This document shows, piece by piece, positions 1-64,000 of a stretch of DNA of 64,000 nt; positions within the stretch are counted from its first letter, which is position 1; each line of letters begins with the position of its first letter. The position numbers and the translations under genes were made by a program. The notes below the pieces were generated by a model. It was not told the DNA's origin. It ran no database searches and saw nothing but the letters and a program-made list of their open reading frames with translations. The stretch covers positions 576,001 to 640,000 of the forward strand of contig CM000431.1 of NCBI GenBank assembly GCA_000165345.1. The letters run 5' to 3'.

Positions 1-3000
1 AATGAAAATATTTGCATTCCAAATAACTCCGGATTATGGGGATTAGCTAAATCAGCAAATCTTGAAATTAGTTCTTTATTAACAAACTTTAGCCAACCAA
101 TCAAGAGTGTGGATCTAGAAATTACAGATTTTAGTGATAATCAATATTTGAGAAAAACCATAGGAAGCTTAGTTCGATGGATAGGAAACTTTGAATATTC
201 ATCTCTAAAAGAAAAAGAAAATCTTATTTTCAAATTTGAAAGGGAATTTAGTATTACCTCCAAAAATATATATGTAAACAGAATAAATAAATTCCATAAG
301 CAAATTGTTGGGCCAGTTGAATTATTCATGCAAAATAGAGGTTCAATTTCTAACTTATCGTTAATAGAATCAGAGCCTATACAACTTGAAAAATTGAATG
401 ACTATGAAGTAGTTATGAGAGTGAAATCTATTGGATTAAATTTTAGAGATGTATTAAATGTTATGGGATTGTATCCCGGTGACCCTGGACCTCCCGGCGG
501 TGATTGTTCTGGTACTGTTGTCGCTGTTGGTGAAGGCGTTAAGCATATTAAAGTTGGTGATAATGTATTTGGAATTGCTCCTGGATGCTTAAAAACTTAT
601 GTTACCACTGATTCAAATTTGTTATGCAAAATTCCAAAAGGATTTACCTTCGAACAAGCTGCTGCGTTACCAGTTGTTGCAACTACAGTTGAATATTCTC
701 TTAAAGATATTGCGAATATTAAAAAAGGAGATATTGTTCTAGTTCATGCAGTTACTGGTGGCGTAGGATTAATGGTTGTTCAATATTGCAAAGCAATTGG
801 TGCTAAAGTATACGGCACAGCTGGAAGCGAATCTAAAGTTGAATATGCACTTTCTAATGGTGTTGAGAGGGTAAGTAGCTCGAGAAATGCTGATAAATTT
901 AAAGAGGATATGAAAGATTTAGAGGGAAAAGTTGATATTGTAATCAATTCATTGATCGAAGACTTTATTCCAAATTCTTTGAATTTATTGAAAAAAGGTG
1001 GTTGTTTTGTCGAATTGGGAAAAAGAGGAATATGGACAGAAGAAGAGATGAAAGAAAAGAGACCTGATATTAAGTACAAATGTGTTGCTGTTGATGTAAT
1101 GATGGAGGAAGATCCTTCTTGGTTTGGGGGAATGCTAACAAGAATAAAAAATTTGGCAGAAGAAGGAATAATCGAATCATTACCATTGAAGGTGTTTGAT
1201 ATGAGAGGTTCAGATGAGAATGGAATAGATGCATTCAGATATATGCAAAGAGCGCAACATATAGGAAAGGTTATTATTAAAATTCCATACTTAGCCGGTA
1301 TTGGAGATAATTCAATTCCAGAAGAATGCTTGATTACAGGTGGAAGTGGTTCTTTAGGTCTAGTTCTCACAGAGACCCTGCTTAATGAGGGTATTACAAA
1401 TATTTCTATAATTTCTAGATCAGGAATTGAATCACAATCAGATAGTATAAAAGCCAAATGGGAGAAACTATTTAAGAGAATTCTGAATAATAAAAATGGT
1501 AATAGTGGTATTAGATTCTTTAATATTGATATTGGCAACAAAGATTCAGTATATAAATTAATTAATACAGAGTTTAAAAACCTAAAGCATATATTCCATT
1601 TGGCAGGAGTACTTTCAGACTCAAACATCGAAACTCAAACTCGTGAAAGCATTGAGGAGGTATTTAAACCAAAAGCAATCGGTGCATGGAACTTACACAA
1701 CATCTGTGAAGAATTAGGGTTAAACAAAGAATTAAAGACATTTGTTATGTATTCTTCGATTGCATCAGGTTTAGGTAACTTTGGTCAAACAAACTACTCT
1801 GCAGCAAATTCTTGTTTAGATTCATTATCACAATATAGAGTAAGCAAAGGACTTAGCAGCAGAAGTATTCAATGGGGAGCTTGGGATGAGGATGGAATGG
1901 CTATGAATATAAGACAGCATTTGGGATTGGTAGGAATGAGCCCTATCTCCAAAACTACTGGGCAACAGGTAATATTTGATTTAATTACAACACAAATTTA
2001 CGAGGAAAATAGAAAGTCTGCGACAATAATGTGCCTTCCAATTAAATGGAAGACTTATATTAATACAATATATTCTGGAGAAAACATACCCCAGTTCTCA
2101 CTGGTAAATACGAATTTAAGAACTAAAAGGCAGCAAAATACAATATTATTGAAAATGAGTAAAGAAGAACGTGAAACATATATCGAGAAACAGATTATTT
2201 CTCTTTCAAAATCTATTCTTGGTGTTGAAATTAAATCACTGGACCAACCATTACAAGACATTGGAATCGATTCGCTTGCAGCACTTGAATTCAGAAACGC
2301 ATTATCAAAGAAATTTAACATTAAACTGTCAGCAACAACATTATTCGATTATCCTACAATTAGAGGAATTAAGGATCATATATCCGAGAAGCTTTCTGTC
2401 AAAGAGAGCATATACGAAACTAACAAGACTCAAATCTCGAACTTGATTCTTTCCCAAGACAATTTATCAGATGACAATGTTGGAGTTATTGCGGGATTAG
2501 CCTGCAGATTCCCTGGCGGATGCAATACTCCAGATACGCTCTGGAAATCTCTTATTAGAGGTTATTCGATAAATCCATTGTCTGGCAAAATGTTTAACTC
2601 AGTAGGCGGTGCCTTTTGTGCATCTAGAGAAATTCCAATTCAGAGGTGGAATCATAATTTAGTTTATAATGCAGATCCAGATAAAACGGGTAAATGCTAC
2701 TCTTACAAAGCATGTTTTATTGATTCAATAGACATGTTTGATAATTCCAAGTTTGGAATTACGAATATTGAGGCAAAACATATGGATCCTCAGCAAAGAA
2801 TTGTGCTAGAAACATGCTATGAGGCTCTAGTAGCCGCAAAAATTAAAGAAGAAACTCTAATTGGATTTCAAATGGGTGTATTTATTGGTTGTTGTTCAAA
2901 TGATTGGTCATTTTTACAAAGTAGAAAGGGAATGGCACCATTTACAGGGACTGGGGCTGCAAACACTACAATTTCAAACAGAGTTTCATACGTTTTTGGT

Positions 3001-6000
3001 ATGAGGGGTCCAAGCATGACAGTAGATACGGCATGTGCATCATCTCTCACTGCAGCATGCATTGCAATGGACAGTTTTAGAAACAAAGAGTGTAATGGAG
3101 CTATAGTTGGCGGAGTAAATGCTTTATTATCCCCGAACCTCTTCATTGCATTCTGCAAGGCTAGAATGCTTTCAGTAGATGGTAAATGCAAAACATTTGA
3201 CGCTTCAGCTGATGGTTATGTTAGAGGAGAAGGATGTGGCGCAATTGTAATTTTAAAGCAAAGTGAACAAAAGAAGCAAAATACTCCTATATTAGGAAGA
3301 ATAAAAGGTTGGGGATGCAATCATGTAGGGAGAAGCGCAAGCTTAACTGCTCCAAATGGTCCTGCACAAACATGCGTCATTAAAATGGCACTTAATCAAT
3401 CAAAATTAAACAGTTCAGATATTGATTACATTGAAACACATGGAACAGGAACAGCATTAGGAGACCCAATTGAGCTAGGTGCATTAAAAAGTGTTTTTGG
3501 AAGAAATGCAGATTATAAAAGATCAACTCCTTTAGTATTAGGAGCATTAAAAAGTAACATTGGGCACTTGGAGGGCGCAGCAGGTATTGCAGGATTAATT
3601 AAGCTGGTCTTAGTTTTAAAACACGAGACTGCAATTAGAATTGCCCATTTGACTAAAATTAATCCTCATTTAGATTTAGAAGACTTTAATGTCATTATAC
3701 CACAAAAAACCGTTTCATTAAAGTGTAATAAAAACAAACTTATTGGTGGGGTCAGTGGATTTGGATTTGGAGGATGTAATACTCACGTAATAGTGGAATC
3801 AACAGAAAAAAACAAATCTGAGGATATAGAGGCAGCTGATTTCTCGAAAAATCATATTTTGTTCGTATTTACAGGGCAAGGCTCACAGTATATCAATATG
3901 TGTAAGGGTATTTATGAAACTGAACCTATATTTAGAGAAAATATGAATTTATGTAATGAAATCGTTTCTAAAATTCTAAATATATCTCTTCTTGATATAA
4001 TCTATCCAATTGATGGTAATAAAGACGCTGAATTTAAAGCTATGAACATGCTAAATGATACTCGTTATGCTCAGCCAGCAATCTTTGCCGTTGAATATTC
4101 CCTAGCACAATTATGGATTTCTAAAGGTATAAAACCAGATTCAGTACTAGGACATAGCCTTGGAGAGTTTATTGCTGCGACTATTAGTCAAGTAATGACA
4201 ATTGAAGATGCATTAACTCTGGTCACACACAGAGCAAGTATCATGGCATCTACACCTGCTCTAGATGGAATCATGGTAGCCTGTAGACTCACTGAATCTC
4301 AAGTTGTTGATACAATTAAAAGATTCGGCCTCGAAGAATCTGCCTCTCTGGCAGCTGTTAATGGACAGAAAAGTGTCACTATATCTGGGAAAAAAGAGTC
4401 GGTATATAAGATTTTGGAGTATAATAATGTTGGTAGTAGATTCAGACGGCTAGATGTTTCTCATGCATTCCACTCTCCACTGGTCAGTGAAGCATCTGAC
4501 AAATTTAGCAAATTATTGGAAAACATCGAACTAAAAAAACCAACTGTTGAATTTATCTCAACCGTTACTGGAAAAAAAGAAATTGAATCAATATCGACTG
4601 CTAAATATTGGTCAAAACATATATTGAACACTGTTCGACTTTCGGATGCAGTTTATCACGCTATTGAATCTGTAAACTCAAGAATGACATTTATTGAGAT
4701 TACATCAAAGCCTATTCTTTCACAATTATTAAAAGCCCTAATACCTGTAAATAGTAGCCACATTTCAGTTAAATGCACATGCAAGCTGGTAAATTCTGAA
4801 ATTGACTTTATTCAACCTTTAGAGGAAATGCAAGAATTCGGTTCAGAAAATTCAAGTTTTACAAATCATGCTAATAACTTAGATGATGATTCTTGGAGGT
4901 TCAAACTCCTGAAACGAAGGCAAATTTCATGGAGTGATATTAGCCATCCAATAATTGCTCCTCTACATGACTTTAATGATATCGAATGGGTCAAGGAAAA
5001 TATATCCATAAGTAAGTCAAATGCAAGAGAACTTGTCGAAAAATTAGAATTTACCTGTATGATTTCACCAGAATTACTTGATTTGTTTGACAACCACAAA
5101 GTATTGGGACAGTCAATCCTCCCAGGAGCTGCCTTTGTCGATTTTATGGCAACAGTAGCATTGAATTATACAAAGTCGCAATTTACTTTAGGAGTAATTG
5201 GAGCAATGCCAGACTGGATTCAATTAAAGGGAATCTTCTTTAGAAACCCATTTATAATGTCTTCTGCAAAACAATACAAATATTTAAATACACAATTTGA
5301 TAGTCAAGACTATTCTGATGAAGATAATTCAAGCCGTAGTTCAGACTTTAATATTATTATGTCAAAAGGTAACAATTGCCAAATAAGCATTGAGTCTTCA
5401 TTGAAAATGGACGAAGAAACCGTTGTATATGCAACATGTGATGAAGTAGAATACGTATCAAGTATTGAGGCACAAACAAAAAGTTTGTGTATAATTTCTG
5501 AATGGCCAAGCAGTGAACTTATTTCAAACTCAAAAAAAGTTTCCCAAGAAGATATCTATGAAAAAATGTCAATTGCAGGTCTTCAATATGGTAGCAGGTT
5601 CAAAACTCTGAAAGAAATGTGGAAAGTTACTTCAAACTCCGCAGTAGGGATAATTCAAAGCGAGCTATTTACTAAAAATTGTGCAGAATCACCAGATAAT
5701 CTTGCAGTTTATGAATCAATAATGAATGAAAGAGGCTTTACAATACATCCGACTCTTTTGGATGGCGTATTGCATATGTGCGCATCTATACTTGGCGATC
5801 AATCAGATAAGGAGACATTTAATGAATTACACAAGCGAGCCACAATGGTACCAATAAGTATAAATAAATGCCTTATCACTTCTAAAATTGACACTTCAAA
5901 GTATATCAAGGGAGAAAAATATTGGGCTTTTGTTCAGCTCAAAAGTTCGGATAAGGACAGCGCAATAGTAAATGTTGCACTGAAAAGTATGAGTGGAGTT

Positions 6001-9000
6001 CCAATAGCAGTGCTTCTCGGAGTTTCACTTCGCTCTGTTAAAAACGGAGTGATTTCTACTCATACTATTAAACATGTAATTCCAAATGAGCTGTTATGGA
6101 GAATTGACTGGGATGAAGTTATTGAAAGCATTACTAATTCTGAAATAGTGTCGCTTCCAACCAAAGTCAATTGCGATAACACAGAAAATGAGTCCTATCA
6201 AGGGATAAACGCAAATCTGGTTGAAAAAAGAAAAGTTTTATTACTTACTAACTCTTGCAATATTAGTAAAAAAGAATTGTATTCCGAATATTTTACTGCT
6301 GATATTGTATGTGAAGCATCAAAACTATCTTTAGCTGAAATAGAGGCAACAATATATGGGAGAGATGATCAAGAATTGCCACCTTCTCCATCAAATGAAG
6401 CAAAGTATGACTTAATTTGTCTCCATATTCCCAATTCAGATAAGAATAAAGCTATTGTTTCATTATTGCCAGTATTATATCTTTGCAAAATTCTAAGATC
6501 AATGTTCGAAAATAAGGAAAGATTAATTCCACGTGTTAGAATAATTACTGAAAACATATTCAATGTAGATGGAATGAATCTTGAATTTAGAACAAATTCA
6601 GGTGTTGCTCCTTTCATTAAGAGCGCTAGACAAGAACTCGAGTTATTCTCTGATCAATCTGTTTCATTAGGATTAATTGATATAGAGACTGCAGAAGACT
6701 TAAATAAAGCTATAATTCTTTCATTTGTGAAAGATATACTTTGTTTCAAAAAAAGAGAAGATATTACTTCTAACGGCACACTTACAGAATCGCAACGTTT
6801 ATTTTTAAATACCGAATATGAGCCAGAGCTTGTGCTAAAAAAGAAAATTAAAGGTAAAGAAGATAACTGTGAAGCTCATTACAGAATAATTACTCCAAAA
6901 CTAGTCAGCTTAAGAGGCGAAGCAGCGATTATTGGTTCTTGTAAGTTAAATTTGAGTTCTCGCGGAGCGATAAATAATTTAGAGTTGTTACCTTTATCTA
7001 ATGAAGAAAGAAAATGTCCATCTGCAAATACTGTTGAAATTAGAGTAAGGTCAATCGGACTTAACTTTAGAGACGTATTAAATGTTATGGGATTGTATCC
7101 CGGTGACCCTGGACCTCCCGGCGGTGATTGTTCTGGTACTGTTGTCGCTGTTGGTGAAGGCGTTAAGCATATTAAAGTTGGTGATAATGTATTTGGAATT
7201 GCTCCTGGATGCTTAAAAACTTATGTTACCACTGATTCAAATTTGTTATGCAAAATTCCAAAAGGATTTACCTTCGAACAAGCTGCTGCGTTACCAGTTG
7301 TTGCAACTACAGTTGAATATTCTCTTAAAGATATTGCGAATATTAAAAAAGGAGATATTGTTCTAGTTCATGCAGTTACTGGTGGCGTAGGATTAATGGT
7401 TGTTCAATATTGCAAAGCAATTGGTGCTAAAGTATACGGCACAGCTGGAAGCGAATCTAAAGTTGAATATGCACTTTCTAATGGTGTTGAGAGGGTAAGT
7501 AGCTCAAGAAATGCTGATAAATTTAAAGAGGATATGAAAGATTTAGAGGGAAAAGTTGATATTGTAATCAATTCATTGATCGAAGACTTTATTCCAAATT
7601 CTTTGAATTTATTGAAAAAAGGTGGTTGTTTTGTCGAATTGGGAAAAAGAGGAATATGGACAGAAGAAGAGATGAAAGAAAAGAGACCTGATATTAAGTA
7701 CAAATGTGTTGCTGTTGATGTAATGATGGAGGAAGATCCTTCTTGGTTTGGGGGAATGCTAACAAGAATAAAAAATTTGGTAGAAGAAGGAATAATCGAA
7801 TCATTACCATTGAAGGTGTTTGATATGAGAGGTTCAGATGAGAATGGAATAGATGCATTCAGATATATGCAAAGAGCGCAACATATAGGAAAGGTTATCA
7901 TCAAAATTCCAACTCCTTTCAAATATTTAGAATTGGATACGGAAAATCATAAGTTAAACAACGTTGGTTCTGAAAAAGAAGATAGACACAACAATGAATA
8001 TGGCATTCATGTGATTACTGGAGGATTAGGAGGAATTGGAAGGATTATTATCAAGTGGATGTTAGAAGAAGGAGTTAGAAAGATTGCAATTTTATCAAGA
8101 AGCGCTAATAATGATTCTTTAAGAGATATCCCAGAAATAAAGGATTATTTGAATACAGATATTATTCAAATAGAATGCATAAAATGTGATGTTTCGATAT
8201 TGTCACAGGTAGAGAGTGCATTTAGGGAGATTTTAGTTAAATTTGGAGAAACGAACCAAATACATGGAATATTCCATGCTGCAGGTATTCTGATGGATGG
8301 AGCAATTGCTTCTCAAACAATGGAAATGATGGAGTCAGTATATGCACCCAAGGTATATGGAGCATGGAATCTACATGAGTGTTGTGAGAAGTTTGACTTG
8401 AATAAAAATTTGAAGCACTTCGTGATGTTTTCTTCAGTTGCATCATTACTGGGTAATTTTGGTCAAACAAACTACTCTGCAGCGAATTCTTGTTTAGATT
8501 CATTGGTTGAATATAGAAGAAATAAAGGAATGTGCGGAACTAGTATACAATGGGGTCCCTGGATTGAACAAGGAATGGCAATGAATATAAAACAACATTT
8601 AGAGAAGGTTGGAATGCATGGAATATCCAATGAAATGGGTATAAGAGTGATTAATGACGTGATCTTATATCAAAACACAGATTTAGATAAGAACTCATTA
8701 GGGAAATACCCAGTAATCACTTGCCAATCATTTAATTGGAATGTATATATGCGTCAATTATATTATAACTCAAAATATCCATCATTCTTCAAAGATGTGG
8801 TTGCATCAATGTCTACTGGAGAAGTAAAGAATATAGGAATGGATTTCAGGGGAATGAGTAAAGAGGAAGTGTACTCGTATGTTAAAGACTCAGTGCATAA
8901 TATAGTAGAACAGATTATTGGAATACAATCGTCAACTCTTGACTTGGACACGCCATTTTCAGAACTTGGGATGGATTCTTTGTCGGCAATTGAGTTGAGG

Positions 9001-12000
9001 AATGCATTAATTTCAAGATTTGGAATTAAGATATCTTCGACAGCATTGTTTGATTACCCAACATTGAGATCAATTATTCAGCATTTGACAGACTCTTTAT
9101 ATGTTTCAGAAACCCGAGACGCATTTTCTGACCTAGGAATGAGTATCTCAGAAAGAGAGTATTCAGTCGCAATAATTGGTGTTTCTTGTAGGCTTCCCGG
9201 TAGAGTAAAGTCATTTAACGATCTTTATGAAATTGTTTTGCTTAAAAGTAAGGATTGCATTACGGAAATTCCATTAGATAGATGGCCATTTGATTTATAT
9301 TATGACCCAGATCCAGATAATAGAAGCAAGTCATATGTAAACCAAGGTGCATTCATAACTGACATTGATCTATTTGATAATACTTTCTTTGGTCTTTCAT
9401 CAACTGAGGCTACAAATGTTGACCCTCAACAAAAATATATGCTTGAGGTAGCATATGAAGCAATGTATAATTCTGGAATTACAAAACGTTCGCTAACTAG
9501 CATCAAAAAAACAGCAAAAACAGGTGATGATCCTGTATTAATGGGAGTTTTTATTGGCTGTTGCAATACGGATTGGCACTTCCTTCAAGCAAAGTTTGGC
9601 TTTGAAAACTTCACTTCTTATACTGGTTCTGGCGGTGCAAGCTCTCTTGTTTCTAATAGAGTATCATATTCGTTTGGATTTAGGGGGCCTTCGCAGACCA
9701 TAGACACTGCATGCTCTTCGTCTCTTGTTGCGATGGATGCAGCTCTAAAGTCGTTGAAAGAAGGCTCTTGTCATACTGCATTAGTTGGAGGCGTAAACTT
9801 AATGCTAAGCCCGCATTTATTTGTAGCATTTTGCCGTGCAAGAATGCTTTCTCCTGATTGTAGATGTAAAACATTTGACGCCTCTGCAAATGGATATGTT
9901 AGAGGAGAGGGATGCGGCGCAATTTTATTAACTAAGAGATCAGAAATAGGTGGAAAAAAAATTAGGCCAATTGCATATGTGTTGGGATCTGCAACAAATC
10001 ATAATGGGAGATCTGCAAGCCTCACAGCTCCAAATGGTCCCTCACAAACAGAAGTTATTCAAAATGCCCTAAGAAATGCTAGATTAACTCCTAATGATAT
10101 TGATTACCTAGAATCTCATGGAACAGGAACTCCTCTTGGAGATCCTATAGAGTTTGGTGCGTTAAAGACGGTTTTTGGAAACAAAAAGGATATTAAGAGA
10201 AGTCAACCTCTTATTCTTGGAGCTCTGAAAACGAATATTGGTCATCTTGAGGGCGCAGCAGGTGTTTCAGGACTACTAAAGTTAATCTTGGTGTTGAAAA
10301 ATCGTATTGCACCAAAAATATTGCATTTCCAAAAACTTAATCCTCATATTGATACTGAGAACTTCGACGTTGAATTCCCAACTGAGTTAAAACCTATTAT
10401 TTCTAATAAATCAAAATTAGTTGGTGGTGTGAGCTCATTTGGGTTTGGAGGATGTAATTCCCATGTAATTTTGGAATCTGCCTCTGCCAACGAATTGAAT
10501 ACTGAAAGTAGCCAAAATAAAAACTATCCATATTTGATATTTGCGTATACTGGCCAAGGATGCCAATATATTAATATGTGCAAGCAACTGTATGATACGG
10601 AAGAAGTTTTTAGAAATGAAATGGATAAATGCAATGAACTTTTATATCCAATATTGGGGAGATCATTAATTTCAACAATATATTGTGAAAAAACTATGGA
10701 GAGTGAGAAGTTGATAAATCATACATCAATTTCTCAACCAGCAATATTTTCAATTGAATATTCATTAACTAAACTGTGGGAATCAAAGGGTATAGTTCCA
10801 TCTGCAGTAATGGGTCATAGCCTTGGAGAATTTGCAGCAGCAGTTACTAGTGGGATCTTATGCCTCAAAGATGCCATCACTCTAGTTGCAAGGAGAGCAG
10901 AAATTATGGCGTCTCTTCCTCAGAATGATGGAATAATGGTTGCTTGCAGGGTTTCAGAAGATCAAGTATTAGATTCTATTAATAAATTGAACTTAAAAGA
11001 TTCTGCAGCAGTTGCTGCAATAAATGGTCCAAAGAGCGTAACGATATCAGGAAGCAGGAGTTCAGTAATGCAGGTCCTGAATAATTTGGGTATGGAAGAC
11101 AGATATAAACAACTTGATGTTTCTCATGCATTCCATTCTCCTTTGGTTAGCTCTGCTGAAGAAAAGTTTGAAAAAGTAATAGAAAATATTCAATTTTTCG
11201 AGCCAAAATTAACATTCTTTTCTTCTGTAACGGGTAATATTGAATCTAAATTGTTAATAGAAAATAAATATTGGGCACAACATATTATACATTCTGTTAG
11301 ATATTATGATGCACTTGAGACTGCAATTTCCACAGATGAAGAAAACATAGCAATTATCGAAATTGGACCTAAGTCTGTTCTTACCTCGATGGGCAAACAA
11401 GCAGTAGGAGGCATTCAATTAGTACAAAGCTCAAATGAAAATATTTCAAATAATGAATTGACATGGATTCCAACAATTGATAATTCAAAATCAAATACAA
11501 TTGATTTCAATGATGCGCTAAAAGCTGCTCGGGAATATATAAAATATATTTCAGAAAGCGTTTGTGTTCATAAATGGAACCACTCTAGGTTCCATTGGGC
11601 AGATTTGACATCTGTCCACCCCTTATTGGGAAAGTTTTATTCATCAATTTCAGATGAAAATTATCTTGCTTATTCCACTGATATGCTAAAATCTAAAGTA
11701 TTTAAAAACATTGTAGAAGATCATGTTATTTTTGATACAAATATTATTCCCGCAGCAGCATTGATTGAGGCATCTGCATGCGCAGCATTTAAATTACAAA
11801 GGTCTGAAAAGTTCCCATCTAAATACGTCGAAATGGATTCAATGGATATTGAAAAGCCATTAGTATCAAATCAAGATGAAACTACATCTGAAATGGAAGT
11901 CTTTGTTGCAAAAAGTGGAGCAATTCAAATAAGGAAAAAATGCATTTCCGAAGCATTTGAATATGAAGAAGAATTTTCTGGACCACAAATAATTGCCAAT

Positions 12001-15000
12001 GATACAGTATTTAGTAATAGTAGAATTTACCATCATGCATCTATTTCAAACTCTAGAATACTTAGCAAGGATGAAGTAGATAAACAATGTTTCCCAAATT
12101 TAGTGGATTATTTAGAAAAGTATTCATCAAAAGATACAATGGAAGTCCCCATTGACAATATTTACAAAATGATGAATGAAATTGGTCTACAATATCAAAA
12201 AAATTATCAATGCCTTAAAACTGTAAAAGTAAAAATTGATAATAGCAACGATGAAAAAAAAATAAAGAGTTCAGGAAGCAATCAGATAAATGAGGTATTC
12301 TGCTATGTTAAGAGGCCAATAAGTGATTTTGACCTAACTGAGCTTAGGATTCACCCTGGAATGCTTGATTCAGTATTTCAAGCATCCTCAGTTTTGTTTG
12401 CCTCTGATGAGTTATTAGAGGGCAAAGATACGACAAAAAATAAGAGAGGACATGTTGCAATGGCTCCAATTGGATTCACTAAGTGTTTTTATGGAAGAAT
12501 ACAACATAATTCTGATGTTTGGGGTCTAGTGAAATTAAATCGATTTGAAAAAAAAGGAAATATAGCATTTATTGATGTAACTTTGTGGGATAGCAAAACA
12601 AATATTTTGGCAGCGCATTTCCAAGATTTAATTTTAAAAGGATTTTCGAACGCAGCATCGTTACTGTCCCAAGAAGTCAGAATTCCAAACCAGTTTTTGT
12701 GGAGAACTTATAATAAAAAGATAGTAGATAGAACTAATTATATTGAAAATAGCAGTACATTTGAACAAGAAAATAAAGAAGATCAAGATAAAGAGTTCAA
12801 CAGTGAAGACTCCGATCATGATAACCAAATCCAAAAGATTCTTATCTTTGGAATACCAACTGTAATTAAGGAATTGATTTGTAGTAAAATGGACAATAAA
12901 TACAAAAAGATTTCAACCACATTTATTTGTTTAGAAGAAGATCTAACGATTGACCTGATTGATCAGAAAATACAAGAAGAAAACTGGTCTGCTATGTTTT
13001 ATTTAGGTGGTTTAATGGATAATCTCTCAAGTAAGCAAGTTATGGGCGATATTTTAAAAATATCGCAGGTAATTTCAACTATTTCTGTATCTATTACAAC
13101 CGCACCATTTGTTTGTTTAACTTCATTTAATGATTGCAAAGAAGATGGGAACATTCCTAGACATTCAGGAATTAAAGGTTTTGTGAAAACAGCTAGAGTT
13201 GAACTTGAAAATGTCATAGGAAAATCAATAAACATTTCTCATATTGAGTGCAATTCGAGTTTGGTAAACGATCCAGAAACTCTTATGAGGACAATAAGTT
13301 ACATAGCCTCAATATATGAAGGAAAGATTGAAGAGGAAATTACTTTGGAAAGAGATTTAACTATATCTGAAAGTGGAATTTATGCCCCCAGATTAGAAAG
13401 TATTAATTTCCCTGTTTTTGGTGCAATTAAATTAACAATGTCATCTAGGGGAGCAATTGGAAACCTTAAATTCAAGCCACAACCACAATCTGAAAGAGTA
13501 AATCCACCTGCAAATACTGTTGAAATTAGAGTAAGGTCAATCGGACTTAACTTTAGAGACGTATTAAATGTTATGGGATTGTATCCCGGTGACCCTGGAC
13601 CTCCCGGCGGTGATTGTTCTGGTACTGTTGTCGCTGTTGGTGAAGGCGTTAAGCATATTAAAGTTGGTGATAATGTATTTGGAATTGCTCCTGGATGCTT
13701 AAAAACTTATGTTATCACTGATTCAAATTTGTTATGCAAAATTCCAAAAGGATTTACCTTCGAACAAGCTGCTGCGTTACCAGTTGTTGCAACTACAGTT
13801 GAATATTCTCTTAGAGATATTGCGAATATTAAAAAAGGAGATATTGTTCTAGTTCATGCAGTTACTGGTGGCGTAGGATTAATGGTTGTTCAATATTGCA
13901 AAGCAATTGGTGCTAAAGTATACGGCACAGCTGGAAGCGAATCTAAAGTTGAATATGCACTTTCTAATGGTGTTGAGAGGGTAAGCAGCTCAAGAAATGC
14001 TGATAAATTTAAAGAGGACATGAAAGATTTAGAGGGAAAAGTTGATATTGTAATCAATTCATTGATCGAAGACTTTATTCCAAATTCTTTGAATTTATTG
14101 AAAAAAGGTGGTTGTTTTGTTGAATTAGGAAAAAGAGGAATATGGACAGAAGAAGAGATGAAAGAAAAGAGACCTGATATTAAGTATAAATGTGTTGCTG
14201 TTGATGTAATGATGGAGGAAGATCCTTCTTGGTTTGGAGGAATGCTAACAAGAATAAAAAATTTGGTAGAAGAAGGAATAATCGAGTCATTACCATTGAA
14301 GGTGTATGATATGAGAGGTTCAGATGAGAATGGAATAGATGCATTCAGATATATGCAAAGAGCGCAACATATAGGAAAGGTTATCATCAAAATTCCAACT
14401 CCTTTCAAATATTTAGAATTGGATACGGAAAATCATAAGTTAAACAACGTTGGTTCTGAAAAAGAAGATAGACACAACAATGAATATGGCATTCATGTGA
14501 TTACTGGAGGATTAGGAGGAATTGGAAGGATTATTATCAAGTGGATGTTAGAAGAAGGAGTTAGAAAGATTGCAATTTTATCAAGAAGTGCTAATAATGA
14601 TTCTTTAAGAGATATCCCAGAAATAAAGGATTATTTGAATACAGATATTATTCAAATAGAATGCATAAAATGTGATGTTTCGATATTGTCACAGGTAGAG
14701 AGTGCATTTAGGGAGATTTTAGTTAAATTTGGAGAAACGAACCAAATACATGGAATATTCCATGCTGCAGGTATTCTGATGGATGGAGCAATTGCTTCTC
14801 AAACAATGGAAATGATGGAGTCAGTATATGCACCCAAGGTATATGGAGCATGGAATCTACATGAGTGTTGTGAAAAGTTTGAATTGAATAAAAATTTGAA
14901 GCACTTCGTGATGTTTTCTTCAGTTGCATCATTACTGGGTAATTTTGGTCAAACAAACTACTCTGCAGCGAATTCTTGTTTAGATTCATTGGTTGAATAT

Positions 15001-18000
15001 AGAAGAAATAAAGGAATGTGCGGAACTAGTATACAATGGGGTCCCTGGATTGAACAAGGAATGGCAGCAAATCTTAAACAACATTTAGAGAAGGTTGGAA
15101 TGTATGGCATATCCAATGAATTGGGTATTCGTGTTTTGAACGACATTCTATGCTTTGTATCAAAAAGTAGCTCTGTTATTGGTTGTCAGTCACTGAAATG
15201 GGATACGTTTATGCGCCGTTACAATACGATACCAACATTTTTAAGTGAAGTCGATTACAGTTCTCAGGGTAGATCACAAGGTCGTGTTGACATAAGCAAG
15301 CTGTCTGACGAGGAATTGGTTGTTGTCATTGCTCAAGTTGCTCAACAGTGTGCTAGTTCTCCGACATTACCAAGCCCAGATACTGTTTTGTTAGATTTAG
15401 GATTGGATTCATTGGGAGCTGTTGAATTCAGGAATTCAGTACTTGAAATGACAGGAGTTAAATTGCCGCAGACACTTGTTTTTGAAAACCCTACAATATA
15501 TGCAATTTCTATGTATGTAAGGGATCAAAATTCAGGAAACTCTACAAAATCAGATTCTAAAAAACATTCCCAGACTTCAAACGAACAAGCAAAGATGACA
15601 ATTGAGCAGTGGCTTCTATCTTCACTCAAACAGTCAGAAAGGTATATTTTATATGCTGAAGCTTTTGAAAAAAAATACCAAACAATCAGTAATTTAATTA
15701 CTGAGACTGATATTATTAGTGCATTAGAAGAGTTGGGAGTTGAAAATAATCAGGATTATGATCTATTATATGTTTCTTGGAATGAATTAATTTCTTCTGA
15801 AGAGGAAAATAGTAAGAAGCAAAATGATAGCAATAGCAAAAAACTTGAACAGGAGTTAATATTCGATCCTATTGCGGATGTAGAAGAGATCAAAAATTCC
15901 ATGAAATTAGATTTGGATGGGATATCAACAACAACTGACCCATCAGAGTTCAAAACCGCACTTTTGACAGGTGTAACAGGATTTGTTGGTAGAATATTGC
16001 TCGTGAAACTAATTGAAGAGTTTAAGAATATGCAGATTGTTTGTCTTGTAAGAGCAAGCAGCTCTGAAAAAGGCTTAGAAAGAATAATTAATGTTTGTGA
16101 AGAGGCAGAAGTGTGGAATCCAACCTATGCTTCTAGGATTATTGTCGAATGTGGAAACTTCGAAGAGGAGTATTTAGGACTTTCAGAAGAGAGATATTAT
16201 GAATTATGTAAAGAAATCGACGTTGTTTATCATATTGGAGGTGATGTTAATCTATTAAGTAATTACAAGAGATTAAGAAAAACAAACACTCTTTCACTTG
16301 TTGGTATAATAAATTTTTGTACAACTATCAAGCTTAAGCACTTGCATTTCTCTTCTACACTTGGACAGTTTCCAGCATTTTTTGCGGTATTTACCAGGGA
16401 GTTTGAAAATGCAGTTGTTAAGGAAACAGAAGGGCCATCTACGAGAGAAATGAGCAGATTGTTTCCTCCTACAAGACAAGGGTATCCTTGGAGTAAGTGG
16501 GCAGCTGAACAAATATTAGAAACTGCTCATCAACAAGGACTTCCACTTTCAATTTACAGACTGCCAAATACATATATTGCATCAGATACAGGTTATACAA
16601 ACAAAACTGATTATGCAACAGCTTTATTGATCGCTTCAATTTTGGAGGGTATGTTCCCTATTGGTTCATCAACTGCGCCATTGACACCTGTTAATACAAT
16701 ATGTGAAATAATAATATCTGCATCTAAAAAGAAAGAAAGGAAGCATTGGAGATATAACTTATTAGACACAAGAATTTTAGGAAAAAAACATGTTGAAGCT
16801 TGGGCATCTCAATTAGGGCTAGGAAATTATAAAGGCGTTGCTATTGATGAATTCTTCAGTGCAATTAAAAGTAGAGGGCCAGAAAGCCCAATTTTCAAAT
16901 TTGTACCATTAATGCAATACTGGAGGCACTATTGGTTTGATAATACTGAAAGAACTCAACCTTTTCCAGTAGATACATCGAATGTTTCTGAAGATATGCC
17001 TGAAATTTCATGGCCACCGTTGGAGATTACTTTTCAAAACTCATTTTTATACTGCGCAAAAAGAGGTTATTTCCCATCAAACTCTTCTTCAATTTCCTTC
17101 ACTCCAATTAAATGTTACAGCGATGCTTTAAATGAAATTAAAGCAGAATTAAGTTTAAGAAATGTTAATTTCAACCAGAATAAGTATGATTTTATTTGCA
17201 GAAAAATGCAAAAAAATGCAGACTCGATTTACGATTCATTAAAAAAAGTTTCGCTCAATTTCTGTGCTAAATATTCTTACTACATACTTCTGAAGCAATC
17301 TATAGTAAATCAATATATTGTTCAAGAGTCCCTCAATGATTCAATTTTAGAAAAGTTTAAAATGATGGATTGCTACTTTATTACGGGAACATCGTTTGAG
17401 GAAATATTGGAGTTGAGAAGAGTAATCAGAAAACTACTAAATAATTATAATGAATTAAAATTTGTTGACATTGCTTGTCCTTATCTTCCAACGAAGAATT
17501 CAAGAAGACTTATTTTAGAACAACTAAAAATCGCAACATCTATTTTACCATTAAAAAGATTCGAAGCTGTGGATTTGGATGAAATATTGACAGACGACTC
17601 CATTTTGTTAGAAATGTTTATGTTTGCTCCGTTTACCTTACCATTGATATATGGAAAAGAGTATTTTGAAGAATACAAAAATAAAATTACAGGTTGTTCA
17701 GAGGTAATGGAAGCATATTCATCGTTTAAAAATTACATTATTCAAACTCTAATAAAGAATAATTACAATACTGAATATCCGATTATTTTTAGTTCTCCTT
17801 TCCATTTACCTTTTGTAAAAGAAATTTTACAGATTTTTGAGAACTCTAAAATTATTGTTGTTGATAATAAACCAGATAATTCGACCATTCAAGGGAAGTT
17901 GTCAATGGTAAAATCTTTAAAATCAAAATATACGAATCTAGATGTTAGCGAAGAAGAAAATTCAGAGGTATATTTGCTAGACATCCTTGAGGAAATGAAG

Positions 18001-18138
18001 CATAGATTTGTTATCAATGAACCCAGCATTGATAAAAATAGGCTAATTTATCTCAAAGATTTTGGAGAGATACACAATGAAAAGATAAGTGTACAGTTAC
18101 AAGATTTCTGTTCCACGAGTATAGACAGTAGATTTTAA
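1..18138 (+). CDS. Type I multifunctional fatty-acid/polyketide synthase, C-terminal ~6045 codons (5' end outside window), intronless
   Basis: The frame is open from nt 1; the track ORF starts at a GTG at 109 only because of the start-codon rule. Stop codon at 18136-18138. Domain order inferred from motifs: ER-KR-ACP, then two full KS-AT-DH-ER-KR-ACP modules, then an NAD(P)-binding thioester reductase and a ~370-aa C-terminal tail. This architecture (three full modules plus terminal reductase) matches what is described for the Cryptosporidium FAS1/PKS1 megasynthases; it cannot be assigned to FAS1 or PKS1 from this partial window. Confidence 0.9.
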   Translation, partial: NENICIPNNSGLWGLAKSANLEISSLLTNFSQPIKSVDLEITDFSDNQYLRKTIGSLVRWIGNFEYSSLKEKENLIFKFEREFSITSKNIYVNRINKFHKQIVGPVELFMQNRGSISNLSLIESEPIQLEKLNDYEVVMRVKSIGLNFRDVLNVMGLYPGDPGPPGGDCSGTVVAVGEGVKHIKVGDNVFGIAPGCLKTYVTTDSNLLCKIPKGFTFEQAAALPVVATTVEYSLKDIANIKKGDIVLVHAVTGGVGLMVVQYCKAIGAKVYGTAGSESKVEYALSNGVERVSSSRNADKFKEDMKDLEGKVDIVINSLIEDFIPNSLNLLKKGGCFVELGKRGIWTEEEMKEKRPDIKYKCVAVDVMMEEDPSWFGGMLTRIKNLAEEGIIESLPLKVFDMRGSDENGIDAFRYMQRAQHIGKVIIKIPYLAGIGDNSIPEECLITGGSGSLGLVLTETLLNEGITNISIISRSGIESQSDSIKAKWEKLFKRILNNKNGNSGIRFFNIDIGNKDSVYKLINTEFKNLKHIFHLAGVLSDSNIETQTRESIEEVFKPKAIGAWNLHNICEELGLNKELKTFVMYSSIASGLGNFGQTNYSAANSCLDSLSQYRVSKGLSSRSIQWGAWDEDGMAMNIRQHLGLVGMSPISKTTGQQVIFDLITTQIYEENRKSATIMCLPIKWKTYINTIYSGENIPQFSLVNTNLRTKRQQNTILLKMSKEERETYIEKQIISLSKSILGVEIKSLDQPLQDIGIDSLAALEFRNALSKKFNIKLSATTLFDYPTIRGIKDHISEKLSVKESIYETNKTQISNLILSQDNLSDDNVGVIAGLACRFPGGCNTPDTLWKSLIRGYSINPLSGKMFNSVGGAFCASREIPIQRWNHNLVYNADPDKTGKCYSYKACFIDSIDMFDNSKFGITNIEAKHMDPQQRIVLETCYEALVAAKIKEETLIGFQMGVFIGCCSNDWSFLQSRKGMAPFTGTGAANTTISNRVSYVFGMRGPSMTVDTACASSLTAACIAMDSFRNKECNGAIVGGVNALLSPNLFIAFCKARMLSVDGKCKTFDASADGYVRGEGCGAIVILKQSEQKKQNTPILGRIKGWGCNHVGRSASLTAPNGPAQTCVIKMALNQSKLNSSDIDYIETHGTGTALGDPIELGALKSVFGRNADYKRSTPLVLGALKSNIGHLEGAAGIAGLIKLVLVLKHETAIRIAHLTKINPHLDLEDFNVIIPQKTVSLKCNKNKLIGGVSGFGFGGCNTHVIVESTEKNKSEDIEAADFSKNHILFVFTGQGSQYINMCKGIYETEPIFRENMNLCNEIVSKILNISLLDIIYPIDGNKDAEFKAMNMLNDTRYAQPAIFAVEYSLAQLWISKGIKPDSVLGHSLGEFIAATISQVMTIEDALTLVTHRASIMASTPALDGIMVACRLTESQVVDTIKRFGLEESASLAAVNGQKSVTISGKKESVYKILEYNNVGSRFRRLDVSHAFHSPLVSEASDKFSKLLENIELKKPTVEFISTVTGKKEIESISTAKYWSKHILNTVRLSDAVYHAIESVNSRMTFIEITSKPILSQLLKALIPVNSSHISVKCTCKLVNSEIDFIQPLEEMQEFGSENSSFTNHANNLDDDSWRFKLLKRRQISWSDISHPIIAPLHDFNDIEWVKENISISKSNARELVEKLEFTCMISPELLDLFDNHKVLGQSILPGAAFVDFMATVALNYTKSQFTLGVIGAMPDWIQLKGIFFRNPFIMSSAKQYKYLNTQFDSQDYSDEDNSSRSSDFNIIMSKGNNCQISIESSLKMDEETVVYATCDEVEYVSSIEAQTKSLCIISEWPSSELISNSKKVSQEDIYEKMSIAGLQYGSRFKTLKEMWKVTSNSAVGIIQSELFTKNCAESPDNLAVYESIMNERGFTIHPTLLDGVLHMCASILGDQSDKETFNELHKRATMVPISINKCLITSKIDTSKYIKGEKYWAFVQLKSSDKDSAIVNVALKSMSGVPIAVLLGVSLRSVKNGVISTHTIKHVIPNELLWRIDWDEVIESITNSEIVSLPTKVNCDNTENESYQGINANLVEKRKVLLLTNSCNISKKELYSEYFTADIVCEASKLSLAEIEATIYGRDDQELPPSPSNEAKYDLICLHIPNSDKNKAIVSLLPVLYLCKILRSMFENKERLIPRVRIITENIFNVDGMNLEFRTNSGVAPFIKSARQELELFSDQSVSLGLIDIETAEDLNKAIILSFVKDILCFKKREDITSNGTLTESQRLFLNTEYEPELVLKKKIKGKEDNCEAHYRIITPKLVSLRGEAAIIGSCKLNLSSRGAINNLELLPLSNEERKCPSANTVEIRVRSIGLNFRDVLNVMGLYPGDPGPPGGDCSGTVVAVGEGVKHIKVGDNVFGIAPGCLKTYVTTDSNLLCKIPKGFTFEQAAALPVVATTVEYSLKDIANIKKGDIVLVHAVTGGVGLMVVQYCKAIGAKVYGTAGSESKVEYALSNGVERVSSSRNADKFKEDMKDLEGKVDIVINSLIEDFIPNSLNLLKKGGCFVELGKRGIWTEEEMKEKRPDIKYKCVAVDVMMEEDPSWFGGMLTRIKNLVEEGIIESLPLKVFDMRGSDENGIDAFRYMQRAQHIGKVIIKIPTPFKYLELDTENHKLNNVGSEKEDRHNNEYGIHVITGGLGGIGRIIIKWMLEEGVRKIAILSRSANNDSLRDIPEIKDYLNTDIIQIECIKCDVSILSQVESAFREILVKFGETNQIHGIFHAAGILMDGAIASQTMEMMESVYAPKVYGAWNLHECCEKFDLNKNLKHFVMFSSVASLLGNFGQTNYSAANSCLDSLVEYRRNKGMCGTSIQWGPWIEQGMAMNIKQHLEKVGMHGISNEMGIRVINDVILYQNTDLDKNSLGKYPVITCQSFNWNVYMRQLYYNSKYPSFFKDVVASMSTGEVKNIGMDFRGMSKEEVYSYVKDSVHNIVEQIIGIQSSTLDLDTPFSELGMDSLSAIELRNALISRFGIKISSTALFDYPTLRSIIQHLTDSLYVSETRDAFSDLGMSISEREYSVAIIGVSCRLPGRVKSFNDLYEIVLLKSKDCITEIPLDRWPFDLYYDPDPDNRSKSYVNQGAFITDIDLFDNTFFGLSSTEATNVDPQQKYMLEVAYEAMYNSGITKRSLTSIKKTAKTGDDPVLMGVFIGCCNTDWHFLQAKFGFENFTSYTGSGGASSLVSNRVSYSFGFRGPSQTIDTACSSSLVAMDAALKSLKEGSCHTALVGGVNLMLSPHLFVAFCRARMLSPDCRCKTFDASANGYVRGEGCGAILLTKRSEIGGKKIRPIAYVLGSATNHNGRSASLTAPNGPSQTEVIQNALRNARLTPNDIDYLESHGTGTPLGDPIEFGALKTVFGNKKDIKRSQPLILGALKTNIGHLEGAAGVSGLLKLILVLKNRIAPKILHFQKLNPHIDTENFDVEFPTELKPIISNKSKLVGGVSSFGFGGCNSHVILESASANELNTESSQNKNYPYLIFAYTGQGCQYINMCKQLYDTEEVFRNEMDKCNELLYPILGRSLISTIYCEKTMESEKLINHTSISQPAIFSIEYSLTKLWESKGIVPSAVMGHSLGEFAAAVTSGILCLKDAITLVARRAEIMASLPQNDGIMVACRVSEDQVLDSINKLNLKDSAAVAAINGPKSVTISGSRSSVMQVLNNLGMEDRYKQLDVSHAFHSPLVSSAEEKFEKVIENIQFFEPKLTFFSSVTGNIESKLLIENKYWAQHIIHSVRYYDALETAISTDEENIAIIEIGPKSVLTSMGKQAVGGIQLVQSSNENISNNELTWIPTIDNSKSNTIDFNDALKAAREYIKYISESVCVHKWNHSRFHWADLTSVHPLLGKFYSSISDENYLAYSTDMLKSKVFKNIVEDHVIFDTNIIPAAALIEASACAAFKLQRSEKFPSKYVEMDSMDIEKPLVSNQDETTSEMEVFVAKSGAIQIRKKCISEAFEYEEEFSGPQIIANDTVFSNSRIYHHASISNSRILSKDEVDKQCFPNLVDYLEKYSSKDTMEVPIDNIYKMMNEIGLQYQKNYQCLKTVKVKIDNSNDEKKIKSSGSNQINEVFCYVKRPISDFDLTELRIHPGMLDSVFQASSVLFASDELLEGKDTTKNKRGHVAMAPIGFTKCFYGRIQHNSDVWGLVKLNRFEKKGNIAFIDVTLWDSKTNILAAHFQDLILKGFSNAASLLSQEVRIPNQFLWRTYNKKIVDRTNYIENSSTFEQENKEDQDKEFNSEDSDHDNQIQKILIFGIPTVIKELICSKMDNKYKKISTTFICLEEDLTIDLIDQKIQEENWSAMFYLGGLMDNLSSKQVMGDILKISQVISTISVSITTAPFVCLTSFNDCKEDGNIPRHSGIKGFVKTARVELENVIGKSINISHIECNSSLVNDPETLMRTISYIASIYEGKIEEEITLERDLTISESGIYAPRLESINFPVFGAIKLTMSSRGAIGNLKFKPQPQSERVNPPANTVEIRVRSIGLNFRDVLNVMGLYPGDPGPPGGDCSGTVVAVGEGVKHIKVGDNVFGIAPGCLKTYVITDSNLLCKIPKGFTFEQAAALPVVATTVEYSLRDIANIKKGDIVLVHAVTGGVGLMVVQYCKAIGAKVYGTAGSESKVEYALSNGVERVSSSRNADKFKEDMKDLEGKVDIVINSLIEDFIPNSLNLLKKGGCFVELGKRGIWTEEEMKEKRPDIKYKCVAVDVMMEEDPSWFGGMLTRIKNLVEEGIIESLPLKVYDMRGSDENGIDAFRYMQRAQHIGKVIIKIPTPFKYLELDTENHKLNNVGSEKEDRHNNEYGIHVITGGLGGIGRIIIKWMLEEGVRKIAILSRSANNDSLRDIPEIKDYLNTDIIQIECIKCDVSILSQVESAFREILVKFGETNQIHGIFHAAGILMDGAIASQTMEMMESVYAPKVYGAWNLHECCEKFELNKNLKHFVMFSSVASLLGNFGQTNYSAANSCLDSLVEYRRNKGMCGTSIQWGPWIEQGMAANLKQHLEKVGMYGISNELGIRVLNDILCFVSKSSSVIGCQSLKWDTFMRRYNTIPTFLSEVDYSSQGRSQGRVDISKLSDEELVVVIAQVAQQCASSPTLPSPDTVLLDLGLDSLGAVEFRNSVLEMTGVKLPQTLVFENPTIYAISMYVRDQNSGNSTKSDSKKHSQTSNEQAKMTIEQWLLSSLKQSERYILYAEAFEKKYQTISNLITETDIISALEELGVENNQDYDLLYVSWNELISSEEENSKKQNDSNSKKLEQELIFDPIADVEEIKNSMKLDLDGISTTTDPSEFKTALLTGVTGFVGRILLVKLIEEFKNMQIVCLVRASSSEKGLERIINVCEEAEVWNPTYASRIIVECGNFEEEYLGLSEERYYELCKEIDVVYHIGGDVNLLSNYKRLRKTNTLSLVGIINFCTTIKLKHLHFSSTLGQFPAFFAVFTREFENAVVKETEGPSTREMSRLFPPTRQGYPWSKWAAEQILETAHQQGLPLSIYRLPNTYIASDTGYTNKTDYATALLIASILEGMFPIGSSTAPLTPVNTICEIIISASKKKERKHWRYNLLDTRILGKKHVEAWASQLGLGNYKGVAIDEFFSAIKSRGPESPIFKFVPLMQYWRHYWFDNTERTQPFPVDTSNVSEDMPEISWPPLEITFQNSFLYCAKRGYFPSNSSSISFTPIKCYSDALNEIKAELSLRNVNFNQNKYDFICRKMQKNADSIYDSLKKVSLNFCAKYSYYILLKQSIVNQYIVQESLNDSILEKFKMMDCYFITGTSFEEILELRRVIRKLLNNYNELKFVDIACPYLPTKNSRRLILEQLKIATSILPLKRFEAVDLDEILTDDSILLEMFMFAPFTLPLIYGKEYFEEYKNKITGCSEVMEAYSSFKNYIIQTLIKNNYNTEYPIIFSSPFHLPFVKEILQIFENSKIIVVDNKPDNSTIQGKLSMVKSLKSKYTNLDVSEEENSEVYLLDILEEMKHRFVINEPSIDKNRLIYLKDFGEIHNEKISVQLQDFCSTSIDSRF
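409..1290 (+). other. Enoyl reductase (ER, MDR/zinc-ADH-like) domain, module A
   Basis: VVMRVKSIGLNFRDVLNVMGLYPG...; NADPH fold motif VHAVTGGVGLMVVQYCKAIGAKVYGTAGS. Confidence 0.8.
451..1270 (+). repeat. Intragenic direct repeat copy 1 (ER coding segment, ~0.82 kb)
   Basis: Nucleotide sequence from gtattaaatgttatgggattgtatcccggt... onward is near-identical to 7075-7900 and 13561-14386; only a handful of substitutions. Confidence 0.9.
1318..1930 (+). other. Ketoreductase (KR) domain, module A
   Basis: Rossmann motif ITGGSGSLGLVL; SDR-type YSAANSCLDS region. Confidence 0.75.
2160..2390 (+). other. Acyl carrier protein (PP-binding) domain, module A
   Basis: LGVEIKSLDQPLQDIGIDSLAALEFRNAL with phosphopantetheine-site Ser in DSL. 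Confidence 0.8.
2476..3815 (+). other. Ketosynthase (KS) domain, module B
   Basis: Active-site Cys in TVDTACASSL; HGTGTALGDP and NIGHLEGAAG His motifs. Confidence 0.85.
3850..4740 (+). other. Acyltransferase (AT) domain, module B
   Basis: FTGQGSQY entry motif; GHSLGEF active-site Ser. Confidence 0.85.
4930..5800 (+). other. Dehydratase (DH, hot-dog) domain, module B
   Basis: HxxxGxxxxP motif HKVLGQSILPGAAF; C-terminal LDGVLHM segment. Confidence 0.7.
7039..7905 (+). other. Enoyl reductase (ER) domain, module B
   Basis: Same motifs as ER of module A; nucleotide sequence almost identical. Confidence 0.8.
7075..8580 (+). repeat. Intragenic direct repeat copy 2 (ER+KR coding segment, ~1.5 kb)
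   Basis: Near-identical to 13561-15066 over ~1.5 kb, and to copy 1 over the ER part. Offsets between copies are 6624 and 6486 nt. Confidence 0.9.
7990..8600 (+). other. Ketoreductase (KR) domain, module B
   Basis: ITGGLGGIGRII Rossmann motif; YSAANSCLDS. Confidence 0.75.
8870..9080 (+). other. ACP domain, module B
   Basis: LDLDTPFSELGMDSLSAIELRNAL. Confidence 0.8.
9160..10480 (+). other. Ketosynthase (KS) domain, module C
   Basis: IDTACSSSL active-site Cys; HGTGTPLGDP; NIGHLEGAAG. Confidence 0.85.
10520..11400 (+). other. Acyltransferase (AT) domain, module C
   Basis: YTGQGCQY; GHSLGEF. Confidence 0.85.
11590..12420 (+). other. Dehydratase (DH) domain, module C
   Basis: HPLLGKF...IIPAAALIEAS hot-dog motif; IHPGMLDSVFQ. 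Confidence 0.65.
13525..14390 (+). other. Enoyl reductase (ER) domain, module C
   Basis: Third near-identical ER copy. Confidence 0.8.
13561..15066 (+). repeat. Intragenic direct repeat copy 3 (ER+KR coding segment, ~1.5 kb)
   Basis: See copy 2. The copies diverge at ...aaacaacatttagagaaggttggaatg... Confidence 0.9.
14475..15085 (+). other. Ketoreductase (KR) domain, module C
   Basis: Nucleotide sequence identical to the KR of module B over about 0.6 kb. Confidence 0.75.
15300..15500 (+). other. ACP domain, module C
   Basis: LLDLGLDSLGAVEFRNSV. Confidence 0.8.
15940..17000 (+). other. Terminal NAD(P)-dependent thioester reductase (R) domain
   Basis: LLTGVTGFVGRILLVKL glycine-rich NAD-binding motif immediately after the last ACP; YPWSKWAAE (Y..K) region. 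This is the chain-release domain expected at the C-terminus. Confidence 0.7.
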
Positions 18139-18184
18139 ATTAGAAATGATGTTCGAACTAGTTAGATTTCTGTTTTAAAATTAT

Positions 18185-19339
18185 TTATTCAAAAGTTTCA
18201 TTTGAAAATAATAATGACGCAGCTAATTCAGTATTTCCATTTGTAGCTCTTAATGCATTAATTACCTGGCTTTCAGAAAACCCTAGTGATAAAAGTTGAA
18301 GTTTTTTCCCCTGTTCAAAGCATTGATCATATTCATTATTTGAATTTATTTGACTAATTTCACTATTTATTTCGGATTCAGATAAGAATTGTACCTTTTC
18401 ATCTCCAATAATTAGTGCATTTTGATGCAAGTCAATACAACATTGATACCTTTTAAGTAAATCCAATCCAAATAGGAAATCCACATGACTTTCTTCAAGT
18501 ACTGTTATTGAGAATGGAAAGAAGGAATTTCCAATTTTCATTTGAGCAACGTGTATTTTACCAACAATTTTACTTGTGCCCACACCTTGTGCAATTCCAC
18601 TAAACCTATAGTCTATTAACCTCACGAGGTTGCACTTTTCTGCACATTTTTTAGACATAATTGTTGTTTGCGCACCACTATCAACAAACGCTTTAATTGA
18701 GATTCCATTAACTTCTGCATTTATATATAGCATGTGAACTTGCGTAAAACTTTCTGGTAAATGGTCTTGCGCCAAAATTAAATTTTCTTCAACATTTTGT
18801 TTTCTTACTTGCTCTTCAATTAACCTTTGATATTCTGGGCTTAAAGGGTCCAAATTATACAAATTTGAGCTTGAATTTGAACTAGAAGAAATAGAGTTCA
18901 GATTTCCGGAAAAGTAGTCATTTTTTATTAGTTCTGTAAAACTTTTAATATCATCTTTATCAATTGAATCTCTATATTTACTTGATTTTGAGTAGTATAC
19001 TGATTTTAATGATTGATCTTCTTTAATTTTTGTGAAAAGCTCTTTTGAAAGCAATTGAATCAGATTTTCACGGTCATTCAAAGAAAAATTAGAATTTTCA
19101 AAGGTATTTTTATTGGTTTTTTCTGATAATACAAATATTGAGCCTTCATTTACAATATCAGATAATACGAATCCATCATTTTTCAAAATTTTACCTTCAA
19201 TTGAGAGCTCGTAATTCTTAAAACTATCTAAGTTAAGTTCAATTTCAATAAGCGATTTTAAAACCTCAACAGTAGTTTCTTCATGGATTTCAACTGAGAT
19301 GAGCTCTCCTGTTACGCTATAGAAAATATTCACTTTCAT
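18185..19339 (-). CDS. DDI1: DNA-damage-inducible protein 1 (Ddi1)-type shuttle factor: N-terminal ubiquitin-like domain, retropepsin-like aspartyl protease, C-terminal UBA
   Basis: ATG at 19339. Retroviral-type protease motif FVDSGAQTTIMS; UBL-like N-terminus; UBA-like C-terminus ...QVINALRATNGNTELAASLLF. Confidence 0.8.
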   Translation of the reverse strand: MKVNIFYSVTGELISVEIHEETTVEVLKSLIEIELNLDSFKNYELSIEGKILKNDGFVLSDIVNEGSIFVLSEKTNKNTFENSNFSLNDRENLIQLLSKELFTKIKEDQSLKSVYYSKSSKYRDSIDKDDIKSFTELIKNDYFSGNLNSISSSSNSSSNLYNLDPLSPEYQRLIEEQVRKQNVEENLILAQDHLPESFTQVHMLYINAEVNGISIKAFVDSGAQTTIMSKKCAEKCNLVRLIDYRFSGIAQGVGTSKIVGKIHVAQMKIGNSFFPFSITVLEESHVDFLFGLDLLKRYQCCIDLHQNALIIGDEKVQFLSESEINSEISQINSNNEYDQCFEQGKKLQLLSLGFSESQVINALRATNGNTELAASLLFSNETFE

Positions 19340-19362
19340 TTTATTTATTTACAAATCTTCGA

Positions 19363-19370
19363 TGGCGGGC
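19363..19370. promoter_or_regulatory. TGGCGGGC box upstream of DDI1
   Basis: gatggcgggcatgcaacgcactcgagc is a GC-rich island about 25 nt upstream of the DDI1 ATG (minus strand). Confidence 0.3.
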
Positions 19371-19553
19371 ATGCAACGCACTCGAGCTGTTATTTGCACA
19401 CTTAAAATCAAAGTGGCAAAGAAAAAAACCTAGTGGGAAGTTAAGTTCAATAAAAAGTAATTGATCAGAGCAAGTATAGCAATCTAAAATAAATACAATT
19501 TTAAGCTATTAAAATATTATGCGTACGATAACCGATCTTTTTCAAAATAAATC

Positions 19554-20309
19554 CTACTCGGCGCTTGCAAGGTCATCTATGTATTTCTCGACACGCTCGT
19601 TGAGCAAATTTATTTGTTTTTCAGGAACTATAGAAAATTGGAAATCCGATCCAGGGCCAATGAAAGCCATTTCTAGTTCAAGGTTTTTTGATGCTCCTTC
19701 CTCTCTAGATTGTATTATCACTCTTGCAGCCTCGTATAACGCGTCTTCCTCGGATAAATTTTTCTCCATTAGTTTTTCTAGGTCAGTTCTTGCAAACTGT
19801 CTACCTTTACCAACCGCCATTGCGCAGTATTTATAGCATGAGCCGGATGGATGAATACAATATAGCTCAACACCTCTATCCTGGTCAAGCCCCCCCAGGA
19901 GTATTGAACAACCGAACGGTCGAACGGAACCATAAAGAGTAAAGTTATGCATATACATTGCAATTCTCTCTGCTAACACGCGTATTGGTATAGGATTCCC
20001 ATAGATTTTTTGATAATTTAACGACTCTGAACGTGCTATTGAAACGATCTTGTTCGAATCCGTAACAAATCCAGCAACACAACAACCAATCTGATTATCT
20101 ATCGCAAAAACTCTTCTGTTAGTACCTGCTACCATCATTTTGCTAGCAACATATTTGTCTACAGCAAAAACAATACCAGAGTTGTAAATCATTGCAATAG
20201 TTGTTCCACTATTGTCAACAGCTTTGTTTGCATATTCGACTTGGAAGACACGACCATCAGGAGAAAAGGTAGAAACTGATGAGTCATATCCAGATCCTAC
20301 ACTAGTCAT
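19554..20309 (-). CDS. PSMA3: 20S proteasome subunit alpha type-3
   Basis: [31 protein letters not shown]... aligns residue by residue with human PSMA3 ([31 protein letters not shown]). The track ORF begins at an upstream GTG (20321); the first ATG is at 20309. Confidence 0.9.
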   Translation of the reverse strand: [251 protein letters not shown]

Positions 20310-20660
20310 ACTTGACAACACAATTCAAGAGCAAGATCAATTTCTTTTCGTAAATATTATTTCGATAAAGTTACGAGAATTTTATCAGTTTAAAAACTAT
20401 CCCCACAATGATTCAAAGTAACTAAGTAGCGGGTAGTGTTAGCTTGAATATGATTGTTCACTATCCCCTCGTAATTGCTTCTAATTTGGTAACAAGTATG
20501 ACTTATAAATTAACGAAATTGATAAATTAGAATAGTATTACTCATATTTTTGAATAGATTTAATTCAAATCATTTTGATTAATATTTCACAAAACTTTTT
20601 TAGTGATGCGAATTTATAAACTAAAATATTTCGAATTCTAATATTAATAGTTGATTAAAC

Positions 20661-20750
<90 letters not shown>

Positions 20751-20967
20751 TTGCATAATTTTGACTGGAATATTACTTCATGTATTTGAGTTCATTAAGG
20801 TTGTGGGGCATGAAAGTTGGCTTGCTTCCCCTCATAATCTGATTAGCATTTATTTAATCAATAATTCAAGAAAAGTTGCTATTAAAGAAATAAATATGTC
20901 AGAGTAAGTCGACTAATAATATCTAAATTAATGATTTCATCTATTTAAACTTTCAATTAGCTGCTTT

Positions 20968-22389
20968 ATGCCAATCAGAGAAGTAAATGTGAACAGGCAA
21001 ACTATTTCAATTAAGGGCCGTATCATTCAGAAAAGTTCACTCCAGATTTTAAAGAGTGGGTTACGGTTTTTTCATCTTGACATAATAGACAAAGATAATG
21101 ATGTTATTAGAGTTAAGTTTTGGCGTCAAAAGGCAGAAGAGTATCATAATATTTTACAACATGGCTCAGTATATATTTTAAAATGCACAGGAAACGATGT
21201 TGTTGTTTCGAATACTAAGTTTAATGACACTTCAAATCCGTATGAAATTAACTTTTCTGATAGATGTTTTGTTAGAAAAGTTGAGAACGATGATGATTCA
21301 ATTGGCAAGGCACCAAAATATGTTTTTACAACTGTTAAGGATATTAGAGAAATACCAGTTCCTTCAATTGTTGATCTGATCGGAATAGTCAGACATTTCA
21401 GCCCTTCCACAAAAGTGATTTCAAGAAAGAACAATGATGAGGTTTCCAGAAGGACAATTTCAGTAGTAGATAAAACAGGCTTTCTTATAAACATCACATT
21501 ATGGGGAGAATTAGCGGAAGTTAGCGATGAAAAATTTTTGGGGAATCCAGTGGTTGCATTGAAGAGCATACAGATAAGGGAATATCAGGGTAGACAAGGA
21601 TCCACATTAAATGGGAGAAGCAATATGGAATTTTCCATAGATGATGGGAAAATGGAAGAGTTGAGAGACTGGTATGATAGTATTGGGAGTTCTATAAAGT
21701 TTGAATCTATAAGCAATATATCTTCGAATGAATCACCAAATAATTTCAGAGTTAACGATAAATTATACTCGGGAAGGACTCTCAAAGATATTAGGAATCG
21801 GATGGAAGATAACGAGTTTTCGTCAACTCCGTCGTTTCAGGTAATTGCAAGAATTTCGAAGATTGGCTCAATAAACGTAAATCAACAAGTTTCTGGAGAT
21901 AAAGGCGGCTCGTTGACATACGATGCATGTCCAATATGTAAAAAGAAAGTTCTCTTTTCCACTTCTTATTGTGAGAAGTGTGACGAATCTGTAGTTCCTG
22001 AGACTAAGTTCCTATTTCCTGTTACAATTGAAGACCATACATGTTCTTTAACCGTTCAATGTTTTCATGAAATTGGCTCAACATTTATTAAAGAATTGAG
22101 TGCTTCAGCCTGCAAAGAGATGGAACAAAATAACGACAAAAAGTTAAACTTCATCCTTAATCTACAATGTATGTGGAGACATTACAATCTCAAAATTCAA
22201 TTGAAGGCTGAAGAGTACAATAATCAGAAAAAAACTAGGGCAATAATTCAGTCAGCTGAGCCAATTGATCTTAATCAAATTTCCTATTTAATGCTAGAAT
22301 CGATCAGCCAATCAATATTAGGTAAAACTAACAAAAGATCTTTGTTTGAAGATAACATTAACACAAACAAAAGAATTTCGGTTGGCTAG
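20968..22389 (+). CDS. RPA1: Replication protein A large subunit, short type (no N-terminal 70N domain); OB-fold DNA-binding domains and C-terminal C4 zinc ribbon
   Basis: OB-fold wording VVDKTGFLINITLWGELAEV; zinc ribbon CPICKKKVLFSTSYCEKCDES. A 473-aa size matches the ~54 kDa short-type RPA1 described for Cryptosporidium. A possible 5' micro-exon is in the findings. Confidence 0.8.
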   Translation: MPIREVNVNRQTISIKGRIIQKSSLQILKSGLRFFHLDIIDKDNDVIRVKFWRQKAEEYHNILQHGSVYILKCTGNDVVVSNTKFNDTSNPYEINFSDRCFVRKVENDDDSIGKAPKYVFTTVKDIREIPVPSIVDLIGIVRHFSPSTKVISRKNNDEVSRRTISVVDKTGFLINITLWGELAEVSDEKFLGNPVVALKSIQIREYQGRQGSTLNGRSNMEFSIDDGKMEELRDWYDSIGSSIKFESISNISSNESPNNFRVNDKLYSGRTLKDIRNRMEDNEFSSTPSFQVIARISKIGSINVNQQVSGDKGGSLTYDACPICKKKVLFSTSYCEKCDESVVPETKFLFPVTIEDHTCSLTVQCFHEIGSTFIKELSASACKEMEQNNDKKLNFILNLQCMWRHYNLKIQLKAEEYNNQKKTRAIIQSAEPIDLNQISYLMLESISQSILGKTNKRSLFEDNINTNKRISVG

Positions 22390-22502
22390 TTAATTAAAAA
22401 ATATTCCATAGAATTCCAATAGGATAGCTATAATTACTTGAATGTTAGTTTAATTCCTACACAGCTGCTAGAAACTATCTTCTTGAATAAATTGTTGCGT
22501 GT

Positions 22503-22510
22503 TGGCGCGT
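22503..22510. promoter_or_regulatory. TTGGCGCG box about 90 nt upstream of the UBC13 start
   Basis: GC box in an AT-rich spacer. Confidence 0.3.
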
Positions 22511-22597
22511 ATTGTTGCTTTCAATTGGATTCATTATGTTACATTGAGATCAATATCTACTTTAGCACGCACGAAATAATTTAAAGTTTTGGGAATC

Positions 22598-23050
22598 ATG
22601 TCAATTTCAAAAAGAATACAAAAAGAAACTATGAATCTCGCAAATGATCCGTCGCCTGGAATAAATGCAGAACCTGATGAAGACAATTATAGATATTTCA
22701 AAATTATGATGATGGGCCCTGAGGGCACACCTTATGAAGGTGGAAGCTACAAGCTTGAACTTTTTTTGCCAGAGCATTACCCTATGGAACCCCCAAAAGT
22801 TAGGTTTCTAACAAAAATTTACCATCCAAATATTGACAAACTTGGAAGAATTTGTCTAGATATTTTGAAAGATAAATGGAGTCCAGCCTTGCAAATTAGA
22901 ACAGTATTGCTAAGTATACAAGCATTACTAAGCTCTCCAGAACCTAATGATCCTTTAGACACCGTAGTTGCAGATCACTTCAAAAATAATTTACTGGACG
23001 CAGAGTCAACGGCCAGAGAATGGAATAGACTTTATGCCAAAGGATCATAA
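22598..23050 (+). CDS. UBC13: Ubiquitin-conjugating enzyme E2 N (Ubc13)
   Basis: [44 protein letters not shown]...[36 protein letters not shown] is near-identical to human UBE2N. First ATG at 22598. Confidence 0.9.
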
Positions 23051-23323
23051 AGTTATTAACAAAAGGCAACACAAAAGGCAAATTAGCACAGATGCATTCA
23101 ACATCCACACTTTTCTAGTATTTTGGATCTCTAGAATTGAGTTCTGTTAGATTAAACCTTTTGATCAAACTTTTACAGACCAGATTTAGTAAATGCAACA
23201 CTAGAAAGTTAAATTTTTCAAAGTTGTCTGTTGGCCTAACATGAGTTCAACCTATATGGCCACGGGTATTTTGCAAATAGACACCGTGATAAATCTACAC
23301 TATTTTAATAGAACAAAATCAAT

Positions 23324-23962
23324 CTAAAGCTTTTTCTCTTCTCTTTTGATGAGTTCACGAAGTTCCCCCAATAATTGTGACTCTTTTAACATTCTTTGTT
23401 TCTCGTTTTGAAGAGCTATATTTCTTCTTTCTTCTACCGTATAAACTTGGTTCTCCTTTCTAATTCTTACAGCTGTCATTCTCTTGTGCATACTTCCGCT
23501 CATTACATATCCTACCTTCTCAAACGATTCTATTTGTTCTCCTGTTAATCCAACTTCACCTCTTCTTGGTATTCTTTTTCCTGCTTGGACGAATTGTGCC
23601 ATAGCTTCACCTTCGCCATAAAGAAGAGCTGCCCCATAATTTAGGTTTTGATTGATTGCTGTTTTTTTAATATCAGATGGACTTGGACCGAACAAATGAT
23701 CATCTTCAATCTTTTCTTCATTATCACAGCCAATGTCACTATTTGGACTCATTGAGGCAGTATCCTCGCTTAAAGATAAGTCTCTTTCAAAAGAAGGCCT
23801 TCTTTTATCTTTAAAATACCCAATAATGTTCTCTACGCTTGAAATATCCTTATCTTGCTCTCCATTTAAGGATACTTCTTCATTCCATAAGTTTTTGATT
23901 TTTTTTCTCATATCTCTTCTCCTTTTAGTGCGTTCATGTAACCATGAGATTAGCTTTTCCAT
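23324..23962 (-). CDS. NKAP-family protein (C-terminal DUF926/NKAP domain)
   Basis: C-terminus AQFVQAGKRIPRRGEVGLTGEQIESFEKVGYVMSGSMHKRMTAVRIRKENQVYTVEE matches the conserved NKAP C-terminal domain. The track start at 24007 is a GTG; the first ATG is at 23962. Confidence 0.65.
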   Translation of the reverse strand: MEKLISWLHERTKRRRDMRKKIKNLWNEEVSLNGEQDKDISSVENIIGYFKDKRRPSFERDLSLSEDTASMSPNSDIGCDNEEKIEDDHLFGPSPSDIKKTAINQNLNYGAALLYGEGEAMAQFVQAGKRIPRRGEVGLTGEQIESFEKVGYVMSGSMHKRMTAVRIRKENQVYTVEERRNIALQNEKQRMLKESQLLGELRELIKREEKKL

Positions 23963-24157
23963 ACTGGACCATTGTGAACAAAATGTATAAATAAGTTGAA
24001 TATGCACTAATAATTTTATCGGATAATTTTTGTTTCAAAAAAACTTATATTTACCCTCAAAATATTGCCGGTAATTACAGATGGAAACCCACAGAAATTA
24101 TTTGAGGAATATTTTTTGACAAAAATAAATAACACTGTAATTGAGTTTTTCGTGATA

Positions 24158-24605
24158 ATGGAGAAAAGATTTGATCTGAGATACTGTGAAAAATTTCCAA
24201 ATGATTCACTATTAAACGGATTTGCTCCAAGAGATCTTGGTACAAAACCAAAATGCTTGCCACAGCAGATTCAAGAAACTGTAAGTTGGGAACAATAACT
24301 TTTCGAATATTGAATAATGCCATTTCTCTTAGGGGTTCATTCGGACATTAGAAAATGAGTTGAATATGCTTAGTGCTATACAAGGTTATCACTCAGCTGC
24401 AAAATCAAGAATGGAACAGGATTTAGTTTCGAAGGTTCAAAGACATCCAGGAATTCCAAGCTCTCACTTGAGCCTTGATCTACTAATGAATATGGATGAC
24501 AAGATCGAAATAAGCGATATTCTAGGCACGGAGAAACCTATCAATCCATTGGGCAAGAAGACAATCAGCGACACATTAGAGTCAATATTCAATATCAATA
24601 GTTAA
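24158..24605 (+). CDS. Hypothetical protein, 2 exons (24158..24280, 24333..24605) joined over a 52-nt GTAAGT...TTAG intron
   Basis: Track ORFs 24065..24298 and 24360..24605 become one frame when 24281-24332 is removed (donor ACT|GTAAGT, acceptor TCTCTTAG|GGG). The first ATG is at 24158, so the start is uncertain. No family recognised. Confidence 0.45.
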
Positions 24606-24708
24606 ACATAGGCTCTCTCTACAACATTAAAAATATCTAATTTAGCAACAGAGAAACCCGGATATTACTAAGGACTAGATGCAATCTAACTCGTCGGTAG
24701 TTATTCAA

Positions 24709-25155
24709 TTACTCTGCCTCTTCTCTCTGCTTCCTCAAACGTGCAATCGTCGATCTAGCAGTAACTGCTGCCGCAGTGCTTAGCTGCCATGCACCTCCTG
24801 CCAAGACCTTTCTGCAACCCTTGCATTCCCAAATTCCACAGGCAGTTCTCTTTGTCGCTGTTTTTCCACAGAATGGACAAACATATGTCTCACGTTGTAG
24901 GATCTCAGTCTTCTTCACTTGCTTACGTAGAGAAGCACCATATCTAGTGCCAAATTTACCAACAATACCAACCTACAATAAAAAGGAAATGAGAAAATAT
25001 GAAGGATCCATAATGATAGGGGTCGAGATCGAAGAGTAAGATATGGGTTCTGAATGTCGAACATTTAGTTCAATAGAGGGATACTAAGAAGTTTACTCAT
25101 AAGATCGTCATCCTCCTGCTCAAATGTAACTTACCTTCTTAGTTCTTCTACCCAT
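24709..25155 (-). CDS. RPL37A: 60S ribosomal protein L37a (eL43), 2 exons (25155..25135, 24972..24709), 162-nt intron
   Basis: Exon 1 ATG GGT AGA AGA ACT AAG AAG|GTAAGT (MGRRTKK). Exon 2 [38 protein letters not shown]...C4 zinc ribbon. Matches eL43 ([24 protein letters not shown]...). Confidence 0.85.
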
Positions 25156-25691
25156 TTTCTTTTAATCACTTGAAACTAAAGTTAGTGCTCTGAAACGCTT
25201 CGTTTATTAAATCCCTATGAGACGGTTTATTTTAGCGCGTTGTCTCGATTTATACGCGGTAAATGCACGTATTTTAGCATTGGAATATTACTTTGCAAAA
25301 ATATTTAACAGGAGTCAAAACAATAAAAAACTGTAAAAAAGAATGAATTCTGAACTAATTAGTAGGAATATTGCTTGTACAACAAAATTATCTCAATTTA
25401 AGCTTAGATTTCCCACCTTAAGCGAATGTCAGAGCGCCATCTTAGTAATAGATACCAGCCTATTTGTACGTATTTCATAAAACTAAAAATCAAATTAGAG
25501 TTTTATTTTTAAAATATTTTCCTTGAGATTTCACGTTAGGGCTGAATAGACTTAATCATGTAATGCGCAACTCACCGCCTAATAATACACACATAGATGT
25601 CGCATGTAATAAATCTTTTTTTCCCTCTTTCCTACGAAACATTTCTCTTGGCTAATTTTTTTCAACTTTATAGCAATACATAATTGTAGTC

Positions 25692-26114
25692 ATGTCTGAA
25701 TTGGAAGCCCTGAGCAACCAAAGTACTGAGCGTGGAGTTGTTCAAGAGAACTCCACAGAAAAGATGGATGCAGCAGAAAATCCAAACGAAATTTCAGTAG
25801 ATAACAATGCCGCCATTGAGCTATTAAATGTTAATTTGCAGGACATGTTCGCCAACTCCTTCATTGGTGCTAACGTTGTTAATGCCACAAGAATGCAAGA
25901 GACTATTGGCGAATCTTGGCCATTTGACCAATATCAGGCAACCGGCTTGTTGCCAGTAGATTATGCGTACTGGCTTACGCCTTATAATACTTCAATAGGC
26001 CCAACTGCATTTGTTATGATGCAGGCCACAGCAACATTCCCAGATGGCACTCAGATGGATGCACAACAAGCGAGAGCACGAAGAAGACGCCATGTATTTG
26101 GTGTGTGTTGTTAA
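25692..26114 (+). CDS. Hypothetical 140-aa protein ending in a polybasic stretch plus Cys-Cys (..RARRRRHVFGVCC)
   Basis: ATG-initiated ORF with locally higher GC and no recognisable family. The C-terminal CC after a basic run resembles a prenylation/palmitoylation signal. Confidence 0.35.
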   Translation: MSELEALSNQSTERGVVQENSTEKMDAAENPNEISVDNNAAIELLNVNLQDMFANSFIGANVVNATRMQETIGESWPFDQYQATGLLPVDYAYWLTPYNTSIGPTAFVMMQATATFPDGTQMDAQQARARRRRHVFGVCC

Positions 26115-26235
26115 TTACTAGGCATAGATTTATGAAAATATCATTAGAGAAAATAAGTTTAAAACATTGGATGTATAATTTCTATTAAGCTATAATATAT
26201 TACTATTTCAAGTAGCACATTTAATATTGTAAACG

Positions 26236-27885
26236 CTAGTTTACCAAGCATTTTTTGCAGTTTTGAATAATTATCTCAACTGCAATCTTGAATTCCTTCA
26301 GTAGTACATGCTGTTTCGTCTCTAGGCTAACCTTTTGAGATATTTTCTTAATACATTCAAATATTTCATTTTTATTTTCTATTGACTTATTTTGATTTAA
26401 TAGTCTTACAATGTTACTTTCATGTAGAATGTGTTCAATTAATTCTGAAATCAATATAAATTGGTGAGGGCCGCACTTGCCCATATTCTTGCTAATATAT
26501 TTTAGCAATTTAATAGTTTTTTCGTATTCATTCTCCCTTGCAATCAAATGCAGAGCTCCTCTTGATGAAAGTAATTTTAAGAGTGAAATAAAATGCGGCC
26601 AGCTCATTTTGAGAGCGATTTCTAATGCCTTTTTATAAGAATATGATCGTAATAACCTGTCAAGTTTTGTTTGACGCTTCTTGCAATTTTTAATCTCTAT
26701 GTCCATAGCATTCGCAGAAGCCGCTCTACCTCTTTTATAATATCTTATCGTACCTGTTCTATATCCCTTTCTTAAGTTATTAATATCTTCATTAGCAACG
26801 TCCCTAGTTGACTCTTTAATTTCTGAAAAAACTTTTTTTCTTATACTCCAATTACCATCTTCAAGAGCAATTGCAATATACGATGAGCAATTTGATGTTG
26901 CAACTTTTACTATTCCTTTATTATAATTAAAAGATCGAATGAATTCAAATGTTTTAGAGTCATAAATGCATACATTATGGTCCAAACATCCAACAGCAAA
27001 TATATTCTCATTAGAGGAAATTGTTGTAATTGTTCGAGCAAAGTTTGCGATGCTGTGAATACATTCAAATTCAGTTTTTTCCAGATCCCAAATTTTAATA
27101 CAAGTACCTCCACAAGAAATTAACTTATTTCCATTAATAATATCAATACATTCTACAGGAAAATTATGCTTCAAGATTTTCATAACCTTTAGTTGGTATT
27201 TATTTGGTAAAGCATTACTTGCAGCATAATTTTCAGCTTGTTTGAGTTCTGAATAACACCAAATTTTGATATTAAAGTCATAGCTACAAGTTGCAAAATA
27301 AATATTTAAAGTATCTGTTGTGCTTGAATCATGGTTAGGATAATTAAACAATTTATTTTCAAGTGGTAATATACATCTGATCACATCATTGTGCGCAGGA
27401 GCTGTAAAAACAATTTCACCAGAGGAAACCTCTAAAATTGAGACTTTACCTGTCAATGTTCCAGAAATTATTTTGCTTTTGTCACATGAAAACGCAATCG
27501 ACGAGAGTTGTTCACTACTCTTTTCAAACCTGCGGACAACAGTCATAGTTTCAGTATCTAGCGCGATACATTCATTATTTTCCATTGAAATTCCACAAAG
27601 TCTACCATCATTTCTTAGAGTAGTTGCAGTAATTAAATTCTTTGAGTTAAATGAGGTAAGCTTACTTGAATTTTCTTCATTTACTTTTATGGGGCTTACT
27701 GTTTTTAGTTTATTTCCTGTAGTAATTAAGAGAGAGATTTCTCCATTAAAAATTCTAAATTCTAAATTTTTAATTGTTTCATTTTCATTCCCACTATTAG
27801 AATATAAATACCGATTATTAGATAAGATTTCAGAATATAAGGCTTTTCTTTTTGGCTCGATTTCAATTGGAATATAATCACCCAT
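26236..27885 (-). CDS. UTP15: U3 snoRNP protein UTP15 (WD40 repeats + UTP15 C-terminal domain)
   Basis: N-terminus MGDYIPIEIEP matches human MAGYKPVAIQT. WD repeats. C-terminal LRSYSYKKALEIAL...SSRGALHLIARENE matches the UTP15_C region. First ATG at 27885; the track begins at an upstream TTG. Confidence 0.7.
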   Translation of the reverse strand: MGDYIPIEIEPKRKALYSEILSNNRYLYSNSGNENETIKNLEFRIFNGEISLLITTGNKLKTVSPIKVNEENSSKLTSFNSKNLITATTLRNDGRLCGISMENNECIALDTETMTVVRRFEKSSEQLSSIAFSCDKSKIISGTLTGKVSILEVSSGEIVFTAPAHNDVIRCILPLENKLFNYPNHDSSTTDTLNIYFATCSYDFNIKIWCYSELKQAENYAASNALPNKYQLKVMKILKHNFPVECIDIINGNKLISCGGTCIKIWDLEKTEFECIHSIANFARTITTISSNENIFAVGCLDHNVCIYDSKTFEFIRSFNYNKGIVKVATSNCSSYIAIALEDGNWSIRKKVFSEIKESTRDVANEDINNLRKGYRTGTIRYYKRGRAASANAMDIEIKNCKKRQTKLDRLLRSYSYKKALEIALKMSWPHFISLLKLLSSRGALHLIARENEYEKTIKLLKYISKNMGKCGPHQFILISELIEHILHESNIVRLLNQNKSIENKNEIFECIKKISQKVSLETKQHVLLKEFKIAVEIIIQNCKKCLVN

Positions 27886-27945
27886 TTTAAAACAGTTTAA
27901 TTTCAATGTCAAATTTTACATTTTTTGTCTTTTATTTAAGAGGTT

Positions 27946-27975
27946 GTGGCGCTCTTAACAAAAAAAATTGGCGCT
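27946..27975. promoter_or_regulatory. Two TGGCGCT boxes (27946-27953, 27968-27975) in the divergent UTP15/hypothetical-gene spacer
   Basis: gtggcgct ... ttggcgct within the 240-nt AT-rich spacer. Confidence 0.35.
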
Positions 27976-28127
27976 CAAACTCACACATCTCACACTGCAT
28001 GTTCGATTATAATCATCAAAGAAATGGCATGAACTTACAAAACATTGTCTCAAAATATTGCAGTAACTTCCATTTTTGTTATAAATATTATATATCTAGA
28101 GTAGTATCATGATCATTTACTAGCAAA

Positions 28128-29783
28128 ATGGAATTTACCAAACTTGTTAGTAAACCCAGTTTTAAATTGGATTTGGATAAAATCAACTATAAATTTGAGG
28201 CAGGAGATAAAAATAGCAATAGTTGCAAAGCCAACGGTAATAGAGGAAAACATAGCTTGGAATGTGGAAATTCATGCGGCACTGTTTATTTGGAAGATGG
28301 TGATAGTCAGATTTTGGAACAATTAAAACGCATAGAGGAGGAGAATATAAGGCTTCGCGAAATAAATGAACAGCTTTCAAGATCACTTTGCATCAGTACA
28401 AGATCTATTTCAATAAATAACAGTAATAACTCCTTTCAAATAGACGATTTTTCCAGGCAGTCATCATTTCTTAGTAGTCGAGCATTAACAACTAGATCAA
28501 TCTCTATGAACCCACAAATAGTAAAAAATTTAAAGATGACGGTAAGCGATATAATTGGAGATAGAACAGAAATAGCACTAAGAGTTATGCTATTAGAAAA
28601 TGAGTATTTTTTGGGTTTAGAACCAATTCTTGACAGGCAATCTGCAAGAGTTGTACTATCAAAGACTCCTTCCTACTGGAGTATTAAAAAAATACCTCAC
28701 TTTTGGGAAGGGTTTTCAAACATAATGTCTTCCGTAATTAAAAAAGGGTTCTTAAATACTATAAGCTATTGGTCTTTTCTTAGGGCACCTCCAAGCCCCA
28801 AAAAAAATGTAAAAAAATGGGAAGGCATTACGATTAAATACAAAGGGCCACTCAAGGAATTTAGAGGATATTCATTGGCTGGCAATGATGACGGATTGTT
28901 TGTATATCTTGAATCAGAAGAGGATGCATATGATAATATATTCTATTGCAACTTTAGGAAGAAGAAGGAAAAATGTACTGAAGATTTTAGAGATTGTACC
29001 AATGATCTACGAACAAATGTATTAAATTTGCTACATGCTAATACAAGAAGTTTTATTTGTATAGAACCGAATATAAAAAGTAAGGGTGGAAATATAATGA
29101 TTAAGTTGTCCGAGTCAAAAAGGAACAAATTGATGTTTGAAGAAATAAGTGCAAGCGAATTACTTGCTAGGCAATTGCTGATATCCGCTGAACAGATTTC
29201 CCAAGATTTTGATCTAACAAATAGAAATATTCATCAAGTGACATCTTTCCCATCTTTCAGTAATTATGAGCAAAACTTTCAGAAGACGAGCTCGAATAGA
29301 TATTCTCCTGAAGAGAGCTTTACGAGTAGAACTGTGGAATTATGCTCCTCTGCAGAGACGCAAAACAAAGATAAACGAGGTTCACTTGCGGACGAATTAT
29401 CAAGTGAACTTTTAACTCAAAGAAATCAGTCGCTAAGTAATTTTTTTGGTGAGGCAAATCATTCAAAATACACTTTAAGCGATAATATTGGCTTTAAAGA
29501 AGAAATACCTAATAAAAACAGCTTGAAAATTATAGATACAAGCCTTGGAGAAAATTCCAAAATTTGTTCGCCAAGAATTCGAGCATCGAATATAATCAAC
29601 GACCAGTTATCAGGATTGGAGTATCATGAAGTCCCGTTAACTAGAAGGCTAAACGTGGTGTACATTCCATCTACAACTGCTGTATTAGTTCATGACCTTG
29701 TTGATAGCGATGAAGAACTAAATAACAATATAGATAGTGGAAAAATAAGCGATGTGGAACAGGAGTATTTCAAGGTTGAATAA
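28128..29783 (+). CDS. Hypothetical 551-aa protein (coiled-coil segment, Ser/Asn-rich)
   Basis: Long ATG-initiated ORF with typical coding composition; no family recognised. Confidence 0.5.
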   Translation: MEFTKLVSKPSFKLDLDKINYKFEAGDKNSNSCKANGNRGKHSLECGNSCGTVYLEDGDSQILEQLKRIEEENIRLREINEQLSRSLCISTRSISINNSNNSFQIDDFSRQSSFLSSRALTTRSISMNPQIVKNLKMTVSDIIGDRTEIALRVMLLENEYFLGLEPILDRQSARVVLSKTPSYWSIKKIPHFWEGFSNIMSSVIKKGFLNTISYWSFLRAPPSPKKNVKKWEGITIKYKGPLKEFRGYSLAGNDDGLFVYLESEEDAYDNIFYCNFRKKKEKCTEDFRDCTNDLRTNVLNLLHANTRSFICIEPNIKSKGGNIMIKLSESKRNKLMFEEISASELLARQLLISAEQISQDFDLTNRNIHQVTSFPSFSNYEQNFQKTSSNRYSPEESFTSRTVELCSSAETQNKDKRGSLADELSSELLTQRNQSLSNFFGEANHSKYTLSDNIGFKEEIPNKNSLKIIDTSLGENSKICSPRIRASNIINDQLSGLEYHEVPLTRRLNVVYIPSTTAVLVHDLVDSDEELNNNIDSGKISDVEQEYFKVE

Positions 29784-30349
29784 TGTTCAATTAACTTAAT
29801 TGACCATTAAAAATAGTCAAGCAATTATTTTTGAGCAAAATTTACCGTTGATCAAAATTTTATTTTGAATACAAAAATTATCTTATATATACTAGCTAAA
29901 TAATTTTGACTCATTAAGCCAGTTATAAAGAGAAATCAAATCTTGGTTTTCGGTATTTTGAATGGCGTTTTTATCATTAATTATATACTGGAGGAAGTTT
30001 TTTAATTGATAAGTAAGGCCTTTTATGGATTTAATAATTCTGATTTTTTTATCCATTATTTTCAATAGACTAGATATTCTTTCAATTTCATATGTAGCTA
30101 TTGCATTTCTCAGAGATAATTTCAAAACGTAAATCTTCAATGCGTTTATACCTGAAATATTGTCTAAAAATCAAAATAATTAGTGTATAAATTTATGGTA
30201 AAACGTACTGGGATTAGTTTCGGCCTCACAAAGGGATTTAATTGAAGAAATTAGTCCCTTCAGAATATTCCGTTTATAATGCATGCAGTTATCACGCATC
30301 TTATCTTATTCATCATAACTCAGATAAAAGGGAAACCATTGCGCGATGA

Positions 30350-30360
30350 GGGGGGGGGGG
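30350..30360. repeat. G11 homopolymer (C11 on the minus strand)
   Basis: gagggggggggggc seen directly. Very unusual in a ~30% GC region. It lies just 3' of the last confident exon of the ORC/Cdc6-like gene. Confidence 0.9.
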
Positions 30361-30404
30361 CACAACGAAACGTATGGAGCTGCGAAATTAAAAAGAAAAT
30401 TTAA

Positions 30405-32759
30405 TTAAAATTTACAGTATCTACTAGCAATATCCAATATTTTTCTGTAGACTAAATCAATGAAGCAACTTTCTAGATTCGAGGGAATACCATTGTTAGA
30501 GTATTCAATTAGTAGCTTTAAAATAAGAAAACCTAAGTCATTTGCGATCCCCTTAGCAACTGACGGTGTGAATCTCTGTTCGATGTAAGACGCAACGTCC
30601 TCGATTAGCCTATCAATCCTATCTGGGGAAACTTTAATTGGCACCTTCTTCGAGAATCTAGCCAATAGAGGCCCCAAGTGAAAGTTTAGCATATTAACAA
30701 CTTCTCTTAAGTTCCATTCGCCGCAGCCTGGAAGAGACAAATGAATGAAGAATCTGTAGGGCTACACAAGTTATTTCAGCTAAAAGACATCGGTGGATTT
30801 AAATAACAGCTCAGACAAATGCCTCGATTGTAATCAACACTAGCCATATGGCTAATGCAATTGATACAAGATAACTGGCAAACCCTTCGATAAGCCCGCT
30901 ATTATATCAAATTCATGCTCGTCATCTGATTTATCATCATTACCAGATAAATCCACGCAAGAAACAACATACCTGAAACATTCTGGTGCAAACAATATTT
31001 TTACTTGTAGATGTGCCAAAAATCATTATTTCTGAATGCATCCATTTGTTCGAACGAGATATAATATCAAAAAAAAACATCAATGAAAGAAGCGTATTGT
31101 TTTCTTCTAGCAAATACTGATCTATATCTTCAATGACCAATATATATTTACGTTTTCTTGTACAAACATCAATAATTTCTTTCAAGTATCTTTCAAAAAA
31201 TCCAATAGTTGCGTTGAAAATGTCTGCAGTATGTACGTATTTAATACTATAGTTTAAAGAGTCGGCAATTGAAGAGACGAGAAAGCTCTTACCTAAACGG
31301 TGATAAATATTTGTTAAATTAAATACAGGCATCAAATTTAAGGCTCAAATTTTCAACATGAAGAATTAGTGACCTATCATATAGTTATTTTCTCATTTGC
31401 CTGACTAAAATAAAACTTACCACAACCCTTGTCACCGAAAACAATAATACCAGACGCTTCATTAAAAACTATAGGAAGTCGAAAGTTCGATATTTCTGAA
31501 TATGAAATACAGGGGAGCAAAAGATTCTTTATTTTGTGAATTACTTGGCCAAAGCCAGTCATTTGAATTAATCCATTTTTGCATGAACCGCTCTCTCTAT
31601 CACAGCTAGAATCACAAATTGTACAATTTGAATTACTGACTGATTTATTCAATCTCCTGATAACGAAGTTAAAATAATATAAAAATACATTAAAAAAGTC
31701 AGGTATTACACCATTGAGGACTATTGCAACAAATCTACCGCACGAAACAGTGTATGGAATATCATGCAGTTCTTCATTTAAAACGTCAGCGATGCGAACC
31801 AGGTCAATCTCATTTACAATGAATTTCAATTCTTCATTGGATAAAGCCATAATATATTTGGAGTGAATGCTAGAAATTTTTTCCATCAGACAATTCAGAG
31901 AAATTTCATTTATATCATATCTTTTATAAATTAAGAACCTTAATAAGGAAATTTTATCGATCTGGAGCGAGAAGTTTCTGAAATCTATTTCAAAAAATTC
32001 TCCATATCCATACTTAAATATATATCTTATATCCATAGTCTTTGACTGTAAAATCTTATTCGATGTGCCATAGTCATCTGGGTCTATATCCGAAATAAAA
32101 AATGAAACAATTGGAATATTTTTGTTATCCCAAATACGGATAAATTTAGAGATCAAATTAAGAATAACTATTTGTTTTGAAACATCACCATAGTAGTTAC
32201 TATTTGGTCCTGTGTAATATTTATTTGGATTTGCACTTCTAAAACAAACCAATATGGCAGGAGGGGAAAAAGGTCCACTGCATAATGAGTCTCTTAAGCG
32301 CACCCCTACTTTTGATATAGACGTTAATTTATTATTCAAATAATAAATCTTCTTGTCAAAACAATCAGTAGTTCTCGTATCAATAAAATATTCATCAATT
32401 GATATATTGAAAGTCACGGGATTAAAGGATTTTGAGTTTTCAAAGTAACAAATCTTTGAGAAGCTAGATAACAATTCTCTTGCAAAGTATCTCTTTCCAG
32501 ATCCACTATTACCTATTAGAATCAAAACTTTCGGAAGTCTGTCAATGAAAAGGTTAATACCCACTTCAGTCGTGTCAATATCACAAAAATTAGTCTCATA
32601 TCTTTTTAGCAACAATAGATAGAATATCGACCCAATTTTTTCAAAGAAATCATCAAGCAATGGGCCGCCTACAAATGATTCATCCAGTTCCAATCTCCAT
32701 TTAAAAAGAAAAAAGGAGATCCATCTCAGAGGAATCTCGTCGTACTTGTCCCAATACAT
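30405..32759 (-). CDS. Divergent ORC1/Cdc6-like AAA+ ATPase with two tandem P-loop modules; at least 3 exons (32759..31421, 31292..30973, 30761..30405), 3' end uncertain
   Basis: Walker A GNSGSGKR in module 1. In module 2 Walker A is GDKGCG|KS, split by a 128-nt GTAAGT..TTTAG intron, and Walker B is YILVIEDID. ORC/Cdc6-type wording LLSLMFFFDIISRSNKWMHSEIMIFGTSTSKN and CTRMFQ|PYRFFIHL is split by a 211-nt GTATGT..TAG intron (compare ORC1 LGLTRMCFQPYTY). Intron positions are supported by restored motif continuity. Further 3' exons are possible (see ORF 29892..30140). Confidence 0.5.
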
Positions 32760-32867
32760 AAATCGAACGAAGAGTCAGAAGTCCATACTTGACGAAATTT
32801 GAAAACTGTAACAAATCAAACTGCTAGGAGACCTATGTAATAAGTAGAACAAGACATTGTCTACCTG

Positions 32868-32875
32868 TTGGCGCA
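32868..32875. promoter_or_regulatory. TTGGCGCA box followed by A14, upstream of the ORC/Cdc6-like gene
   Basis: tgttggcgcaaaaaaaaaaaaaa, about 110 nt upstream of the ATG at 32759 (minus strand). Confidence 0.3.
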
Positions 32876-32979
32876 AAAAAAAAAAAAATCGTAATTGTAA
32901 CGAACATATAAGAGAATAAATACGAAGGAAACTAAAAATGTCCGTATTGGCTTTGCGTTCCAAGAAATATATTCATTAT

Positions 32980-33373
32980 TTAATAATGACTTTTATTATT
33001 GAAAAACAGCACTGTTAAATATCTATTTAATGTTAACCTCTCAAATTAGATTTAAATTAACATACCTTCCAGAAACTTGAAAACCAGAAAGCTGTTTCAG
33101 CGCACTTTTTGCATCCTCAATCTCATCATATACTACAAATGCTGTGCCCTTTGTATCTTCACCTACACCTCTATTTCAGACTCTTCATGAACAAGAAATT
33201 TTGTTAGCCTTACCTTCTTATTTGTCTAATTGTTCCATGTCTCCCAAAAATGTCGTAGAGATCGGTAGAAGAGATATCATATGGAAGTTGCCTAAGGTAA
33301 ATAATAGATGAATTTAAAACAATGCATTTTACATTTCGTACCTTACATATAGAATTCGGCTATTATTAGACAT
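32980..33373 (-). CDS. SF3B6: Splicing factor 3B subunit 6 (SF3b14a/p14) RRM protein, 4 exons (33373..33342, 33291..33214, 33170..33066, 33022..32980); introns 50, 43, 43 nt
   Basis: Absent from the ORF track. Spliced product [85 protein letters not shown] aligns along its length with human SF3B6 ([76 protein letters not shown]). Donors AG|GTACGA, AG|GTAAGG, AG|GTATGT; acceptors ..CCTTAG, ..GAAATAG, ..TAAATAG. Confidence 0.8.
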
Positions 33374-33547
33374 TGAGTAGTTTAAACTAAACAAAATCGG
33401 ATAATGCCTTAGTAATATATTCTTAATGTTATAAAAGTTACCTTAAATAATACTATTATATTGCCATAGCTTAAAATTAATGTCAATAATAGTAATAGTT
33501 CAAATATAGGCGGTGTGTAAGTAGCGCTTTCCTACACACAATTTTAC

Positions 33548-33556
33548 TCGCGCGTG
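33548..33556. promoter_or_regulatory. TCGCGCGTG box in the divergent SF3B6/PDE spacer
   Basis: GC box about 80 nt upstream of the PDE ATG. Confidence 0.3.
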
Positions 33557-33631
33557 CAACGTAGAAGTTATAATATTGCGGAATGTCGCACCATCGATTT
33601 CCTCTAATCCTCATCTAAGGATAATTTCAAG

Positions 33632-36625
33632 ATGAGTGGGTTAGCCAGCTCTCCCTCTATTGGGAAGACAATACTATTTGAGAAGAATAACGATTGGGGG
33701 CTTAATTTTGATTTGGGCGAGCTCGAAATATATGAAAATCAGGACTTAAAAACTAGACTAAAGGAATTAATTTCGCCATTCGAAAACACATTTTCTTCTG
33801 TATCTACTCTAGAATACTTGCATCCATTTACATTGAAGTTCCGAAGCGAGATTTTGGAAAAGAAATTTGAAAAAAAATTTAGAAAAAGAACAGAAATTGG
33901 TATTTTTTGGATTGGATTGCTAACATTATTTTTAATAATCTTGGATATCTTATTAGAAGTTTACAATCAAAAAGTAAATGAAGTTTCTAATAGTTCAGTA
34001 ACTGCTTATTTTATAATTTGTGGTGTAGTTGCAACATGCTCATTATTTCTAATCATATCATTTTTCGTCAATTTCTTAAATAAACATTTGGAAGTTATAT
34101 TTACATCAACTACAATAATAACAACAATACTTAATATTACAGCAGGAAATTTATTACTAGATGTCTCACTTTCCCCTAATAATAACTACGATCCTGCTGT
34201 CCAGAATTCCAGATCACTTATTGTAATCACAATTTGCTCGATTCTGCATTTTATGTTACCAATTTCTTTTATGAGTATATTAATTTATTCAATAACGAGT
34301 ATCTCATTCTATATTATATTGGTCCCTTCTATGCTGATGCCTATTCCTAACGAAACTCAATACGTATCCACAACAATTTATCTTTTTGTGTTCTGTTTTG
34401 TATGTATTTTGGCTAAAAGAGTTAACGTGAGCTCTTCTAGAAGAGACTTTTTTAACATTAATTTAGTTAAAGCAGAAATGCAAATATTGGAGAATTCTAT
34501 GAATCAAACACCTAAATCTACAATGATCGAAGGAACATTAGCTAACATCAATAAGGTTCAACTATTTCTTCGCTATTTAAATACTTCCTGCACAAAGGGA
34601 ATAAATCGTAAAATGTTACATGACGCAATGGTAGACCTGACTTCTGCTCAAGTCACTTTATGTAGGTCAGATGATATTTATGCAGTTGATCCAGTTGCGA
34701 TTTTCCTACCGCAGTCACTTCAGTCAAATGTGCCGCAAACCCCTAGACAATCTAAGGTTAGAATAATAGGTAGTGGAGATGTAACTCCAAAAGAAAATTG
34801 CTCTCCAACTGCTTCTCAAAAGATAAAACAAGAGTTGGGTATATCTTATGATGTTAGAATTCCTATATCTCCTAATTCTCCAAAGTCAATGGGGCAGTTT
34901 TTATCTCCAAAGTCGCACGAGAACAAGTCAAGTTATATAAGCGTTGATTCCATATCAGCCAGAAGGAATACAGAATCAAGGGCTACTGTTACATCGATTC
35001 CTGGCCCTTCTCGTCGAAGACTCTCAATGATGATTGCTACTGCAGGAGAGAACTCTTCAACACTTATTGATCCGTCCGTTGAAAAGGTGAGAGAGTATAT
35101 TACTGCAGAATTTACTAAATCGTCTGCATCTAGAAGAGAGGTTTTATATGCTTCTAAAGTTTTTGATGGACCGGCCGCAAACCCAAGCAATACTAATGAA
35201 AAGATCAAGACTACATCTCAAAATTTGGATACAAATCATATAGTGGAAAGTATGATTTCCCGTCAAGGACCCTTAGATGAACCTGCAGTTGGTGGAGATA
35301 TTGAAGATAATTATAGACATCTTTTAAAGAATAAGCGTAAGATAGCTCACTTCGCAACTCATCTAGCTTCAAAACTCATTTCTATTAAAGATCCTTCTGG
35401 AACAATCTCATTATTAAGTCAATCATATTTTAATGAAACTAATCCACATAATTTTACGCTACCTGAACTTCCCAAAGGTGTTGGTACAGAACTTCATTCT
35501 GATTTAGATAGGGCATTGCAACTTATGAATAACCAGTATTCTTCTAATTGGGATTTGGACATGTGGAGGCTAAACGAATTAACAAAAGGTAATTGCCTTT
35601 CAGTGGCAGGACTATATATGCTACACTTGATTGCATTAGAAGAAAAAAACCAGGAATCTGGCTTTGATTCATCTAACTTGCCTAGGGGAATTACTACAGC
35701 ATATTCTTCTTCAATTACTGCTCCTTCGAAGCTAATTGGCAATATATCCAAATTCAATATATTTTTTCGAGAATTAAATATTAGATACCTCAACAATAAA
35801 TACCATAACGAATTACACGGCACTAACGTATGCCATCTTGCAATTTGCCTATCAAGAGCGACTGGATTATGGAGCCATTTAGACACTGTAGAGAGGCTTG
35901 CCTCAGTTATTGCATCTCTTGGGCATGATGTAGGCCATATTGGTAGAACAAGCAATTTTCTTGTAAATTCAAGACATATGCTTGCAATTAATTATAATGA
36001 TCGATCTGTCCTTGAAATGTTCCATGCATCCCTAACGTTTCGGATAATCTACTATTATGGAGGCGGAGCTGCTGATTTTTTGCAAAGTTGGGACGCAGAA
36101 CTCCACAAAGAATTTAGAAGAATAGTTATTGAATTAATATTAGAGACAGATATGCATAGGCATTTTGAATGCGTTTCTAGGTTTAGAGTGAGAAGGCAAG
36201 CAGTTGATTGGGACCCATACGGAGATGCTCAAGATAGGCTAATGCTTGCTAGGACATGTTTAAAAGCTGCAGATATCGGACATGGAGCATTGAAATGGAA
36301 TCAACACTATAAGTGGTGCAGATCTGTTGTAGAAGAATTTTTCCTACAAGGAGATGAGGAGAAAGCATTATCGCTGCCCATTTCTCCAATTTGTGATAGG
36401 GAATCTACAGATGTACCAAAGTCGCAGGTTGGATTTTTAAATTTTGTTTGTCTTCCATTGTTCCAAGAATTATGCTATGTAGATGTGGAGGGTGATGTGA
36501 GAAGATGTATTGATCGAATTTTGGAAAATATTAATAACTGGGAAGACATAGCTGAGGCAGGCATTCAGTGGGATAGTGAAGATGCATTAACATTTGTTTC
36601 AGATGAAAAAGCTGATTTACAATAG
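33632..36625 (+). CDS. 3',5'-cyclic nucleotide phosphodiesterase with an N-terminal multi-pass transmembrane region (apicomplexan-type PDE)
   Basis: PDEase signature YHNELHGTNV...LGHDVGHIGRTSNFLVNS (HD..H......N.F motif) in the C-terminal half. Several hydrophobic helices between residues ~90 and 250. Confidence 0.8.
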   Translation: MSGLASSPSIGKTILFEKNNDWGLNFDLGELEIYENQDLKTRLKELISPFENTFSSVSTLEYLHPFTLKFRSEILEKKFEKKFRKRTEIGIFWIGLLTLFLIILDILLEVYNQKVNEVSNSSVTAYFIICGVVATCSLFLIISFFVNFLNKHLEVIFTSTTIITTILNITAGNLLLDVSLSPNNNYDPAVQNSRSLIVITICSILHFMLPISFMSILIYSITSISFYIILVPSMLMPIPNETQYVSTTIYLFVFCFVCILAKRVNVSSSRRDFFNINLVKAEMQILENSMNQTPKSTMIEGTLANINKVQLFLRYLNTSCTKGINRKMLHDAMVDLTSAQVTLCRSDDIYAVDPVAIFLPQSLQSNVPQTPRQSKVRIIGSGDVTPKENCSPTASQKIKQELGISYDVRIPISPNSPKSMGQFLSPKSHENKSSYISVDSISARRNTESRATVTSIPGPSRRRLSMMIATAGENSSTLIDPSVEKVREYITAEFTKSSASRREVLYASKVFDGPAANPSNTNEKIKTTSQNLDTNHIVESMISRQGPLDEPAVGGDIEDNYRHLLKNKRKIAHFATHLASKLISIKDPSGTISLLSQSYFNETNPHNFTLPELPKGVGTELHSDLDRALQLMNNQYSSNWDLDMWRLNELTKGNCLSVAGLYMLHLIALEEKNQESGFDSSNLPRGITTAYSSSITAPSKLIGNISKFNIFFRELNIRYLNNKYHNELHGTNVCHLAICLSRATGLWSHLDTVERLASVIASLGHDVGHIGRTSNFLVNSRHMLAINYNDRSVLEMFHASLTFRIIYYYGGGAADFLQSWDAELHKEFRRIVIELILETDMHRHFECVSRFRVRRQAVDWDPYGDAQDRLMLARTCLKAADIGHGALKWNQHYKWCRSVVEEFFLQGDEEKALSLPISPICDRESTDVPKSQVGFLNFVCLPLFQELCYVDVEGDVRRCIDRILENINNWEDIAEAGIQWDSEDALTFVSDEKADLQ

Positions 36626-36636
36626 ACAAGATTATA

Positions 36637-38923
36637 TTATAGAAAAGTTAATGATAGTGCTAGTATTAAGGGTGATAGTAATCCTATCAGCAAATGTTTG
36701 AACATTGTTGATTTCAAGCACCTATCATCCCTAAATAAATGAAATAAATTTTCCGTAAAAATTTCATAAAAATTCTTCCCGTTGTAATTACACATATTTT
36801 TTTCTATTTTAATTTCCACCCAACTGATCCACTGCAAAATAGGGATACTTTTAATTATTTTATACTGTTTTGAAACCTGGTCAAAACCATCCAATGATAA
36901 CCTATTACAGAAATTATTTATCTCTGCTGAAAAATATTGTTTATTACGACAAAATATCTCGTTCCCTAAAACGGAGTTCCAAATAGATGCAGAATTTTTC
37001 GCTTTGCTAATATCGAAACCAAGATTATAAATAAAATGTTTTGAATTTAAAATATTTGCAATATCTATCAAAAAATATCTTGTCTTCATTGCTATTTTTG
37101 ATAAAATACATGCATAGTAGTCTCCTTTCTTTTTATAACAACAAAAATTTAATAAAATCACCAGGAAAATTGTCCAGATTATAAATTTTCGAAAAGCTGA
37201 AGAATCCATGATAAAAATAATAAATAGAATGATGGGAATAATAAAAACCAAAATGCTGAAATTTTTTGTTGAAAGAATAATTGAGAAGGCAATTAGAAAT
37301 ATTTTATTCATTATCTTAATAGAATTAATAATATCTTTGTATGCGCTACTATTCTTTTGAACATTAAATAGTTTAATGAATATATTAATGCTTGAAGTAA
37401 CAAAAAATGTGATGAAGAAGACCACAAAAGTTAATGCAATAAACAAGGGCCACAAGTTTGTATATTCGGATTCAGATAAATTGGAGCAATCAAATAAAGA
37501 ATTACCAATTTTATCAAATAAATGCACAACCAAGAGTATTATTGGAGCAGTTATTGAAATCAAACAAGCTATTAGAATAATTCCAATAAGTAGAATACTG
37601 CTTTCTTTTGATATTTGTGCTAATATTCCGATCGAAAATGATATTAACATCAGAATAATTGGGACTAAATAAATACCAAAGTTTAGTGTTGAAAAATATG
37701 ATGTAAAATAGTATTTGTTACTTGATTGATGCAATTCATCATGAAGGTTACTTTGAATCTTAACAATACCTTCTAAAAATTTATAAATCTCAAATTGTTG
37801 AATTGGAAATATTGAAATGAACTCGTTCGCATCATTGCTGTCCTTAAAATGATCCCAAATTTCATTATTCGCTATCGAAAATTCATCAACCAAAGAAAGT
37901 GTAAATGAATTGATATTATTTTGCAAAAATCGACTGTGAGGTTTATACGATCCTTTATTAAACGCTTGCCTGAAGCAATTATTTGGCAAATTAATGGTTT
38001 TTAAAAGCTTACCTTGCAATTGAATCCCAAAAATTCCTTGTAATTATAGATATAGGAGGATAGGTGAAGCTTGATTCAACTTCCCTAATAACAGAATTGG
38101 GGAAATCTTGATTAGTTTGTAGTCCATCCATAGATTCTACTAAAAGTTAGAAATTAACATACATGATTGAATCAACTTACCGATGTCAATAAAGACTCTT
38201 GTTGGAGTTAACGATAATATTTCAATACAAATTGCAGTTCGTATTCTACCATTGTATTTTAGCAGTCTTTGGTCAATTGCCAGATCCTTCAGAAATGAGT
38301 TAATTCCCATTGAATTTGGAATGTTCGAATCCGTAAAAAGTAGAATTATGTCTTTCGAAGTCCAGTAAATCTTTTCAAAATGTTTGGAAAGAGGAATAAT
38401 TAAGCCTGCTGCACTACCCAGTTCATCTTTTCCATCTTTATATTTCCATGGAAAGGAAATAGAAATTATTATTACTTCTGAAGAATCGCCTCTTTTTGAT
38501 GGAACTACAGCTGCAATATACCCGGAACTTAAGAGGTATAAATCTTTATATCTGTATGAAGAGAAGTTTTTATTTTTTATTATATCAATGTCTCCAGAAT
38601 CATCGCATTCAATGCAGTGAGTGTCCCTTGCGATAGAATTAATTATGCTTTGCGCAACCAATTCAGCGTTACCCGATTTTTGAGAAGTTAGTATCTCTTG
38701 GGTTACTTTCTTATATTCAAGTACGATGCTGCGGTCAACTGTAGCCTTATTTACTCCTTCAGAAAACCCACTTTCTTTTACTTGCGTAACTTTATCAAAG
38801 CCTGGAAGAGATAAAAGAAATAAAACCCCAATAAGCAACAGAGTTAATCTATAAAGATAAGAATGTAGTTGAATTTGAAAGCTTACGCACTTACCTGATT
38901 AATCCAACCGTAGTAAAGCTCAT
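36637..38923 (-). CDS. GPAA1: GPI transamidase component GAA1/GPAA1, 4 exons (38923..38895, 38848..38181, 38139..38013, 37969..36637); introns 46, 41, 43 nt
   Basis: GLIIPLSKHFEKIYWTSKDIILLFTDSN matches human [53 protein letters not shown] matches [23 protein letters not shown]. Multi-TM C-terminus. The only in-frame ATG is in a 29-nt first exon (MSFTTVGLI|R) joined by GTAAGT...CTTTATAG. Two internal GTAAGT/GTAAGC introns restore the frame between track ORFs 38140..38838 and 36637..38019. Confidence 0.75.
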
Positions 38924-38970
38924 ATCCAGCACAGTTGTAATTATTAAGGTATTTTACCCTTTGTATTTGT

Positions 38971-38976
38971 GCGCGC
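38971..38976. promoter_or_regulatory. GCGCGC box in the divergent GPAA1/DDX54 spacer
   Basis: ttgtgcgcgcatg, about 50 nt upstream of the GPAA1 first exon. Confidence 0.3.
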
Positions 38977-39235
38977 ATGAGAAGCTTACAGTTTATACCT
39001 CGTAAAAATTGAAAGTAATGTGGAATTTAATTTATAATAAATGTAATATAGATTTTCACATAACACCAAAGAGACCATTTCTTTTTGGTTGCAACATATT
39101 TGCGATATTTTTGTCCGATTATACATAATTATTGTATTAATTTTTTTTTGAAATTTAGAATTTTAACACATCTTGCCCGCAAAACAATTATCTCTTTTAC
39201 CGCACAAGCAAATTGTCATTTTTGACGAATATTAA

Positions 39236-41824
39236 ATGGCTAAAGGAACATTTCAATGTTTTGGTTTTTCTCCAAAGCTTTTGGAGTCAATAAAGATTAT
39301 AGGCTATTCTCTTCCAACTCCGATTCAGCGTAAATGTTTTCCGTCTATTTTAGCAGGTAGAGATGTGGTTGCTATGGCAAGAACAGGTTCTGGTAAAACT
39401 GCGGGTTTCGTATTGCCTATGATTGAACGATTGGGCTGCTCTCATTCGCAAATTGTTGGAATTAGGGGAGTTATATTGTCTCCAACTAGAGAGCTTGCAT
39501 TACAGACTTATCGTGTTGTGCGAAAGCTTGCCTGTAAAACGAATTTGGTTGTTTGCGCACTAACAGGTGGCTCATCGCTTGATAGACAGTTTGAATCATT
39601 ATCTGGAAATCCAGATATTGTAGTTGCAACTCCAGGAAGATTATTCCATCACATTATAGAAGCAGGGCTTTCATTAATAGCTGTCAAAATAATTGTTCTT
39701 GATGAGGCAGACCGACTATTTGAAATGGGATTAGCCAGCCAAATTGAGAAAATATTGGAGTCCATCCCAAAGAATAGGCAATGCGTATTAGTATCAGCTA
39801 CAATGCCTACAGCTCTTGCATCATTTTCTAAAGTTATGTTAAACGAGCCGGAAGTTATTCAAATTGATTCAGATTATATATTAAGTGAAACATTAAAGTT
39901 AACATTTCTCTTTGTTAGAGAGGATGAAAAGCTTGCATCCTTACTATACTTGCTTAGAAACACTATTCCTTCTCACGAAAGAGCTATTATTTTTTGCGCA
40001 ACTAAACATCATGTTGATTATATCGTAAAAATTCTTGAATCAAACAACATTATAGTTAGTTATATTTATGGAAATATGGATCAAGAGGCACGTACAATGC
40101 ATTTGAACACTTTTAGAAAGAATAAGAGTAGAGCGTTAATAGTAACTGACATTGCTGCAAGAGGCGTGGATATACCAATGATCAAATATGTCATAAATTT
40201 TGATTTTCCATTGAGCCCAAAATTATTTGTTCATAGGACTGGAAGAACAGCAAGGGCAGGACAACATGGCAGAGCATTTTCGCTTATTACTTCCAGAGAT
40301 TTACCATACACGATTGACCTTTGTCTGTTTCTTGGCCTTAAAATGACTACGTTAACAAGTAAACAGACTACAGATTCATCAAATTATAGCTTAAACACAG
40401 AAAATAGAGTTGAAGCTGGCATAAGAGACGATGATATTCATGAAGAAGGGATATCTTTTATTAAACCAGCTTCTTTAAATGATTTTCATGGAGAGTCAAG
40501 ATTAATTTTAGCTGGTTTCCCTGATCTTACACTGGAGATAGAATCTATTGAAAGAGTTCTTACTGAGAATTCTGAAATAGAGAGGTGTAGGAGGTCAATG
40601 GAATCTGCGTATTTATTGTACTTGAAAACCAGGACACCATCTTCAAAAGAAAGTTTAAAAAGATCACGGGAACTTTTAGAAAAGTGCGGAGGAGTATCAA
40701 AAATATTAATGTCTATTCATCCAGATTTAAATATAGATACCAATGAAACTAATTTAAATATCGTAACTTTTCAAAATCTCGGAGTTATCAGCGACCCTCT
40801 TTTGGACCATTTGAAATCATTTAGACCAACTGAGAACAAAACTCACAATAAGTATGGGTGCCTTAACCAAGCTACTGGAAAGATGGTTTTAAAGTCATCA
40901 ATCAAGATGAAAAAAATTAAAGATATGGGCAACGTTGTAAAATCAATTCTAAGTGAAGATAAATTTGCAATTGGCACCTCTATTTCTGAGAGTCAAAATG
41001 GTATTTCAGACGAAATATCTTCAAATAATAATATTTCACAGAATTTTGTGAATAAAAAAAGAAAGCCTAAGAAACAGTGTAATAGAGTTAAAGAATCAGA
41101 ACATTTCTTTATACCTTATAAAAATAGTGAAGGGGAAGTTTCTAGATCGACTGGATTACAATTAGAGTCATCAAGTTTTGATATTAATCCTGATGAAGAG
41201 GGCGAGATGAAAAGACAAAAGTGCGTTAGAAAATGGAACTCTAAAAGGAAAAGGTATGAGCTAATCGATATTTCTAAAAAAAATTCCATCAAAAAGTTTA
41301 ACGAAAGTGGTATTAAGGTTAAAGGAGAGCTAAAGTGTACGGGGCAATATAAGAAATGGAAGGCAAATACAAATTTAAAGATCCAGAATGTTGGTGAAAT
41401 CGAGGATACAGAACTTAATAAAACTATTCGTAATAATGGGTTTAAAGATAAATATAATACGAGCGATATTAACTCTTCATTTGACTATTCGAACGTACAT
41501 GATAAACATAAAGGGATCATTGAGGCTATAAGTAAAGGTATTAAGCTAACTCACAAACAGAAACGTATTGCAAGACGCATTGGAATAATCAAGGAAAAAA
41601 TTGTTAATAAAAGCAAAAGTTTGCAAAATGAAATAAGAACTCCGCAGCAGATTCTTAAAAAACGAGCAAATGACGTCAAACAAAGAATGAAAAATGATTT
41701 AGAATTTAGAAGAAAGCAGCTAGCAAAAAAAAATAAGGAGTTTGCAGAGAAGAATTTTAAAAAAGTTATTCAAAAGGGGAGACCGAACAGGAGTAAAGTT
41801 GTGCTAGTTGAAAGGCGTAGATAG
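39236..41824 (+). CDS. DEAD-box ATP-dependent RNA helicase, DDX54/Dbp10 type
   Basis: Motif I AMARTGSGKTAGFVLPMIE, motif II DEADRLFEMG, SAT, HRTGRTARAG. C-terminal Dbp10-type extension (FIPYK..., KWNSKRKRY, YKKWKAN). Confidence 0.8.
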   Translation: MAKGTFQCFGFSPKLLESIKIIGYSLPTPIQRKCFPSILAGRDVVAMARTGSGKTAGFVLPMIERLGCSHSQIVGIRGVILSPTRELALQTYRVVRKLACKTNLVVCALTGGSSLDRQFESLSGNPDIVVATPGRLFHHIIEAGLSLIAVKIIVLDEADRLFEMGLASQIEKILESIPKNRQCVLVSATMPTALASFSKVMLNEPEVIQIDSDYILSETLKLTFLFVREDEKLASLLYLLRNTIPSHERAIIFCATKHHVDYIVKILESNNIIVSYIYGNMDQEARTMHLNTFRKNKSRALIVTDIAARGVDIPMIKYVINFDFPLSPKLFVHRTGRTARAGQHGRAFSLITSRDLPYTIDLCLFLGLKMTTLTSKQTTDSSNYSLNTENRVEAGIRDDDIHEEGISFIKPASLNDFHGESRLILAGFPDLTLEIESIERVLTENSEIERCRRSMESAYLLYLKTRTPSSKESLKRSRELLEKCGGVSKILMSIHPDLNIDTNETNLNIVTFQNLGVISDPLLDHLKSFRPTENKTHNKYGCLNQATGKMVLKSSIKMKKIKDMGNVVKSILSEDKFAIGTSISESQNGISDEISSNNNISQNFVNKKRKPKKQCNRVKESEHFFIPYKNSEGEVSRSTGLQLESSSFDINPDEEGEMKRQKCVRKWNSKRKRYELIDISKKNSIKKFNESGIKVKGELKCTGQYKKWKANTNLKIQNVGEIEDTELNKTIRNNGFKDKYNTSDINSSFDYSNVHDKHKGIIEAISKGIKLTHKQKRIARRIGIIKEKIVNKSKSLQNEIRTPQQILKKRANDVKQRMKNDLEFRRKQLAKKNKEFAEKNFKKVIQKGRPNRSKVVLVERRR

Positions 41825-41859
41825 TAATTTATACTTTTTTCTAGAGACTTAAATTAGTT

Positions 41860-42123
41860 TTAATTTATTCTTTTTTTAATTTCATTAAGGGATTCTTTAT
41901 TGAAAATTACTTTAATTTTCAATGAACAGCTTTCACATTGTAAAACTACGGAACTATCATTCCCTTTAGCTTCTGAATTGACTATCTCTTCAAGATAAGG
42001 AAGCGTTGTCCAGAATATGTCGCCGCATGAGCAATTATATGATAGAGTTCCCGAATAAATATCCAACCATTCCAACTCATCAATGTATATGACTTTCCAT
42101 ATAAATCCGTTTTTATCATTCAT
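41860..42123 (-). CDS. DPH3: Diphthamide biosynthesis protein 3 (Kti11/DPH3), CSL-type zinc finger
   Basis: YIDELEWLDIYSGTLSYNCSCGDIF...LQCESCSLKIKVIF matches the DPH3 CSL zinc finger. First ATG at 42123; the track starts at an upstream TTG. Confidence 0.75.
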   Translation of the reverse strand: MNDKNGFIWKVIYIDELEWLDIYSGTLSYNCSCGDIFWTTLPYLEEIVNSEAKGNDSSVVLQCESCSLKIKVIFNKESLNEIKKRIN

Positions 42124-42154
42124 GGAAAGGTTAGAATTAGCAATCAATGCAAAT

Positions 42155-43342
42155 CTAAATTGTTTTATTTAAATATTTTTCCGATATAACAGAAATTGGA
42201 TCAATCTTAATTAAAGACTCAAATACTTCGAACGGTTCTGTCGGCTCATAAAATTCTAAACTTGATTTTTTCGAATCACTATTAAATATCAGAGACAATG
42301 CAGAAATTGAAAGAAATGTATGTAGCGGATCTGAATGACCTTTGTTGTCGGTATTAAAAGGAGATTTTTGAAAACCGCCATAAATATTGTTTTGATGGCA
42401 TAGAATTCCATTTATCAATATTTTTAATATTTTTGAGTTAATGATTGATGAACAGTCAATATTTCTATTAATAGTAATATTTTTCACGATCTTAAGACTT
42501 GCAAATACCCACCATGAGTAGCATACATCACATTTTTTCCCAATGCGTCCATTAAAGCAATACGATTGATACTTAGTATTTTCGTGACTTTCAGAAGCGA
42601 TTATTCTCTTTAATAGCCACCTGTTTAGTCTGTTAAAATTAAACAACAAATCAATTGAGTTATTTTTCGTTATTTCTTTGATTATTGCTATCGATGAAAC
42701 TGCGCAGAAAGTATATCCTGCATGGGACTCGTCTTTATAGCGTTTACCGAATCCACCATCTTTGTTTTGCATATTAACCAATAGCTTTGTTAGTTCTGAA
42801 ATTCTAAAGACTGAATCTTGTTTTAAATCAGGATAGTTCGATAAATAGTATACAAGTAGTGTTGAATAAATAAACCTGACGTCAAATTGTCTTAAGCAGT
42901 TTTTGGAGTTATTGATATATATTTTTTCACCTCTCAAGGCAATTAGGCTTTTTATAAAAGCAGTTAATTCATATTTGTTATCTTCAGTAATTTTATTGTT
43001 TAATATTGTCTTTATTTGTATCCCACTAAGTATAGAAAGAATGGAAGGTCTAACAAAATCAAATGGATTAAGAGAATAAAATTTTAACTTAAAGTTATCT
43101 ATAAGTAATTCACGTTCACATTTTTTTAATAAATGTAAAAACTTATTTCTAGCATTATGGAGTTGATCGCAAATATTAAATTGAATTAAATCTGAGCAGC
43201 ACAAAACCCAATAAATACCATGTATAAATACTGAACTCAGCTGGATTTTAGATGAATCATAGCTGTTTATTGCATCATTTGTTACAAAGATTAGATATTT
43301 TTTATGTAGTTCCAGGTCGAATTTTCGTGCTGCATTATACAT
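42155..43342 (-). CDS. RABGGTB: Rab geranylgeranyltransferase (GGTase-II) beta subunit
   Basis: Prenyltransferase alpha-alpha toroid repeats: NKDGGFGKRYKDESHAGYTFCAV; DVCYSWWVFASLKIV is near-identical to human RABGGTB DVCYSWWVLASLKII. Confidence 0.8.
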   Translation of the reverse strand: MYNAARKFDLELHKKYLIFVTNDAINSYDSSKIQLSSVFIHGIYWVLCCSDLIQFNICDQLHNARNKFLHLLKKCERELLIDNFKLKFYSLNPFDFVRPSILSILSGIQIKTILNNKITEDNKYELTAFIKSLIALRGEKIYINNSKNCLRQFDVRFIYSTLLVYYLSNYPDLKQDSVFRISELTKLLVNMQNKDGGFGKRYKDESHAGYTFCAVSSIAIIKEITKNNSIDLLFNFNRLNRWLLKRIIASESHENTKYQSYCFNGRIGKKCDVCYSWWVFASLKIVKNITINRNIDCSSIINSKILKILINGILCHQNNIYGGFQKSPFNTDNKGHSDPLHTFLSISALSLIFNSDSKKSSLEFYEPTEPFEVFESLIKIDPISVISEKYLNKTI

Positions 43343-43409
43343 TATATCTTTTTTATTCCCAATGAATTATGCCGCCGCAACTATTCTAAATCACTTTGAA
43401 TTGAATAAT

Positions 43410-43912
43410 ATGAAAAAGACTCAAATATCAAACGGTAAGTAATTCAACTATCACTATATGTTATCATTCTGTCTCAGTTGCAAGTGGGATTTTGTCTAGA
43501 TCGGTTTTGAAAGGAGACCCTGTTTTTTCGCAAGAAGACTTGTCTAGCAGAAAAATAATTAAAAATGAAAGCAAAAAGCACAGTAAAAGAAACGTAAGTT
43601 ATCTTCATGATAAAAACTTCTAATAACTTATATAAATAGGCTAATGAAAATATTTTGAACACAATTTTTTTAAAACAAACCGCAAAGAATCAAAGGGAGA
43701 AGAGTTTGAAGCAGTTAGCGACGAAAGGAGTCGTAAAGTTCTTTAATATGATAGTAAACTATCAGGAAAATTCAAACATCAAAGCAAGTAAAGGCACTAG
43801 TAGTCCGAAAAATGCAGGACATTGCACAGAAACTAGGAAGGTAAAAAACGTGGAGTCCAACATTAAACCAAATAGATTCGGAACAATTGTTGGAATGCAT
43901 TCAGATAGGTAA
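43410..43912 (+). CDS. RRP15: RRP15-like rRNA-processing protein, 3 exons (43410..43434, 43478..43593, 43640..43912); introns 43 and 46 nt
   Basis: Only its last exon is in the ORF track (43655..43912). LKQLATKGVVKFFNMIVNYQENS matches human RRP15 [23 protein letters not shown]. Donors ACG|GTAAGT and AAC|GTAAGT; acceptors CTGTCTCAG| and TATAAATAG|. Start codon is 67 nt from the divergent RABGGTB start. Confidence 0.7.
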
Positions 43913-43936
43913 TGATGACGAAACTAAATTACTCTA

Positions 43937-46900
43937 CTAATGTTTAGCAATTCCTATTGCGTCTAAAACTATATCCCAACAGTAATTATCTATTATATTG
44001 TTAATGCATTGTTCAAACGAATATCTAACAGTATCTTCCCTCAAAGCAGTAAACTTTTCCAGATTAGTGAAAATAATTTTCAATTCATCCTGATCTATAT
44101 AGTAAGTCTCACTTTCTATTAATCTCGTGGCAAACTTCATGTATTGACTTGAAATGGTTATTATAGACTTGAGTGCATGCCATATATCTGTCACAATCTG
44201 TTCTTCATATGCTGAAAAGATTAATTGTAGATTTTCATTGGTATTGAGCAAGTAAGCATCAAAATAATTTCTAATCTTATAGAGTGGCTTCTTTCCAATT
44301 ATTACACATTTTGTAAGAGCTGATATTTCAATCAGTGTATTTGGTAGAAGAGGAGCATAAAATAGCTTCTTTGCAGCAGATATAGCCAGACTATTAATGG
44401 CAGATACATGATCTGAACGATGAAATAATAAATCTCCAGCTTTATATTTATTTTCTTGCAAGCGATTTATTAGATACATTGTGCATTTTAGTGATTGCAA
44501 TATGTTTCCGCTAGACTCTAATTTATAAATTATTGCCTCGAGCAACCAATTCAGCGGTATCCCCAATTTATCGACTAAGAACTTCCACTTTTCATCATTT
44601 AAGTAATCTTCGGGATTAGAATAATCGGGATTCTCTTGTATATTTCTCATAATAACGCAATTAAGAAGATAATAAAAGTCTGAGTTCATATTAGTATGCA
44701 TTATGATAAAAACTGCCCATTCCCACAAACCAAGAATTTCTAGTTCCTCTATAAGTATTAAGTTTAATTTATTTGTAGGTGTAATCTCATTACTATTGCA
44801 GATACTGTTGTGATAGAACGTGAGGGCCCTTGCAATTAGCCAATTAAATGAAGAGAATTTGATAGAGCCGAAGTTGTTCAATCGAAATAGCTCTACCTGT
44901 CTAGAATTTTCATCGCCAAAGAAGAATTTAATTATTTGAAATTGTATCTGCTCAAATACTTGTTTTTTGCCTACCTCTGATGGACTTATGTTAATAGGAT
45001 CATCTGAATCAATTAATTTTCCCAATTTTTGTGTATTATCAATTAAAGAGGCGTTTTTCATTTTTAGTAACCTTTCACCAAGCTTTGAATTTGTTGAATA
45101 ATTTGCAGATAGGAATACGTTATTTTGCCATTCGTATAAAAAACCATCCGCAGATGCATCTATATTAGATATTGTTTTGTATATTCTATTTGAATAAGAA
45201 GTTAGATCCGAAACAAGACCGATTTTTGACCACCACTGCATGTTTTCCATCATCTGCAAAATAGACGTTTTATTATTTCCAATGGACAAGAACAACGACG
45301 CAGTCCTTGGAATCGTCAAATATGATAAACTTGGGCCATTTCTAACTAGATCAAGTAAGTTTCCGTTTACAATATTATTCAAGAGAAGGCTAATTCTTTC
45401 TTCATGTAAACATTGAGAATTTTGTTTGTCATCACCAAACCTAATCACTGGAATGTCATTAATCACAATCTTCATCCACCAGGAAATCAGTTCTCTTAAA
45501 TTAGACTCGAAACGCTTTTCAGATGGATTATTCAAATTTTTAATTATTAATTCCATTATTCCACCAACCAAACCAAATGTTTGTTCAAAATATTTTAATC
45601 GCTCAAAATTTAAAGAATTAAACTTGAATCCAGATAAATGCGAATAAATTTCAACTTCATTTTTTGTTATGCTCCACAGGAGGAAAATAAGTTTTATTAT
45701 TGATTCGATTGAAACTCCAGAACAATTATTACTTGTTTTATTTCCTATTATCTCAAAATATAGCCTAAACCAGGCAGAAATCAACCTTCGGGAATAACCC
45801 AAATTGTTTATTGAATCTTTAGTTACGGATCCTGTCAGGTTATTTATTCTTAATAGAGTAATCGATGTGTTATAGTCGCTAACACCTTGAATATCTTTAC
45901 GAAATGATCTATGTGGTACTACAACAAAACTATTTGAGCCAATATACATACCACTTCTGAAACAGATTCCATTATAAGCAGATTTCTTTAAGCTATTGTC
46001 TTTTTCCACAATGCTTTTAATTTCTGAGTACAAACTAAAATTATATTGGCTCTTCATTACAAAAAAATGACCTTTATACTGTTCTTGTTTAGAACTTCGA
46101 AGAAAATGATTTTCCTGGTCGGAGACATTAAAATTAGTTTCTTTTGTCGCAAGAGCACTACAAGGTTCTTTAAAGTGAGATAAAGAATTATCTTCACTCA
46201 AAAAACCATATTTAGAAAAATGTGTGACCTCAAATTTCCATTCCCAGGTAATAGTATCAAGCGAAATAAATCTTGCACCCATTTGCTCTGTGTAAGACTT
46301 AATTTGTTTAACACGATTACTGTTAAATTCGTCTATCTCTTGTGGATCTTTAGAGGGTATAGCTCTCTTTGGTTTGCAATTCTTGAGTGTTATAATAGCT
46401 TTTTTATTTAATCCTTCGCCAATTGGAATAGAGGAGTCTCCATCACCATATACCGACACACATAGAGGTTCAATGGAAACAACTGAATCAAGATTAATCC
46501 CACGTAAATCAGTAACTCCAGGCCAAACGATCTCCCCAACTCCTTCTCTAACTATTTTGAAGTCTTCCACGACGGCAAGTCTCTCTTCTGAAAATGTTTT
46601 TAATAATTCTATTGATGGAATACAAAAGTAGTCATGCTTGGTGAGTATTGGGGTCAGGGATTCAATAACAAATTCTTTTTGCTTCCTTATATAGGACTTA
46701 ACTAGATCAGATGGGATGCTATCTATCAACTGATCTGGCCTTCTAGTAATAGGTCTAGGTGTTGTAAGACCAATGGAGCTACGTGCCTGACGTTCATTAC
46801 TAACAGCCGAAATAGAATTTACTGAGTTTCTATGTTGGTTTAAATATGGAGTTCTTGCTGCATTATTACTTTCATTAACTACCCTACCAATTGAAGTTCT

Positions 46901-49354
46901 GCAATCATCACTTTTGGAAATTTGCACATCCTGCGAAATACGTGAAATTGAATCGAGGTTTATCAATGGCTTTGAACTATCAGAACTTGACTTATTCTCA
47001 ATTTTTGAGGCTCTTGGGGAGAAAGTAGCTGAACTAGAATCATCTATTGCATCTTCAAATGTTTCGTCTAAAGGGACAAACTTTGTAGTATGAGATGTAG
47101 TAAATACCAAGGACCTAGTTTTGGAATTTGTAGGTGAATTTCCATTTTGTTCTGGAGACTGTACCGCGTCAAAGAACTGTTGTTGACGCTCAAGCAAGTT
47201 TAGGAATGCTGCAGGAGTCTGAGGATCCATAGTTTTCTCAATGCGCCTAACGGAAGTTAAAAGAGCAGTATTATGTCTCGCACTCTCGGTTGCAACCGCA
47301 GGAAGAGCCAGTTCTGATGAATTTGTAATTCTTTCGTGAGAAACGTGACTTAAGTTATCGAGTTGGTATCTATTAGAACGAGAAATAAATTGTGGTAGAG
47401 GTTTCCAGAGCCATAGTGACTTTCCTCTTTCATTCGAATCAGAATACTTTGAATTCTGAACAATTGGCTTAGGAAGCACACTATTGATTAATTTGTTTGA
47501 AGAAAGCCCATTGCCTAAAACAATTGACGAGTTTTGATTTGAAGGCTTTCCAGATTGCCCACCACCAAGTATATTCTGTAGCTGAATTGAGCTATTATTC
47601 AGTTGAGAATTTCCTGGTAAATTTGTTTGACCAATTGCAGAATTCGAAACCCCAGAAGTCAAAGATGACCATGATTGATTAGGAGGATTAACGCTTGAGA
47701 ATCCAAATGACTGAGATAAAGAAGTTGATTGGCCAAATAAGCTTGAACTGGATGCGTTTGCATTATTGTTATTCAGCGTATTCTGAGGTTGAGTGGAACT
47801 AAATAGACTATTTGGAGAGTTACTAAACAAGCCTGACGAGCTAGGCAGCGTTGAACCAAATAAGCTTGTAGATAAATTAGCTCCACTTGTACTACCAGAA
47901 CCTGCACCCAAATTAGAGCCACTTAATGTTTGATTACTACCAAATAATGGCTTCATTGAAAGCGAAGAATTTGACAAAGAAATTTGAGGTTGAGTATTTG
48001 AATTTGAATTAAAAAGAGTCAAGCTGGCACTATTTGAAGTTGTCGAACTCCCCCCAAACAAGGAACCAGAAGTCTTTAGAGAGCTATCTAGTGATCCTAA
48101 ATTGGATGGCTGCCCAAACAAATTACCACCGTTTAAACTGCTAATACTTGTACCTAAGTTGTTGCTGTTATTACTATTATTAATAATACCATTATTGCTA
48201 TTGCTAGAGAATAAACTGGGAGTGGAGAATAATCCTGAGTTTGAACCACTCGTTGAAGATTGAAGTGGAAATGAATTTGTATTGTTCGAAGCACCAAATA
48301 ATCCATTATTTGATACAAACTGAGTATTACCTATGTTTGATTGAGAGTTTTGAAGCCCCTGACCTAGAATTGAAGTTTGGCCCAAACCTGAGGACGAGCC
48401 ACTAGAACCGAAAAGAGAGTTTTGTGGTGTCGTTGATGATATAAAAGATGACTGAGGTTGTCCAAAAATTGAGTTTGAGATAGAAGGTCCTTGGGAGTTA
48501 GAAGCAAACCCGCCAGCGTTAGAAAATGAGCTATTCCCAAAACTATTGGTGCTTGTGGTAAAATTCGTATTGATGGATGATAAACTATTTGCAGGCCCTC
48601 TTTTTTCTTGATAATCTTCCCATCTAAGCTCTTCAACTGACTTTTTCTGATCAATGTCCTTCTGATATACAATAGACATGATTCTGGCATCGCTATCTCT
48701 ATCGACTACGGGTTGAAATGTAATCCCATTTGTGCCTTTCTTTGCCCCAAAAATATTCGAATTTGTTCCCATAGTGCCTCCGAAGGGCGAAGCTGAGGTG
48801 TTACCAAAAGTCTGAATGGGCATTGACCCAAAAAGACCACTATTGTTTTGTTGCCCAAAAAAGCTTGATGGGTTGCTTTGAGATGACTGGCTTCCAAAGC
48901 CTCCAGAAGTTCCAAATGAGTTTTGAAAAGAGCCAAAGCCTCCAGAGTTATTTGCCGAGCTAGAATTAAAAAACCCAGAGCTAGAACCTATCGTAGAAGA
49001 GGAACTTGAGCCAAACATAGTTGGTTGTGTAGAACTTATTTGCTGATTACCTCCAAACGTACTCATTGATTGGCCAAATAAGCCATTGGAAGATTGACCA
49101 AAAACTGAAGATTGCCCAGTATTTCCAAACCCGGAATTAGAAGAGCCAGTACTTCCAAATAGCCCAGGGCTCGCATTTCCTCCAAATAGGGAAGTTGATG
49201 AATTAAACAATCCCGTTGAAGCCGGTTGTACCGTATTAATATTTTGTGATACCCCTTGCTGGCCGATCCCAACTCCAAAAGAGTTGGATGTTCCAAATAA
49301 TCCTCCAGAAGACTGTTGGTTTTGGTTTGAACCAAACCCTCCTCCACCAAGCAT
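43937..49354 (-). CDS. Nup98-Nup96 nucleoporin precursor (FG/GLFG repeat N-terminus, autoproteolytic domain, Nup96-like alpha-solenoid)
   Basis: The N-terminal ~900 aa are GLFG/FG repeats (GLFGTSNSFG, GLFGSTG...). EVTHF|SKYGF matches the Nup98 autocleavage site HFS at about nt 46213-46218. Long helical C-terminal part. Confidence 0.8.
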   Translation of the reverse strand: MLGGGGFGSNQNQQSSGGLFGTSNSFGVGIGQQGVSQNINTVQPASTGLFNSSTSLFGGNASPGLFGSTGSSNSGFGNTGQSSVFGQSSNGLFGQSMSTFGGNQQISSTQPTMFGSSSSSTIGSSSGFFNSSSANNSGGFGSFQNSFGTSGGFGSQSSQSNPSSFFGQQNNSGLFGSMPIQTFGNTSASPFGGTMGTNSNIFGAKKGTNGITFQPVVDRDSDARIMSIVYQKDIDQKKSVEELRWEDYQEKRGPANSLSSINTNFTTSTNSFGNSSFSNAGGFASNSQGPSISNSIFGQPQSSFISSTTPQNSLFGSSGSSSGLGQTSILGQGLQNSQSNIGNTQFVSNNGLFGASNNTNSFPLQSSTSGSNSGLFSTPSLFSSNSNNGIINNSNNSNNLGTSISSLNGGNLFGQPSNLGSLDSSLKTSGSLFGGSSTTSNSASLTLFNSNSNTQPQISLSNSSLSMKPLFGSNQTLSGSNLGAGSGSTSGANLSTSLFGSTLPSSSGLFSNSPNSLFSSTQPQNTLNNNNANASSSSLFGQSTSLSQSFGFSSVNPPNQSWSSLTSGVSNSAIGQTNLPGNSQLNNSSIQLQNILGGGQSGKPSNQNSSIVLGNGLSSNKLINSVLPKPIVQNSKYSDSNERGKSLWLWKPLPQFISRSNRYQLDNLSHVSHERITNSSELALPAVATESARHNTALLTSVRRIEKTMDPQTPAAFLNLLERQQQFFDAVQSPEQNGNSPTNSKTRSLVFTTSHTTKFVPLDETFEDAIDDSSSATFSPRASKIENKSSSDSSKPLINLDSISRISQDVQISKSDDCRTSIGRVVNESNNAARTPYLNQHRNSVNSISAVSNERQARSSIGLTTPRPITRRPDQLIDSIPSDLVKSYIRKQKEFVIESLTPILTKHDYFCIPSIELLKTFSEERLAVVEDFKIVREGVGEIVWPGVTDLRGINLDSVVSIEPLCVSVYGDGDSSIPIGEGLNKKAIITLKNCKPKRAIPSKDPQEIDEFNSNRVKQIKSYTEQMGARFISLDTITWEWKFEVTHFSKYGFLSEDNSLSHFKEPCSALATKETNFNVSDQENHFLRSSKQEQYKGHFFVMKSQYNFSLYSEIKSIVEKDNSLKKSAYNGICFRSGMYIGSNSFVVVPHRSFRKDIQGVSDYNTSITLLRINNLTGSVTKDSINNLGYSRRLISAWFRLYFEIIGNKTSNNCSGVSIESIIKLIFLLWSITKNEVEIYSHLSGFKFNSLNFERLKYFEQTFGLVGGIMELIIKNLNNPSEKRFESNLRELISWWMKIVINDIPVIRFGDDKQNSQCLHEERISLLLNNIVNGNLLDLVRNGPSLSYLTIPRTASLFLSIGNNKTSILQMMENMQWWSKIGLVSDLTSYSNRIYKTISNIDASADGFLYEWQNNVFLSANYSTNSKLGERLLKMKNASLIDNTQKLGKLIDSDDPINISPSEVGKKQVFEQIQFQIIKFFFGDENSRQVELFRLNNFGSIKFSSFNWLIARALTFYHNSICNSNEITPTNKLNLILIEELEILGLWEWAVFIIMHTNMNSDFYYLLNCVIMRNIQENPDYSNPEDYLNDEKWKFLVDKLGIPLNWLLEAIIYKLESSGNILQSLKCTMYLINRLQENKYKAGDLLFHRSDHVSAINSLAISAAKKLFYAPLLPNTLIEISALTKCVIIGKKPLYKIRNYFDAYLLNTNENLQLIFSAYEEQIVTDIWHALKSIITISSQYMKFATRLIESETYYIDQDELKIIFTNLEKFTALREDTVRYSFEQCINNIIDNYCWDIVLDAIGIAKH

Positions 49355-49449
49355 TTTGTTTCAATTAATTGGGAAAAATTCCGTGTCGTATAGCATCTGC
49401 CCCACTTAAGGTTGCCGCTTTATGGCGGTGTTTTTATACTATAGACATT

Positions 49450-50519
49450 CTAAATCTTTTTTTTTAGTGCTCTTTCTCGGATATATTTGGTCTGTGATAT
49501 TCTTATTTTATTCCAAATTGGTCGAGGGATCATATTTGCCTGAATACAAAGTATCAAAAAGTAGTTACACTCTTTATTTTACTTACTATTAATAGTTGTA
49601 TTCGATGACCAAAATAAGGAACAACCGTCGAGTAAACCGATGGAGTTTTTTTAAGCATCTTTATAGATTCAACAGAAAACCTAAGAAACCAATCAAGATG
49701 CTATAAAAATAATAGCTTACTACTTACCTTTTTGTTGAAATTGTGAACAAGGTTTCTCTTTTGGCTTTTGATAGTTTAGTGGTAACTAGTAAAGGAGTAT
49801 GGCATTGGATTGTGATATTCTCGGACTCACATTCCGCTCGTAAACTTCTACATAGAGATTCGGCGACACTTTTTGTAGCGGCATACGCGGAATAGAGAGG
49901 GTCAGTCTGAAGCTGTGACGACCCACTTCCTATACACAAAATGGCTCCCCGATCCCTAAGCATATGCATTATTTATTTAGTAAAGTTTGAAAGCACTACT
50001 CACCTCTTTTTCATGTAGCTGTAAACAATGCGAGTCATCATTAATACAGACCTAACATTCACTTCTATTAATTCATTAATTAGATCCAAACTAGTCTCTT
50101 CAAAATATTGTGCATACGGATATGAGATGCCAACATTATTTATTAGAATCCCAACATCATCAATTGAATTCAAATATCCGCAAAAATTTGAGTAACAAGT
50201 CGGGTCAGTAAAATCCATTAAATAATACCTTATTTCTTGATTTGAATCTGGTTTTTTCAAGGATAGCAACTAGGGCAAGAATTAGTATTTTTGAAGCATA
50301 TTTAAAGCTTACCTCATTTACAACATTTTGCAGCTTTTCTCTATTTCTTCCTATTAAAATTAAGTTTAAATCTTCTTTAAACAATTCCTTTGCCATTGCT
50401 TTTCCAATTCCGTCGCTTGCGCCAGTTATAATTGCCCAACTTCCAAATGAAGTAAGTTTTTTCTCAGGTCTGTTGAGCAAGAGAAATAATTTGTTTATGG
50501 CCATAGAAAGATAATTCAT
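49450..50519 (-). CDS. Very-long-chain 3-ketoacyl-CoA reductase (HSD17B12/IFA38-type SDR of the ER fatty-acid elongase), 5 exons (50519..50313, 50269..50004, 49955..49728, 49680..49587, 49539..49450); introns 43, 48, 47, 47 nt
   Basis: Three track ORFs (50205..50540, 50000..50269, 49724..49969) plus two further exons assemble into a 294-aa protein colinear with human HSD17B12. Matches: WAIITGASDGIGKAMAKEL / WAVVTGSTDGIGKSYAEEL; VGILINNVGISYPY / IGILVNNVGMSYEY; GAILCIGSGSS...YSAYAATKS (YxxxK); HTPLLVTTKLSKAKRETL; C-terminal PIWNKIRISQTKYIREKALKK / PSWIYLKIVMNMNKSTRAHYLKK. Donors GAG|GTAAGC, AG|GTGAGT, AG|GTAAGT, ATA|GTAAGT. Confidence 0.8.
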
Positions 50520-50668
50520 TATTAATTTAATAAAATTCAAGCAAATAATTCCTGCTATTTTACTAATATTAACTCATTGCGGCAGGAATTTTACTTAAGC
50601 ATAAATTCATTTGATCTTTTTTTTCTTAATCTGGAAGATGTTAACATTTATTTTCATATACTTTAAAC

Positions 50669-51034
50669 TTACTTTAGATCTTCTAATTCTGTCTCTTGAA
50701 CCTTAACAAAAAGGCAAGTGCAACATTTATACAAGATTATCAAAGTCATCCCCAATATAACCAACGACAACAAAACAAGACATAAATAAATCCACCATGG
50801 CCATGCTGATGCACAAATATTTGACATGGTATTTTGTCGGCAAGATGTAATTGAATCCACTTTTGATGTACAGAAAAATTCTGAACTACTCGAAACTTTA
50901 CAAGGCGAACAAAACTTAGAAAGCTGGCATTCGCCACAAGACTTAATTGATCTGCAAATATTAAATATATCGACTTCGGTCAATTCATTGCGACCGAAGG
51001 CAGAAGTTCTATTCACTAAGATGCTGCTACTCAT
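50669..51034 (-). CDS. Hypothetical small Cys-rich protein with a C-terminal transmembrane helix
   Basis: CGECQLSKFCSPCKVSS...; TM WPWWIYLCLVLLSLVILGMTLIILY; short Cys-rich tail. The track ORF extends to 51100 from a TTG; the first ATG is at 51034. No family recognised. Confidence 0.4.
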   Translation of the reverse strand: MSSSILVNRTSAFGRNELTEVDIFNICRSIKSCGECQLSKFCSPCKVSSSSEFFCTSKVDSITSCRQNTMSNICASAWPWWIYLCLVLLSLVILGMTLIILYKCCTCLFVKVQETELEDLK

Positions 51035-51055
51035 GTTTATTTTAAAAAAATTTAT

Positions 51056-51064
51056 GGGGGGGGG
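51056..51064. repeat. G9 homopolymer (C9 on the minus strand)
   Basis: tttatgggggggggtgaagc. It lies in the 5' region of the Cys-rich TM protein gene, and is coding (PPP) if the upstream TTG-initiated frame were used. Confidence 0.9.
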
Positions 51065-51133
51065 TGAAGCAAGATTCAATACCGCAGATAAAATATACAA
51101 TTAGCTGAAAATCTATGTAAAACAAAATTCAAA

Positions 51134-52279
51134 CTAAGAACTAACTATAGGTTTGTTTTTCTTCTTCTTCTTCACTGAAAGTGGAGTTGAAAGAATTGAA
51201 TTAATTTCTTCATCAGTTACCTTGAATTCCGAGTCACAAATATTTTCCTGTGTGAATTGTAGGCCGGAAATGCGTTTTGAACCATTTGGAAGCAGTAGAA
51301 GTGTACATTTAAAGCTCGCAACGTACTCACCTTGTCTCTCTGTTATTACAGGGTATGAATACAAAAGGTTATGTCTAATGCATTCAGAAACTCCCAATCT
51401 TGCAACCTTTTCATCTGATATCATATTTAACGAAAACGGTAATGTAGGGAATCTTTTGTTAACTTCACTTAGAAATTGCCTTGGAATCGGGCTTTTCAAG
51501 TTATAGTTAGTTTCAATAGCGCGTTTAAAAACTGTGCTTCTGTAATCAGACTCCCTGGGAACGCCTTCTCCACTGCTTACTAGAATATCCAATCCATAAA
51601 CTTCATTTTCCTCGAATGTGAATTCATCAACTTTTTCATCTAGTGTCTCTTTTGAAATGATTACACGATTTCCATCAATAACATGTCTTTTTAGCTGATG
51701 TGACAAAACTCCCTGAACCATATTGCAGTTAAATTCCTTAACAGTCTTGTTAAGCATAGATGTTACATATGTGTTAGTGTTTCCAGGTTTTACAGTTCGA
51801 ATAGCCACTTCCATCGCAGTATTTGCTGCCTTTAAAACATCCGCTTGTTTTCCTGAAATACGTTCAGTCCCAATAACAATGGAATGCGAGCAAATACTAA
51901 TGAATCCATCTATATGAGCGCCGAGGTCAATCTTAATTAAGTCACCATTCTTTAACTTTAGGCTTTCTGCAGGCAAAGGGGAAAAATTGCCACAAATTTC
52001 ATTTACAGAAATGCACGTAGGAAATGCAATACCCTTATCCAATTTCCTGCCACCCTCTTTTTTGTTATAAACTGAACTTGACTTCTCCTCGATCATAGAG
52101 TCGCTTTTCCTGCAAATTTCTGAGATATCTGCGCCATCCAAACATAATGTTATTACATACTGAAGCGTTGAATTTACTATCTCCGCTGCTGTATAGTATT
52201 TAGTAACAACCTCTGAATTGGATATTGACTCAGAAATGCAAAAGTCGTCTACGTTCTCAAGCCCTTCTTGTTTTGACAT
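51134..52279 (-). CDS. PA2G4: Proliferation-associated protein 2G4 (EBP1)-like, M24 (methionine-aminopeptidase) fold
   Basis: VVTKYYTAAEIVN..., KGIAFPTCISVNEICGNFSPL, NGDLIKIDLGAHIDGFI, VYGLDILVSSGEG, GEYVASFKCTLLLLPNG; colinear with human PA2G4. Lys-rich C-terminus. Confidence 0.8.
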   Translation of the reverse strand: MSKQEGLENVDDFCISESISNSEVVTKYYTAAEIVNSTLQYVITLCLDGADISEICRKSDSMIEEKSSSVYNKKEGGRKLDKGIAFPTCISVNEICGNFSPLPAESLKLKNGDLIKIDLGAHIDGFISICSHSIVIGTERISGKQADVLKAANTAMEVAIRTVKPGNTNTYVTSMLNKTVKEFNCNMVQGVLSHQLKRHVIDGNRVIISKETLDEKVDEFTFEENEVYGLDILVSSGEGVPRESDYRSTVFKRAIETNYNLKSPIPRQFLSEVNKRFPTLPFSLNMISDEKVARLGVSECIRHNLLYSYPVITERQGEYVASFKCTLLLLPNGSKRISGLQFTQENICDSEFKVTDEEINSILSTPLSVKKKKKNKPIVSS

Positions 52280-52330
52280 TTTTCGTTTAAATAAAAAAAA
52301 ACTAATACAACTAACTTACTCGTCTTATCA

Positions 52331-52338
52331 TTTCCCGC
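52331..52338. promoter_or_regulatory. TTTCCCGC (reverse complement of GCGGGAAA) E2F-like box upstream of PA2G4
   Basis: About 55 nt upstream of the PA2G4 ATG (minus strand). Confidence 0.3.
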
Positions 52339-52557
52339 TGCAAACATTTTGTAAAAAACATACTATCAAATACTTAAATTGAACATTAGTTGTTCAAGAT
52401 TCAAAGCAACAATGGTTTATAACATTTGGCTTTAAAGTTTGACTTATTAATAAGGCTATTCTCATAAGATACCTTTGTTTGTAATGATGAGGCTAACCCT
52501 ATTTCTAAAATTAATTATGTATTCCGTAGGAATGGTCAGCTAAGTTTGAGTTGTATC

Positions 52558-55186
52558 TCAATTTTTTTTTTTGCGAATAGGCCTTTTTTGATGCTCTTTG
52601 TGTTGTTTGGATAAATTGTCAAAGTCATTATACTCAAATAACTCTGATATCTCCTTGGGAATTTCATCAATATTAGCGTTATTTTTGGAATCGGGATCAG
52701 CCGTTTCTTTTATCGTGTTGTCTTCAAAATTGTCCACAATATCTACTCCTTTATCCAAACATTGAAACTTGTGACTGTGAAATTTTCTCTTTTCGCATGT
52801 AAAATAAGATTTTAAGTCATGATCAGCGGTTAAACCTGAATGTGTATTGGATGATAAAATGTTTGAACCATTTTTTCTGCAGTTATTTAAAGATTGAGTA
52901 GATTTAGATAATAATTTAAATGATTCGAGCATTCTAGAAAAAACTCTGCATTTCGAGCCTCTAGATGCCTTAAGGTTCAAATTACAAATTACAACAATAT
53001 AGTTCTCAAGTAAATATTTTAAAATTAACTGAATATTATTTCTGCATATAAAGTCAAGCATTTCAATTACCACGCTTTCCAATATTGAACCCTCTCCTCT
53101 ATTTCTTGGCACCTTTAATTGGTCCATTATTAAGAAAATGTACTTAAAAATATCATGTTTAGTGAATAGACGGTAATAAAAGTCGTCTCGAGTTCCCAGG
53201 CAAGTTCTCAAGAATTTAATAACTGAAATAGAAAAAATTTTATGAAATGGTCGAGTAGCGATACGTAGCAATTTTCTTGGCAATTGATTTTGAAGGATTT
53301 TGTATTTAATTCTGTAGTTGTGTTCTTGTACGCAAGTTGCGAGAATATCGCAAAATAATACTCTTGCAGAATACAATGGATTGAATTCAGTAAAAATTAA
53401 AGAGTCGTTGAGCAAGCTATCTATTAATCTGTCTAGAATGCCCATATCATAAAATAAAGAGAGTGAATCATCTCTTTCTGGAACATCCATAGTCTTAGGG
53501 TCCAATATTCGTTTAAAAATTGCACAAATTTGCATTTGGATGCTCTCACTCCTTGAATTAATAAAAATTTCGCATAGAGTTCCCCATAGTGAATGAAATA
53601 AGTTAGATTTGTCGGATAAATTTTCCATTTCTTTAATGCTTTCTTTTGGACTATTTTGAAGAGCATCATCAGCATATAAAATATCGACATTCGAGCCATA
53701 TATATTAGTTTCTTTATGAACTTTAAAATATTGAGAAGTTGATTCATGAATAGCGTGTCTCAAAAGACCAGGATTAATTTCGCAAACCATTGAATATATT
53801 TCAACTGCTAAATCAATTGGCCTTATATTAGAATAATTTATGAATGATAAATCATTAGTATTTGAAAAATTTTTATGATCATCATTTGAAGTGGATAATT
53901 CTAACATCTGCCTAGCTCCAATACAATTTTCATTTAAATATCCACAAAACTCACATAAAATATTGTTAACTTTAAGATTTATGAATATTTGATGTCGTTC
54001 ATAAATCGAAAGCATTGGGTTTTGTTTTAAAACCGTCAATACTGCATGAATAAATTTTGCAACAAGAAAGTTTTTCTGAATGTTTTCCTTGAGATATTTC
54101 CAAATATCGCTTGTAGTTACGATCATACTAATTATCGATGAAAAATTATTATTAATTATTGTTGCTATTCTTTGAAGGCTTTGCTCATCAAGATGCCTAG
54201 GCATAACAACATCTCTTAAATACATTAACCTATAGTTAAGATGAATTGTTCGAACTTCTGGTAAAGGAACAACACTGTGAAATTTAACATTTTCTAAAAA
54301 CTTCTTGTGAGAAAATTTTATTTTATAATTTTCCAATGTCTCGTCATATTCGCAAGCTTTAAAAAATTTTAAATAATATTCATCGCTTAATAAGATTTCA
54401 AATACTTCATTGAAGCTACTGTAGAAAACTATTATTCTACGAAGTACTTGGAATATTTTATGTAGCCCAATCAAATCAGAATTTTGTTCAAATTCTTCCA
54501 TTAGATTAAAAAGTGAATCAAAAAATTCTCTACTTAATAGATCCATAACAATATTTTCAGAATTAATATTGGAATCAAGTTCTAGATCATCAATTATTTG
54601 ATCTATATTACTTGAAGTTGGCCTCTCTAATAGTGAATAGCCCGTACTTTCTTCTGGTAATTCTGCTTCTAATAGGTCAACGCACAGATGCGGAACTAAA
54701 GAAGTGATCATGTTCCATATTGAATTACAACTTTCTGAATGCTGGAAACTTAATGCCCTGTATAGATCTGAATTTAGTCCATCCTGCCAAGTAATAATAC
54801 TTTCTTTTTGATGGCAATACTCTCGATTCAAGTCAATAGGAGTGTTTACTAATTTAACTATATTATAGTTTTCTATTTCTAGTAAATCCTCAATATTTTT
54901 TCTTTGTGAGTGCAGTTCTTTCTCAAAATTTGGATCTTCGTCACTTAAGACCTAAAAAAGTAAATAAAAAAACGGTTATTTATATTAAGCTTACCAAAAT
55001 ATTAAACTTATCATTATCCTTGTTTAATTTTAAAAAGCCAGTTCCGCAGTCAATCCAGTTACCATTTTCAGGATTTACTTCGTAAAGTTTAACCCTACGG
55101 TATTCCAATGGCCATGCATTAAAACAATAAACTTTATGCTCTGGGATTGAAATGTTTTTTATAGACTCCAGCTCTGAAAAAGCCAT
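52558..55186 (-). CDS. Protein phosphatase 4 regulatory subunit 3 (SMEK/Psy2/falafel), 2 exons (55186..54995, 54951..52558); 43-nt intron
   Basis: EVH1-like N-terminus RRVKLYEVNPENGNWIDCGTGFL (compare SMEK [22 protein letters not shown]) in track ORF 54980..55186, joined by TTG|GTAAGC...CTTTTTTAG|GTC to the main ORF. SMEK core similarity: IITWQDGLNSDLYRALSFQ; armadillo-like remainder. Confidence 0.75.
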
Positions 55187-55648
55187 AATTTGTCCATTTT
55201 ATACAGAAATAAATTAACTATGCGGCATGCTTGTAAAAAAAAGGGTGACAAACATTCGAATAAATTATGTGAGATTTTACATTACTTTAATTCGGAAGCT
55301 TTACCATAAATCAGAAGATAATTTTTGGCGTTATATCATAATTTAGCTCAATATAAACTATCCATGAATTCCTACAAGTCTAACAAAAAAACGTATAAAT
55401 AAATACATATTTAAATTGCAATTACACGAAAATAAACTAATTTTAAATTGAAAAATATAGAAAGATAGAAGCTATCTGAAAATATAGTAAATTATCAAAG
55501 CTGGACAATCACTTGAAGCTTTATCGATAAAACTTCTTTCGTTGAGGTGAGCACATTTCGAGAATGTCAATGATCAAAGCATAATGATTTGAGCGGCCCA
55601 AAATCTCATTTGAAAATTTATGTTTAATGAACTAATCACCTAAACGGA

Positions 55649-58600
55649 TTATGAATGATTCTTGTTTTCTAAAAATAGTTTGATCTGATCTTTAAGGCAT
55701 GTCTGAGGTATTAATTCATCCTTTGTAAGAGGAAGCCTATTAAATGGGTCTACGCCATCAGATATCAATATTCTTTCAATTACTTTTCTATCCATTATTT
55801 TTGAAGACGTTGGAAGTAATACAGGATCTTGCATAATATCCTGCATAATTGGGTCCAGAAATTCCTCCGGTATGTCTGTTTCGTCTATATTAGTCATACT
55901 CTGTCCAACTTCATTCTCTTCAAGCTCTTTCTGCAAATATTTGACAAGTTGGTTAAAGCAATCAGATTTACTTTTATTCATCAATCCTTCTCTTCGAGCA
56001 ATATGGTGTGCCTTTACAAAAGTATGAATCTTAAAATACCTCTGTTCATTTATTATTTCCAAAATCAAAATTTTAGAAAAATCTGTCTCCATTGGCTTAC
56101 ATTCAACTTTAGAATTAAATGCAAGAGTGACATAGGTCATGCAAACATTAGCCAATAGTTGCCTGGGATTAAAATTATAAGCATCGAAATTGCTTACTTT
56201 CAGTTCTAAGCACTTTGGTCCCACTAGCCGATCAAGTGTACAATTCAAGCAAGTCACAATTTGAGGCAGTATTAGTGGGGAGTCTAATATTTCAAAAGTA
56301 TAATATTCCGTAATTTTTTGCAATAAACTCGCCGACGCATGTGAAAGTTGCATATAACCTTTGCATGCATGTTCTAATCTTTCTATAGGCATTTCTTCGA
56401 TTGTACTCTCTATTTCTTCATGATTAGAACTTCTTGATTCATTGTTGGAGTTACCAAACTCATTATTATTAATACTAATAGAATTAGGAACTTGATTGCG
56501 CTTTGACTCTCTCTTTTTTATCTCTGCTAGCATTGAAAGTCCCTCCTCAAGTAGATAGTTCAGATCTGAAACGAGTAAATGAATAAATTTAGTAAATGAT
56601 TCATCTCTCTGTTTAATAAATTTATGTAACCTTTCTCTGTGCAAGTCCACTTTTAATAGAGACTCAAATAACATGATAATAGGTAATCTCAACGAGAACC
56701 GATCAAAGTATGGTGACTTTTGTACATCATTGAAAAGAGAAATTAAAGCTGGAAGAATATACTCTGCAGTAAAATCACTAGCTTCTATTCGATGCCTAAA
56801 TTGAGGAATCTGAAGAAGGTAGTGTATCCCAATTACACCTCTTTGGCACCTAATGTGAGGATTTTTGAAATAGTTTCCATAATTTATTATAAAAATAACG
56901 AATGAAATATATGAATCAAAATCGAAACCAATCAAAATTTCGTCGTTGCCCTTAATTCTTAACAATAGCTCAGTAACTGATAATACATCTTCAATTAAGC
57001 AAGATGGGAGCGATGAAAACTGTGGTGAAGGCTTACTAGATGGAGCAGTTGACTTAAGCGCTACTGCGATTCGGCCTTGTTTAGAAGCTAGTAATGTATT
57101 CCTATCACAATTCTCAACCCCATTTTCATCAAAAGAATAAATTGTTCTAAAAATAAATTGAATAAATAGAGATAAAAAATGCCAAAATGCGGAAATAGTG
57201 TTTTGATGGAAAACTGCGCATTCAAATGATAATGCCTCGCAGCTTAATTGCTCAAGATGATGGTCATTCTTATATTTATGCCCAGAAGTGAGTCCGCTTC
57301 TATAGTCATTTAAATCATTTAGAATACTCTCATATTCAAGTAATACTGGCTGCATAAAACATTTGATTGATTTACACGAAATCCAAAATATTTGAGTTGG
57401 GAATTTGATAAAGTCTTGATATTTTAGATTAATTTGATTTAAATCACTCAATTTCTTCTTTGTTAAATTTAATGCAATTTCCACCTGGTCTTTCTCGCCA
57501 AGAGTTGCATCATTTACTAAATCTCCTAAAAGATTATGAACCTCATTGCAAATATCATTTAATTGGTTAAATCTCCCGTACATATGAAAAAAACAGTCTA
57601 GTTCTGAAACCTTTTCAATCTTAACTGGCTGTAATAGTCTCAACACTATGTGTAAATAATTAATTGAAAATCCACTCGTTGAAAGACCAGAAGTTCTCAT
57701 TATTAGAGAGCGTAAGTTGTGTTGAATTTCTCGTGAATTTTGGATATTTCCAAACATTGACAAATCTGGTATTGAATTGTATATTTTTGATTTATCTTCA
57801 TTTGAAGTACATATAATGCCCATCCATTTTATTACCATTCTTCTACATTCTGTGCTTGCTTTAAGCATATTTTTTATTACTAGAGCTGAATGTTCATATA
57901 CCAACGAAAGATCTTGTTTAATCAGCATCTTACTTTGATTGATATAAGAATGAGTCTTAGATAACAATCCTGAAAAATATTTCATAATGGTAGGGTTTAC
58001 ATTTGTTTTGAAATCTTTGTCTATTGGATTTGGGCTAATAATACAACCCAAGAGAGAGTTTTGCTGTTGAACCAAACCTGATGATACCTTCGTTCCTTGA
58101 TTTGTATTAGATGACTTAATAAATGAGGGGGTTTGTGTTAAAATAAATGTAGTTTGTTTGAATTGGCTGAGAAAGATAATATTTTTTATTGAATGAAGCT
58201 TTAAGTCAGTAAATTTTCTTTGTCTAATAATATCCATTTGTCTCTCAATATAGTCGGTGAAGGTAGAAACAAATAATTTAGGATCGTTACTTTCCATTTC
58301 TTGTATCAATGTGAGAAAAAATGAATTTGGAACTGAAATTTCAAATAGATCTGAGATTGCACACTCACTGTTACATACTATTTCGAAAAGTTCAGGGCAC
58401 TGAATTATTAATGCACAATATTTGGGGAAAAATTGAGCAAGGTTTGAAATCCTTTCATTAATTTCGATTTTCTTAGGAATTGAGCTCTCATTAATAAATT
58501 TGTTATATGAATCGATCAAAAACTGAAATGCTTTAATTCTAGGTTTATTATCTGTTGTCGAGAAAAAAATTTTCAATCTATGGAAGATAATATTCTCGAG

Positions 58601-58774
58601 ATCATCGAATAATAGTGCAACCTTCTTTTCTTGAATTAACAATTCATTCTTGTAATCACTCAAAAATATCCGCTTTGTTGATGGATTTTCAACGGGGTTG
58701 TCAGTACAAATCAGTGAAACCCCAAGAAGAGCACCAATGAGTGAATTTTCAATTTCCTCCTGATTAGTTAACAT
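55649..58774 (-). CDS. Ubiquitin conjugation factor E4 (Ufd2) with C-terminal U-box
   Basis: C-terminal U-box IPEEFLDPIMQDIMQDPVLLPTSSKIMDRKVIERILISDGVDPFNRLPLT. A ~1000-aa helical Ufd2-core-sized N-terminal part. Confidence 0.75.
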   Translation of the reverse strand: MLTNQEEIENSLIGALLGVSLICTDNPVENPSTKRIFLSDYKNELLIQEKKVALLFDDLENIIFHRLKIFFSTTDNKPRIKAFQFLIDSYNKFINESSIPKKIEINERISNLAQFFPKYCALIIQCPELFEIVCNSECAISDLFEISVPNSFFLTLIQEMESNDPKLFVSTFTDYIERQMDIIRQRKFTDLKLHSIKNIIFLSQFKQTTFILTQTPSFIKSSNTNQGTKVSSGLVQQQNSLLGCIISPNPIDKDFKTNVNPTIMKYFSGLLSKTHSYINQSKMLIKQDLSLVYEHSALVIKNMLKASTECRRMVIKWMGIICTSNEDKSKIYNSIPDLSMFGNIQNSREIQHNLRSLIMRTSGLSTSGFSINYLHIVLRLLQPVKIEKVSELDCFFHMYGRFNQLNDICNEVHNLLGDLVNDATLGEKDQVEIALNLTKKKLSDLNQINLKYQDFIKFPTQIFWISCKSIKCFMQPVLLEYESILNDLNDYRSGLTSGHKYKNDHHLEQLSCEALSFECAVFHQNTISAFWHFLSLFIQFIFRTIYSFDENGVENCDRNTLLASKQGRIAVALKSTAPSSKPSPQFSSLPSCLIEDVLSVTELLLRIKGNDEILIGFDFDSYISFVIFIINYGNYFKNPHIRCQRGVIGIHYLLQIPQFRHRIEASDFTAEYILPALISLFNDVQKSPYFDRFSLRLPIIMLFESLLKVDLHRERLHKFIKQRDESFTKFIHLLVSDLNYLLEEGLSMLAEIKKRESKRNQVPNSISINNNEFGNSNNESRSSNHEEIESTIEEMPIERLEHACKGYMQLSHASASLLQKITEYYTFEILDSPLILPQIVTCLNCTLDRLVGPKCLELKVSNFDAYNFNPRQLLANVCMTYVTLAFNSKVECKPMETDFSKILILEIINEQRYFKIHTFVKAHHIARREGLMNKSKSDCFNQLVKYLQKELEENEVGQSMTNIDETDIPEEFLDPIMQDIMQDPVLLPTSSKIMDRKVIERILISDGVDPFNRLPLTKDELIPQTCLKDQIKLFLENKNHS

Positions 58775-58807
58775 AGAAATTAATTTCTATTTTACATAAT
58801 TAAATCC

Positions 58808-58815
58808 TGCGCGCA
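58808..58815. promoter_or_regulatory. TGCGCGCA box followed by long A tracts, upstream of the UFD2 gene
   Basis: cctgcgcgcaaaaaaaaaagagaaaaaaaaaaaaag, about 35 nt upstream of the UFD2 ATG (minus strand). Confidence 0.3.
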
Positions 58816-59277
58816 AAAAAAAAAGAGAAAAAAAAAAAAAGAAAAAACATAGCTTTACTATTAATTTATTTTTCTAAAAAATGTCTTGGTGTTTATTAGT
58901 CAATCCCAATTATTTAATGAACTAATACATTGGAAATTATTTAAAATATAGAACACTAGTGATTAAGTTAAATTAAAAATTAAAGGAAATCACTAAATCT
59001 CATATCTAACTTAAATATTGATTTAATTTTGATATATTATTTATTCACCTGAAATTTTAAATTTGTAAAACACGTAATTAAAAAAATAGTGGCTACCGCT
59101 AATGCATTGTGACGTGCAATTAATAATTAACACGTAAATAAGATTTTTTACCCCTTTCCTTCATCGCTATTAATTTGAAAAGAATGTGTAATTGTGAATA
59201 ATATGTAAGTTTTGTGATAGTTTTGTGGTTTGATATACTCTTATTTAAAACAAGTAATGAGAACTTAAATAAAAAAA

Positions 59278-60640
59278 ATGAGTGTAAATAAAAATATTTT
59301 ATTCCCATGTATGAAAAAGGCGGAATGCAACATCTTTTGTCCAAATGAAGTTTTGAGAGAAAATATTAACTCTTATGGATCTATAGAAATTATGGATAAA
59401 ATATCAATTTTTCACATTCCTAGTCCACAAAATAACCAAAAGCCAAAAAAAATATTCGTTACTAGAAAAGAATGCTGTAAACTACTTGATATTTCAATAG
59501 ATGAATATTTATTCATTAATCAAAATTTGTGTGGATTGAAACCAATAATTAAATGCACTGGAAAGATCATTATTAAAATGTCCGTTACAAGTGTTATCAT
59601 TGCATGCAAAGATGTTTGGATTCTTAATCCGGAAAATAGCAAAACATTAGAGATCATTGAAAGGCTATTAGAGTGCACAGGATATAATATTTCGGTAGAC
59701 AACAACACTCCCAGTACAAAAGTTTCATTTGCAGATGGTATCAGCAAAGAATTCATTTCTCCTTTGGTAGAAAATTATAATTATAATTCTAGTTTAGAAT
59801 GTACTCGCAATAATTTTGAAGAAACAGAACATGCACTTTCGAGCTCAATATTAAGTACATTTACTGATATAAATACTTTGGATAATTCACATGAGTATAA
59901 AAGACAGGAATCAATCGAATGCTCTATTTCAAGTGCTACCCAAGAAAAGAATATTGATATCTACAATTACAGGTTTATTCCCACAATCAACAAAGATTAT
60001 TACTCTCATTCATTTGCTGCTGTATGCATAGAGATAGGATTAGAAGTACTAAATAAAGAATTAATTGAAAGTATTAATTGCACAAAAAATGAAGTACTAA
60101 AAAGTTGTAATATATTAATAAAGAGCAGTAAATGGTACAAATACCCTTGGAGATTTACCTTTAGTGACTTTACAAATAAAAAAATGATATCTAAGTCAGT
60201 AAACGTAAGTTTTTTCTCGTAGATTAACAATATATTGATTCCATATTTAGACGTTAGAAATTACCACTTCTATATTAATAGATTGCTTAAAGGAAATTTT
60301 GGAAGAGATTAAACAAATTAGACAAAAAGATGGAGACGAATTAGTTATTTGTATTGAAGAATGGGAAGACATTTTACACCGTTACATCCCAGCAATATAC
60401 TTGGCATCCAAAGAATTAACAGAAGTCAAATCCTCAATTACATTCAGTGACGAATTGTCAAAGGTATATCTCGACTTCCAGAGAAACGAATACATGTACA
60501 CAAACTTAAAGATCTCGCTACTTACATTATCGTGTAGCATCACCTCAGTAATTACAGGTAAGAGTGATTTTGCAAATATTAATAAAAAGTTAATTAGCCT
60601 CACAAGGAATATTCGGAATGAATCTTCTCAGTGGAATTGA
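59278..60640 (+). CDS. Hypothetical protein (~438 aa), 2 exons (59278..60204, 60251..60640); 46-nt intron
   Basis: Track ORFs 59278..60222 and 60299..60640 are joined in frame by AAC|GTAAGT...CCATATTTAG|ACG. No family recognised. Confidence 0.5.
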
Positions 60641-60890
60641 ACACGACCCTATAGCTTGGTACGTCGTCACATTCTTAGTTGTCACCCCAATAATATTATG
60701 GGGAGTGAGTTGTTGGTTTACAGGAGCGATGTGTAAACGCGAAATAAACTACATAAGCCACAACCAAAAGGGAAGATAAAAAAAAAAATTAGAATACACT
60801 AGAATAATAGTGCTTGGGTGAATATCAAACTATTTGTGGTCATTCAATATTAATACAGACTCCCACAAAAATACTACGGTAGAATAGATT

Positions 60891-61352
60891 TTACCTTTTC
60901 TTTGCAGCTGCGGCTGCCCTGCTACCACGGCCAGTAGTTTTAGTATGCTGGCCTCTAACTCTAACACCCCAATGGTGACGAAGACCCCTATGGCTTCTAA
61001 TCTTCTTAAGACGCTCCAAATCCTCACGTAGAGATGCTTCTAGATTGTTTGAAGTAATATGCTTATATTTCCCATCCTTGACATCTTTTTGTCTATTAAG
61101 CATGTAAGAGGGAATGTTAAACTGCAGAGGATTTGCTACAATTGCTACAATTCTGTTAATTTCTTCTTGAGATAACTGCCCTGCTCTCTTCGAGAGATTT
61201 ACATCGGCTTTTTTACAAACAATATTCGAAAAGCGTCTACCGATACCTTTGATTGCTGTAAGAGCATACATAATTTTTTGACGCCCATCAACATTCGTAT
61301 TCATAATACGAAGGATGTGCTGAAAATCTTGATCCATTATTTGCAGTGACAT
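60891..61352 (-). CDS. RPS18: 40S ribosomal protein S18 (uS13)
   Basis: [40 protein letters not shown]...[21 protein letters not shown] is near-identical to eukaryotic RPS18. Confidence 0.9.
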
Positions 61353-61456
61353 CTTTCAAAAATATCGAATAAAACTGAAGTTTCAATAACTGGAGACGAA
61401 AGAAAAATCACGTCTTAGCGCAAAATGTCTAATTTAAATGCTAAACCCGCATTTTG

Positions 61457-61465
61457 TTGGCGCCA
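61457..61465. promoter_or_regulatory. E2F-like GC box TTGGCGCCA in the divergent RPS18/GYF spacer
   Basis: Palindromic GGCGCC core in an otherwise >75% AT spacer. Matches the TGGCGCCA-type motif reported upstream of many Cryptosporidium genes. Confidence 0.4.
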
Positions 61466-61683
61466 TCCTCAAAATTATAAATTATGAACATGCTTAAGTG
61501 GCATGTACTTTACTTGGATGAAGAAAAACATTATATTGTTAAAATTCGGCTTATACTTATTTGGGGTACTATGTTAGCCTACCTTCTTATTAACTTGCTT
61601 TAAATCTTAAGTTATTTGATTCCAATAAAATTTTTAGTCGCGTCATTGTTATAAAATAAATAAATCTATAAATTATTATTAAA

Positions 61684-63213
61684 ATGGATCAAGAATTAGG
61701 GTTATCAAGTGGTACAAATACACATCATATTGAGCTATCAATTTATTTAGGATCCATAAGTGTTACAATTAGTGATGATAATCAAGTTAATTGTAGGTTT
61801 TTCTCACTTACAGTTGATATTGAACCATCATTTAATTTAGAAAACAGTTTACAGGAAATTAATACACAAACACAGAACATTTTTGATTATAATGATTCAG
61901 AGATAGATGATTGTGAGAAAACTCAGTTTTGTACTAGTTGGTATGAAATAACAGATGCTCCATTACATGCAACCTATGGTATATTTTCTAGTGAAATTAA
62001 TGGCATTATTAAAGAGTGCAATATAAACCAAGATATATATTTAAATCTGAAGTTGCCTATATGGGTTTCAAATATGGCAAAACAATTTTATAATGCATAC
62101 AACCAAATTGGCTTTGAAAACTTTCTATTAACAGTTCTTCAGTTAAGAATCACAATCTGGGCTACAAAAAATTCAACTATTGAATCAGCTGAAATATTTG
62201 AAGTTGGTGAAACAATTATCAAAGTTTCTGAGGATCACATATTATCAAAAAATTCATTTTATTTTATACATAGAATTCCTGAGCATGACGCTTTTGCTAT
62301 TAAGGAATATTCTGGAAACGACAAAGAATACACAATTGGTATTCTTAAATGTTTTTTTAACTCCAGGCCCGTAATAATAAAAAACATTAATAATAATTTA
62401 ATAGATATTTGTAAAAATAACGCAACACCTTGCGATTTTTCAAAAGAAAATTTTGAATTAATTCAGAAATTGCGAATTAGTCAAGAAAATGTTCGAATGC
62501 AGCTTCATGATATTGTTCCTTTGAAATGGGAATATTTAGATGATAATAATGTAATCAGAGGGCCATATAATAGCATTGTTATGATGAGTTGGATAGTAAA
62601 AGGGTACTTTGGAGAAAATAGCAAATTACGTTTATTTGATTTTGGTCAAGAGTGCAAAATTGAAAGTACTACTCCAAGATGTTTACAAAAGTTTCAACCT
62701 TTGAGCAATTACCTATCTTTGATTAAATCAGATGTGTCTAGAATATTTAGATGCTCACCTAATGATTTAATAAACATTGGCTTAATAGTTAAAGAGCCTA
62801 ATCATGAAAACATGAATTTACATACTGTGGAAATGACTAATAAATCAAGTGCACGAGAAGAAAATGCAAGATTTATTCACAAATCCCAGGAAAGCAAAAG
62901 AATTGAAATTGAAAACGCAGTAAATATGCTGAAAACCCAATTTTCACATATTGAAAAAGAATTTCAAAATAAGTTTAGAAGAAAAGTGCAAAATAAAAGT
63001 ATGGATAACAATTTTTCCTTGGAAGCAACAAATATAAGTAAGGACGAGTTTATAAAATTTGCAACAAAAAATGTATTTAGACAAAAAAATAATGCTTTAT
63101 TCAAAAAATGGTGCGCAGAATATGGGCCTGAATTAGTGTTAGAAGCATGCGCAATTAGGATTCAAACCGCATTTCGCAAATACATTAAAAGAAGATATTT
63201 AAATGTAAAATGA
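61684..63213 (+). CDS. GYF-domain protein with a C-terminal IQ motif
   Basis: GYF signature WEYLDDNNVIRGPYNSIVMMSWIVKGYFGEN; IQ-like IRIQTAFRKYIKRR near the C-terminus. Confidence 0.55.
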   Translation: MDQELGLSSGTNTHHIELSIYLGSISVTISDDNQVNCRFFSLTVDIEPSFNLENSLQEINTQTQNIFDYNDSEIDDCEKTQFCTSWYEITDAPLHATYGIFSSEINGIIKECNINQDIYLNLKLPIWVSNMAKQFYNAYNQIGFENFLLTVLQLRITIWATKNSTIESAEIFEVGETIIKVSEDHILSKNSFYFIHRIPEHDAFAIKEYSGNDKEYTIGILKCFFNSRPVIIKNINNNLIDICKNNATPCDFSKENFELIQKLRISQENVRMQLHDIVPLKWEYLDDNNVIRGPYNSIVMMSWIVKGYFGENSKLRLFDFGQECKIESTTPRCLQKFQPLSNYLSLIKSDVSRIFRCSPNDLINIGLIVKEPNHENMNLHTVEMTNKSSAREENARFIHKSQESKRIEIENAVNMLKTQFSHIEKEFQNKFRRKVQNKSMDNNFSLEATNISKDEFIKFATKNVFRQKNNALFKKWCAEYGPELVLEACAIRIQTAFRKYIKRRYLNVK

Positions 63214-63249
63214 GAATTACATCATATATTTAAAAAATTGTGCCTAATA

Positions 63250-64000
63250 ATGAATACTATTCGACCGAATTATGGATTTATCAACTCAAGCTTTTCAAAG
63301 ACATGTATACAAAGCGTATTTAGAACAAGTAGGGGGATATGTAAAATGAACTTTAAACACTATATTAAGTTGTATAGAATTAACAACCCCACGGGATTTT
63401 GGCTTCTCTTTATTCCTACTTTTGGGAGCTTGACCCTTGCATCTAACTCATTGCTACCAAAAGCGAACATTACCGCATTGTTTGCACTTGGGTCAGTAGC
63501 TTCTAGGAGCGCAGGATGCGTAATAAATGATTTGGCAGATCGCCAATTTGATTCAAAGGTTGTTTTCCATACTTTCTTTATTCATTATCATCTGCTTTCA
63601 GGTTGAGAGAACAAAGAATAGACCGCTTGCTAACGGAGAAATGGCTTTTACCAAAGGTAAATTACACAAGTTTGGTTTTACTATTTTCATTCTAGTTTAG
63701 CGCTAATTGCTCTCATTGGGTCTTCTACAACTTCAGCGATTGTTTTGTCTAGACTTAACAGATACACAATTTATTTAGGTATTCCTTCTGTATTCTTAAT
63801 AGCAGCATACCCTTTTATGAAAAGGATAACGCATTACCCCCAGCTATTTCTAGGTTTTACATTTAATTGGGGCGTATTGCTTGCTTGGACCTCTATATAT
63901 GGTTGTATTAACCCATATCGGAGCTCGTGGTTATGTCCGATTTCATATTACCTTTCTTCTGTTTGTTGGAGCGTACATTATGATACAATCTATGCGCATC
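63250..64000 (+). CDS. COQ2: 4-hydroxybenzoate polyprenyltransferase (COQ2, UbiA family), partial; exons 63250..63558, 63602..63656, 63701..>64000; introns 43 and 44 nt
   Basis: NPTGFWLLFIPTFGS...SRSAGCVINDLADRQFDSK|VERTKNRPLANGEMAFTK|ALIALIG...YPFMKRITHYPQLFLGFTFNWGVLLAW...YDTIYAH matches UbiA/COQ2 motifs (NDxxDxxxD, RPLxxG, YDTIYAHQD). Donors AAG|GTTGTT and G|GTAAAT; acceptors CTGCTTTCAG| and CTAGTTTAG|. Continues beyond the window. First ATG at 63250; the track starts at a TTG at 63238. Confidence 0.75.

What the first reader, a model, noticed from the sequence alone, without database searches (positions are those of the whole stretch)
43410..43912. RRP15-like gene packed into the 594-bp gap between RABGGTB and Nup98-96, with 43- and 46-nt introns
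Only its last exon appears as a track ORF. Adding an 8-codon first exon (MKKTQISN) and a 38-codon second exon via GTAAGT donors gives a Lys-rich protein with the conserved RRP15 block LATKGVVKFFN. Its ATG is 67 nt from the divergently transcribed RABGGTB ATG and its stop is 24 nt from the convergent Nup98-96 stop. This shows how tightly genes are packed here.
Basis: partly seen in the sequence, partly recalled or inferred. Interest (0 to 1): 0.5.

Follow-up and report, generated by a model that had tools for sequence, protein, structure and literature searches.

The report
Known three-exon RRP15 gene, Cryptosporidium parvum

Summary
Exons 43410-43434, 43478-43593 and 43640-43912 (+) are joined by removing a 43-nt and a 46-nt GTAAGT...AG intron. 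The product is a 137-aa, Lys-rich, basic protein. It passes Pfam's Rrp15p gathering score (38.9 bits against 27). Its best matches among solved structures are human and Chaetomium RRP15 in pre-60S particles.

The exact 137-aa sequence is already in GenBank and UniProt as C. parvum Rrp15p (QOY42587.1, WKS76982.1, WRK31472.1, KAL5369587.1, F0X561). The 2004 annotation appears to have missed the gene. A chromosome-3 gene with this Pfam domain was added as 'cgd3_new_08' in the 2015 re-annotation.

Five other Cryptosporidium genomes, including C. muris, keep the same gene order and both introns at the same position and phase. Intron lengths differ by amounts that are not multiples of three.

The 67-nt ATG-to-ATG and 24-nt stop-to-stop spacings are real and are kept in the intestinal species. 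Stop-to-stop gaps of 11-46 nt are common in this window. The 67-nt divergent gap is the smallest of eight.

Verdict: interpretation supported, already known, low interest.

The parts
43410..43434 (+). RRP15 exon 1: ATG plus 7 codons plus the first base of a split Val codon (MKKTQISN|V)
   Evidence: The N-terminus M..IS.VA..IL is conserved in all six Cryptosporidium orthologues. A at -3 of the ATG is read directly from the sequence.
43435..43477 (+). Intron 1, 43 nt, GTAAGT...CAG, phase 1
   Evidence: An intron sits at the same position and phase in six species, with lengths 43, 43, 44, 42, 49 and 65 nt.
43478..43593 (+). RRP15 exon 2, 116 nt (residues 9-47)
   Evidence: Adding it raises the Pfam score from 35.9 to 40.4 bits and extends profile coverage from positions 74-129 to 42-129. 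D22, P23 and F25 are invariant.
43594..43639 (+). Intron 2, 46 nt, GTAAGT...TAG, phase 0, 19.6% G+C, with TAA TAA in the exon-2 frame
   Evidence: An intron sits at the same position and phase in the other species, with lengths 46, 48, 49, 48 and 92 nt.
43640..43912 (+). RRP15 exon 3 (residues 48-137 plus TAA stop); the only part seen as an ORF of 60 aa or more
   Evidence: On its own it scores 35.7-35.9 bits against PF07890.
43715..43747 (+). Codons for LATKGVVKFFN, the conserved RRP15 core, inside a predicted long helix (residues 63-86)
   Evidence: A74, T75, G77, V78, V79, K80 and N83 are invariant across the genus. The block aligns to human RRP15 '[11 protein letters not shown]' (8fkp_NG) and Chaetomium Rrp15 'IAQRGVVKLFN' (8i9r_Ch). 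The helix comes from the AlphaFold2 model, where these residues average pLDDT 67-79.
43343..43409 (.). 67-nt divergent spacer between the RabGGTB ATG and the RRP15 ATG; presumed shared bidirectional promoter and 5' UTRs
   Evidence: The spacer is 66-72 nt in four other intestinal species. It is the smallest of eight divergent ATG-ATG gaps in the window; the others are 242-1729 nt.
43372..43380 (.). CCGCCGCAA, the only conserved block in the spacer (CCGCC invariant in five species); candidate E2F-like element
   Evidence: One search gives the alignment. The motif is not over-represented in the window: 4 hits at up to 1 mismatch against 1.8 expected. The resemblance to published C. parvum E2F-like motifs (GGCGGG, [C/G]GCGC[G/C]; PMC3734150) is an inference.
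43362..43364 (+). Alternative in-frame upstream ATG, which would give a 153-aa product
   Evidence: This start is used in the C. hominis UdeA01 model CUV05121.1. It is not conserved in C. ubiquitum, L004 or L005.
43913..43936 (.). 24-nt spacer between the convergent RRP15 and Nup98-96 stop codons; the two 3' UTRs must overlap the opposite gene
   Evidence: The spacer is 18, 17, 23, 1 and 69 nt in the other species. The overlap of the transcripts is inferred.
42155..43342 (-). Flanking gene: Rab geranylgeranyltransferase beta subunit (395 aa)
   Evidence: PF00432 at 155 bits. The product is identical to EAK89080.1 / QOY42586.1.
43937..49354 (-). Flanking gene: Nup98-96 FG nucleoporin (1805 aa)
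   Evidence: PF04096 at 127 bits and PF12110 at 45 bits. The product is identical to EAK89079.1 / QOY42588.1.

Best explanation
The window is Cryptosporidium parvum chromosome 3, and 43410-43912 (+) is the single-copy orthologue of the ribosome-biogenesis factor RRP15. Two very short U2-type GT-AG introns (43 and 46 nt) are removed to give a 414-nt CDS and a 137-aa basic protein.

By homology, the protein is expected to act in the nucleolus as the RRP15 subunit of the Ssf1(PPAN)-Rrp15-Rrp14(SURF6) module. That module binds early pre-60S particles, holds rRNA root helices in an immature arrangement, and is released after H61 is remodelled by Dbp10/DDX54. The central helix carrying E-K-x-L-K-x-x-A-T-K-G-V-V-K-F-F-N is the likely docking element.

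The gene is presumably transcribed from a 67-nt bidirectional promoter shared with RabGGTB. Its 3' end must run into the convergent Nup98-96 gene.

Shown here: the gene structure, family membership, identity to the deposited protein, and conservation of introns and gene order. Inferred: the molecular role, the promoter sharing and the transcript overlap.
For: The splice model is exact and is needed to keep a reading frame open.

Pfam Rrp15p scores 38.9 bits against a gathering score of 27. Four of the five other Cryptosporidium orthologues tested also pass; GCA_014529505.1 falls just short at 23.9 bits.

The best hits in the PDB are RRP15 chains of pre-60S structures: human 8fkp_NG (E 0.007 with the single sequence, 0.0013 with the genus profile) and Chaetomium 8i9r_Ch. 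Both align over the ATKGVVKFFN core.

The exact product is already deposited as C. parvum Rrp15p under four GenBank accessions and UniProt F0X561. C. hominis, C. tyzzeri and C. meleagridis hold 137-aa members of the same 90%-identity cluster.

Isaza et al. 2015 list 'PF07890 Rrp15p - cgd3_new_08' among the Pfam domains gained in their re-annotation. New models there required cDNA or RNA-seq support. Baptista et al. 2022 state that the introns of the CPATCC annotation are 100% RNA-seq supported. QOY42587.1 lies between CPATCC_001235 and CPATCC_001237.

Gene order prenyltransferase / RRP15 / Nup98-96 is the same in C. tyzzeri, C. ubiquitum, C. muris and two further assemblies. Both introns keep their position and phase in all six species. 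Their lengths vary by non-multiples of three (42-65 and 46-92 nt), and every model restores one open frame only after splicing.

Substitutions between C. parvum and C. ubiquitum fall 22, 30 and 57 on codon positions 1, 2 and 3.

The role of RRP15 is taken from bioRxiv 10.1101/2023.03.14.532478 and 10.1101/2023.11.01.565222.
Against: Similarity to RRP15 outside the genus is weak. A single-sequence scan of 1.84 billion representatives found 6 proteins with E up to 0.001; the five whose source was checked are Cryptosporidium, and P0023 and P0024 were not traced. PDB E-values are only 1e-3 to 6e-2.

The protein is about half the length of yeast, human or Chaetomium RRP15. The AlphaFold2 model is poor (pLDDT 58.6, pTM 0.23), so there is no structural confirmation.

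I did not check whether C. parvum has Ssf1/PPAN and Rrp14/SURF6 partners. The start codon is not settled: an in-frame ATG at 43362 would add 16 residues.
Confidence: 0.95

Rival explanations
1. The gene is real but translation starts at the upstream in-frame ATG at 43362, giving a 153-aa protein (MNYAAATILNHFELNN plus the 137 aa). The C. hominis UdeA01 gene is modelled this way.
For: The ATG at 43362 is in frame with no intervening stop. CUV05121.1 (153 aa) uses the homologous start. With only 67 nt between the divergent ATGs, a transcription start upstream of 43362 is possible, and a scanning ribosome would then reach that ATG first.
Against: That ATG and its frame are lost in C. ubiquitum, GCA_027243965.1 and GCA_014529505.1, where indels of 1-2 nt occur in the spacer. 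All distant orthologues start at the MKKTQISN-equivalent Met. Six of the seven cluster members, including all four C. parvum records, are not the 153-aa form. The base at -3 is C at 43362 and A at 43410.
Confidence: 0.1
2. There is no splicing and only the exon-3 ORF is expressed, as a truncated RRP15-like peptide or a decaying remnant. Exons 1 and 2 would be a coincidental construction.
For: The exon-3 ORF alone passes the Pfam threshold (35.7 bits). Exon 2 adds only about 4.5 bits.
Against: The exon-3 ORF has no ATG before Met84 (its listed start is TTG), so the conserved core would not be translated. Residues of exons 1 and 2 are conserved across the genus (M1, S7, V9, A10, I13, L14, D22, P23, F25 invariant). 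GTAAGT donors, intron positions and phases are conserved out to C. muris. Independent annotations give the same three-exon product.
Confidence: 0.02
3. The 594-nt stretch is only intergenic DNA (promoter and UTRs of RabGGTB and Nup98-96), as the 2004 annotation implied, and the RRP15 similarity is chance.
For: The flanking proteins carry consecutive accessions in the 2004 record (EAK89079.1 and EAK89080.1) and no EAK record exists for the RRP15 product. A gap of 594 nt matches the genome's mean intergenic length of 552-589 bp (PMC4637869).
Against: The Pfam hit exceeds the curated threshold. Divergence is biased to the third codon position. Orthologues sit in the same place in six species. Later annotations based on expression evidence include the gene.
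Confidence: 0.01

Closest known systems
Cryptosporidium parvum Rrp15p (GenBank QOY42587.1, WKS76982.1, WRK31472.1, KAL5369587.1 'CPHLJ_3g2355'; UniProt F0X561_CRYPV); probably 'cgd3_new_08' of Isaza et al. 2015
   Same: The 137-aa sequence is identical from first to last residue. The position between the RabGGT-beta and Nup98-96 genes is the same, because adjacent accessions QOY42586.1, QOY42587.1 and QOY42588.1 match the three window products.
   Different: Nothing. This is the same gene. The link to 'cgd3_new_08' rests only on chromosome number and Pfam family; the paper's coordinates were not seen.
Human RRP15 (282 aa; PDB 8fkp/8fkq/8fkr/8fks chain NG) and Chaetomium Rrp15 (354 aa; 8i9r/8i9t chain Ch); yeast Rrp15p from general knowledge
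   Same: All belong to Pfam family PF07890. They share the core motif E-x-x-L-x-x-x-A-[TQ]-[KR]-G-V-V-x-[LF]-F-N followed by a polar or basic tail, and all are basic and Lys-rich.
   Different: The Cryptosporidium protein is about half as long and consists almost entirely of the Pfam domain; the long N- and C-terminal extensions are missing. Sequence identity outside the core is low. The C-terminal NRFGxVVGMH motif is conserved only within the genus and lies outside the Pfam match (residues 13-117).
Short spliceosomal introns and compact gene spacing of Cryptosporidium (Abrahamsen 2004; Isaza 2015; Baptista 2022)
   Same: The introns are GT-AG and AT-rich (30% and 20% G+C here, against a reported mean of 22%). 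The genome is about 75-77% coding and many promoters are bidirectional.
   Different: The 43- and 46-nt introns are about half the reported mean of 84-100 nt. The 67-nt and 24-nt spacers are roughly a tenth of the reported mean intergenic length of about 550-590 nt.

Membership tests
RRP15 / Rrp15p (Pfam PF07890) | Whole-protein score at or above Pfam's curated gathering score (27 bits) | tested here: met
   38.9 bits, E 1.2e-9, residues 13-117 on profile positions 22-129 of 140. Orthologues score 31-41 bits, except GCA_014529505.1 at 23.9 bits.
RRP15 / Rrp15p (Pfam PF07890) | Conserved core helix motif (E..L...AT[KR]GVV.[LF]FN) that aligns with RRP15 proteins of known structure | tested here: met
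   The top PDB hits are RRP15 chains 8fkp_NG (human) and 8i9r_Ch (Chaetomium), aligned over this motif. The motif is invariant across the genus.
RRP15 / Rrp15p (Pfam PF07890) | Single-copy orthologue kept across related genomes | tested here: met
   One copy lies at the same position (prenyltransferase / RRP15 / Nup98-96) in six Cryptosporidium genomes. Whether a second copy exists elsewhere in the C. parvum genome could not be checked from a 64-kb window.
RRP15 / Rrp15p (Pfam PF07890) | Fold and contacts as in pre-60S structures (an extended protein bound to the Brix protein Ssf1/PPAN and to Rrp14/SURF6) | tested here: inconclusive
   The AlphaFold2 model has mean pLDDT 58.6 and pTM 0.23. It shows one long helix (63-86) over the core motif and two short helices. 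This suits a partner-dependent extended factor but is too poor for a fold search, so none was run.
RRP15 / Rrp15p (Pfam PF07890) | Nucleolar location, association with early pre-60S particles, and a requirement for 27S pre-rRNA processing | not testable with these tools
   These need tagging, pull-down or depletion in C. parvum. The role is taken from yeast and human work.
RRP15 / Rrp15p (Pfam PF07890) | Partner proteins Ssf1/PPAN and Rrp14/SURF6 present in the same genome | not tested
U2-type GT-AG spliceosomal introns | GT...AG boundaries with a consensus donor | tested here: met
   Both introns begin with GTAAGT and end with CAG or TAG. Across the six species the donors are GTAAGT, with GTATGT for intron 1 of C. 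muris.
U2-type GT-AG spliceosomal introns | Removal is needed to restore the reading frame | tested here: met
   Intron 1 changes the frame (43 nt). Intron 2 is 46 nt and holds TAA TAA in frame. All three unspliced forward frames are full of stops.
U2-type GT-AG spliceosomal introns | Position and phase conserved in orthologues, with length free to vary by non-multiples of three | tested here: met
   Intron 1 is phase 1 after codon 8 or 9, with lengths 43, 43, 44, 42, 49 and 65 nt. Intron 2 is phase 0 after codon 45-50, with lengths 46, 46, 48, 49, 48 and 92 nt.
U2-type GT-AG spliceosomal introns | Spliced junctions seen in transcripts | not testable with these tools
   No read data are available here. 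Indirect support: the CPATCC annotation holding this exact product reports 100% RNA-seq support for its introns (PMC8744675), and the 2015 re-annotation required cDNA or RNA-seq support for new models (PMC4637869).

The most novel reading that the evidence does not exclude
The most novel reading still open concerns expression, not the gene. The five-gene block 39236-49354, with spacers of 35, 31, 67 and 24 nt, might be expressed through obligatorily overlapping transcripts. The 67-nt RabGGTB/RRP15 spacer, with a single conserved CCGCC (E2F-like) box, would be a minimal bidirectional promoter. The convergent RRP15 and Nup98-96 mRNAs would be natural antisense partners, and this could couple expression of a ribosome-biogenesis factor to that of a nucleoporin. 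A second possibility is that the 137-aa protein is a near-minimal RRP15 (the Pfam domain plus a genus-specific NRFGxVVGMH tail), which would define the smallest part needed for Ssf1/pre-60S binding.
Probability: 0.15. Interest if true: 0.3.

Novelty: already known. Interest (0 to 1): 0.08.

Why it matters
It matters little beyond quality control. The case shows that a careful reading of raw sequence can recover a small multi-exon gene that the first C. parvum annotation (2004) appears to have missed and later annotations based on expression evidence added.

Three practical by-products follow:
- The C. ubiquitum public model XP_028875397.1 probably retains intron 2 by mistake.
- The C. hominis UdeA01 model uses an unconserved upstream ATG.
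- The 67-nt divergent spacer with one conserved GC box is a compact candidate for testing bidirectional promoters in Cryptosporidium.

Tried and rejected
- Bacterial-type promoter and terminator scan of 43200-44200. The hit counts were at the level of shuffled sequence, and the models do not apply to a eukaryote.
- Rfam at gathering score and a tRNA scan over the whole window. Neither found anything, so no RNA gene hides in the introns or spacers.
- Literature search for 'cgd3_2355' found no papers. The locus name is only implied by the GenBank tag CPHLJ_3g2355.
- Window-wide search for the spacer motif CCGCCGCAA at up to 1 mismatch: 4 hits against 1.8 expected, and 12 of 100 shuffles did as well. 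It is not enriched, so the E2F-like reading rests only on cross-species conservation.
- Single-sequence phmmer over 1.84 billion representative proteins gave 6 hits. The five traced or named are Cryptosporidium. It therefore added no independent confirmation of family membership, though it did supply the distant orthologues used for the intron comparison.
- Structure prediction gave a low-confidence model, so I ran no fold search; its matches would be meaningless.
- Minus-strand ORFs inside the gene (33-62 aa) were considered and dismissed. They have no homology support and lie antisense to a conserved coding frame.

Full report
**Observation**

I read 43200-44100 and listed ORFs of 30 aa or more, then rebuilt the proposed gene by script. 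Every number in the finding holds.

| Part | Coordinates | Details |
|---|---|---|
| Exon 1 | 43410-43434 | ATG, MKKTQISN, plus the first base of a split Val codon |
| Intron 1 | 43435-43477 | 43 nt, GTAAGT...CAG, phase 1 |
| Exon 2 | 43478-43593 | 116 nt: 2 nt plus 38 codons |
| Intron 2 | 43594-43639 | 46 nt, GTAAGT...TAG, phase 0 |
| Exon 3 | 43640-43912 | TAA stop |

The spliced CDS is 414 nt and encodes 137 aa. Unspliced, all three forward frames are broken by many stops, and intron 2 carries TAA TAA in the exon-2 frame.

The space between the flanking ORFs (43343-43936) is 594 nt. The RRP15 ATG is 67 nt from the divergent ATG at 43342, and its stop is 24 nt from the convergent stop at 43937. 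At the default ORF threshold only exon 3 is visible, as an 85-aa ORF whose listed start is TTG. The product is Lys-rich (20 of 137 residues) with pI 10.4.

GTAAGT occurs 30 times on both strands of the window. Two copies in 594 nt of one strand has a chance probability of about 0.009, before counting that both lie exactly where the frame has to change.

**What it is**

The spliced product matches Pfam PF07890 (Rrp15p) at 38.9 bits, against a gathering score of 27 (E 1.2e-9). The match covers residues 13-117 on profile positions 22-129 of 140.

A search of the 5.8-billion-protein collection returned 'Rrp15p [Cryptosporidium tyzzeri]' at 96% identity and a C. ubiquitum protein at 59%. An exact-sequence look-up then showed the very same 137-aa sequence already deposited for C. 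parvum. The records are QOY42587.1, WKS76982.1, WRK31472.1, KAL5369587.1 ('CPHLJ_3g2355') and UniProt F0X561, named 'Rrp15p' in some of them. C. hominis and C. meleagridis hold 137-aa members of the same cluster.

Both neighbours are also exact matches to C. parvum proteins:
- The 395-aa ORF is EAK89080.1 / QOY42586.1, 'Geranylgeranyl transferase type-2 subunit beta'.
- The 1805-aa ORF is EAK89079.1 / QOY42588.1, an FG nucleoporin with the S59 autopeptidase and Nup96 domains.

**History of the annotation**

In the 2004 Iowa II record the two neighbours carry consecutive accessions (EAK89079 and EAK89080). No EAK record exists for the RRP15 product. The first annotation therefore appears to have treated the 594 nt as intergenic, which fits the genome's mean intergenic length of 552-589 bp (PMC4637869).

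The supplement of Isaza et al. 2015 lists 'PF07890.7 Rrp15p - cgd3_new_08' among the Pfam domains gained in their re-annotation. New models there needed TopHat read support plus Cufflinks or MAKER evidence. I link that entry to this locus only by chromosome and family, because I did not see the paper's coordinates.

Baptista et al. 2022 state that the introns of their C. parvum IOWA-ATCC annotation are 100% supported by RNA-seq (PMC8744675). That annotation is the source of the QOY records. It is indirect.

**Comparative test of the splice model**

I fetched the orthologous loci of five other genomes:
- C. tyzzeri (L002)
- C. ubiquitum (L001)
- C. muris RN66, GCA_000006515.1 (L003)
- GCA_027243965.1 (L004)
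- GCA_014529505.1 (L005)

All have the order prenyltransferase (minus strand), RRP15 (plus strand), Nup98-96 (minus strand). A script then searched for the GT...AG intron sets that reproduce each deposited protein.

| Feature | Position and phase | Lengths (nt) |
|---|---|---|
| Intron 1 | phase 1, after codon 8 or 9 | 43, 43, 44, 42, 49, 65 |
| Intron 2 | phase 0, after codon 45-50 | 46, 46, 49, 48, 92, plus 48 in C. ubiquitum |

Intron lengths differ by amounts that are not multiples of three. In the C. parvum / C. ubiquitum alignment the only exon indel is 3 nt.

In C. ubiquitum the homologous GTAAGT...AAG segment of intron 2 happens to be in frame and free of stops. The public 152-aa model reads through it. 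Splicing it gives a 136-aa protein that aligns with the others.

Between C. parvum and C. ubiquitum, CDS mismatches fall 22, 30 and 57 on codon positions 1, 2 and 3.

Residues from exons 1 and 2 are invariant across six orthologues: M1, S7, V9, A10, I13, L14, D22, P23 and F25. These include residues on both sides of the exon 1/2 junction. Together these results establish the three-exon structure without transcripts.

**How far the family call depends on the splice model**

Exon 3 alone scores 35.7-35.9 bits. Adding exon 2 gives 40.4 bits and extends profile coverage from positions 74-129 to 42-129. The full protein scores 38.9 bits. The RRP15 identity would therefore have been visible from the last exon alone, and exons 1 and 2 are supported mainly by conservation.

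**Relation to characterised RRP15 proteins**

Against all PDB chain sequences the only single-sequence hit is human RRP15 (8fkp_NG; E 0.007). It aligns 'EKSLKQLATKGVVKFFNMIVNYQEN' with '[25 protein letters not shown]'. A profile of six Cryptosporidium orthologues improves this to E 0.0013 and adds Chaetomium Rrp15 (8i9r_Ch; E 0.059). The next hits, CRIF1 at E about 0.1, are noise.

A full HMMER scan of 1.84 billion representatives with the single sequence found 6 relatives. The five I traced or found named are Cryptosporidium. The family evolves quickly and needs a profile to be seen.

AlphaFold2 with the 8-sequence alignment gave a poor model (pLDDT 58.6, pTM 0.23). It has one long helix at residues 63-86 over the conserved block and short helices at 8-14 and 126-132. 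I ran no fold search on it.

**Likely function (inferred from homology)**

In human and yeast nucleolar pre-60S particles, RRP15 is part of the SURF6(Rrp14)-SSF1(PPAN)-RRP15 module. The rRNA root helices are organised around this module. [quoted passage not shown] It is released when DDX54/Dbp10 remodels H61, after which the Noc2/Noc3/Spb1 set binds (bioRxiv 10.1101/2023.03.14.532478 and 10.1101/2023.11.01.565222).

The Cryptosporidium protein is about half the length of its human (282 aa) or Chaetomium (354 aa) counterparts and is essentially the Pfam domain alone. It also has a genus-specific C-terminal NRFGxVVGMH motif.

**Packing**

A crude map of the large ORFs in the window shows convergent stop-to-stop gaps of 11, 35 and 46 nt elsewhere, so 24 nt is normal here. 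The 67-nt divergent ATG-to-ATG gap is the smallest of eight; the others are 242-1729 nt.

Both gaps are kept in the intestinal species:

| Genome | Divergent gap (nt) | Convergent gap (nt) |
|---|---|---|
| C. parvum (window) | 67 | 24 |
| C. tyzzeri | 67 | 18 |
| C. ubiquitum | 66 | 17 |
| GCA_027243965.1 | 67 | 23 |
| GCA_014529505.1 | 72 | 1 |
| C. muris | about 1130, ORF-free | 69 |

C. muris also has longer introns.

The only block conserved across five species in the spacer is CCGCC, within TATGCCGCCGCAA at 43372-43380. It resembles the E2F-like motifs reported as the most abundant upstream elements in C. parvum (GGCGGG and [C/G]GCGC[G/C]; PMC3734150). More than half of the ATAC-seq regulatory peaks in C. 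parvum were annotated as bidirectional promoters (bioRxiv 10.1101/2025.01.17.633476). The motif is not enriched in this window, so this stays a lead.

With spacers this short, the 3' UTRs of RRP15 and Nup98-96 must overlap the opposite gene. About 10% of C. parvum genes are reported to have an antisense transcript (PMC12246861).

**Open detail**

An in-frame ATG at 43362 would give a 153-aa product, and the C. hominis UdeA01 model uses it. It is not conserved outside the parvum/hominis/tyzzeri group and has C at -3, where the ATG at 43410 has A. I consider 43410 the start, at about 85-90%.

**Verdict**

The gene is already in the public annotations with the identical product, so nothing is new. 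Interest is low. The by-products are two probable annotation errors in sister species and a compact candidate bidirectional promoter.

Noticed in passing
window 43362-43409: An in-frame ATG lies 48 nt upstream of the accepted start and 19 nt from the RabGGTB ATG. It would add MNYAAATILNHFELNN, giving a 153-aa product. The C. hominis UdeA01 model CUV05121.1 uses it, but it is not conserved in C. ubiquitum, L004 or L005.
   Followed up: partly
L001:1686-1733 (C. ubiquitum, LRBP01000012.1): The public model XP_028875397.1/OII74204.1 (152 aa) reads through the homologue of intron 2 (48 nt, GTAAGT...AAG, in frame, no stop). All other species splice there. This is probably a mis-annotation; less likely, it is a real retained-intron isoform.
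   Followed up: partly
window 43372-43380: CCGCCGCAA is the only block conserved in the 66-72-nt divergent spacer of five intestinal Cryptosporidium species (CCGCC invariant). It resembles E2F-type GC boxes described for C. parvum promoters. It is not over-represented in the window.
   Followed up: partly
window 39236-49354: Five genes in a row are separated by only 35, 31, 67 and 24 nt. The DPH3-like Zn_ribbon_CSL ORF (41860-42123, minus strand) starts 31 nt after the RabGGTB stop on the same strand. That makes the pair a candidate for the dicistronic transcripts recently reported in C. parvum.
   Followed up: no
L003:369-1500 and L003:1501-2143 (C. muris DS989732.1): In C. muris the spacer between prenyltransferase and RRP15 is about 1.1 kb with no ORF of 40 aa or more, and the two RRP15 introns are 65 and 92 nt. 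The extreme compaction is therefore a feature of the intestinal lineage and not of the whole genus.
   Followed up: partly
L005:2020-2022 (GCA_014529505.1): In this assembly the annotated RRP15 and Nup98-96 genes are separated by a single nucleotide between their convergent stop codons.
   Followed up: no
window 43787-43909 (residues 97-137): The C-terminal motif IKPNRFGxVVGMH is conserved across Cryptosporidium RRP15 orthologues (R126 and F127 invariant) but lies outside the Pfam Rrp15p match. AlphaFold2 predicts a short helix at residues 126-132. Its function is unknown.
   Followed up: no
window 109-18138 (+): A single ORF of about 6000 aa occupies the first 18 kb of the window. I did not examine it.
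   Followed up: no
window 1-64000: The 64-kb window has no tRNA genes and no Rfam family at gathering score.
   Followed up: yes

Follow-up and report, generated by a model that had tools for sequence, protein, structure and literature searches.

Analysis of the window, a 64,000-nt stretch of Cryptosporidium parvum chromosome 3, showed that its minus strand carries a stand-alone five-exon gene that begins at an ATG at position 50519 and encodes a classical SDR of 294 amino acids. Judged from sequence, this gene is very probably the C. parvum ortholog of the very-long-chain 3-oxoacyl-CoA reductase (HSD17B12/IFA38/KCR1; legacy name "steroid dehydrogenase kik-i"; KAR hereafter, and KCR for the family), a stand-alone gene whose proximity to the type I FAS gene CpFAS1 would be coincidental. 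Public Cryptosporidium annotations already contain this gene, its family assignment and all four introns; the additions made here are the completion of the C-terminus (13 codons and the stop) and the exposure of inconsistent public models. The biological weight of these additions is small and their value lies mainly in curation. The 294-aa model supplies a conserved 13-residue C-terminus that is lacking in the "partial" reference, and a correct full-length sequence is useful for expression and inhibitor work, because the elongation of fatty acids is regarded as a drug-target pathway of this parasite, which cannot synthesise them de novo.

The exons between positions 49450 and 50519 were joined by script across four GT..AG introns. 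This gave a spliced coding sequence of 885 nt (207+266+228+94+90) that was in frame, contained a single, terminal stop and encoded a product of 294 aa (Table 1), with a Pfam match to adh_short over residues 28-226 (E = 6e-39), well above what chance would produce. The proposal of the initial annotation that short minus-strand ORFs assemble into a five-exon gene for a full-length SDR was thus borne out. All of the fragments it described are present in the ORF list, the larger ones at 50205..50540, 50000..50269 and 49724..49969 and the small ones at 49554..49658 and 49450..49557, and its intron lengths of 43-48 nt agree with the measured values of 43, 48, 47 and 47 nt. The introns have a GC content of 26-30%. 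The donors had been given as GTAAGT/GTGAGT, which is correct for introns 2-4 (GTGAGT, GTAAGT and GTAAGT) but not for intron 1, where the donor is GTAAGC. Similarly, the quoted motifs TGASDGIGK (residues 32-40), NNVGISYPY (113-121), YxxxK (as YAATK, 182-186) and PIWNKI were all found in the protein, and only the tail had to be corrected from YIREK to YIRER (YIRERALKKKI); the complete C-terminus reads ...PIWNKIRISQTKYIRERALKKKI. An Rfam search of positions 48500-51500 gave no match.

Table 1. Features of the KAR locus and of the adjoining upstream gene, in positions of the window.
Feature	Position	Strand	Description
Small Cys-rich gene	50591..51034	-	Exon 51034-50673, 42-nt intron 50672-50631, tail exon 50630-50591; 133 aa
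Motif CTGCCGCAATGA	50574..50585	-	Conserved, non-coding; between the stop of the upstream gene and the KAR ATG
KAR exon 1	50519-50313	-	207 nt; ATG 50519-50517; codons 1-69; N-terminal helix, TGASDGIGK NADP(H)-binding motif, R58
KAR intron 1	50312-50270	-	43 nt; GTAAGC..TAG; phase 0
KAR exon 2	50269-50004	-	266 nt; codons 70-158 (two bases of 158); NNVGISYPY, N140
KAR intron 2	50003-49956	-	48 nt; GTGAGT..TAG; phase 2
KAR exon 3	49955-49728	-	228 nt; codons 158-234; catalytic S168, Y182, K186
KAR intron 3	49727-49681	-	47 nt; GTAAGT..TAG; phase 2
KAR exon 4	49680-49587	-	94 nt; codons 234-265; P255, H259
KAR intron 4	49586-49540	-	47 nt; GTAAGT..CAG; phase 0
KAR exon 5	49539-49450	-	90 nt; codons 266-294 and TAG stop 49452-49450

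The locus was aligned at the DNA level between C. parvum and seven further species or genotypes (C. meleagridis, chipmunk genotype I, C. ubiquitum, C. canis, C. felis, C. ryanae and C. xiaoi; eight species in all). The gene order PP4R3, M24 peptidase, small gene, reductase and Nup98-96 is common to all eight, and the four introns lie at the same positions with GT..AG borders in every species. The exons aligned without a gapped column at a mean pairwise identity of 66-78% (72% for exon 2 and 66% for exon 4), compared with 45-57% identity and 5-29 gapped columns for the introns. Intron lengths ranged from 41 to 68 nt, with differences that are not multiples of three; intron 1 measured 41-51 nt (56% identity, 16 gapped columns) and intron 2 measured 44-68 nt. 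Variable columns numbered 135/90/263 at codon positions 1/2/3, out of 295 each. When the five-exon model was projected on each species, an intact ORF was obtained in 8/8, with a conserved tail that reads ...IRE[RK]ALKKKI, ...IRERAIKKIKVS, ...IRERALKKKET, ...IRERALRKKN or ...IREKALKKRN. The protein-search matches included no ortholog from C. muris, C. andersoni or C. baileyi.

These data bear directly on the reading of the fragments as a decayed pseudogene or chance ORFs. The locus contains no single long ORF and the oldest public model ends at 234 aa, as such a reading would have it; however, the spliced coding sequence is intact in eight species and carries a signature of purifying selection, and the full set of catalytic residues is present. 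The reading is already refuted, and we assign it virtually no probability. The initial annotation had named a frameshifted pseudogene as the outcome that would overturn it, and the coding sequence was found in frame in 8/8 species.

The start of the gene was also examined in the alignment. The KAR ATG is conserved in all eight species, and the in-frame stretch upstream of it is open for 4-18 unrelated codons only. Codons 1-17 are weakly constrained (58% identity, no clear third-position bias). One candidate extension consisted of the 18 open C. parvum codons upstream of the ATG (VNISKIAGIICLNFIKLI), which resemble a transmembrane (TM) helix and have a phase-compatible acceptor at ATG-43. It was ruled out: the C. 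meleagridis frame is closed by a 1-nt indel, and the remaining species have unrelated sequence at this place. Further upstream, CTGCCGCAATGA forms an island of conservation within an otherwise gapped intergenic stretch and occurs once in the window; it could represent a promoter or 5'-UTR element.

Comparison with public records revealed several versions of the same gene. The window is base-for-base identical to IOWA-ATCC CP044420.1 over 1779 nt at the QOY42589.1 locus. The C. parvum IOWA-ATCC proteins QOY42589.1 and WRK31474.1 ("Steroid dehydrogenase kik-i, partial", 281 aa) are identical to our model over residues 1-281 and use the same ATG and the same four introns, with the QOY42589.1 gene spanning 1028 nt, of which 843 nt are coding and 185 nt make up these introns. 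The introns of this annotation are stated to be 100% RNA-seq supported and its genes manually curated (PMC8744675). The coding sequence of QOY42589.1 ends with ...RISQ (position 49492) and lacks a stop codon, whereas the 294-aa model continues for 13 codons in the same exon. These codons, TKYIRERALKKKI (49491-49453), carry the KKKI dilysine-type end and lead up to the stop at 49450. The exact 294-aa sequence was not found in a collection of 15 billion proteins.

Other public models depart further from this structure. The C. parvum Iowa II protein XP_001388111.1 (234 aa, "steroid dehydrogenase kik-i") represents the same gene and is identical to residues 1-234 of our model, and C. hominis CUV05123.1 and C. 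tyzzeri TRY52302.1 ("steroid dehydrogenase kik-i", 234 aa) share the first three exons. All three run into intron 3 and stop after ...TISTKR, with exons 4-5 (60 residues) missing. Several ortholog models read through intron 4 (VSKIKSVTTF followed by a stop), and the catalytic serine segment is absent from the C. felis model and from one C. canis model. C. hominis OLQ17210.1 (389 aa), named "Very-long-chain 3-oxoacyl-CoA reductase 1", has the same catalytic core and functional name as proposed here. In this protein and in similar models from C. ubiquitum, C. meleagridis (380 aa, in the same 90% protein cluster as KAR), the chipmunk genotype, C. felis and C. ryanae, the upstream Cys-rich/transmembrane gene is fused to the reductase at species-specific junctions, and several of the fused models also mis-handle intron 4 or drop part of exon 3. 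Taken together, these comparisons show that many public ortholog models are wrong, being cut off in intron 3 or 4, fused upstream or devoid of the serine segment. The description of the gene as hidden did not hold up: it is annotated in public records of C. parvum, C. hominis, C. tyzzeri, C. meleagridis and others, and QOY42589.1 has these four introns. Working from the letters alone, the initial annotation had arrived at the curated structure a second time.

Assignment to the KCR family was based on protein searches and alignments. Matches outside Cryptosporidium spanned E = 1e-47 to 1e-74. They comprised apicomplexan proteins (Eimeria, Plasmodium "steroid dehydrogenase" and gregarine transcripts, 40-48% identity) followed by dozens of plant proteins named "very-long-chain 3-oxoacyl-CoA reductase 1" and one JGI K10251-named protein ([quoted passage not shown]), all at E = 1e-47 to 1e-53. 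The best solved generic SDRs, compared with these named KCRs, reached only 5e-17. The closest named relatives outside the genus belong to the KCR1/HSD17B12 family, at 36-48% identity and colinear end to end. Alignments with 11 and 61 relatives were colinear from about residue 20 to the C-terminus and free of indels at junctions 2-4. Human HSD17B12, which serves as a lead only, aligned over residues 24-292 at 36% identity (E = 1e-46), and the sole nearby indel was one of 4 residues in a variable loop just after junction 1. The colinearity with HSD17B12/IFA38 that had been put forward for checking was recovered in the end-to-end alignment with KCR relatives. The related statement that homology resumes at every junction is accurate for junctions 2-4 and has to be relaxed for junction 1, which abuts the variable loop and its 4-residue indel relative to the human protein.

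Residue conservation pointed in the same direction. Residues T32, G33, D36, G37, I38, G39, R58, N140, S168, Y182, K186, H259 and P270 were invariant across the KCR alignments, as was G116, with N113, N114, P255, R286 and K292 nearly invariant. Within this set, the glycine-motif residues (T32, G33, D36, G37, I38 and G39) and the catalytic S168, Y182 and K186 were invariant in 62 KCR-family sequences. KAR has the classical SDR Rossmann fold with a TGxxxGIG motif, and the N-S-Y-K tetrad together with NNxG. KCRs are its nearest named relatives and the family-specific C-terminal ~65 residues are colinear, as measured by similarity scores and residue conservation. A structure model was made from the colinear 296-aa C. 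canis ortholog, standing in for the C. parvum protein. This AF2 model (pLDDT 95.1, pTM 0.92) displayed a Rossmann fold of seven strands, preceded by an N-terminal helix at residues 2-16 and completed by two helices at the C-terminus, and its nearest solved folds were HSD17B13, 11beta-HSD1 and FabG. By homology, the elongase ketoreductase proposed in the initial annotation is the best functional reading. A search of the available literature found no paper on the activity of this gene.

An N-terminal transmembrane anchor was not found in KAR. The highest Kyte-Doolittle mean over 19 residues ahead of the glycine motif (KD19) was 0.31 for the C. parvum protein and 0.14 for its C. canis ortholog, compared with 1.84-2.74 in the non-Cryptosporidium KCRs checked (10/10); in all ten, a TM helix lies 20-40 residues before the glycine motif. 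No segment with a value of at least 1.5 was identified anywhere in the C. parvum or C. canis KAR proteins. The anchor is an accessory rather than a catalytic feature, and membership of the KCR family is kept but flagged; with no N-terminal TM helix, its anchoring in the ER membrane is hypothetical. The N-terminal 15 residues form a moderately hydrophobic and amphipathic helix (mean H 0.24-0.43 in seven of the eight species, muH 0.35-0.58), which could allow the protein to attach monotopically to the membrane. That KAR has lost the N-terminal anchor is a minor oddity, open to testing.

The small gene upstream of KAR lies on the same strand, 71 nt away, and is a separate gene in the IOWA-ATCC annotation. 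Its product has a Cys-rich N-terminal half, one strong TM helix (KD19 2.85) and a short basic tail. It matched no Pfam family, even at E <= 10, and word-index and exhaustive HMMER searches returned homologs from Cryptosporidium only. The tail peptide and the stop position are conserved despite indels (LRKKRSNEFMLK, LKKKKRSNEIYS, LRGKKKSSEIYS and SRNSYKNQDNDL versus SRNSHKNQDNEL, each followed by the stop). Splicing from the phase-2 donor of this gene at 50672 to an AG within KAR exon 1 (first exon base 50469) would preserve the frame, and six public models, from C. hominis, C. meleagridis and other species, join the small ORF to KAR. Were the fusion a real product, 51034-50673 would be spliced from donor 50672 to the CAACAG/A acceptor at 50469 (203-nt intron), giving a protein of ~400 aa in which the TM helix replaces the KCR anchor. 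The junction is in frame in C. parvum (...EDLK/PEKKLTSFG), public C. hominis and C. ubiquitum models use a junction of the 50469 type, and those of C. meleagridis and the chipmunk genotype use an acceptor 3 nt further upstream. It also fits this reading that KAR is without a TM helix and that the genus-restricted upstream ORF has a strong one at its end, with a comparable spacing to the glycine motif.

Several observations speak against such a product. The two genes are separate in the RNA-seq-curated IOWA-ATCC annotation and in C. xiaoi, and records of C. meleagridis, C. canis and C. bovis contain the small protein on its own. The public fused models differ in their acceptor (ATG+50, +47, +38 and -10), and C. 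ryanae and C. xiaoi have no AG acceptor at the corresponding position. The KAR ATG is conserved in 8/8 species while the frame upstream of it is not, and codons 1-17, which would be intronic in a fusion, stay open in all species, where the sole length change is a 6-nt indel that keeps the frame. The juxtamembrane ...F[IL]RPxKxL segment found in other KCRs aligns with residues 8-18 of KAR (INKLFLLLNRP), and the small gene keeps its 42-nt intron, tail peptide and stop position. Because of the two-gene annotations, the differing acceptors, the conserved ATG, the open codons 1-17 and the conserved tail of the small gene, we regard the public fusion as probably an artefact and a genuine fusion product as quite improbable. 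The weak constraint on codons 1-17 tempers this view, and a minor fused isoform may exist. A related scenario, which we consider unlikely, is that the Cryptosporidium KCR dropped its N-terminal anchor and that alternative splicing from donor 50672 to 50469 restores one in at least a part of the transcripts. If true, the chimera would be a membrane protein of type I whose Cys-rich domain lies in the lumen, followed by a TM helix and a cytosolic reductase ending in KKKI.

For the stand-alone reductase, the properties of the family suggest the following function. KAR would bind NADPH through TGASDGIGK and R58, and its N140/S168/Y182/K186 tetrad would convert the 3-ketoacyl-CoA delivered by an ELO-type condensing enzyme (CpLCE1) to 3-hydroxyacyl-CoA. 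This reaction would constitute step two of each two-carbon elongation cycle, at the cytosolic face of the ER. CpLCE1 is the documented ELO-type elongase of C. parvum and prefers C14-C16 substrates, in a parasite reported to depend on salvaged fatty acids (PMC7773987). The remaining elongase partners are located outside the window. The protein ends in a predicted signal of the dilysine type (KKXX/KXKXX; ...ALKKKI, with K at -3 and -4), and the KKKI terminus would fit a dilysine ER-retrieval signal (KKXX). The canonical pattern is present in 7/8 Cryptosporidium species; C. ryanae ends in ...LRKKN. Since KAR has no N-terminal TM helix, its attachment to the membrane would depend on the short hydrophobic helix at its N-terminus, on the C-terminal helices or on partner proteins of the elongase.

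A member of the HSD17B12 family could also act outside the elongase, as a steroid reductase or another carbonyl reductase. The legacy name "steroid dehydrogenase kik-i" is in keeping with such a role, and the missing membrane anchor could signal an altered location or function. However, the name was inherited from the mammalian HSD17B12 homolog with no assay behind it, KAR keeps both the C-terminal region specific to the family and the dilysine-type end, and a reductase of this kind is required by the characterised ELO-type elongase of the parasite (PMC7773987), with no second KCR-like C. parvum match in the protein search. We therefore consider a role outside the elongase very improbable.

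Finally, we examined the relation of KAR to CpFAS1. The MEGASYNTHASE ORF at 109..18138 encodes a type I FAS with KS, AT, DH, ER, KR and ACP domains and a terminal NAD_binding_4 reductase, and corresponds to CpFAS1. The distance between this megasynthase and KAR is 31.3 kb, as the initial annotation had claimed. The interval encodes a DDI1-like aspartyl protease, a proteasome alpha subunit, RPA, a UTP15-like WD40 protein, a cyclic-nucleotide phosphodiesterase, a DBP10-type helicase, a prenyltransferase subunit and Nup98-96; it also carries unassigned ORFs, and its genes lie on both strands. A lipid-synthesis cluster, in the sense of adjacent or co-oriented genes of one pathway, was not found. 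A shared pathway locus might be read from the fact that both proteins act on long acyl chains and are encoded 31.3 kb apart on one chromosome. Against this, at least eleven unrelated genes in mixed orientation lie between them, the neighbours of KAR that are syntenic in eight species (PP4R3, M24 peptidase, the small Cys-rich gene and Nup98-96) are non-lipid genes, and CpFAS1 has KR, DH and ER domains of its own and works on ACP-bound chains (PMC2995488). Functional clustering of the two genes is thus exceedingly unlikely, and the 31 kb between them is a coincidence of position. The placement of KAR functionally downstream of a type I FAS was likewise unsupported, given the unrelated genes in between and the KR domains of CpFAS1. 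CpFAS1 is loaded with long-chain acids and releases only chains of at least C20 through its own reductase domain (PMC2995488), and its loading domain prefers C16:0 (PMC7773987). Should there be any link between CpFAS1 and the elongase of KAR, the elongase would come first, because LCE prefers C14-C16 and the CpFAS1 loading domain C16:0.

Of the known systems outside Cryptosporidium, KAR resembles the family of plant KCR1, human HSD17B12 and yeast IFA38/YBR159W (EC 1.1.1.330), with 36-41% identity, a colinear catalytic domain and the family-specific C-terminal helices. It shares with this family the TGxxDGIGK and NNVG motifs, the N-S-Y-K tetrad and a basic/dilysine C-terminus. KAR differs in having no N-terminal TM helix, with ~25 residues before the glycine motif compared with 40-70 in its relatives, and its gene, unlike those of the family, has four very short introns. 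HSD17B13 and 11beta-HSD1 share the classical SDR fold, including extra helices at the C-terminus and an N-terminal helix that associates with the membrane (TM-score 0.71-0.77 against the C. canis model), but at only 18-21% identity they represent separate SDR families with other substrates.

Analysis of the public ortholog models of the reductase revealed annotations that contradict a conserved five-exon structure. The discordant models were found at loci L003, L005, L006, L008 and L009 and in proteins P0002, P0003, P0005, P0006, P0008, P0123 and P0125. In six public models the upstream gene was fused to the reductase, with junctions that differed, and in several intron 4 was read through (..VSKIKSVTTF*). 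The exon-3 segment carrying the catalytic Ser168 was deleted in the C. felis model (P0006) and in one C. canis model (P0005). The curated C. parvum IOWA-ATCC CDS, QOY42589.1, is labelled 'partial' and ends without a stop codon; beyond its end, the identical genomic sequence continues for 13 more in-frame codons to a TAG. The best 120 protein matches to the reductase take in more distant Eimeria and Plasmodium proteins but include no ortholog from C. muris, C. andersoni or C. baileyi. In the gastric and avian species, the gene may be absent, left unannotated or wrongly modelled.

Features in and around the reductase locus and elsewhere in the window
Feature	Window position	Strand	Remarks
Cys-rich protein, 133 aa	50591-51034	-	one strong transmembrane helix and basic tail
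End of QOY42589.1 CDS	49492	-	position 5028 of L001 (CP044420.1 locus); last residues ...RISQ
Conserved non-coding island CTGCCGCAATGA	50574-50585	-	short; upstream of reductase ATG
Conserved non-coding island CACCGCCATAAAGCGGCAA	49412-49430	-	short; between reductase stop and Nup98-96 start
Conserved non-coding island AAGTGGGGCAG	49397-49407	-	short; between reductase stop and Nup98-96 start
6009-aa ORF	109-18138	+	runs off window start
Nup98-96-type nucleoporin, 1805 aa	43937-49354	-	FG/GLFG repeats
Long ORF, 551 aa	28128-29783	+	no Pfam family
Long ORF, 460 aa	31377-32759	-	no Pfam family
Long ORF, 460 aa	36637-38019	-	no Pfam family
Long ORF, 314 aa	59278-60222	+	no Pfam family

The three non-coding islands flanking the reductase were kept across species. 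They have a GCGGCA core in common, on opposite strands, and may serve as promoter elements. Only 95 nt separate the reductase stop from the start of the downstream Nup98-96 gene, the public record of which lists Nucleoporin2 and Nup96 domains. Elsewhere in the window, no Pfam family was assigned to the four long ORFs at E <= 1e-4.

The Cys-rich gene upstream of the reductase contains a 42-nt intron (50672-50631, minus strand). Its product matched no Pfam family, and its homologs were confined to Cryptosporidium. The cysteines are spaced C-x5-C-x2-C-x6-C-x2-C..., a pattern that may resemble that of a PSI-type domain.
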